A stretch of 30,694 nt of DNA, taken from positions 1 to 30,694 of the forward strand of contig NIVC01004939.1 of NCBI GenBank assembly GCA_002269645.1. Direction: 5' to 3'. The position numbers and the translations under genes are program-made. Numbering within the stretch: position 1 is the stretch's first letter; each line of letters opens with the position of its first letter. The stretch is from Macrostomum lignano (lineage: Eukaryota). The notes under the pieces were generated by a model that saw nothing but the letters and a program-made list of their open reading frames with translations, was not told where the DNA came from and ran no database searches. This document shows positions 1-30,694 of this stretch, one piece after another.

Positions 1-479
1 TATCTCCTTTACTTTGTAATTCTCACAATAAATAAGTGTAAATTTTTATCCTATTTTTTCAATCTATTTAAGATCGATTAAATGAAAACCACAGCCTCGT
101 AGGGAGGAATAAGTCCTATGGAGCAGACAAATATGCACGGTTCAGTAGCAGAATAAATCGATATAAAAAGCCATTCAAGTAAGACAGTTTTTCCCACTCG
201 TACAATTGTGCAGTTTAGATCCTTTACGTCTCTTAAGTCTCGTTGTCTCAGTAATTCTCTCCATAGGGTTGGGAAAGCTACGTAAATGTATTAATATTAA
301 AATGCCTGCTTCCCATTTAGTACTGTACAGTATTTTCCCAATCACAATACATGTATACTATACGAGCACACACTAGACTATGAATACTCCTCTCTACAAC
401 CAGAGCATAAAAGTTACGAAGAGAAAAGCTGCAACGCACTAGCGCAGTTCCTACTCAAAGCGCCTACCAGCAGAAAATC

Positions 480-2347
480 ATGCAACCCGCTCGTTGTTCA
501 ATGCGCCTCTGCCGCAGTCCGCTGTTGGCGAGTCGCTTGTAACCTGCCAGCCTCTCTGCGACCTGCACATGCAGCAAGACTTCATCGAAGTAGACGAGGC
601 TGAACTCAGAGTAGCCACAAAGTGCAGCTCTTCAAGAAGTACCAGGAGCCCATGAGACTGATGCAGCAGAGACTCACATCCGACCTACAGCTGCTCGACG
701 ACACCTTTACCGACCTGAGAGAGACATTGGACAGGTGTCAAAGTGAGCTCGTTGCTGTCGTTACCAAGCAGCATGACCAGCTCATTGACCATCTGTTAAT
801 TGTCTCAGACATGAATGACTTTGAAAAAGAGCTAAAGAGACCAAGGATGACAAAAACACGAGGCAGGCCTTCCTCATCAACAAGAGCATGGAGAGATCGC
901 TGAAGACATTGCAGCTGGACTCAAATCTGGTGAGATTGGATGAGGAAAGTCAGACAGTCGAAATCGCAGCTTACCCGGATTTGAACTCGAGAATAAGAGA
1001 GCTTGAGACCGGACTGAGAGCTGAGTTGGTTTTACTCAGAAAACTCGCTGAGCAGTTTGATGCTGCTGCTGATTCTAGGCGTTTTGATGAAGAAATTGCA
1101 CTTCGAGCAGAAGAGAGAATAAGCAAGGCAGAGGTGCTAACAACTGCAGTATGCCTAACAGTGTGCAGCAACACCACAGGTTTTGTCATTGACCAGTCAG
1201 GTGTGATTAAGAAGGCTAATGGGATAGCAGCGACTGTATGCCACAGCCCGGTATCTTTGTAGCTGTCCTTCCTGAAGCTGATCAAGGACAGCAACTCCTC
1301 TCAGCGACAATAGATGATGAAAGCAGTTCAAGCCCGAATGACATGGCGTTTAAAATTTTGCTGCTCTCCGATGATGCAAAAGAAGTTGGACGCCTCACGT
1401 GCAGCTGGGCGGCCGATCAGCCGATCCGAGATCTACACTGCGACAATCAGCGACAGCTGCTGTTCATCTCTCAGGAGACATCGGTGACAGTGACCGACCT
1501 CAGCGGAGCTCTCAAGTCAAGAATCTGCATCACCGAGTTGCACGAAGGCGCTACGGAGCTGTGGTGCATTGCTGGAAACTGCGACAAGCTGTTTGCTCTA
1601 ATTGAAAAGCCAGATCGACATCTGGCCATTGTGGGAGTCGAGAAAGACTCTGGTAAGGTTCAACTGGCTTTTCCCATACCCAGTGGTTGTGAGCTCATGA
1701 GAGATGGTTCGAAAATGTCAGTCAGAGACCAGATGCTGTTCTTGTCTGATAGGTGGAATGTTTTCACTATCTGCATCATTACTAAGAAGCTGATCAACTC
1801 AAGGTCGTTCTATATGGGACCATGCCAGACGCCGGGCTTGTGCAGTGACACAAAAGACCATGCCTATGCCGTGGCTGGGGAGAACTCTGTTCCAGCTGAA
1901 TTTCAACTGGCTCCCTGCGCACCTTCACTCACACTGTGGCCGACATCAGAAACACCGCAGTACATCCTGTCCTCCGATGCAGGTGTTCAGTACAAAGCGG
2001 CAAAGGTGGAGAATGGTCGAGTAATTGTTACAACCTGGCGAATCGAATTTGTGAACAGAGATGACTTTGAATACGATGATGAATATGAAGACGAAGATCC
2101 AAATCAATATGAAGACGAAGATCCAAATCAATATGAAGACGAAGATCAAGATCAAGATGAAGACGAAGATCCAAATCAATATGAAGACGAAGATCCAAAT
2201 CAATATGAAGACGAAGATCAAGATCAAGATGAAGACGAAGATCCAAATCAATATGAAGACGAAGATCCAAATCAATATGAAGACGAAGATCAAGATCAAG
2301 ATGAAGACGAAGATCAAGATGAAGACGAAGATGAAGATGAAGACGAA
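480..2347 (+). pseudogene. Frameshifted intronless gene: N-terminal Cys/His (B-box-like) finger, coiled coil, beta-propeller-like region, acidic repeat tail (TRIM/NHL-like architecture); C-terminus interrupted by a LINE
   Basis: ATG at 480 (MQPARCSMRLCRSP). Coding-like sequence continues through four successive -1 frame changes: AVGESLVTCQPLCDLH (from 521), ORF 622-903 (helical, L/E/Q-rich), ORF 888-1262, ORF 1238-2464 (short beta-strand-like motifs, then E/D repeat). The family call is pattern-based only. Confidence 0.5.
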
Positions 2348-4118
2348 CGCACAGATATTCACCAGGATGCACGAGGACATTGCCGAGTACCTGGAAACAA
2401 AAAGAGCATCAGGAGACTGCAACATCGAAGACACAGAAACGGCAATCCTCCTAGACCTCCGTAAGGCATATCCGAGAGTGTGCAAGCCGATCCTGTGGGG
2501 AATCCTCCAAGCGTACAAGATGCCGCAAGAGACGATCGAAAAACTGAAAGACCTGCATGAACATACCGCGTATAAAGTGCAAGGCAAGGAGAAATCAAGC
2601 GAAACATGGCTACCCGAGCGAGGCTTACGCGAGGGATGCCCAACTTCCCCGATATTATTTAACATCTACCACCAGGCGAGCATCAGGAAAGCGGAAGAAA
2701 CTCGGGAGACAGAAGCGGCCAGCAGAGGATTAAGCTGCGGGGTGGAATGGACGTACTTACCTGGACACTCCTTGCCACCTCAGAGAATCAACCAGTACAA
2801 CTCGGAGATGCGAACGGTCAAGTGGACCTCATCGCTCTTTGCAGACGACACCACCATCCTAGGCAATGGCAGAGAACTGACGAGAAGCCTAACAACGACC
2901 AAAGAGAATATGAAGAAGTTCGAAGAACTGACAAATGACGAGAAACAGGAGGAGATGGCCCTAGGAACATCCGTCGGAGGTAAAACTCGCATCCTAGGGT
3001 CGTGGATGGATAGGAGATACGACACACAGCAAAGAATCCAGAGAGCCGCCAAAGCGTGGAATGCGATCAGGAAAAGGTTCCATCGATGCCGCCTGAAAAA
3101 GACCACACAAGCTAAAGTGGTCGAGGCGTGCGTGGAAAGTGTACTCCTGTTCCATGCGAACACCCGCCCGTTCCTGCTCGGCGAAATCAAAAAAATGCAA
3201 CAGTTCATCGACAAAACATACCGCAACATTTGGTCCAACAAGAGAATGGAACCGCTGCGCGAAATGGAAAGCCTAGGAGTAAATATGCAAGATATCCGCA
3301 ACGAACTAGGTGTTGTGTCATTAAGAACAAAGATTGAGAAAAGTCACCTAAAAAGGATTGGCCACGTCCTACGGATGGAAGACGACAGACAAATAAAGCA
3401 AGCCGTATTAGGGTGGTACAGAGGCCTGGAAAGGATCCCTAAGCGCAAAAAACGGAAAAACAACACCATATCCTACTGGAAGCGCCTCATCCGGGAAGCC
3501 GGTATGGAACCGCAAGACATCGAACGCCACGTTCTAGACAGGAAACACTGGCGGAACGTAGTACACCAGCGGACTGTACACCTACAAGAGTGGGAGAGAG
3601 TGCAAGGAAAAAAGGCCAAGACGGACAGTAACAACAGCCTGATCGAACGAAGTCAAGAACGGTACCACGTAAAAACGAACCCGAGAGAGGTTGGAGATGG
3701 CTTCAAATGCGAATACGAACTCTGCGGCAAAGTGTGTAAAAGCAAGGGCGGACTAACCATCCACCAAAAGAGGATGCATCGCGTGTTTAAAGAGCCGGTG
3801 AAATTCAGATGCCACAAATGCGACAAGGAGTTCCGACAGGAAGCGACCCTGGCAAACCATGAGAAGGTGTGCCAAGGCGAGACGGAAATAGATGCGTCAA
3901 GAGTAAAATGTCAGCAATGTGGAAGCACAATCGTAAAATCGAACCTAGCGAGGCACAGAAAGACATGTAAAGAACAACACCACAATCCACCGGAGATGGA
4001 GGAGAACAAGAGAAGAGCAAGAAAATACCGAAGGAAGACAGCAGAATGCGACAAGTGCGGAAGAACGTTATCGGCGACAAACATGGCGCGACACAAACGC
4101 ACTTGCGGTGAAGCCTGA
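2061..4118 (+). CDS. LINE ORF2 remnant (partial reverse transcriptase plus four C-terminal Zn fingers); the first ~95 codons are the host repeat read in another frame
   Basis: Uninterrupted 685-codon ORF with FADD catalytic motif. Fingers: CEYELC..H..MH, CHKC..H..C, CQQC..H..C, CDKC..H..C. Confidence 0.85.
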   Translation: MTLNTMMNMKTKIQINMKTKIQINMKTKIKIKMKTKIQINMKTKIQINMKTKIKIKMKTKIQINMKTKIQINMKTKIKIKMKTKIKMKTKMKMKTNAQIFTRMHEDIAEYLETKRASGDCNIEDTETAILLDLRKAYPRVCKPILWGILQAYKMPQETIEKLKDLHEHTAYKVQGKEKSSETWLPERGLREGCPTSPILFNIYHQASIRKAEETRETEAASRGLSCGVEWTYLPGHSLPPQRINQYNSEMRTVKWTSSLFADDTTILGNGRELTRSLTTTKENMKKFEELTNDEKQEEMALGTSVGGKTRILGSWMDRRYDTQQRIQRAAKAWNAIRKRFHRCRLKKTTQAKVVEACVESVLLFHANTRPFLLGEIKKMQQFIDKTYRNIWSNKRMEPLREMESLGVNMQDIRNELGVVSLRTKIEKSHLKRIGHVLRMEDDRQIKQAVLGWYRGLERIPKRKKRKNNTISYWKRLIREAGMEPQDIERHVLDRKHWRNVVHQRTVHLQEWERVQGKKAKTDSNNSLIERSQERYHVKTNPREVGDGFKCEYELCGKVCKSKGGLTIHQKRMHRVFKEPVKFRCHKCDKEFRQEATLANHEKVCQGETEIDASRVKCQQCGSTIVKSNLARHRKTCKEQHHNPPEMEENKRRARKYRRKTAECDKCGRTLSATNMARHKRTCGEA
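2087..2347 (+). repeat. Coding 24-bp tandem repeat organised as a 72-bp higher-order unit (A-A-B)x3, decaying into GAA/GAT/GAC triplets
   Basis: A=gaagacgaagatccaaatcaatat (EDEDPNQY), B=gaagacgaagatcaagatcaagat (EDEDQDQD). Order AAB AAB AAB over 2087-2302, then shorter units to 2347. Confidence 0.95.
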
Positions 4119-4171
4119 CGCTGTTCACTCCACGCCGCAAGGCGATAAACGGAGAAGAAGAAGAAGAAGAA
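2348..4171 (+). mobile_element. 5'-truncated non-LTR retrotransposon (LINE; RTE/L2/CR1-type, clade not determined)
   Basis: RT motifs LLDLRKAYPRV, GLREGCPTSPILFNIY, LFADDTTILG. C-terminal zinc fingers, 35-nt 3' UTR, (GAA)6 tail at 4154-4171. No endonuclease or N-terminal RT subdomains present. 5' junction approximate. Confidence 0.92.
4119..4171 (+). other. LINE 3' terminal stem-loop and (GAA)6 tail
   Basis: cgcc-GCAA-ggcg (4133-4144) is a GNRA-tetraloop hairpin. A possible lower stem pairs ctgtt (4121-4125) with aacgg (4148-4152). gaa x6 follows. Confidence 0.7.
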
Positions 4172-4225
4172 GATGAATATGAAGGTCAATATGAATATGG
4201 CGATGAACGTCATTATGCATATTAA
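4172..4225 (+). pseudogene. Displaced C-terminus of the upstream acidic-tail gene (DEYEGQYEYGDERHYAY*)
   Basis: Directly after the LINE tail the sequence resumes as gat gaa tat gaa ggt caa tat gaa..., resembling the DEYE and NQYE units upstream, and ends in TAA at 4223-4225. Confidence 0.6.
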
Positions 4226-4337
4226 GATAAACATAAACATGAATGTGAAACCATAGCATCGCGCGGCGGTGCCAGAGACACTCGACCATCACGACGAGAA
4301 ACGACTGGAGTAGCAGCTCTTTCAACCTAATAAACTT

Positions 4338-4497
4338 TTAGTAGCCATTTGAACTATTTCAAATCCATAGTAGTCTTGTCATTCGTATTAATTTGTTGTA
4401 GCCCTGTAACTGATATCAAGTTGTAGTAGCACTGAGCAACAACGATTTGTAGCTGCCTTGTCACTCATCAATTTGTAGTCTTGTCACTATTTCACTC
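4338..4497. repeat. Degenerate ~26-30-bp tandem repeat (about 6 units starting tgtag/tagtag)
   Basis: Recurring tgtag...cttgtca...att motif at roughly regular spacing. Confidence 0.4.
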
Positions 4498-4806
4498 TGA
4501 TGTTTCCTGTTTAAAACACAAAATCTAAAAATACTGCTTCAACAATCATATATTTAGAGCGTTCCTAAACTAAAGCAGCTGAGCCTGAGCCAGCCTTAAA
4601 TCCAAATATACAAAAAATGAAAAAAATTGCTTGCTTGCTATTTTCTAAATATGAAAACGATAATCATTAGGTTTTATTGAGAAACGCCATAGCTCCACTT
4701 GTAATAGCACAGTACATTACAGCAAAGGATAAATTTAGTCTGCACAGACAGCAGAAATACTAGAAAAATGCAGTTTATTAAAAACTTCACTAGACGACAC
4801 GAGAGG

Positions 4807-5249
4807 TCACTGAGGCTCATCAGCGATAGCATGGGCCGGATCTGCCCACAAGAACACGGCATCGCCCATCGCGGTGAGAACTCTGCACAGTTTCGGATGA
4901 GCCGACACAGACTGCACCACCGAAGCCTGAGTCCTGACTCCAGCCCTGGCGGGCTCAGCTGCGGGATGCCTCAGCCTGCACCGCAGCTCGCCGCTGAGCA
5001 GATCCCAGCAGATCAGCTCGCCAGAGCCGCCAGCCGAGCCGGACAGAACCAGCGAGTCTCCCGCGGACACGTCGCATTCAACTGACAGATCGGCCACGCT
5101 GTGACCCGAGTAGCTGGCCAGCAGGTCGCCAGTGTCCCGGTCGATGAGGCGGAGTCTGGCATCGGAGCAGCTGGCCAGAATGCACCGGCCATCGCGGGTG
5201 GCGCACAGGCCGATCAGAGGCTTGCACAGATTGTCCTCTGCGAGGCGGC
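4807..5249 (-). CDS. WDR83: WDR83/MORG1 WD40-repeat protein, exon 3 (last)
   Basis: Acceptor ccccgcag|GC (phase 1). GRLAEDNLCKPLIGLCATRDGRCILASCSDARLRLIDRDTGDLLASYSGH aligns with recalled human GQLFSDYVGSPITCTCFSRDGQCTLVSSLDSTLRLLDKDTGELLGEYKGH. Stop at 4807. AATAAA on the minus strand at 4774-4779 and 4673-4678. Confidence 0.93.
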
Positions 5250-5644
5250 CTGCGGGGTTCATTTATGGCTCGGCTGTTGCCTCGATCTGAGACACTGCTC
5301 GAGTACAACTGCCCTGCAAAGTAAACTATGGTAGAACTGATAAGGAAAGAGACACTGCGCGTAGCAAAAGAGAAAAGTTGTTTACAAATCGCAAATCAAA
5401 GTCATGAGTCTCATTTCGAAATACTCAAGCTTGATTTGAGGTCAGGCCCAGCTCTCTTAAATAATGACTGCCTTCGGCGCATCGTCCACAGGTAGCGCTG
5501 AGGGCCATTCTTCCCAATCGGCTCACGATCCTGACTGACGCAGGAATGAACAGCGGTCCTTGTGAGGTCTACATGTACACCAAATGGCACATATATACTT
5601 TTTAACAAAACAGATTTCAAACCAAAGCCCCTCAGCAACGGCAC

Positions 5645-5880
5645 CTTTCCTGGCATCGTAGCAGCGCAAGCGTCCATCCAGACTAGCCGTATAGATTCGC
5701 CAGGAGTGAACAGCCACCGCCGTGACGGAGTCCCTGGCATCGGTGAGCAGCTGCACAGGCGCTTGAGCTTTACTGCGCAGATCCCACAGGCGGACTGTGC
5801 AGTCCACTGAACCGCTGGCCAGCAGGGTGGCGTCCGGACTGAAGTCCAATGCGCCAACTCGAGCCAGGTGGCTGCGGTAT
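5645..5880 (-). CDS. WDR83: WDR83/MORG1 exon 2
   Basis: Acceptor gcgcag|AT (phase 2), donor AAAG|gtgccg (phase 1). Encodes KYRSHLARV...SGSVDCTVRLWDLRS...DARDSVTAV...SLDGRLRCYDARKG. Confidence 0.93.
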
Positions 5881-6085
5881 CTGCGCAGGCAGGTGGACAG
5901 GTGGGGAGGACTCGATGCAGCATTTATTGGGATAAAAGAGACATTTAAATGGCATGAAGGACTCAGCGTATAACTACTGCAGTACATGGACTGGAGAACA
6001 TCGTAGGACTTAGACACAACAGTGCGTATGGACTCTTATGCATATGTCTAAATACATATGTAGACTTAAAGAAGTCTTATACCGG

Positions 6086-6420
6086 TAGATGACTGGAGAT
6101 TCTCAGATGACTGGGGACTCTCATAGATGGACTGGGGACTCTCATAGATGGACTGGGGACTCTCATAGATGGACTGGGGACTCTCATAGATGGACTGGGG
6201 ACTCTCATAGATGACTGGGGACTCTCATAGATGGACTGGGGACTCTCATAGATGACTGGAGACTCTCATAGATGGACTGGGGACTCTCATAGATGGACTG
6301 GGGACTCTTATAGATGGACTGGGGACTCTTATAGATGGACTGGGGACTCTTATAGATGACTGAGATTCTCATATGACTGGAGAGTCTTATAGATGCCTGG
6401 AGATTCTCTAAGATAGACTG
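6086..6420. repeat. 20-21-bp minisatellite (gatggactggggactctcata, ~17 units) in WDR83 intron 1
   Basis: Near-identical head-to-tail units in the centre, degenerate at both ends, no spacers. Confidence 0.95.
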
Positions 6421-6474
6421 GCCTTTCTAGAACAAACAGAAGACACTTAAAAAGCAAAGCCTCTAAGCCCTCAC

Positions 6475-6752
6475 TTTCGCACGGCGGTACCGCTAGCCGT
6501 GTCCCAATAAGCCACCATTTTATCCTCGCCCCCGCTAGCCAGATTGGCATTGTCGCAGGCGCAGGCCACAGCCAACACCTCCTGACCGTGGCCAAGATAC
6601 GACCTGAGCAGCAGGGATTTGGCTGGATTCCACAGCTTCAAAGACTTGTCCGCGCCGCCAGTAAGGCAGTAATTGCCGTCGGCGTTAAATCTGACGCAAC
6701 GAACGGCGCCCTGGCCGCACACTGTGCGGCATTGCAGCTGCTCTGGTGTTGT
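6475..6752 (-). CDS. WDR83: WDR83/MORG1 first coding exon (no in-frame ATG at its start)
   Basis: Acceptor tttcag|ACA at 6753/6752, donor AA|gtgagg at 6475/6474. TTPEQLQCRTVCGQGAVRCVRFNADGNYCLTGGADKSLKLWNP matches WDR83 CGQGAVRAVRFNVDGNYCLT. Exons of 278+236+443 = 957 nt give 318 codons plus stop. Confidence 0.92.
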
Positions 6753-6787
6753 CTGAAAGTTTTTATTTTAAAATTTTTGTGTGGTAC

Positions 6788-7175
6788 TTTTAGTAGCTTT
6801 CTGTTAGTAGTAACAAAATTTTTTTACATGTTTTGATGTTGCCTACTAATAGTAGACTTCTTGAATATTATTTTTAAATGTTTGGAGTAAAACAAGAAAA
6901 CTATCTAGTGATTCTATTATGAATCGTCAAGTATCGATCTATCTATCTACCTATCCATTTATCTCACCATCTATCCATCTATCTATCTATCTATCTTCTA
7001 TCTATCAATCTATCTCTATTTTTCTAGCTTTTAAATTTTAGTATGCTACTTATAGTAGTATTCTATCGGTAGAATTAAAAAATTCAGTCGATATTTTGAT
7101 GTCGCTTACTAATGGTAGACTGTACATTTTTTTGTTTCGAGCAAAACAAGAGAACCATATAGTGACCTACTTACA
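6788..7175. repeat. Diverged direct duplication (copies ~263 bp apart) flanking a (CTAT)n microsatellite
   Basis: ttttgatgttgcctactaatagtagac...gagtaaaacaagaaaactatctagtga (6831-6911) vs ttttgatgtcgcttactaatggtagac...gagcaaaacaagagaaccatatagtga (7094-7165). Confidence 0.7.
6937..7019. repeat. Imperfect (CTAT)n microsatellite
   Basis: Runs of ctat/ctatc. Confidence 0.9.
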
Positions 7176-8205
7176 GTAGTGTATACGCATATTTTTAAAT
7201 GAAAAAGTGCAGTTGTAAAAACTTGCAGCATTTTGTCGGTAAAACTCCATGCATTAGATATGAATAAAATGAATTAACCTTTGATTTATTAATAATTTAC
7301 AATCAAGACAAACAACATAAATCAACAGTTTAAGATAGAATGGATCCGTCAAAATACTGCGTAACACTGGATGTTTCTTAAAACAATTTTTTTTCGCGAA
7401 AATCATTATTGAACAACAGGCTACATTTGGGAGTAACTAGAATTTCCGAATGTACAAAATTACGATTTTTAATAACAAATATTGTAAGATTATTAAATTA
7501 ATGTGTGGTAACTTGCAAAATAGAGTTGAGAGCAGATTGCTGACCCAAGTAAGCCAAGAACAAAAAGAAGCCATTTAAGATAAGAAAATCACTAATTGCT
7601 GTTCTTGATTACCATAGAATATTTTATTTAAGTCCAACTACTTACCGATCAATAAGCAAGTAGCATGCAACGAGAATGCTGTTTAAAAATTGAATAGACA
7701 CTAGTAGAATAATAAATCAATCATGCAAGTCAAAGTCTGTCTGCTTTTGTGAATTAAGAAATAAAAGTTCAAATTTGGAAGCTGAAAATATGTTTATTAA
7801 AAACTACAAGCACTGGCAATTCTCAGTCTTGAATACAAAAAAAATTTTCAAGGATTACTATCAAAGCATGCACATTGCACAAACACATCTCAATTCAGGG
7901 GTCCATTATTTGACAATTTAGACATCGTTTTAAAAAGGTCGAACGATTTTGTTTGTACGCAGTGCTGTACTCATACAGAGCGCTCACTCGGGGTGTACAG
8001 CGGCTTCTGTGTCTTAGGCTTGACCCTAATGGCTGTGAATCTCGTGAATCTCGTGAAACACAAATATTTAGAATCAAAATACGCACACCTGCAGACTATA
8101 AATATCCATATAACTGAAATAAGCCAGGCTAAGCAGTATAAAATGTTCAGCTACTTTTCCAACAGCATGGGGATCAGCTGAAGGAGCCGTCAGTTCATCT
8201 CAAAA

Positions 8206-8502
8206 TCAAACTCTGGCGGCTTCCGCCTGTCGCGCCACGCTGGAGCTGGATCCCCCGCTGCTGACGCTGCCGATAGCTGCTGCTCGCTTTGCAGCGGCTG
8301 CGGCGGCGAGAGCCGAGGCGTTGCGCTGGTGACTGGCCGTGGCTGCCGAGCGCAGCTGCGCCTCGATGCTCTGCGTCTCGTCAATGAGCATTCGCTGGCT
8401 TCGCTGCAGCAGCGGCTCCTGCAGTCGGCAGTGCGCGTGGTGACGCAGGTAATAGCCGAACCAGAAGCGGAGGAACTGGGCCGAGTGCTGCGGCTTCAGA
8501 AC
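8206..8502 (-). CDS. MTMR2: Myotubularin-related phosphatase, exon 3 (last)
   Basis: Acceptor accccag|GTT (phase 0). VLKPQHSAQFLRFWFGYYLRH resembles MTMR2 [21 protein letters not shown]. Ala/Ser-rich tail, TGA at 8206. AATAAA on the minus strand at 7793-7798. Confidence 0.88.
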   Translation of the reverse strand, partial: VLKPQHSAQFLRFWFGYYLRHHAHCRLQEPLLQRSQRMLIDETQSIEAQLRSAATASHQRNASALAAAAAAKRAAAIGSVSSGGSSSSVARQAEAARV

Positions 8503-8528
8503 CTGGGGTGAATAGGGGAAGGTGATGG

Positions 8529-8537
8529 ATCTATCTG

Positions 8538-8573
<36 letters not shown>

Positions 8574-8606
8574 CCTATTTATCTATCTACCTATCCACCT
8601 ATCTCT
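8529..8606. repeat. (CTAT)n microsatellite in myotubularin intron 2
   Basis: Long perfect ctat run with degenerate flanks. Confidence 0.93.
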
Positions 8607-8644
8607 CATATCAGTGAGTACCTCAAGCACTAAACTAAGCTCAC

Positions 8645-8966
8645 CTGGTAGCGGTTAGGTGCGTAATGCGGATTAGTGTAGTCCATGACAGCAGAATTGA
8701 CAACAGACCAGAGCGAGTGCGTGTGCGGCCGAATCTTGGCCCTCTCCTGGTCGCAGTTGCCCAGAAAGGTGCCGAACCGATTACTATAGAGATGCTCCAA
8801 GATAGTAATCAGCAGGTGCTCGTTAAACTCGAAAGCATTTGGGAACTGCTGGGTGAGCTGCCAGACGCACTCGATGAACTGCAGGAACACCGGAGACCGC
8901 TCGCTGTCAGACGGGTTGTCCTCTAGGAAGCCAATTCTCTTGCCAAACTGGTGACCCATTGAGCAC
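8645..8966 (-). CDS. MTMR2: Myotubularin-related phosphatase, exon 2
   Basis: Acceptor ggcaag|G (phase 2), donor CAG|gtgagc. Encodes [13 protein letters not shown]...[26 protein letters not shown]...[13 protein letters not shown]. Confidence 0.93.
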
Positions 8967-9156
8967 CTTGCCGGTTAGTTTGAGTAGAGTGTATAATGTA
9001 ATTATTCATTAGACGCAGAGAAGCATAAACTGCCCAAGGGATCCTTGGGATTTAAGAGTTCTACCAATTGTCAAATTTGAGTAAATCTGTACATATTGGA
9101 GTGTGCAGATCTCTGCAAATTCTGAGGGTTAGTGAGGCTCAGCACTTTAGATGGTA

Positions 9157-9455
9157 GTGGTTTGTAGCCTAGTGGTTTAGAGCATCGGATTCACGACTCA
9201 AAGGTTGGGGGTTCGATTCTCGACCCACTCTGAACAATTTGTGTCCTTGATTTAGAAAGACACTTATTACTCTGCATTGCTTCAGTTCACCCAGCTGTAA
9301 AATGGTTACCAGCATTAGCTAAGGGTAATTGAGGATGTGTGTGGCGACCCACCAGTCCTTGGACTGAACAGCCGTACGCAGCCTTAGCTGTTGGTTGCAC
9401 GTTTGCTCATGAAGGCAGGTGTAATCAATTGTTATTATACAATAAATTATTGCAA
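9157..9455 (+). mobile_element. tRNA-derived CORE-SINE in myotubularin intron 1 (antisense to the gene)
   Basis: Pol III A box tagcctagtgg (9165-9175) and B box ggttcgattct (9210-9220). Then tgtgtccttg...aagacactta...tgcttcagttcacccagctgtaaaatgg (~9239-9306), resembling the MIR CORE (tgtgaccttgggcaagtcactta...tgcctcagtttcctcatctgtaaaatgg). AT-rich tail. 3' end approximate. Confidence 0.75.
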
Positions 9456-9592
9456 ATCGTTAAAAGGCGAGCTACCCACGAGAAATCGATCGGGAGAAGA
9501 GAGTTGCTGGTATTTTATTTGATTTTGAACTAATATGTACTTTTCCATTAGAGAATCAGGCATTGAAGTGTTTTCATCATAAAACTACTCAC

Positions 9593-10971
9593 CACTCTTT
9601 CTCAATGAGAGCCTCAAAGCCTTTCACAGTACGATAGTACGGATCCAAGCACAGCATGGACAGGGCAGTCAGCTGAGCAGTCCGATCCCAACCATCCGAG
9701 CAGTGCACCAGCACCGAATACTTCTCCGATCCGACTTTGTGCACAATGTACACAACTCCAACTAGAATTTGTCTGATATGTCCCAGCCATTGGGTGTTCT
9801 CTAAGCAGCTCAGAAACCTCACAGACTCCAATGCTGGCCAGCAGATCTCTCTCAACTTTCTAAGCGACTCGCGCATCACGTGAATGTTCTGAATATCTAC
9901 GAATGCCACCTCAACGCTGTTGTTATAATCCGCCACGGCTTCGTAGCCGCCACCTTTGCCTCTGTTGGCTACGGCGTTAGTCTTCGGTCTGGCATCGATA
10001 ATGCACAGCGATGTTGTCTGTCCATTGTTATTCAGTATCTTGGCAAGAAACCGTTCGTCTTCTTGGCAACGTTTGCCAGACAGGCCAACCATAGGCTGGG
10101 AGCATCTGGTGATTGATGCCCTTGTGTCTCTGTCTAACCAACTAAGAACTGGCACCCTGCTGCGGCTTCTGTAGGCGGCGCATTTGCGCAAATCTTCATC
10201 AGTAATCTCCGTTGGAATAGCAAACAGTTGCGGATAAGTTGGACAAAGACTATAGTCTCTATTCAATTCACAAACTTTCCAAACTGAGCCTTGAGTTTTA
10301 ACGCCTAATCGTTCAAATTCGGCCATAGGATTGTACACGTCCCAGCCTTGCTCCGTGAGCTGCGGCATGGCGTTCCAGTAGTCTATGGCAAAGAGTTGCA
10401 GATTGGGACCGAGACTGCAATTACCGCTCGGCCTGAACGTCAGTCCTTGCAAGCGTTCAAATATGTTCTGACGGGAATTATTCGCCGTGGAAGTTTTACT
10501 CAGCTGTAGGCGGAGCGAGAAGAAATCTTTGCACGTGACCTCGATGCCATATTTGTCTCCACGGCTGCTGGCGCCGCCAAACTTCTCCAACTTGTTGATG
10601 CTGCCAAGTGGAATGTCAACTGTTTCTAGAGGACTCTTAGTTGAGGAAAAGTGCAAGCGATAGTTAGTTACTAACAGACTGCCCATGATAGCTCGCTCAT
10701 TCAGTGGCTCCACCTTGGACACGTACTGCTCACTTTCCTCAATGGTGATGTGTCGTACTTCTCCTGGAAGCAAATCCACTTCAGGGAAATTCATTCTGCC
10801 ACCGCTGCCTCCTGCGGCTCCACCGCCGCCAGCTGCACCGCCACCTGCGCCCCCACTTCTGCCAGCCGGGCCCACACTTGACAAAGAAGATTCTGAACGT
10901 CCAGACGGAGTTGCAGCTCTGGGCAACTGGCCGCCACTGTTAGCAGCTTGCTCAACTGTCTGATTTGACAT
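9593..10971 (-). CDS. MTMR2: Myotubularin PI(3)P/PI(3,5)P2 phosphatase (MTM1/MTMR1/MTMR2 group), exon 1: PH-GRAM plus catalytic domain
   Basis: ATG at 10971. LCPTYP, YRSRSRVPVLSW, RCSQP, DARP, IQNIHVMRESL and an intact active-site loop VHCSDGWDRTAQL. Donor TG|gtgagt. Exons of 1379+322+297 = 1998 nt give 665 aa. The exact paralog name is uncertain. Confidence 0.95.
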
Positions 10972-11759
10972 TTCTATAATTGATCTGCAAGTAAGTCAAT
11001 CGATTATCTAAAGCAGCTGATATTTCTATATACATGTAGGTAGGTATCATAAGCACACCACAATAAACATATTTTGGTGCCCCCTATAGGAAAAAGTTGT
11101 AAAACCACAGACGGCATCCAATGCATTTTTGAAATTTTTCTAAAGCACAGTGCCCTTTCCTGCTGGCTACTTCTCCAGCAAATAAATATATATAGAAGGG
11201 CCTAATGCCTCTGTGGAAGGGGCCTATACACTTGTTATTTATAATGCTTAGAGATGTTCTGAAATTTTAATTTCGATTTTCTAAATTTCAGAATTTTTAA
11301 GAGTAAATTTCAATTCCAAAAAATCATCCAATTAAAAATCTCTAAAAAGTGGCTAAATATAAACTGATTTATGCTACATATACATGTATTTTGTTTTGCA
11401 TGAGCATAAAAATAAAAAAGTGAGTTTTAAAGCATGCATCTGCAGGTTTTCAACATTTATTCCAATAGGGTTGGTGCCTAAGACAGATATTCCTAGATTT
11501 AACAGGTACAAAAATGTGCATTTGCCAGGACGTTTAAAGTAATAGCATGCATTAAGTTGCTATTTAAATAAATTTAAATAAATATCATGTATCAAGGCAA
11601 TCAAATTTTCAATGTTATTTCTATATTATAGCTATATTATAGCAGCTATATTATATACAGACTATAATTGAATTCAAATTCAAATAGTGCTATTTTGTCA
11701 AATGAAAGCCGATTGTCAAATAGTCATAGAAAATAATCATTTTAATAATATATAAACAT

Positions 11760-11960
11760 ATTCTATCTTCTGTCTTTTCCTTGCTTTTTACCTGCTTCTT
11801 TATTTTCTCCCATCTTCTCTCTCATTTTTCTTTGTCCCTCTCCCCTCCTTCCTCCATTTTCTTCCTCTTTTTACTAAATCTTATCTACACCAGGCTCCTT
11901 TTCTTTTATTTTTTCTTTTGATCTATTTTTTGTTTCTAATTTTTTTTCTTATATATTATC
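11760..11960. repeat. Pyrimidine-rich low-complexity tract
   Basis: Almost exclusively C/T. Confidence 0.7.
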
Positions 11961-12009
11961 TTTTATTCACTTTAATTTTCATAGTTATCAGACCTATAAT
12001 AATAAGCAT

Positions 12010-15000
12010 GAGGCTGAGCTAGTGGATCAGTTCACTGTGAGAGTGCGAATTTCTTAGTTGGCAAGAGAACAGCTCATCCTAGTGCGACAACTGAATCTGA
12101 CCATAGTGAGAAGGGCCATGCTATGCCTTGAGACAGCAGCTAGCCTGGCTCAGCAAGTAGCACTGCTATCAGCAAGACATATCCAGGTTCTCAATGATAA
12201 CAACAGTTAGACACCCACTGGGGTGCAACACAATAGCAAGTCATCTCAGCCTGAAGAGAACTGGTTGCATGAAATGATAGAACAGCAAGCTGAGACCCTG
12301 CAAGAGCAACAATGACTTCTGGAAGCTTTGAGCAATGAGCTGTATTTTGATGAGTTCTATTTGATGGGATTGTGCAATAATGACACCTAGGAGCATTGGG
12401 AACTAGCTCACCAACAGCCGCGAGACTTGTGGGCCTAGCGCAACCAATGATTGGCACCCTCGTCTCCTTGCCACAGTGCCAACAAAGGCACCCAATTAGC
12501 AATACCTGGCACACAAATTGTGCAACACAACCAGTTCCATTGACTTTAGCAACTGCAAGATGGTAGCAACCTGCCGCCAAGAATGCCACCAGCAGGTCAA
12601 TATTGATAGCAAGCCAACACCAAGCTGATGGGATCTAGAACCCTATTGGCTATTTCTCCCAGCAACTCAAACTGCCCAAAGCCCAATATCCAATCACGAA
12701 ACAAGAACTCTTAGTAGTTGTAGATAGAATGTGACGCTTTTGCTTCTACCTGCTAGCCAAGAAATTGCCAAACTGATCTGGCAGACCTAGATCCTGAGGC
12801 AAACTCAGCAAGTAGGCATCTTTGGATGATGGCTACAGTGCCTAAGCAAATTTAAGTTTGAGATCCAGCATTGCAAATCAAGTCAGCATCAGAATGCTAA
12901 CAGTCTCTAAAGATGGCCCCAAGGATGACACCAAAAACATGGAGGAGGCTCAGTGCAGATAGCAGACAAGAATTAAAGTAAGCAGCCAGCCACAAAATCT
13001 AGCACAGCGACACCGAAGGTCGTCGATATCAGCCACTTTAGCCCTCCACTGTGCAAGAAGCCATTAACTTGCTGCAAGCAATAAAGGCTGCCAACGAAGC
13101 CAAAAAAGTCCAACAGCACAACCAAGGCTATGCTGCCAGCAACATTGCCAGCCAATAGCAAGCCACTGACAGAGCTGCACCCACCGGCAACAAAGCTGAG
13201 GCCATCAGCCAGCCATTACTAGGACTCGCAATAATCACCTACCAGCTTTAGTAGCATGACATGTTGCCTGTCTAGGAGCCACCAACTACTAGCTGAAGGT
13301 GACGAGGACAGCAACCACAGTATAGCCCGAGATAACTAATGCCAACCCACTTGCTGCCCTAAGTTTGAGAAGAGAGTGAGGTTCAGTTCTTGCACCTCAT
13401 TATCTGCTAACAAATTCAAATCCAAAGATAGTGACACCGAAGCTACCAACAAAGATTGACCTTCGGGCACCTCAACAACATGTCAATTGGTCCAAGTAGT
13501 GGTCATGCAGAGGGAGCTCTAGACCCCTAACCATGCTGTCATAGCCAAAGCTGCACCAATTAAAATTCTACTAACAGACGCCAAACTTTAAATTTAACTG
13601 ATTACATCCCAAGGCCAGTCACTCACAAGGAGCTCCAGACCTATCAGCATGCTAACTTTGCCATCACTATGGTGATCAACCTAATCGAAAATTGACAACC
13701 AAAGCTGCTGCTAAATCAGTGATTAAATTTGACAAGTGACAAACAAAATCTACTAGCATTTTATAAGCAACTTGAAGTCTGAGACAGGACTGCTATGTTG
13801 GCAAGGAAGAGACAGCATGAATCATCCTGCCAAAGAGCCTTAATGCCACTGTTTGCCAACCTACATGGTTTACTCTATTGTGGACACATGGGCCAAGACC
13901 TTACTATTACTGGGCCCTATTAGAGACCCAATGGACTGAGGCAACAAGTACATCTTGACCTACATCAATACCATGTCAAAGTATCTATTTGCCTAATTGC
14001 CTTCACTATAAAAGATCAGTGCACCAAGACAATCATCACTCTCCTGCAAGAACAAGGCTTCCTGATCAATAGAATCCCCATGTGGATCCATTCAGATCAA
14101 GGCAAACAGTTCATAGGACACAAGTTCTGACATTTCTGCGAGGTCTATGGTATCCAGTAGACAACAATGCGCCATACTTGCACTGGGCCAATGGGCAAGC
14201 TAAATTGTGCAATAAGAACATTAAGAAAGTGCTTACTTGTCTCCTCAAAGATCATCAACAATGAGACAAGATGCTACTAGCTGCTTTGACCATACTAAGG
14301 TCAGCCATCAACCATACTACTGGCAACCAGTCTATTGAGTGTCTTATTGGTACCACAATCAATAACACCCTAGACTGCCTGGACAAATTGGCTGATCTCC
14401 TAGAGTATATCACCAAGCATTAGCACAGACTGGCCAAGACAGAGTGAATTGTATGACAACGACTGCAAGCTAAGATCTAACACCGAGAAGAGTATTACAA
14501 AAACTGACCAAAGCCCATGGAACTGCAGCCTGGAGACCTAGTCTGCCTAGCCAACCTGGAGCTTGAGTTGGGAAAGCTGCCCAAGTTCTACTAGCCATAC
14601 AAGAGCATGTACAAGGTCACTAAAAAGGTTGGCAAAGTAGCCTACTGGATCAAGCCTGCAACAGCCCAACAAGGATGCCTAGCAAAGATGTTTATCCATC
14701 GAAACAATATCATCAAGGTGCCGCAGATGATGGCAGACCCACCGGAGGAGTTGCCATGCAAAACTGAGTAGCCTATGCTGCCCTACAAGTCGAGCCTTGA
14801 AAGCAAAGCCAATCAGCCAATCAGCCCATTCCAGAGTAGCCAGCCGCAGATCAGCCTGACCCGTGAGGCAGCCAGCTGTTTGAGCCAAGCCTCTGCCATT
14901 TAGAAGTGCTACCCAAAGGCAACCTAGATCTGCTTGAGATTGGCATAGAGGTTGAAATTTAGAGGTTAAGTCAAGCAGCAAGGTTAAGTTACCAGCAATC

Positions 15001-17899
15001 ATTGTTGCGCCTTGTTGTCAACTATTGATATACATTACTATCAGTAGTCAAGTTTGCAAATAAATTTTAATTTAATTTGCTGCTGCCTACTTATATATGC
15101 TGAAAGCTGAATTTTTATTTTCTGTTTAATTTGACCTTATGCTTTAAGGTAAAAGCAGCCAATTTTCTTGTCATTTTCCCATGCTTGAAGGCAAAAGCAA
15201 CCAATTTTTCTGTTCAACTTGGCCTTATGCTTGAGGGAAAAAGCAGCTTTTATTAAGCTTATGCCATTTCTTTATGCCTTCTAGCTAAAAACAGCATTTT
15301 CCTTTGAGCTGTTTCAGTGCTTGTGTACATTTTGCATTTGCTTTTTATCCAATGCATTATAGTAAACCAGCACCTTGCACTCTAATATTTAGCCTTAGGC
15401 TTTATATTAGAAGCCCGTACCAATGCGTCAATATTTAACCAATTTGATATAATACCATTGCTTAATTGCATTTTTGCATGTCCCTATTTCATTCTGAGCT
15501 TTCTTTGCATGCAATCAAAGTGTGGAAAGTATCCTTTCTTTTCACCTTAACCTTATGCTTTTGGGAGAAAAGCAACAATTTCTATAAACCTTGCAGTTTG
15601 ATTAAAACTGAAGATATCTATGCAATTTTGCGAGACTACTGTTTGAAGGACCATATAAACTTTTGCCCTGCTCATGTAATAAGGCCTTGTTTCTGGCCAT
15701 GTCCTCAGAAAAGGGCATCTGAGATGACTCAAACCCTGTTCCTTGTCACAATTTTGCACAAGCTTAGGAACTCTGAGGGCCACCAGTTTGGCTTTTTTCC
15801 TAGTGCCTTTTGCTAGCCCCTGTTTAATGTAACTCCTTATAGAGCCCCTTCCTCATGCATGACATATCAGTTAATAACCTACTATTATTAAAATATCATT
15901 AGTAAGGTGCCTACAATTGCCTTTTACTATTATAATATTTTTCCTCAACTTAATGTTTACACATTCAGCCTCCCCCTAAACACTAGTTCATATAAGATGA
16001 AGGCCTTATTCCTAGTATGGGACCTTCCTTTGTCTATCTGCAAGACACCATCTTAGTATTAAAGGCTGTTTTTTAACTTTGATTGCTTATTATTATAAAT
16101 TATTCTGTGCCACACTATTATCTAAATCTGGCTAATTTCAAGTTTAATTTCCCTACATAGACTGTCAACTCCTCTTTGTTTTCATTCAATCTTGTTATTG
16201 TATACCCTTGTGAGTTTCTGCAAAATTTCTGACAACCCAATGTGGAATGGAGCTGCCCAATTGCTGCATTTGGCTCCCCATGACTAGCAAGACTTTGCCA
16301 ATAATCCCCTGGTGCACTGCAATTACAATGCCTTATTGACGCCTACCCAACCTTGAGTCTAGCTAAGTCAATGCCCAAATTGGTGGCTATCTAGTCTAGG
16401 ACACCTTGGCTTTGTCTAGATAAGGCGGCCACTTTGCACACCTTCATGACTAGGCAGTATATCAGGCCACTAGAAAGGGACGCATGCAACTTATCCCAGC
16501 TGGCGAATGCTCTGTGGGTTCATGCTATTAGAATTAACCAAGGATCTCCTTGTAGAACAACTCACGTTTGCCAAGGAATATCTATGGCACAGACTGGGCT
16601 GACTACATCCAGCTTTGGCTTTACTCATGGCCTTAGCCTATTTGGAGGCCGGCTATTTCTAGGGAGGCTGGGACCCTAGGCTTTGCCGATTCTGGGATTC
16701 TGCAGTGGAGAAGTGCCCTGAGCATTTGCATTTCGATATAGCTGGCCAGGTCTATATACTCAGATAGCCAGTAAGTTTGCTTGCTGCCACTGCCCAACCT
16801 TGGACAACATGAGGTGAGGCCCAGAGCAAACCAGCCTGGAACACATGGCCTGTGGTCTGAGGTGGTCAAATGCCCACTAGCCAAGGTGGACACAACTGAG
16901 CAGCAGACTGCTAATATTTGTTAACAAGCTTATAGCCACCCAATGCATGTGTTAGTTGGTTGCCATTGATTATTAAGAGACTGATTTAATAGTTTAATTT
17001 TTTATCTTCTTTGAAAATGCATCTGGTATCTAGCCCTGGAGCTAATTTTCCTGCTCCCGGGCAATTTTGTCATTTTTCTTGTCTTATTCATGGCATAGCA
17101 TTTGTCTTCTCAATCCCTAGTCTTTCCACTTCTTTGTAGTAGATCTTTTTGTTTTCTCCATTCAATCCTATATGTTATTTTGGTATCTATGCCTTGTTGT
17201 CCTTTCTCAGTCTATTTTGTCCCTTGCCTGACCCAACTGTTGGTGCTTGTTTTTATCCTATAAATATTGCTTACTTTACATGCTATTGAATTATTCTCTA
17301 TCTTTCCCTTTTCCTCTCTTGTTTGTTTCACCTTTTCATCTTTTGGTTTGATCAATTAGTTACTTATATTTTGCTTTGACTCAAAGATCCCTACTTGAAT
17401 ATCTTGCTCTTTAATATGCATTCATATTTTAGCCCACACCATGGCTCTGTTAGAACATCTCTATTGCAAGAAGCTTATTTCTTAAACTTGCTAAATAGCC
17501 ACTAATAAGAATATTATGCCAACATTTATTTCATTAATTACTCAAAGCCCATAGCTTTATCTCGAGTTATTTGCCCATGGGGCATAAAACAACCAAACAG
17601 TTCTTATCTCAAAGAAAGTTCTAAGACTAATTAGTTCTATAATATGAAAATTACAGTGGTGGCAACTCTTTTCTATTGATAATAATTAGCTAAGCAAATC
17701 AATGTACATTAAATTATGATGTTAAAACTCTAGTGTCTACCATTTGAATTACCATGCCTATTAAATGACTGCTTGACTACAATTACAACTACCTTCCCCC
17801 TGGGACTTGAGGACTTGGCAGCCAATGTAAAACAGGAGAAAATCTAGTTATGATTTGTCTGTGTAATTTTCTAGTTTTTTTATGCAAACTTAATGCTAG
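12010..17899 (+). mobile_element. Old, 5'-truncated, internally deleted Ty3/Gypsy element related to the young copy: gag remnant, RNase H-linker-integrase remnant, repeat-bearing UTR, ORF3 remnant, most of the 3' LTR
   Basis: Collinear with 19400-20000 (12010-12610), then 22183-24760 (12612-14970), with matching UTR blocks. Many stop codons. The 3' LTR starts at cc|tgtggt (16851), and 17570-17890 aligns with the young LTR 3' half. Confidence 0.9.
16851..17899 (+). repeat. Degenerate 3' LTR of the old Gypsy element (5' part, interrupted at CTAG)
   Basis: Starts tgtggt like the young LTR. ttgcccatggggcataaaacaaccaaacag...atctcaaagaaag and gactacaattacaactaccttccccc...ttgaggac match young LTR blocks. 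Confidence 0.75.
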
Positions 17900-18787
17900 T
17901 GTGGTAGGCCGGTCTACCACTGGGGTGAACGACGGCAGATCTCCCGCGGGCAACGACATGAGGACGGCCGGACAGATTGACATCATTTTTTTTTCAACTT
18001 TTGTTCCCTGGTTTGTTCCCCCATTTGTTCCCGCCCTTGCTCCCTCGTCTGTTCCCTTTTCTGTTCCCTCCCTTGGCCCCTGTTGTTTTAATGTTTCCAG
18101 CAGCCGGGTTTTCCTCTTTTTCCCTTCGTTGTCCCTTCCCTTGTCCCATCCTCTGTCCCACCCCTGGGATCCTTCACGCCAATATGTTATATATGAGTTA
18201 TCTCTGGAGTCATTTTTTTAAAGTGTGTGTGTTTGTTTGGGTTTTAGTTTAGTTAGTTTCTGCTCTTGTCTCTGCTTGTTCATCTCGCGTAGTGATAATA
18301 ACTAACCGTAATAATAATTAACGAAATAATAATAAGTTTGCAACATTTAATATTTATTCAGTTGTTCAGAATCGAAGCCTTTAGTTTTCTATTGAGTCAT
18401 TTGCCCGCGGGGCATAAAATAACCAATCAGTCTCATCTCAAAGAAAGCTCTGAGACCCTAAACATTCCGTAAAACGACATTTATGGTGGTGGCAGCGCTA
18501 CTTTACTACTGAGAGTAACACAACTAGCAATTTTGACAAACTATAATTTTTCGGTGTCTGAGGACCTAATTTGAATGACCCGGGCCGCTACAGGACCACT
18601 CGACTACGATTACGACTACCCTCCCCCGGAATTGAGGACCCGGCAGACGGAGTAACCTAGGAGAAGAATCAGCGCAGCAATTTGTGCAATTTTCCGGCTT
18701 TACATGCCAACGACAAACCCAAATTTTTTATTCTCCCTAATCTTACAATTTCAAATCTTGTTTATTTTCTTCACCACCCCCACCTCA
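17900..18787 (+). repeat. 5' LTR (888 bp)
   Basis: TGTGGTAGG...CCCACCTCA termini. About 98% identical to 26653-27539 by manual comparison. Confidence 0.96.
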
Positions 18788-18788
18788 T

Positions 18789-18808
18789 TGGTGTCAGCTA
18801 AGTGGGAT
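18789..18808 (+). promoter_or_regulatory. Primer-binding site complementary to the tRNA-Leu 3' end, with a 2-nt insertion
   Basis: tggtgtcag-ct-aagtgggat lies 1 nt after the LTR. Removing 'ct' gives TGGTGTCAGAAGTGGGAT, the usual tRNA-Leu PBS. Confidence 0.8.
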
Positions 18809-18854
18809 TACGAGACGCCAAAACCCATTCGACGAGTCGTTCAGAATCTACGTT

Positions 18855-20219
18855 ATGGCTTCAACTACTAATTCAACGGCCGCGGATGCGACAAACGACG
18901 CTGCGGGCCCCGACAACTCAAATACAAGACCGACCTACGACAAGATGATTGGACTGGAGCAGACCAGCCTGGGCCAGCCGCAACACCATCATCATGTGTA
19001 CCAGCAGCCCCAGCAGCAGGATCGAGCTCCAGCGCCAAAACCGGTCAAGATTCAGCAGTACACGCCCAACCGGGAATTCGACGTCTGGATCAAGGCTCTC
19101 GAAGAGCGATGCGAGCTCAACGGAATCGTTGACAACAGACGAAAGAAGGCGGACGTCCTTGTGAATTTGGACATCGCCACCACCTACCCCGCAGTTGTCA
19201 GAATGGAGCTGCCAGATAATCTGACGTTTGGTGAGTTCAAACAGCGATTATCTGAATGCTTTACACATGTTGCCGACACACTGGAGTACTGGGAGCAGTT
19301 CCGAAGCTGCCAGCAGGGCAAGAACAAGAATGTTGACGACTACAGCGACCGACTAATTGCTCTGGCTGATCGAGCGTTCCCACATTTTACCCCGGTTCAG
19401 AAGCAGGCTGAACTGGTGGATCAATTCACTGTGGGAGTGCGGATTGCTCAGTCGGCCCGAGAACAGCTCATCCTGGTGCGACTGCCGAATCTGACCGCAG
19501 CGAGGAGGGCCATGCTACACCTGGAGACAGCAGCTAGTCTGGCTCAGCGTGTAGCACCACCGCCAGCAGCGAGGCATGTCCGGGTCCTGGAAGATGACGA
19601 CAGTCAGACGCCCACTGCGGTGCAACATGACGCCAAGTCATCTCGGCCTGAGGAAAACTGGTTGCGGGAAGTCATGGTACAACAAGCCGAGACATTGCAA
19701 GAGCAGCGACGCCTACTTGAAACTTTGAGTAACGAGATGCGAGAGTTCTACTCTCGGGGATCGCGCGATAACGACGCCCTGGAGCCATGGGAACCTCGCC
19801 ACCAGCCGCGGGACTTGTGGGGCCAACGCTCCAGATGTCTGGTACCCTCGACTCCTTGCTGCAGCATCGACGGAAGTGCCCAATTTACGACACCTGGCAC
19901 GCGTATGGTGCCGCAGCAACCGTTCCATCAACTTCAGCAACCACAAGACGGCAGCAACCTGCCGCCGAGAACGCCGCCAGCAGGAGGTCAACGTCAGCAG
20001 CAGCAGCAGCTGCAGCAATGGTCGAGTTCGAGGCCGCCGCCCTATCAGCTGCGGCAGCAGAATGCCATGTGTTACAGGTGCAATTGCGAGCACCGCGCCG
20101 ATGAGTGCCTGCACCGACGGTCGGCCAGCACCGCATCCCAGCGCAACAGCAGCTCGGGAAACGGGACGGCTGGATGCGCCATCGGGGGCAGCGCCATCCA
20201 GCAGCCGAGCCAGCACTGA
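18855..20219 (+). CDS. gag: Gag (capsid-like helical domain, Q-rich region, one Zn knuckle CYRCNCEHRADEC)
   Basis: 454-aa ORF following the PBS, with a retrotransposon-gag-like core (FDVWIKALEERCELNGI...YSDRLIALADRAFP...LVDQFTVG). Confidence 0.9.
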   Translation: MASTTNSTAADATNDAAGPDNSNTRPTYDKMIGLEQTSLGQPQHHHHVYQQPQQQDRAPAPKPVKIQQYTPNREFDVWIKALEERCELNGIVDNRRKKADVLVNLDIATTYPAVVRMELPDNLTFGEFKQRLSECFTHVADTLEYWEQFRSCQQGKNKNVDDYSDRLIALADRAFPHFTPVQKQAELVDQFTVGVRIAQSAREQLILVRLPNLTAARRAMLHLETAASLAQRVAPPPAARHVRVLEDDDSQTPTAVQHDAKSSRPEENWLREVMVQQAETLQEQRRLLETLSNEMREFYSRGSRDNDALEPWEPRHQPRDLWGQRSRCLVPSTPCCSIDGSAQFTTPGTRMVPQQPFHQLQQPQDGSNLPPRTPPAGGQRQQQQQLQQWSSSRPPPYQLRQQNAMCYRCNCEHRADECLHRRSASTASQRNSSSGNGTAGCAIGGSAIQQPSQH

Positions 20220-23200
20220 AGTCCCCGCCGCGGACTTTAGTCACTCAGCAGGCCACTGCTGAGACCGCCTCCGCTGCACCTATACAGCCATTAGCACCCA
20301 AGCGACCTCGGAGAGACCCGTTTCTAACTGGTGAGATTCAGGGCCGCTATTTTGCTTTCTTGCTTGATACCGGGTCCAAGTGCGAAGTCCTAGGATTCAG
20401 CACCTGGCACCGCCTATGTACTGACGACCCGACCTTGCGTGGCCAAATCGAGCCCTGCCTTCAACGTATCGTGACCTACAATGGAGAGCCTATTCAAATG
20501 GCAGGCCAGCTATCTATTAAAGTGAAAATTGGTAATTTCGAGCCTACAGTCAAGTTTCTGCTAGCAAAAGGATCGCATGACAACATTCTGGGTTTCGAGT
20601 TCCTGGAGAAGTACAGCACATCACTGGACCTCGCCGCCGGAATGCTGTTTTTCAAGGACGGCACTGCCGCACCACTTCGCTATATGCGAACTGAAGCTAC
20701 AACGTGCAGAATTTACACCGCCGAGAGCACTACGGTGCCACCATTATCATCTGCCCGAATCAAAATCAAATTAGCAAAAGGACAAAAAGAAAACCAGGAT
20801 ACACCCGCAGTGATCGAGCCGCTGAAACCGGCTCGGCGTGAAGAAGATGTGCAGCACCTGGACGCCACGCCTGCCCTGATTTCCATGGCTAATGGAGAAG
20901 GCGCTATCAAAATGATCAACCATGGTACTACAGCCATCAAAGTGCGAGCGAATGCCCTAGTCGGGATTGCTAGACCAATCAGACTGCCCGAGCTACATTT
21001 CTTCCCGCTGCTGAAATCAGAAGACTCTGTCAATCAAATCCAAGACAAGGATCCCGATGCCTGGATTAAGGAGATTGATATCAGTGAGGATCTTTCCAAA
21101 GACCAGCGCGCTCAAGTCATTGAGCTATTGAGAAAGTACAAGACCATCTTCTCGCAGGGGCCACACGATCTCGGCCGAACTCATCTGGTCACCCACAACA
21201 TCGTACTGAAGGACAAAGATCCGGTGCATCTCCCAACGCGAAGGATCCCGCCGCACCTGCTACCCAAGGTGGACCAGTTACTCGACGATCTGCTGGCCAA
21301 AGGCGTGATTCGACTGAGCTTCTCCAGCTATAACACCCCGCTGGTGATCATCCCGAAGAAGGACGGCAGCCTACGAATTGTGCAAGATTTCAGGAGTCTG
21401 AATCAAAAGTGTGAGTACTTTCCGTACTCGATTCCTAACATCCAAGAAGCATTCGCTAGCCTCGAAGGAAGCCAGCTATTCAGCACGTTTGACTTGAACA
21501 GCGGCTACTATCAGATTCCACTGCGTCCAGAGGATCAAGAGCTGACTGCCTTCGCCACGCTGCACTGCGGACAATTTGCCTACAATGTTATGCCTATGGG
21601 ACTAAGTTCAGCTCCAGCTAGCTTCATGCGACTGATGAACGCTGTGCTCAACGGGATCGCCTACAAAAGTGCAATAGCCTATCTGGATGACGTCATCGTC
21701 TACTCTAAGAAATTCAACGATCACCTACAACATATGGAAGAAGTTTTCAAACGGGTTCCAGAAGCAAATCTAAAGTTCAAAGGCAAGAAGTGCCATCTAT
21801 TTCGGGCCAGTATAAACTATCTGGGACATGTGGTAACAAAAGATGGAATCAAGACCGACCCAGCTAAGATCGAAGCGATTCAAACCTGGCCAAGACCAAG
21901 GACAGCTCGCCAACTTAAAAGTTTTGTCTGCACGTGCGCTTATTATGCCAAATTCGTACCTAGCTATGCAGAACTTGCTGCTCCGCTCCACGATCTGATT
22001 AAGGAGAAGAGGATTAGAAACTTGAATTGTCTATGGGGAAAAGCCCAGCAAGATGCGTTTGATCAGCTCAAGGCCGCAATGACTTCGACGACAGTGTTTG
22101 CGTATCCGCAGTTCAGTGAAGATCCGGATGTAATGTTTATCCTGGACACGGATGCTTCTGCAACCAGAATCGGAGCCTGTCTGAGCCAACGCCAAGCTGA
22201 CGGAGTTGAGCGACCAATTGGCTATTTCTCCCGGCGACTGAAACTAGCCGAAGCCCGATATCCGATTACTAAACAGCAACTCTTGGCAGTCGTAGATGGA
22301 ATGCGACACTTCAGATTCTACCTGCTGGCCAAGAAGTTTATCTGCCGAACCGATCATGCCGCATTAACCTGGATCTTAAGGCGAACTCAGCAAGAAGGAA
22401 TCTTCGGACGATGGCTGCAGAGACTAAGCAAATTTGAGTTCAAGATCCAGCATCGCAAATCGAGTCAGCATCAAAACGCCGACAGTCTCTCGAGACGGCC
22501 GGAGGACGACGCCGAATGCTTGGAGGAGGCTCAGCGCAAGGCAGCTGATGAGGACCAAAGTAAGCAGCCAGCCGCGATAACTGGCGCAGCAGCGCCGAAG
22601 GTCCACGACAGCAGCCACCCTAGTCCTCCACCGAGCAAGAAGCCGTCGACCCGCTGTAAGCGACAGAAACCGCCAACTAAGCCGAAGGAGTCCAACGGCG
22701 AGGCTACGCCGCCAGCAACCCCGACAGCCGACAGCAAGCCGCTGACAGAGCTGCACCCGCCGGCGACGAAGCTGAGGCCATCAGCCAGCCGTTACGATGA
22801 CTCGCAGAGGTCGCCTACCAGTTTTAGTAGCACGACATGTTGCCCGTCAAGGAGCCGCCGACTACTAGCTGGAGACGGCACAGACAGCGACCACAGCGCA
22901 GCCAGAGAGGACAGCTGCCAACCCGCTCGCTGCCCAAAGTTTAAGAAGGTGAGATTCAGCAGCGACGCGGACAGCTCTGCTGACTCATCATCAACTGCTG
23001 ACCGATCTGAATCCGACAACAATGACGCCAAAGCTACCGACAAGGATCGACCTTCGGGCACATCAACGACCCGGCAACCGGCCAGAGTAGCGATCGTGCG
23101 GAGGGAGCTCCAGACCCCGAACCATGCCACCATAGCCGAAGCCGCGCCAACTAATTTGACTAATCGACGTTCAACATTGAATCTAACTGATCACATCCCG

Positions 23201-24742
23201 AGGCCAGTCACTCGTGAGGAGCTCCAGACTCATCAGCGTGCTGACTCTGCCATCGCCATGATGATCAACCTTTTGGAAAGCCGACAGCCAAAACCGCCAC
23301 TAAATCAGCAATTGAATATGACGCGAGACGAACGAAACTTACTAGCGTTCTACGAGCAGCTCGAAGTCCGAGACGATGGACTATTAGTTATTCATCTCGA
23401 CGATATTGGCGAAGAGGAGAAAGCGCGGATCGTTCTGCCGAAGAGCCTCGACCCCACTGTGTTTGCCGACCTGCACGGTTCGCCCTACTGCGGACACATG
23501 GGCCGAGACCTCACCATCGCAAAGGTGCGCGAAAGGTTCTGGCGACCTGCCCTGGCCAAGGCAGTGTCCGACTATGTTGCTTCCTGCCAGACCTGCACTC
23601 AAAGCAAAGGATGGCGACGAATTCCGGCGCATGTACAGTCGTTTCCGGTCTGCAAAATCTATGGGCAATGTGCAATCGATATCCTGGGCCCCACTGGAGA
23701 CCTGACAGACTGAGGAAACAAGTACATCCTAACCTACGTCGATACTACGTCGAAGTATCCATTCGCCTTCGCCATGAAAAATCAGCGCACCAAGACAATT
23801 ATAACTCTGCTGCAGGAACAAGTCTTCCCAATCACCGGAATTCCCGCGTGGATCCATTCGGACCAAGGCAAGCAGTTCACTGGGCACGAGTTTAGACATT
23901 TCTGCGAAGTCTATGGCATCCGGCAGACAACGACGCCACCATATTCGCCCTGGGCCAATGGACAAGCTGAATCGTGCAACAAAAACATCAAGAAGGTGCT
24001 CACTTGTCTTCTCGAAGATCATCAACAGTGGGACAAGATGCTGCCAGCCGCTTTGACAGCCCTGCGATCAGCTGTCAATCGTACGACGGGATTCTCGCCG
24101 CATTACGTCGTCTACAGAGTGCCTTATTGGTACCCGATCGATAACACCCTAGACCGCCTGGACGTATCTCCGGACATCCCCGAGTACATCGCGAAGCATC
24201 AGCGCAGACTGGCCGAGACCGAGAGAATTGTGCGACAGTGATTGCGAGCCGAGATCCAACGCCGCGAAGAATACTACGAGAACCGACCCAAGCCCGTGGA
24301 ACTGCAGCCCGGAGATCTGGTCTGCCTGGCCAACCCGAAGCTCGAGTTGGGTGAGCTGCCCAAGTTCCACCGGCCATACAAGAGTATGTACAAGGTCAAC
24401 AGAAAGGTCGGTGAAGTAGCTTATTGGATCCAGCCAGCAACTGCCCGACGAGGACACCCCGCCGAAATGTTGGTACATCGCAACAACATAATTAAGGTGC
24501 CGCAGATGATGGCGGATCGACCACAGGAGCCACCGCGCCAAACAGAGCGGCCAATGCTGCCCTATGAGTCGAGCGAAGACAGCGAAGTCGACCCAGCCAA
24601 TCAGCCCACGCCAGAGCAGCCGGCCACAACTCAGCTAGACCTGCGAGGCAGTCAGCTGTTTGAGCCAAGCCTCCGCCATCCGGAAGTGCTCGCCGAAGGC
24701 GACCCGGATCTGCCTGACATCGGCATGGAAATGGAGATCTGA
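20105..24742 (+). pseudogene. pol: Pol (protease, RT, RNase H, long disordered linker, integrase) broken by two in-frame TGA codons
   Basis: LLDTGS (PR), FDLNSGYYQI, MPMGL and YLDDV (RT), DTDAS (RH), H-X6-H...C-X2-C and IDILGP/SDQG/NGQAE (IN). Stops at 23711-23713 and 24239-24241. ORFs 20105-23713, 23774-24241 and 24242-24742 share one frame. Confidence 0.95.
20156..20202 (+). promoter_or_regulatory. -1 programmed ribosomal frameshift signal (G GGA AAC plus hairpin)
   Basis: Heptamer GGGAAAC at 20156-20162 in the correct gag phase. A 6-nt spacer precedes an 8-bp perfect stem gctggatg (20169-76)/catccagc (20195-202). Pol is in the -1 frame. Confidence 0.88.
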
Positions 24743-24892
24743 AAAGGTATTTACCAATGAATTTTCTGTTGCGCCAAGTTGCTAACTTTTGATGCGCATT
24801 ACTAGTAGTAGTCTAATTTGTGAACGCGTTCCGATTTTAATTTTGCGGTAAGCTTTCTCTGTACCTGTTCTGTGCTGAAAGCAGATTTCAAT

Positions 24893-25290
24893 TTTCCAGT
24901 TCAATTTTATTTTCCTTATGCTTGAGGGATAAAAGCAACAAATTTTCTGTACTTTCCTTATGCTTGAGGGCAAAAGCAATTAATTTTCTGTACTTTCCTT
25001 ATGCTGAGGGCAAAAGCAACTAATTTTCTGTACTTTCCTTATGCTTGAGGGCAAAAGCAATTAATTTCTGTACTTCCCTTATGCTTGATGGCAAAAGCAG
25101 TGTTTCTCAATGTACTTTCCTTATGCTTGAGGGCAAAAGCAACTAATTTTTTTTTCCATTTCTGCTCCTTACGCTTTCCGGTCAAAAGCCTTTGTACATT
25201 GTGCTCATGCTCAATTGGTGCCCATATTTATTCAACGCGACCTGCACTTCTGCGTTCTGATATTTAGCCTTAGGCTTGATGGGAAAAGCC
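24893..25290 (+). repeat. 41-bp tandem array plus dispersed copies of the core motif CCTTATGCTTGAGGGCAAAAGC in the pol-ORF3 spacer
   Basis: Six tandem units (ttttctgtactttccttatgcttgagggcaaaagcaactaa) at ~24900-25150, plus variant cores near 25168 and 25269. Confidence 0.92.
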
Positions 25291-26089
25291 AGCACCTACG
25301 CGACAATTACTTATCCGCATGCAATTCATTAATTTGCTCAATTGCGTGTCATTAACTTTGCGAAGTTATATTTCAATCGTAAACCTTGCAGTCCTTGCTT
25401 GTGGCTGAAGGTATTTTTTTTAATTTTTGCAAGCCAATGTTGCTCTGGTGCCACAGTCGTTTGCCCCGCTCAGGTCTAGCCACCCTGGCTCTAGGCCTTG
25501 TCCTCAGCGGAGGGCATCTGAGGTGAACGGCCCCCTTTTTCTTTGTTCTGACCAAGCCGAGCCTGGGAAAATTTGTAAGGGCGCCTGTCCAGCCCCTTCC
25601 TAGTGCCTTTTGCCGTTTTGTGTAACTCCTTATGGAGATCCAAATTCTAACTCAGTCACTATGCCTGTATCTATCTGCTATTCTAATTTTTAGGAACTAC
25701 CTATGTTCTTACTATTTTTCTAAACTACTGTTTATGCGAATGTTCAGCCCCCCCCCTCTCTCTAACCGCCAACCTGTTTTGTGAGCCGTGTGAGGCGCCC
25801 CATTCATTCATTCTGATTTTGGACCCCTGCCGCGCGGTTATCTATTTTATGACTCCTTGATTCATGCGCCCATCCCAACTCTGTGTGCCACCTTAGAGTG
25901 CACGGGGGTGATGGCTCAATTCCAGTGGTTGAATTTTATTTCCTCTGGTTGGTTTGGAATTCCACCAGTTGGAATATTTTGCACCTATTTTAGGGGCCAT
26001 CTTCAATTTTATTTTCTCCAATTCTGTTGATCCGACCTGCTAAGCTAAATTTTCTTCTGGACACTCGCATTACGTCTCGTCGCAGCTCT

Positions 26090-26521
26090 ATGGCTAACAA
26101 TTGGTCCAACTGCGACAATGTCTCTCCAGAGATGCAGACAACCGCGCCCTGGCTGTCCACCAATGAAGCTGACACCCTGCGGGCCCTGGCCACTGCCCCA
26201 AGCGGCGCGGCCCCAGCTCGCGAACAGCTCCGCCGCGCGCTCAACGAGGCCTACCACCAGGCGGACGACAAGGGCCGCGTTCAAGTGGATGCCCCATGGC
26301 AGACACTCTGTCGCGAAATGCCGCCCGTGAACACGAGGGAGCTCCTCGATGCGACGCTGCGGCGTGTAGATGCCTGCTTTCGCAAGGGAGGACGACCCCG
26401 GCCTGCCCTCGCCCTATTTGTCACGCTGGCTTATTAGGAGGCGGGCCACCTCCAGAACGGATGGCTGCCAGAGGTCCGCCAGTTCTGGGAGGCCGCCATC
26501 GAGAGGCACCCGGAGCCTTAA
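26090..26521 (+). pseudogene. Accessory ORF3 of the Gypsy element (unknown function, not env-like), with an in-frame TAG at 26435-26437
   Basis: ATG 26090 follows a candidate acceptor cgcag| (26084-85). MANNWSNC...PALALFVTLAY*EAGHLQNGWLPEVRQFWEAAIERHPEP. A homologous peptide is readable in the old copy at ~16370-16722. Confidence 0.7.
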
Positions 26522-26652
26522 ATGGGCAGCGCCTGCAGCTTCTTGACCTTCAGCCCGAGCCTGCGCGTGGCCGGCTGGCGAAGCAGGACTGCCGCCCCTG
26601 AGATGTCCGGGAGTTCGTCTGTCTGCTGCCATTCGCCCCGGCGCCCCGCGCC

Positions 26653-27539
26653 TGTGGTAGGCCGGTCTACCACTGGGGTGAACGACGGCAGATCTCTCGC
26701 GGGCGACAACATGAGGACGGCCGGACAGATTGACGTCATTTTTTTTCAACTTTTGTTCCCTGGTTTGTTCCCCCGTGTTGTTCCCGCCCTTGCTCCCTTG
26801 TCTGTTCCCTTTTCTGTTCCCTCCATTGGCCCCTGTTGTTTTAATGTTTCCAGCAGCCGGGTTTTCCTCTTTTTCCTTCGTTGTCCCTTCCCTTGTCCCA
26901 TCCTCTGTCCCACCCCTGGGATCCTTCACGCCAATATGTTATATATGAGTTATCTCTGGAGTCATTTTTTTTAAAGTGTGTGTGTTTGTTTGAGTTTTAG
27001 TTTAGTTAGTTTCTGCTCCTGTCTCTGCTTGTTCATCTCGCGTAGCGATAATAACTAACCGTAATAATAATTAACGAAATAATAATAAGTTCGCAACATT
27101 TAATATTTATTCAGTTGTTCAGAATTGAAGCCTTTAGTTTTCTATTGAGTCATTTGCCCGCGGGGCATAAAATAACCAATCAGTCTCATCTCAAAGAAAG
27201 CTCTGAGACCCTAAACATTCCGTAAAACGACATTTATGGTGGTGGCAGCGCTACTTTACTACTGAGAGTAACACAACTAGCAATTTTGACAAACTATAAT
27301 TTTTCGGTGTCTGAGGACCTAATTTGAATGACCCGGGCCGCTACAGGACCACTCGACTACGATTACGACTACCCTCCCCGGAATTGAGGACCCGGCAGAC
27401 GGAGTAACCTAGGAGAAGAATCAGCGCAGCAATTTGTGCAATTTTCCGGCTTTACATGCCAACGACAAACCCAAATTTTTTATTCTCCCTAATCTTACAA
27501 TTTCAAATCTTGTTTATTTTTTTCACCACCCCTACCTCA
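26653..27539 (+). repeat. 3' LTR (887 bp)
   Basis: TGTGGTAGG...CCTACCTCA, an 8/9 terminal inverted repeat, followed by CTAG. Confidence 0.96.
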
Positions 27540-27543
27540 CTAG

Positions 27544-27632
27544 TAATAGTTCAAAAGTCAAAACCCCTTATTTTGGTATTAGCCAACTGACCACTAAAAT
27601 ATAGGCCTATTTCTTTTTCTGCCCTTACCTTA
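27544..27632 (+). repeat. Displaced 3' end of the old element's LTR
   Basis: Ends ...tatttctttttctgcccttacctta, matching the young LTR end tattttcttcaccacccctacctca with the terminal CA read as TA. Confidence 0.6.
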
Positions 27633-28888
27633 ATATTTATTCTAATTTTAAGAAATAAATGCCAAGAATATATTATAAATCCTTTGTTTTGCATATAAAA
27701 AGAAGATTATCTTTTTTCCAATAAATATAAAATATATAAAATATTATAAGCTAATAATAATATTTATAATACATATATTTACTAAATATTTCAATAGGCC
27801 TTAATATTAATATTATGACCTATTTTACTAGGACCTATATTAATATTAGCACATTCTGTTTTATTAGGCTTAATACTTATTAAAATTATATTATAGTTGC
27901 TAGCCTAGGCTTTTCATTAAAAAACATATTGTCTTATTTAATTTTAACTAGGCCTACTATAAGTTTAAAAAAGCCTAAGCCTTAGGCTAAGGAAGCGGAA
28001 GGAAATATTTTGCCAAACATTAAAAAAAATAATTTTTTTGTAATTATTATATAACTTTTATTTTAAAAGGAAGTATTGACACTATTGCATACCATAAACA
28101 TGGCAAAAATAATTAAAGTTTATAATTAAATTATCATATAGGCCTAATGTTGGCAAATGGCAATCCTGCACTGGTGCACTTTAATTGAGTAAATTATTTT
28201 GACATCGAATATGCATTTTAAGCCCCCTACACTATTTCAATTTTACATGGATAGCAGAGACTTGTATTTAATTAAAATCAGTCTTGTAAGTAATTATGTA
28301 AAAACATACTTGCTCACATATACACACTAGGCCTAATTCATATGGCACTAGCTTGTGGCCTCCCGGATGAATGGATGATAGATCCGTCAGGCACCACCGA
28401 ATCACTGCAGACAGGACTCGGACTGCAGTTTCACAATCCTGCGACCTGCGGCGACTGTTACCTGCTGTACTTTAAAAACAATGGCTTAGGTGTTGACCTA
28501 TCCCCACAATAACTACTGTTTATAACAAAAAATATACCATGATAACAGCAGAAACTACGCTCAGCAAAACAGCATAAAGTTCCTCTTCCTCCAGGACCAA
28601 GTTGCAGCAGTTCAGTTTCAGCTTGTTGCGATTCTCGTTTCACGGAAAGAAAAAATCGAGAGAAACAGAAACTCTATTGTAGCACGTATAACAAAACAAA
28701 CTTTTATGTTTAAATGCTTTAAAAGCGAGAATACAAACTACTGCCTTCTATTAATTAGTTCTTTAACTTTGAAAAGCAATATTCCTTCTTTATATAAGTT
28801 AAAACATTACGGCATTTACAATAATAAGTGAACTGCCTGAATTGAAAGATCGATCGATAGTCGATCGCATCGTTTAATAGTTACAGGC

Positions 28889-29655
28889 TAGGGGTCCAAT
28901 GGATAGCTATCCCGGCTTTTTGTTAGTGTTCGGGATCCCGGGATTAGGGATCCGGGATCCGGGTAGCACGGGATTGCATGGAATTTACAATTTGCAAAAG
29001 TGAATATTTTTCGTCTTGCAGTTAGCAGTTAACAGTTTTGAGAGAATTTTTGCATCCTGAGAATGAAGTTTTAGAATGAAGGACAGTAGGACTATTAATC
29101 AACTGTATCAAGCACTACTACTAGTCACTGAGTAGACTAAGGGTCTAGTCTAGACTCTAACCTGTCAAGTGCAATGGCCTGGACACTGGGCCCAACTGGT
29201 CCGCGGGGCCCGCTGCAGGGCGCAGGCGCAGCTAGCTAAGGAAAAGAAAGGAAGCAGTAGAAAAAGGAGGCCGGGTGGGGACTGGGTTCTGAGTCTGAGC
29301 CTCGATCTGTGTGTGTGTGTGTGTGAGGTGGTCTGTGTGTTGGGGCTGAAAGAGGCACCCAGCGCAGCGTATACAGTCCTAATCCGAGGGGAGAGGGTGT
29401 AGTTTAGTTATGTATGTACAACTAACAACTAACTTCAACTATTTTATCAATGCAGTATAAGCTAGAAATAGAAAGTAGAAATCCAACAAATGATGCATGC
29501 TCGAATTGGTTGAGAAATTTGTTTTGTGGATAATAGAAAGCTTTCCGTAAATTTTGTTTGTTTAAAAATCCCGGGATTGGCCCGGGATCCCGGGATTTGG
29601 TCAATTTTTTTCCGGATACCGGCATTTGTAAAATGTCCGGGATTTGGGACCCCTA
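28889..29655. mobile_element. Non-autonomous hAT-type DNA transposon (767 bp)
   Basis: Perfect 9-bp TIR TAGGGGTCC (28889-28897) / GGACCCCTA (29647-29655). 8-bp TSD ttacaggc (28881-88) / ttacaggt (29656-63), 7/8 match. Clusters of (C)CCGGGAT subterminal motifs at both ends. No transposase. Confidence 0.85.
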
Positions 29656-30372
29656 TTACAGGTATATCTGATTTCGAAACGCCAAAGGGAAGGTATTTTA
29701 TATCATATTTCCAATTGAACACATGATTGTTGGACACAACACCCTGTGTTATTGAAAGATTTTTTTCAACAAGTCTCTTAGTCCTTTTTCGGATTTTTTT
29801 AGCTTCGCTGAAACTAACAAGAATTCGAGAAATCGGATAAATTGTGCAGGTCATTTTTTAAGACGTAGTACGACTTGCAGTGACATCAACAATCACATTA
29901 ACTAATGATAACCATCTGATCGCGGCTTCCAAATGGTTACATATAGCTATAAAGATTGCATGGTACATGTACAATAGTAGCACGTTCGTCTCACATAATT
30001 TTAGAAGTCCAAACTTAATTGCTGTGAAAGGTGCATACCATACCCAAGACCATGCACTGTATAATACTGTATACCGGCGCAGCGGATCAAGAGTATAATA
30101 CTAAGACATAAAGTAACTATAATTTATGAAAAGTTTTCATGACAACTTAACGTTATACGCTCGTGGGTTACAGCTAGTATATACATGTATGTAACAGAAA
30201 ATCACATTTGTAGGCGACGAAAGCGGTACAATTGCAACAGTTGCTTATCATGAATCTCGCAATAAAAGTGTTCGCTGCTTTTGAGAACTTTAAAATATAA
30301 ATAACAGTACAACAGCAACAAGTTATAATTAAATTGCACGCGCATAATTATACACTGGATTTATTAACTTAC

Positions 30373-30517
30373 GAGTGGAAGTCCTCCTCCGGAGGAGAAG
30401 AGGGGAAGAACTCCCATCACCGGAATTCCATTCCCTGAAATCCATCAGCTGAAACTTCACTTGAATCCCATCTTCCAAATCGTCTCCAAATTCTTTACAA
30501 AATCTTTGAAAGACCAT
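30373..30517 (-). CDS. Candidate first coding (or 5') exon of an unidentified gene
   Basis: ATG at 30517 and an open frame to a consensus donor C|gtaagt at 30373/30372. No recognisable domain. Confidence 0.22.
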
Positions 30518-30534
30518 AGCTCAAAGACTCTCAG

Positions 30535-30694
30535 TCGCTCTCATATCTCCTCTCTCTTCTATTCGCTATTATCGTGACTCTCTTCTCTCTCCTCTCTCTC
30601 ATCTCATCTCTACCCCACTCCCTTATTTATCTCTTCTCCTCGTCTTTCGTTTGTACCCTCTCCTGTCTCTTGTCTCATCTCTTCTCTCATATCT
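30535..30694. repeat. CT-rich (GA on minus strand) low-complexity tract
   Basis: Irregular tctc/catctc repeats to the window end. Confidence 0.75.

What the first reader, a model, noticed from the sequence alone, without database searches (positions are those of the whole stretch)
6723..6770. WDR83 has no start codon: a spliced-leader AUG would supply it exactly in frame
Seen: the first coding exon starts after a strong TTTCAG acceptor in phase 0, with an in-frame TAA upstream (6768-6770). The first in-frame ATG (DKMVAY) would delete more than one WD repeat. Two upstream candidate donor exons fail: ATG 7190 with gtaagt at 7174 is phase 1, and the 33-nt exon near 7647-7679 contains an in-frame TGA. 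Established: flatworm spliced leaders end in AUG, which can act as the initiator. Inference: SL-AUG + ACA ACA CCA gives MTTPEQLQCRTVCGQGAV, a 319-aa protein close to human WDR83 length, making translation dependent on trans-splicing.
Basis: partly seen in the sequence, partly recalled or inferred. Interest (0 to 1): 0.7.

Follow-up and report, generated by a model that had tools for sequence, protein, structure and literature searches.

The report
Flatworm gene borrows spliced-leader start codon
The WDR83 gene of the flatworm Macrostomum lignano has no start codon of its own and most likely takes it from the AUG at the end of the trans-spliced leader, a mechanism already known in flatworms, so this is an ordinary new example.

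Summary
The window is Macrostomum lignano contig NIVC01004939.1. A three-exon WDR83 gene lies on the minus strand (6752-6475, 5880-5645, 5249-4807). Its first coding exon starts right after a TTTCAG acceptor. An in-frame TAA lies 15 nt upstream, and the first in-frame genomic AUG is codon 80.

The M. lignano spliced leader ends in ...UUGCAUG. The acceptor fits the published trans-splice motif [T/C]TNCAG. SL-AUG joined to the exon reads MTTPEQLQ..., a 319-aa protein whose N-terminus lines up with WDR83 orthologues. Four deposited gene models, from two annotation sources and two gene copies, start at or next to this acceptor with no Met and no upstream exon.

No RNA evidence could be reached, so trans-splicing at 6752 is inferred (about 0.8), not shown.

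ATG 7231 is open and in phase 0 with the same GTAAGT donor (7174), in both gene copies. It looks non-coding: 30% GC, intron-like divergence and no homology.

Use of the SL AUG as initiator has been known in flatworms since Cheng et al. 2006 and is noted for Macrostomum. Novelty and interest are low. The practical value is for annotation.

The parts
6753..6758 (-). 3' splice acceptor TTTCAG, the proposed SL trans-splice acceptor
   Evidence: Read. It matches the M. lignano trans-splice acceptor motif [T/C]TNCAG (PMC8629364). It and the 25 nt upstream are identical in the second gene copy, L002.
6768..6770 (-). In-frame TAA stop, 15 nt upstream of the exon
   Evidence: The translation reads ...QKF*NKNFQ|TTPEQ.
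6475..6752 (-). WDR83 coding exon 1 (278 nt, starts in phase 0, has no initiator AUG)
   Evidence: It is homologous to WDR83 orthologues from its third codon onwards.
5645..5880 (-). WDR83 coding exon 2 (236 nt)
   Evidence: The spliced product is 100% identical to GenBank PAA46303.1.
4807..5249 (-). WDR83 coding exon 3, including the TGA stop
   Evidence: The annotated gene end is 4807.
4774..4779 (-). AATAAA polyadenylation signal of WDR83, 28 nt after the stop
6516..6518 (-). First in-frame genomic AUG (codon 80, DKMVAY)
   Evidence: Using it would delete 79 residues carrying WD repeat 1 and most of repeat 2.
6730..6732 (-). First genomic AUG of the exon, out of frame, with a 15-codon ORF
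   Evidence: A ribosome that skipped the SL AUG would meet this AUG first.
6759..7792 (-). AT-rich putative outron, from the upstream gene's AATAAA (7798-7793) to the acceptor
   Evidence: The 8205-6753 spacer that contains it is 31.7% GC, against 59-65% in the exons. This stretch contains (TATC)n at 6932-7015, flanked by a ~130-nt direct duplication. The 8300-6450 region is about 90-92% identical to copy L002.
7169..7231 (-). Rival feature: ATG 7231, a 19-codon open frame (7231-7175) and GTAAGT donor (7174-7169), in phase 0 with the acceptor
   Evidence: It is open in copy L002 too. It has 30% GC, and both of the 2 differences between copies in its 57 nt change the amino acid. No deposited gene model uses it.
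8206..10971 (-). Upstream same-strand gene, a myotubularin-related phosphatase (MTMR1/2-like) with its own ATG at 10971
   Evidence: The same gene order is found in copy L002.

Best explanation
**Proposed mechanism.** The WDR83 (MORG1) pre-mRNA of Macrostomum lignano is SL trans-spliced at the TTTCAG acceptor, so the exon begins at window position 6752 on the minus strand. The 35-nt spliced leader CGGTCTCTTACTGCGAAGACTCAATTTATTGCATG is joined directly to ACAACACCA. Its 3'-terminal AUG becomes codon 1 of a 319-aa ORF, MTTPEQLQCRTVCGQGAV..., behind a 32-nt 5' UTR. The genome encodes no usable initiator, so full-length WDR83 can only be made from the trans-spliced mRNA.

**Shown here:** the species, the SL sequence (from the literature), the gene structure, the frame, the lack of a genomic AUG, the fit to the acceptor motif, and gene models without a Met.

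**Inferred:** that the SL is actually joined at 6752, and that ribosomes start at the SL AUG. The second point rests on analogy with Schistosoma, where it was shown experimentally.

**Possible operon.** The gene may be the downstream member of an MTMR-WDR83 polycistron. About 1 kb separates the upstream AATAAA from the acceptor, and part of that is repeats.
For: 1. The window is M. lignano Mlig_3_7 contig NIVC01004939.1. The gene product is PAA46303.1, 'BOX15_Mlig030218g4, partial'.
2. The M. lignano SL ends in ATG (PMC8629364). All reported flatworm SLs do (PMC12582326).
3. The acceptor TTTCAG fits the top motif at 21,754 mapped M. lignano trans-splice sites, [T/C]TNCAG. The 1453-nt spacer holds five such motifs. 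Three lie close to the upstream gene's stop codon (8178, 8114, 8089), one follows its AATAAA (7782), and the fifth is this acceptor.
4. The SL AUG is in frame and the ORF runs 319 codons. The next in-frame AUG is codon 80 and follows two out-of-frame AUGs.
5. Orthologue alignment shows homology starting at exon residue 3. Haliotis and Paralvinella proteins have only 2-3 more N-terminal residues.
6. Four deposited models start without a Met at or next to the acceptor and have no upstream exon. These are GenBank copies P0001 and P0002, starting PEQLQ, and UniProt P0003 (TTPEQ) and P0125 (FQTTPEQ). The GenBank annotation was built from RNA-seq assemblies cut at mapped SL-read peaks (PMC5730564).
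7. The gene is under purifying selection. Coding divergence between copies is 0.94% (5 synonymous, 4 non-synonymous changes), against 4-6% in introns and about 8-10% upstream.
8. There is precedent. In S. mansoni the SL AUG is in frame in 28% of trans-spliced mRNAs and more than 40 cDNAs need it (Cheng 2006, via PMC9851317). In E. granulosus 143 of 187 SL clusters are full length with the SL ATG. A Macrostomum genome paper calls the SL's final ATG the 'translation start codon' (PMC10468722).
Against: - No SL-exon junction read, cDNA or peptide could be retrieved. The exact 319-aa protein is not in the protein collection. The exon pattern is absent from metagenome contigs. No held supplement lists the gene.
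- A phase-0 cis candidate exists and is intact in both copies: ATG 7231-7175 with the GTAAGT donor. Phase-0 ATG..GTRAG combinations are somewhat more frequent than chance (3 against 0.5 expected).
- Donor-like GTRAG sites in an outron are thought to disfavour trans-splicing (PMC5832876).
- The deposited CDS starts 6 nt inside the exon (6746), where there is no AG. The annotation therefore does not pinpoint 6752 by itself.
- The SL AUG has U at position -3, a weak Kozak context.
Confidence: 0.8

Rival explanations
1. A cis-spliced 5' exon supplies the start codon. Transcription would start upstream of 7231. The exon ATG 7231-7175 (MLQVFTTALFHLKICVYTT) would be spliced from the GTAAGT donor at 7174 to the same TTTCAG acceptor in phase 0, giving a 337-aa protein.
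For: The frame is open and in phase 0, the donor is a consensus GTAAGT, and A is at -3 of the ATG. The ORF and donor are intact in copy L002. Phase-0 ATG..GTRAG combinations exceed the chance expectation. Flatworm acceptors are often shared between cis- and trans-splicing (PMC12582326).
Against: - GC content is 30%, the same as the surrounding spacer, against 59-65% in the real exons.
- Both differences between the copies change the amino acid. The 3.5% divergence is intron-like, against 0.94% in the CDS.
- The peptide is hydrophobic and unlike any orthologue N-terminus.
- None of the four deposited models, which were built from RNA-seq or transcript evidence, contains it.
- The other two candidates are weaker. 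The 7109 donor is lost in L002, and 6970 lies inside a microsatellite.
Confidence: 0.06
2. The gene models are incomplete at the 5' end. A more distant or unrecognised cis exon, not found by my enumeration between 8300 and 6753, would carry the AUG.
For: GenBank flags the protein as 'partial'. I enumerated only single ATG-bearing exons within the region 8300-6753.
Against: - The upstream gene on the same strand ends at 8206, which leaves little room.
- Models from two annotation efforts and two gene copies stop at the same acceptor.
- The orthologue alignment leaves room for only a few missing residues.
- The acceptor fits the trans-splice motif, and 30-39% of M. lignano genes are trans-spliced, with conserved genes enriched among them.
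Confidence: 0.06
3. No Met is supplied. Translation would start at the internal AUG (codon 80) or at a non-AUG codon. Alternatively, this copy is a decaying duplicate.
For: M. lignano carries several fragmentary or chimeric WDR83 copies: P0121, P0122, P0123 and locus L003, which lacks exon 1.
Against: - Exon 1 is conserved more strongly than the introns, and two full-length copies share the same gene order.
- Residues 1-79 include many positions invariant among orthologues.
- Two out-of-frame AUGs precede codon 80.
Confidence: 0.05
4. The SL is trans-spliced, but at the nearby GAGCAG| acceptor, so the exon starts at 6737. That site is also in frame and gives MLQCRTVCGQ..., a 314-aa protein.
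For: The AG at 6739-6738 lies 15 nt downstream, so the frame is kept. The deposited CDS start (6746) lies between the two sites.
Against: GAGCAG does not fit [T/C]TNCAG and sits in GC-rich coding sequence. UniProt models begin at TTPEQ or FQTTPEQ, upstream of this site.
Confidence: 0.03

Closest known systems
Schistosoma mansoni / S. japonicum mRNAs that use the SL 3'-terminal AUG as initiator Met (Cheng, Cohen, Ndegwa & Davis 2006, J Biol Chem 281:733; cited in PMC9851317, PMC12582326, PMC5832876)
   Same: The SL ends in AUG. The acceptor sits directly in front of the conserved N-terminal coding sequence. The SL AUG is in frame. No genomic AUG could give a full-length protein.
   Different: The host is a free-living macrostomorph, not a neodermatan parasite. 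Here neither the SL junction nor initiation at the SL AUG has been shown experimentally. The Trichobilharzia WDR83 orthologue (P0037) has its own Met and a 22-residue N-terminal extension, so SL dependence of this particular gene is not conserved.
Echinococcus granulosus SL-bearing cDNAs (PMC3510090)
   Same: In that study 143 of 187 SL clusters are full length only when the SL ATG is taken as the start. In some, the SL AUG is needed to match conserved orthologue N-termini. I used the same argument here.
   Different: Those cases rest on sequenced SL-containing cDNAs. This one rests on genome sequence and deposited models.
Macrostomum SL trans-splicing annotation (Wudarski 2017, PMC5730564; Ustyantsev & Berezikov 2021, PMC8629364; Wiberg 2023, PMC10468722)
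   Same: Same species or genus, SL and acceptor motif. Wiberg et al. label the SL's final ATG the 'translation start codon'.
   Different: None of the texts I could read names WDR83 or counts how many M. lignano genes need the SL AUG. GenBank simply flags the protein as 'partial'.
slORFs in nematodes, Oikopleura and trypanosomes (slORFfinder, PMC9851317)
   Same: The start codon is contributed by the spliced leader.
   Different: Those are mostly near-cognate NUG codons inside the SL, and often give alternative or out-of-frame ORFs. Here a terminal AUG starts the main conserved ORF.
Vertebrate and other invertebrate WDR83/MORG1 genes
   Same: The protein is orthologous, a WD40 beta-propeller of about 305-320 aa with 42-47% identity over 93-99% of its length.
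   Different: Those genes encode their own AUG and a short, variable N-terminal extension.

Membership tests
Flatworm mRNAs initiated at the spliced-leader 3'-terminal AUG | The host has an SL RNA whose leader exon ends in AUG | tested here: met
   The species was identified as M. lignano. Its SL is CGG...TTGCATG (PMC8629364). There is no SL gene in the window itself.
Flatworm mRNAs initiated at the spliced-leader 3'-terminal AUG | The first coding exon begins at a 3' splice acceptor of trans-splice type | tested here: met
   TTTCAG at 6758-6753 fits [T/C]TNCAG and is conserved in the second copy.
Flatworm mRNAs initiated at the spliced-leader 3'-terminal AUG | The SL AUG is in frame with the main conserved ORF | tested here: met
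   SL plus exon gives a 319-codon ORF, MTTPEQ....
Flatworm mRNAs initiated at the spliced-leader 3'-terminal AUG | No genomic AUG can give the conserved N-terminus | tested here: met
   There is an in-frame TAA at 6770-6768. The first in-frame AUG is codon 80. One caveat remains: a phase-0 cis candidate at 7231-7175 exists but looks non-coding.
Flatworm mRNAs initiated at the spliced-leader 3'-terminal AUG | SL-containing transcripts are joined at that acceptor | not testable with these tools
   No M. lignano RNA data could be reached. The support is indirect: models built from SL-read peaks start 6 nt inside the exon and are flagged partial.
Flatworm mRNAs initiated at the spliced-leader 3'-terminal AUG | Ribosomes initiate at the SL AUG in vivo | not testable with these tools
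   This was shown for Schistosoma by Cheng et al. 2006, which I could only cite through. It is not shown for M. lignano.
WDR83 / MORG1 orthologue | Full-length similarity to WDR83 proteins across Metazoa, with WD40 propeller architecture | tested here: met
   The best hits outside Macrostomum are all WDR83: E 1e-78 to 1e-66, 42-47% identity, 93-99% coverage. WD40 and beta-propeller Pfam hits cover residues 15-261. The alignment has 60 invariant columns.
Downstream gene of an M. lignano operon (Ustyantsev & Berezikov criteria) | A same-strand upstream gene, both genes trans-spliced, and a repeat-adjusted intergenic distance below 1 kb | tested here: inconclusive
   The MTMR gene lies upstream on the same strand, and the order is conserved in L002. 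The distance from its AATAAA (7798-7793) to 6752 is about 1.04 kb, including an 84-nt microsatellite and a ~130-nt duplication. The trans-splicing status of both genes is unknown.

The most novel reading that the evidence does not exclude
Full-length WDR83 in M. lignano can only be translated from the trans-spliced mRNA, in both intact gene copies. If so, the SL acts as a shared protein-coding first exon in Macrostomorpha, which my background knowledge (not tested here) places as an early-branching flatworm lineage. That would push the initiator role of the SL AUG back well before the parasitic Neodermata, where it has been documented. It would also mean that many of the 'partial' proteins in the M. 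lignano GenBank annotation are in fact complete.
Probability: 0.65. Interest if true: 0.3.

Novelty: new member of a known kind. Interest (0 to 1): 0.2.

Why it matters
The main value is practical.
- Gene finders and database submissions for SL-bearing flatworms lose the initiator Met when the SL is trimmed. Conserved proteins then appear as 'partial', as PAA46303.1 does here.
- Adding the SL AUG at mapped trans-splice sites would complete such models.

There is a modest biological point too. This is a clear case in a free-living macrostomorph, and it supports an old origin for the coding role of the flatworm SL AUG. For such genes protein output is strictly tied to trans-splicing. M. lignano has transgenesis, so this can be tested directly. 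It is not a new mechanism.

Tried and rejected
- **Direct RNA or protein evidence.** An exact look-up of the 319-aa MTTPEQ... protein did not find it in the collection. A scan of metagenome contigs for the exon 5' end gave 0 hits. A homologue search with the exon-1 peptide returned only an unrelated Logan transcript, P0246, which has its own ATG after a 292-nt 5' UTR.
- **Published gene tables.** Supplements of PMC8629364, PMC5730564 and PMC5816591 hold no entry for Mlig030218 or WDR83. A full-text search for Mlig030218 gave 0 papers. Wasik et al. 2015 is not held.
- **SL RNA gene or SL-like sequence in the window.** Nothing scored above shuffled controls. I rejected the 'TTATTG-ATCG-GTAAGT' resemblance at 7655-7640 as chance.
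- **Reading the upstream gene's locus tag.** The aim was to see whether MTMR and WDR83 share a transcriptional unit. The homologue search did not return the M. lignano protein. My reconstructed 663-aa model is not an exact match to any deposited protein.
- **A constant offset in the deposited CDS starts.** The shift is +6 nt for WDR83 in both copies, and +6 nt from the ATG for MTMR. The acceptor-to-start distance is +6 nt at a third gene, but +5 nt with a stop codon directly upstream for P0122. No single rule fits, so this is left unexplained.
- **A THAP-like domain at the N-terminus of the chimeric copy P0122.** Pfam does not support it.

Full report
**What the window is.** A homologue search with the spliced product returned a 100% identical GenBank protein, PAA46303.1, 'hypothetical protein BOX15_Mlig030218g4, partial [Macrostomum lignano]'. 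It sits on a 30,694-bp contig. The contig is NIVC01004939.1 of assembly GCA_002269645.1 (Mlig_3_7), which is the window itself.

**The observation.** The minus strand reads ...AAAATTTTAAAATAAAAACTTTCAG|ACAACACCAGAGCAGCTGCAATGCCGC....
- Translation in the exon frame gives ...QKF*NKNFQ|TTPEQLQCRTVCGQGAV. The TAA is at 6770-6768 and the exon starts at 6752.
- Three exons with GT..AG introns (6752-6475, 5880-5645, 5249-4807) give a 957-nt ORF of 318 codons plus TGA. It is identical to the deposited protein apart from that protein's first two missing residues.
- All non-Macrostomum best hits are WDR83/MORG1, at 42-47% identity over 93-99% of the length.
- On an mRNA made of SL plus exons, the SL AUG opens a 319-codon ORF.
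- The next AUGs are out of frame, at 6732 (15 codons) and 6550. The first in-frame genomic AUG is codon 80, at 6518-6516.
- Starting at codon 80 would remove WD repeat 1 and most of repeat 2, with many invariant residues.

**The spliced leader.** M. lignano has one 35-nt SL, CGGTCTCTTACTGCGAAGACTCAATTTATTGCATG. In the SL RNA gene it is followed by GTAAG.
- Between 30% and 39% of genes are trans-spliced, and conserved genes are enriched among them.
- The top motif at 21,754 mapped trans-splice acceptors is [T/C]TNCAG (PMC8629364; PMC5730564). TTTCAG fits it.
- SL-AUG joined to ACA ACA CCA gives MTTPEQLQ...
- In the orthologue alignment, homology starts at exon residue 3. Haliotis (MAEDITENL...) and Paralvinella (MSNEIVDKL...) are only 2-3 residues longer at the N-terminus. 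A one-residue addition from the SL therefore gives a normal WDR83.

**What the deposited annotations say.** Four models begin at or next to this acceptor without a Met and without any upstream exon.
- GenBank P0001 (this contig) and P0002 (second copy, contig NIVC01001024.1) start at PEQLQ.
- UniProt P0003 starts at TTPEQ, and P0125 starts at FQTTPEQ.

The GenBank annotation came from genome-guided RNA-seq assemblies whose 5' ends were cut at peaks of mapped, SL-trimmed reads. ORFs were then called with TransDecoder (PMC5730564). A 5'-partial ORF is only possible if the transcript model starts downstream of the TAA at 6768, which means within 22 nt of the acceptor.

The deposited CDS starts at 6746, 6 nt inside the exon, where there is no AG. 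The neighbouring MTMR gene shows the same shortfall: its ATG is at 10971 and its deposited start is 10965. A third gene shows 'atacag|acagcc|ATGGAG'. I take this as clipping in the deposited models. One gene, P0122, does not fit a constant rule, so it stays unexplained.

**The second copy.** Locus L002 has the same MTMR-WDR83 order.
- The acceptor and the 25 nt before it are identical.
- Coding divergence is 0.94% (5 synonymous and 4 non-synonymous changes). Introns differ by 4-6% and the upstream spacer by about 8-10%.
- Both copies therefore look functional, and both lack a genomic start codon.

I enumerated every ATG between 8300 and 6753 whose open frame reaches a GT in phase 0. There are 23 such combinations, close to the 18 expected by chance. 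Three of them have GTRAG donors, against 0.5 expected (P about 0.035).
- The strongest is ATG 7231 followed by 19 codons, MLQVFTTALFHLKICVYTT, and then GTAAGT at 7174. It is intact in L002.
- Against it: GC is 30%, like the spacer (31.7%) and unlike the exons (59-65%).
- Both differences between the copies change the amino acid, and the 3.5% divergence is intron-like.
- The peptide is hydrophobic and matches no orthologue N-terminus.
- No deposited model uses it.
- The 7109 donor is lost in L002, and the 6970 candidate lies in the (TATC)n microsatellite.

I keep this rival at about 0.06.

**Direct evidence.** I could not reach any. The details are in the tried-and-rejected field. Trans-splicing at 6752 and initiation at the SL AUG are therefore inferences, held at about 0.8.

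**Comparison with what is known.** The mechanism is well established.
- Cheng et al. (2006) showed that the flatworm SL AUG can act as initiator Met. [quoted passage not shown]
- All reported flatworm SLs end in ATG (PMC12582326).
- In E. granulosus, 143 of 187 SL clusters are full length with the SL ATG. That paper argues the usage is conserved within Neodermata (PMC3510090).
- A Macrostomum genome paper labels the SL's final ATG the 'translation start codon' (PMC10468722).

This locus meets the four sequence-level criteria of that class. The two experimental criteria could not be tested. The Trichobilharzia orthologue has its own Met and a longer N-terminus, so SL dependence of WDR83 is lineage-specific.

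**Context.** The upstream same-strand gene (10971-8206) is a myotubularin-related phosphatase. Its AATAAA is at 7798-7793, about 1.04 kb before the WDR83 acceptor. That stretch includes a microsatellite and a ~130-nt duplication. By the published repeat-adjusted 1-kb criterion, an MTMR-WDR83 operon is possible but undecided.

**Verdict.** It is a new example of a known kind. Its value is mainly for annotation, and for dating SL-AUG usage to free-living macrostomorphs.

Noticed in passing
window 6746 vs 6752; 10965 vs 10971; L002 10001 and 19453; L003 10001: Deposited GenBank CDS starts lie 5-6 nt inside the exon or past the true ATG. WDR83 starts at PEQ instead of TTPEQ, and MTMR starts at NQT instead of MSNQT. 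There is no AG at those positions, so this looks like clipping in the submitted models. No single rule fits all four genes.
   Followed up: partly
window 10969-10990 (-): The upstream MTMR gene has its own ATG (10971) 13 nt after a TTGCAG acceptor-like site (10990-10985). If it were trans-spliced there, the SL AUG would be out of frame and would open an 11-codon ORF overlapping the real start. A TTATAG sits 2 nt before the ATG.
   Followed up: partly
window 6086-6421: Intron 1 of WDR83 holds a 21-nt tandem repeat (TAGATGGACTGGGGACTCTCA on the + strand), 16.6 copies at 90% match, with a 145-nt higher-order period.
   Followed up: partly
window 6788-7165; L002 9382-9714: A (TATC)n microsatellite (6932-7015) is flanked by two direct copies of a ~130-nt segment (6788-6911 and 7036-7165, 76-85% identical). 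The microsatellite is about 330 nt longer in the second gene copy.
   Followed up: partly
window 1238-4118 (+): A non-LTR retrotransposon-like ORF pair lies convergent with the 3' end of WDR83. The 685-aa ORF has RVT_1 and a C-terminal C2H2 zinc finger. The preceding 408-aa ORF has no Pfam hit.
   Followed up: partly
window 18855-24241 (+): A Ty3/gypsy-type LTR retrotransposon. A 454-aa ORF has no Pfam hit. A 1202-aa ORF carries protease, RT, RNase H and the integrase zinc-binding domain. The integrase core is in a separate following ORF (23774-24241), so pol is interrupted near 23713.
   Followed up: no
L003 (NIVC01001101.1) and L004 (NIVC01000620.1): There are further WDR83-derived copies. 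P0122 joins an unrelated 5' exon to WDR83 exons 2-3, and no exon 1 lies within the 24.6-kb locus fetched (about 10 kb on either side of the gene). P0121 and P0123 are short fragments. These are probably partial duplicates or pseudogenes in this polyploid genome.
   Followed up: partly
window 5636-5645 (-); models P0002, P0003: Intron 2 has a weak donor (GTGCCG). Two deposited models read through it (…ARKGAVAEGLWFE…) and end early, which suggests intron retention or mis-assembly. P0124 starts at an ATG inside intron 2.
   Followed up: no
window 7782-7798 (-): A YTNCAG acceptor-like motif (TTTCAG, ending at 7782) sits 10 nt after the MTMR AATAAA (7798-7793). No ORF follows it.
   Followed up: no

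What the first reader, a model, noticed from the sequence alone, without database searches (positions are those of the whole stretch)
26040..26601. Non-env accessory ORF3 shared by both Gypsy lineages, in the env position with a splice acceptor
Seen: young APWLSTNEADTLRAL / NTRELL / GRPRPALALFVTLAY*EAGHLQNGWLPEVRQFWEAAIERHPE aligns with old TPWLCLDKAATLHTF / TKDLL / G*LHPALALLMALAYLEAGYF*GGWDPRLCRFWDSAVEKCPE (16401-16722). Peptide similarity persists where the nucleotides have diverged, and the young TAG aligns with TTG(Leu). A branch-like ctaa, a pyrimidine tract and cgcag| precede ATG 26090. There is no signal peptide, furin site or long TM segment, and the product looks small and helical. 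Inference: a selected, probably subgenomically spliced accessory protein of unknown function. An anti-silencing factor is one hypothesis given the mutational pressure seen here.
Basis: partly seen in the sequence, partly recalled or inferred. Interest (0 to 1): 0.72.

Follow-up and report, generated by a model that had tools for sequence, protein, structure and literature searches.

The report
Retrotransposon with two interchangeable accessory genes
A family of jumping genes in a flatworm carries a conserved extra gene with no known relatives, and many of its subfamilies exist in two versions that are nearly identical except for which of two different extra genes fills that slot, so the two proteins likely work together to regulate their own subfamily.

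Summary
The ORF is real. The window copy is broken, but 106 matches exist in this genome. Open copies show dN/dS median 0.22, with 0 of 254 pairs at 1 or above. No relative was found outside the species. The predicted fold is a helical bundle with no clear match.

Splicing is not supported. A TATA-type internal promoter precedes 32 of 41 intact copies, against 0 of 41 control windows.

New: this gene ('A') is one of two alternatives. A different gene 'B' (acidic region plus helical domain) fills the same slot. Eight of 29 LTR subfamilies hold both versions, including all five with at least 5 copies. Partners share promoter, Arg/Gly tail, U3 and pol (97.8% versus 84–85% between subfamilies). 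A natural A+B fusion exists.

Best guess (0.4): a two-part, subfamily-specific regulator supplied in trans. Function is untested. The scan had noted other third genes in this genome (J-domain, RING) but not this one.

The parts
17900..18787 (+). 5' LTR of the young element (TG...CA); 4-bp target duplication at 17896-17899 and 27540-27543
   Evidence: LTR pair 97.9% identical
18855..20219 (+). gag-like ORF
   Evidence: 88-95% aa identical in most sister copies
20105..24742 (+). pol (protease, RT, RNase H, integrase), with two in-frame stops in this copy
24905..25150 (+). array of about 41-nt repeats after pol, shared across subfamilies and by A and B types
   Evidence: folding not better than shuffles (z -0.9)
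25865..25993 (+). predicted internal promoter: conserved upstream motif (25895-25904), paired TGG-type sites (about 25920-25972) and TATA-like box (25986-25993, degraded in this copy)
26090..26521 (+). ORF3 type A, broken copy (in-frame stop 26435-26437, early end at 26519-26521); predicted helical bundle plus beta-hairpin in intact relatives
26522..26601 (+). Arg/Gly-rich tail of ORF3, out of frame in this copy; shared by A and B partners of a subfamily
26653..27539 (+). 3' LTR; U3 defines the subfamily; no polypurine tract before it
16401..16722 (+). frameshifted type A homologue in the older element into whose 3' LTR the young element inserted

Best explanation
This is a broken copy of a selected third gene ('A') of a Macrostomum Ty3/Gypsy clade, and many LTR subfamilies of that clade exist in two versions that share gag-pol, upstream region, Arg/Gly tail and LTR but carry either A or a different gene 'B' in this slot; both are likely transcribed from an internal TATA promoter, and the two proteins likely act together in trans as a subfamily-specific regulator. 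Shown: selection on A and B, the shared flanks, the A/B pairing and a natural A+B fusion. Inferred: template switching between co-packaged A and B genomes keeps everything but the non-homologous core alike. Inferred: B supplies an acidic, proline-rich activation-like arm and A a helical adaptor, each with a basic tail for nuclear or RNA targeting. Inferred: mutual need keeps both versions as the subfamilies diverge.
For: Purifying selection: A median dN/dS 0.22, 0 of 254 measurable pairs at 1 or above (29 open copies, 406 pairs, 143 saturated); B 0.33, 0 of 256. Both types occur in 8 of 29 U3 clusters, 7 of 10 with at least 3 members and 5 of 5 with at least 5; best A-B U3 identity is 88-99%. 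In 7 of those 8 pairs, identity runs up to about the start codon, and in all 8 it resumes in the tail (the eighth A copy has its promoter deleted). Integrase region: median 97.8% for A-B pairs with the same U3 (12 pairs) versus 84-85% between U3 clusters. A and B identities correlate across 8 pairs (r 0.68, p 0.0008). One A subfamily ends with the last residues of the B domain, a recombination trace. A natural in-frame A+B fusion exists. Both types include copies with stop-free pol frames of at least 1500 aa (5 A, 7 B). B N-terminal part: 14-22 acidic versus 1-6 basic residues and 15-23 prolines in the 6 examined. Promoter: 32 of 41 versus 0 of 41 control windows.
Against: No function was tested and no RNA start was seen. 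21 of 29 U3 clusters show one type only (each has 1-3 copies, and sampling was partial). The A/B correlation drops to r 0.50, p 0.07 when two close sister pairs are removed. Internal promoter and own U3 share no clear private motif (own U3 ranked first for 2-3 of 14 subfamilies), so a Tas-like shared target site is not shown. Neither fold resembles a DNA-binding family. The TATA pattern was designed after seeing the data. Many copies are probably duplicated haplotypes, so counts overstate independence.
Confidence: 0.4

Rival explanations
1. A and B are alternative, each self-sufficient accessory factors (possibly ancient paralogues) for the same job, kept as a balanced dimorphism because the host targets whichever is common.
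For: They fill the same slot with the same promoter and tail, and both types have stop-free pol. The A and B models share 12 of their top 50 VIA-align entries. hhalign returns the same 67-column register with and without tails.
Against: Core homology is not significant without the tails (E 0.41, no better than reversed or shuffled controls). dN/dS shows no diversifying signal. A fusion of two redundant genes would have little reason to stay open.
Confidence: 0.25
2. A and B are antagonists (activator and repressor, or poison and antidote) that control copy number; the host-fixed A-only and A+B loci would be co-opted restriction factors.
For: The fusion (3 copies) and one A-only gene (3 copies) are each one old locus with homologous flanks, decayed or missing pol, an open ORF and retained CpG (fusion pS 0.02-0.03, pN 0.003-0.007). 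Both are annotated gene models.
Against: No direct sign of opposite effects. CpG retention does not differ between A and B elements (p 0.40).
Confidence: 0.15
3. ORF3 is a Rev/CERV-like RNA export or packaging factor that binds the repeat array after pol.
For: Arg/Gly-rich tail, and a conserved repeat array upstream.
Against: The array is shared across subfamilies whose A proteins are only 43-64% identical, and it folds no better than shuffles. It does not explain two types.
Confidence: 0.1
4. One reading: a single spliced ORF3 acting as a VANC-like anti-silencing factor.
For: Strong CpG decay of old copies. 5mC, DNMT1 and DNMT3 are reported in this species (PMC11292947, passage). Protein and U3 are subfamily-specific.
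Against: The acceptor is not conserved, a promoter is present, and putative RNA contigs are unspliced. No subfamily-private tandem target motif was found.
Confidence: 0.1

Closest known systems
Non-env ORF3s of bdelloid rotifer LTR retrotransposons (PMC5408684, passages)
   Same: Family-specific third ORF between pol and the 3' LTR; modular cargo.
   Different: Those are recognisable enzymes or membrane proteins, described as typically spliced. Here there is no family match, a likely internal promoter, and two alternative genes within one subfamily.
Oikopleura Tor3b/Tor4b env from an internal promoter (PMC4402516, passages)
   Same: Third ORF transcribed from a promoter after or within pol rather than by splicing.
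   Different: The Tor ORF is a transmembrane glycoprotein. Here the promoter is only predicted and the product looks soluble.
Foamy virus tas/bel-2 (PMC7828637, figure legends; cognate-site specificity recalled)
   Same: Accessory gene next to the 3' LTR, an internal promoter and a regulatory role.
   Different: No sequence or fold similarity found, no env, and no shared promoter/U3 site found. In foamy virus both genes are on one genome.
HERV-K(HML-2) type 1 and type 2 proviruses (PMC11379458, passage; the rec/np9 alternative is recalled)
   Same: Two co-circulating types of one family that differ at the accessory locus and are linked by co-packaging.
   Different: Type 1 is a defective deletion form. 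Here both types keep open pol and a selected gene of their own, and the pairing recurs in at least 8 diverged subfamilies.
VANC proteins of VANDAL transposons (PMC6719617, passages)
   Same: Family-specific accessory protein in a genome with DNA methylation.
   Different: DNA transposons, a single gene and private tandem target motifs; none of this was found here.
Plant Retand additional ORFs, TRP28 (PMC11963269, abstract)
   Same: Long pol-to-LTR region with tandem repeats and a conserved ORF of unknown function.
   Different: Those ORFs are antisense and carry a Pfam-type domain; no A/B pairing is described in the abstract.

Membership tests
Ty3/Gypsy LTR retrotransposon | PR-RT-RH-IN order, LTRs, target duplication | tested here: met
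   nearest outside pol 41-47% identical; clade within Ty3/Gypsy not assigned
Ty3/Gypsy LTR retrotransposon | polypurine tract before the 3' LTR | tested here: not met
   median 6 purines in the 15 nt before the LTR, maximum 10, in 83 elements
Env fusion glycoprotein | transmembrane anchor and large ectodomain | tested here: not met
   172-291 aa, hydropathy at most 1.62 in 44 ORFs; no Pfam hit in 18 members
Env fusion glycoprotein | signal peptide | not tested
   no predictor run; N-termini look polar
J-domain ORF3 of other Gypsy clades in this genome | DnaJ profile match with HPD and helices III-IV | tested here: not met
   no PF00226 hit; profile comparisons E 0.2-0.6; those elements have RT 39-44% identical to this one
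Spliced subgenomic ORF3 | conserved acceptor and a junction in RNA | tested here: not met
   10 of 32 leaders without YAG; no junction at 26086 among 15 listed joints (32 more not shown) and two contigs cross it (RNA status of the runs is a guess)
Internal-promoter accessory gene (Tor/foamy type) | conserved core promoter upstream of the ORF | tested here: met
   32 of 41 versus 0 of 41 control windows
Internal-promoter accessory gene (Tor/foamy type) | capped transcript starting there | not testable with these tools
   only contigs were available
Tas-like transactivator | cognate sites shared by internal promoter and U3 | tested here: inconclusive
   own U3 mean 9.0 versus other 6.5 shared 8-mers, ranks 1-11 of 14
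VANC-like anti-silencing factor | family-private tandem target motif and induced demethylation | tested here: inconclusive
   the repeat array is shared, not private; demethylation not testable
Any solved fold family | significant structural match | tested here: inconclusive
   best Z 6.9 (A; rmsd 3.0, 97 aligned) and 7.8 (B; rmsd 3.0, 79 aligned), in the range of generic helical bundles

The most novel reading that the evidence does not exclude
An LTR retrotransposon clade has a mating-type-like (idiomorphic) accessory locus. Every subfamily is a two-member consortium whose A and B genomes recombine everywhere except at this locus and must complement each other through a co-evolving A-B protein pair. 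The host has captured an A+B fusion and an A-only gene from it.
Probability: 0.3. Interest if true: 0.88.

Novelty: new variant of a known kind. Interest (0 to 1): 0.7.

Why it matters
Non-env third genes are known in Ty3/Gypsy elements. A two-version accessory locus kept through the divergence of at least eight subfamilies was not found in my paper searches. If the versions complement each other, this is a retrotransposon that behaves like a two-part virus, and it shows how diploid packaging can maintain cooperation between selfish elements. The host is a transgenic and RNAi-tractable model (PMC12801592, PMC5730564), so the question can be tested directly. Two protein families with no detected relatives, and two possibly co-opted loci, come with it.

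Tried and rejected
Family searches.
- Pfam: none for the window ORF or any of 18 A and 11 B members at a meaningful level.
- PDB sequences: best E 0.8. Phage collection: none. ESM Atlas: no usable hit for A or for the fusion.
- Profile searches of 1.84 billion representatives and of the 5.8-billion set returned only P0002 and P0003, both of this species. B returned nothing among the 7999 candidates scored; B was not run against the representatives.

Structure.
- Foldseek: no match at E 0.001 or better. VIA-align gave only generic bundles.
- Complex prediction of A with B gave no verdict: score 0.00, alignments not used, partner fold uncertain.

Homology ideas rejected.
- A truncated J-domain (a KxPE motif resembles HPD): not supported.
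- A-B homology at E 4e-7 came from the shared tails and vanished without them.
- No link to the ORF3s of sister families with 57-62% RT identity.

Evolution and layout.
- Fast adaptive evolution of A is rejected: synonymous sites are saturated too, even where RT+IN dS is 0.07. The cassettes are old and pol is exchanged.
- A master element with A and B in tandem is not seen: by contig coordinates only the three fusion copies have both within 3 kb.

Expression.
- No RNA holder is listed on record.
- No RNA test could be made on an intact annotated copy.
- The two gene-model ids were not found in papers or in the supplements of three papers.

Earlier notes: no sequence look-alike.

Full report
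Setting. The window holds a young Ty3/Gypsy element (LTRs 17900-18787 and 26653-27539, 97.9% identical, 4-bp target duplication) inserted in the 3' LTR of an older one. Pfam finds protease, RT, RNase H and integrase in pol. The old element aligns at 74-76% over pol and has lost CpG (C>T at 165 of 366 CpG sites, against about 10-13% at CC and CT). It is a decayed member of the same clade. Database names of two family members give the host as Macrostomum lignano.

Observation. The ORF starts at 26090, has an in-frame stop at 26435-26437 and ends early at 26519-26521. Its basic tail lies in another frame ending at 26601. The old copy is a frameshifted homologue. A protein search of the genome gave 106 matches of 130 candidates scored, many stop-free. 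I fetched 40 of these places as 10-kb stretches. Intact natural ORFs are 172-291 aa: a short disordered start, a core of about 135 aa and an Arg/Gly tail.

Selection. Among 29 open cores (406 pairs, 143 saturated), 254 measurable pairs give median dN/dS 0.22 and none reaches 1. Gag and pol are mostly 85-98% identical in protein between intact copies, while ORF3 is 38-56% identical outside the window's own subfamily. Synonymous sites of ORF3 are saturated even where RT+IN dS is 0.07. Pairwise blastn shows identity through gag-pol that ends before the cassette and U3. The cassettes are therefore old and ride on a recombining backbone; they are not evolving adaptively fast.

Family and fold. There is no Pfam, PDB, phage or Atlas match. 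Large profile searches return only two proteins of this species. AlphaFold2 on 18 natural copies gives six helices and a hairpin (mean pLDDT 75.6). Foldseek finds nothing and VIA-align only generic bundles. It is not env-like and not related to the J-domain ORF3s that earlier notes describe in more distant elements of this genome.

Expression route. The proposed acceptor exists, but 7 similar sites lie in the spacer. Across subfamilies whose spacers otherwise diverge, a fixed architecture recurs: an upstream motif, paired TGG-type sites and a TATA box 88-227 nt before the ATG. It scores in 32 of 41 distinct intact copies and in 0 of 41 control windows further upstream; the pattern was set after inspection. 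Ten of the 32 leaders have no YAG. The window's own TATA-like site is degraded. Contigs from two putative RNA runs cross 26086 without a gap, and no listed joint ends there (15 shown, 32 not shown). These contigs may be genomic RNA or DNA. An internal promoter is thus more likely than splicing; Tor env is a precedent (PMC4402516, passages).

The second gene. An RT search showed a tight clade (about 74 matches at 81-100%) and a gap to sister families at 62% and 57%. Of 40 further stretches fetched (28 from the clade, 12 from sister families), many clade members carry a different ORF, 'B', in the same slot: an acidic proline-rich region of about 100-125 aa, a helical domain of about 100 aa and the same kind of tail. 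Three B searches gave 58, 55 and 79 matches. B is also under purifying selection (median 0.33; 0 of 256 at 1 or above) and has no Pfam, protein or fold match.

Pairing of A and B. Among 106 A or B domains in my loci (a subset of all matches, with redundant haplotypes), 83 had a readable U3 and fell into 29 clusters. Eight hold both types, including all five clusters with at least 5 members; 21 small clusters hold one. Partners are 87-97% identical up to about the start codon, unrelated across the core and alike again from the tail on. Their integrase regions are 97.8% identical (median of 12 pairs) against 84-85% between clusters. A and B identities correlate over 8 pairs (r 0.68, p 0.0008), less so without close sisters (r 0.50, p 0.07). 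Both types include copies with stop-free pol frames (one search read). A-B core homology is not significant once tails are removed, though the two models share 12 of their top 50 structural neighbours.

Fusion and host-fixed loci. P0003 is an in-frame A+B fusion. Its three copies are one locus with homologous flanks, a decayed pol, an open ORF and retained CpG. The A-only P0002 shows the same pattern. Both are annotated gene models; that annotation is described as transcript-based (PMC5730564, passages). Co-option by the host is possible but unshown.

Mechanism. Shown: two selected, alternative genes in one slot of otherwise near-identical elements, repeated across subfamilies. Inferred from retroelement biology: two RNAs are packaged together and template switching homogenises all homologous sequence, while U3 is inherited with the adjacent cassette. 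Inferred: keeping both versions through repeated subfamily splits needs a selective reason. The fusion and the acidic arm of B point to a two-part regulator working in trans (0.4). Balanced alternatives (0.25), antagonists (0.15), RNA export (0.1) and a spliced anti-silencing factor (0.1) remain. A test for sites shared by promoter and own U3 was inconclusive, and CpG retention does not differ by type.

Literature. PMC12801592 (part 1 of 6 of the text, term search, and supplements searched for two ids only) classifies this species' LTR elements, and its main text has no occurrence of 'ORF' or 'accessory'. Its earlier classification paper was not seen, and its consensus supplements were not inspected for third ORFs, so they may bear on novelty. 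Searches listed no paper describing this gene or an A/B pairing. Closest cases are given under Closest known systems with what I saw of each; PMC10309623 (CERV) was seen as a search listing only.

Verdict. The feature is real and selected. Interest 0.7; new variant of a known kind, with a 0.3 chance of a categorically new two-member system.

Noticed in passing
window 26620-26675 and 83 clade elements: No polypurine tract precedes the 3' LTR. A C-rich run is followed by an LTR that opens with a conserved hairpin (z -2.9), so plus-strand priming may be non-standard.
   Followed up: partly
L065/L066/L099 and L073/L275/L276: A+B fusion and A-only genes fixed as three-copy loci with decayed pol but open ORFs; candidates for host co-option.
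   Followed up: partly
L161-L172: Sister Gypsy families (RT 57-62% identical) each carry their own third ORF with an acidic or disordered N-part and a C-terminal helical domain, unrelated to A, B or the J-domain ORFs by profile.
   Followed up: partly
L176:6428-7003 (oriented): A clade member with yet another 190-aa ORF in the slot that matches neither the A nor the B profile.
   Followed up: no
window 24905-25150: Array of about 41-nt repeats after pol, 1-13 copies per element, shared by A and B types and across subfamilies.
   Followed up: partly
L063, L075: Copies in which the promoter region is deleted and ORF3 follows the pol stop directly or nearly so, yet remains open.
   Followed up: no
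window 22500-23200: A long low-complexity Ser/Pro/Thr-rich insert of about 230 aa between RNase H and integrase in pol.
   Followed up: no
window 12000-15260: The old copy shows raised C>T at CpA (76 of 343) as well as at CpG, suggesting some non-CpG methylation.
   Followed up: no
window 8200-10995 (-): Host gene whose translation looks like a myotubularin-type phosphatase (label recalled, not tested); exons at 9589-10995 and 8630-8974.
   Followed up: no
window 4800-6770 (-): Host WD40-repeat-like gene in several exons (label recalled, not tested).
   Followed up: no
window 2055-4118 (+): Non-LTR retrotransposon-like RT fragment with C-terminal C2H2 zinc fingers, preceded by a 12/24-nt repeat (label recalled, not tested).
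   Followed up: no
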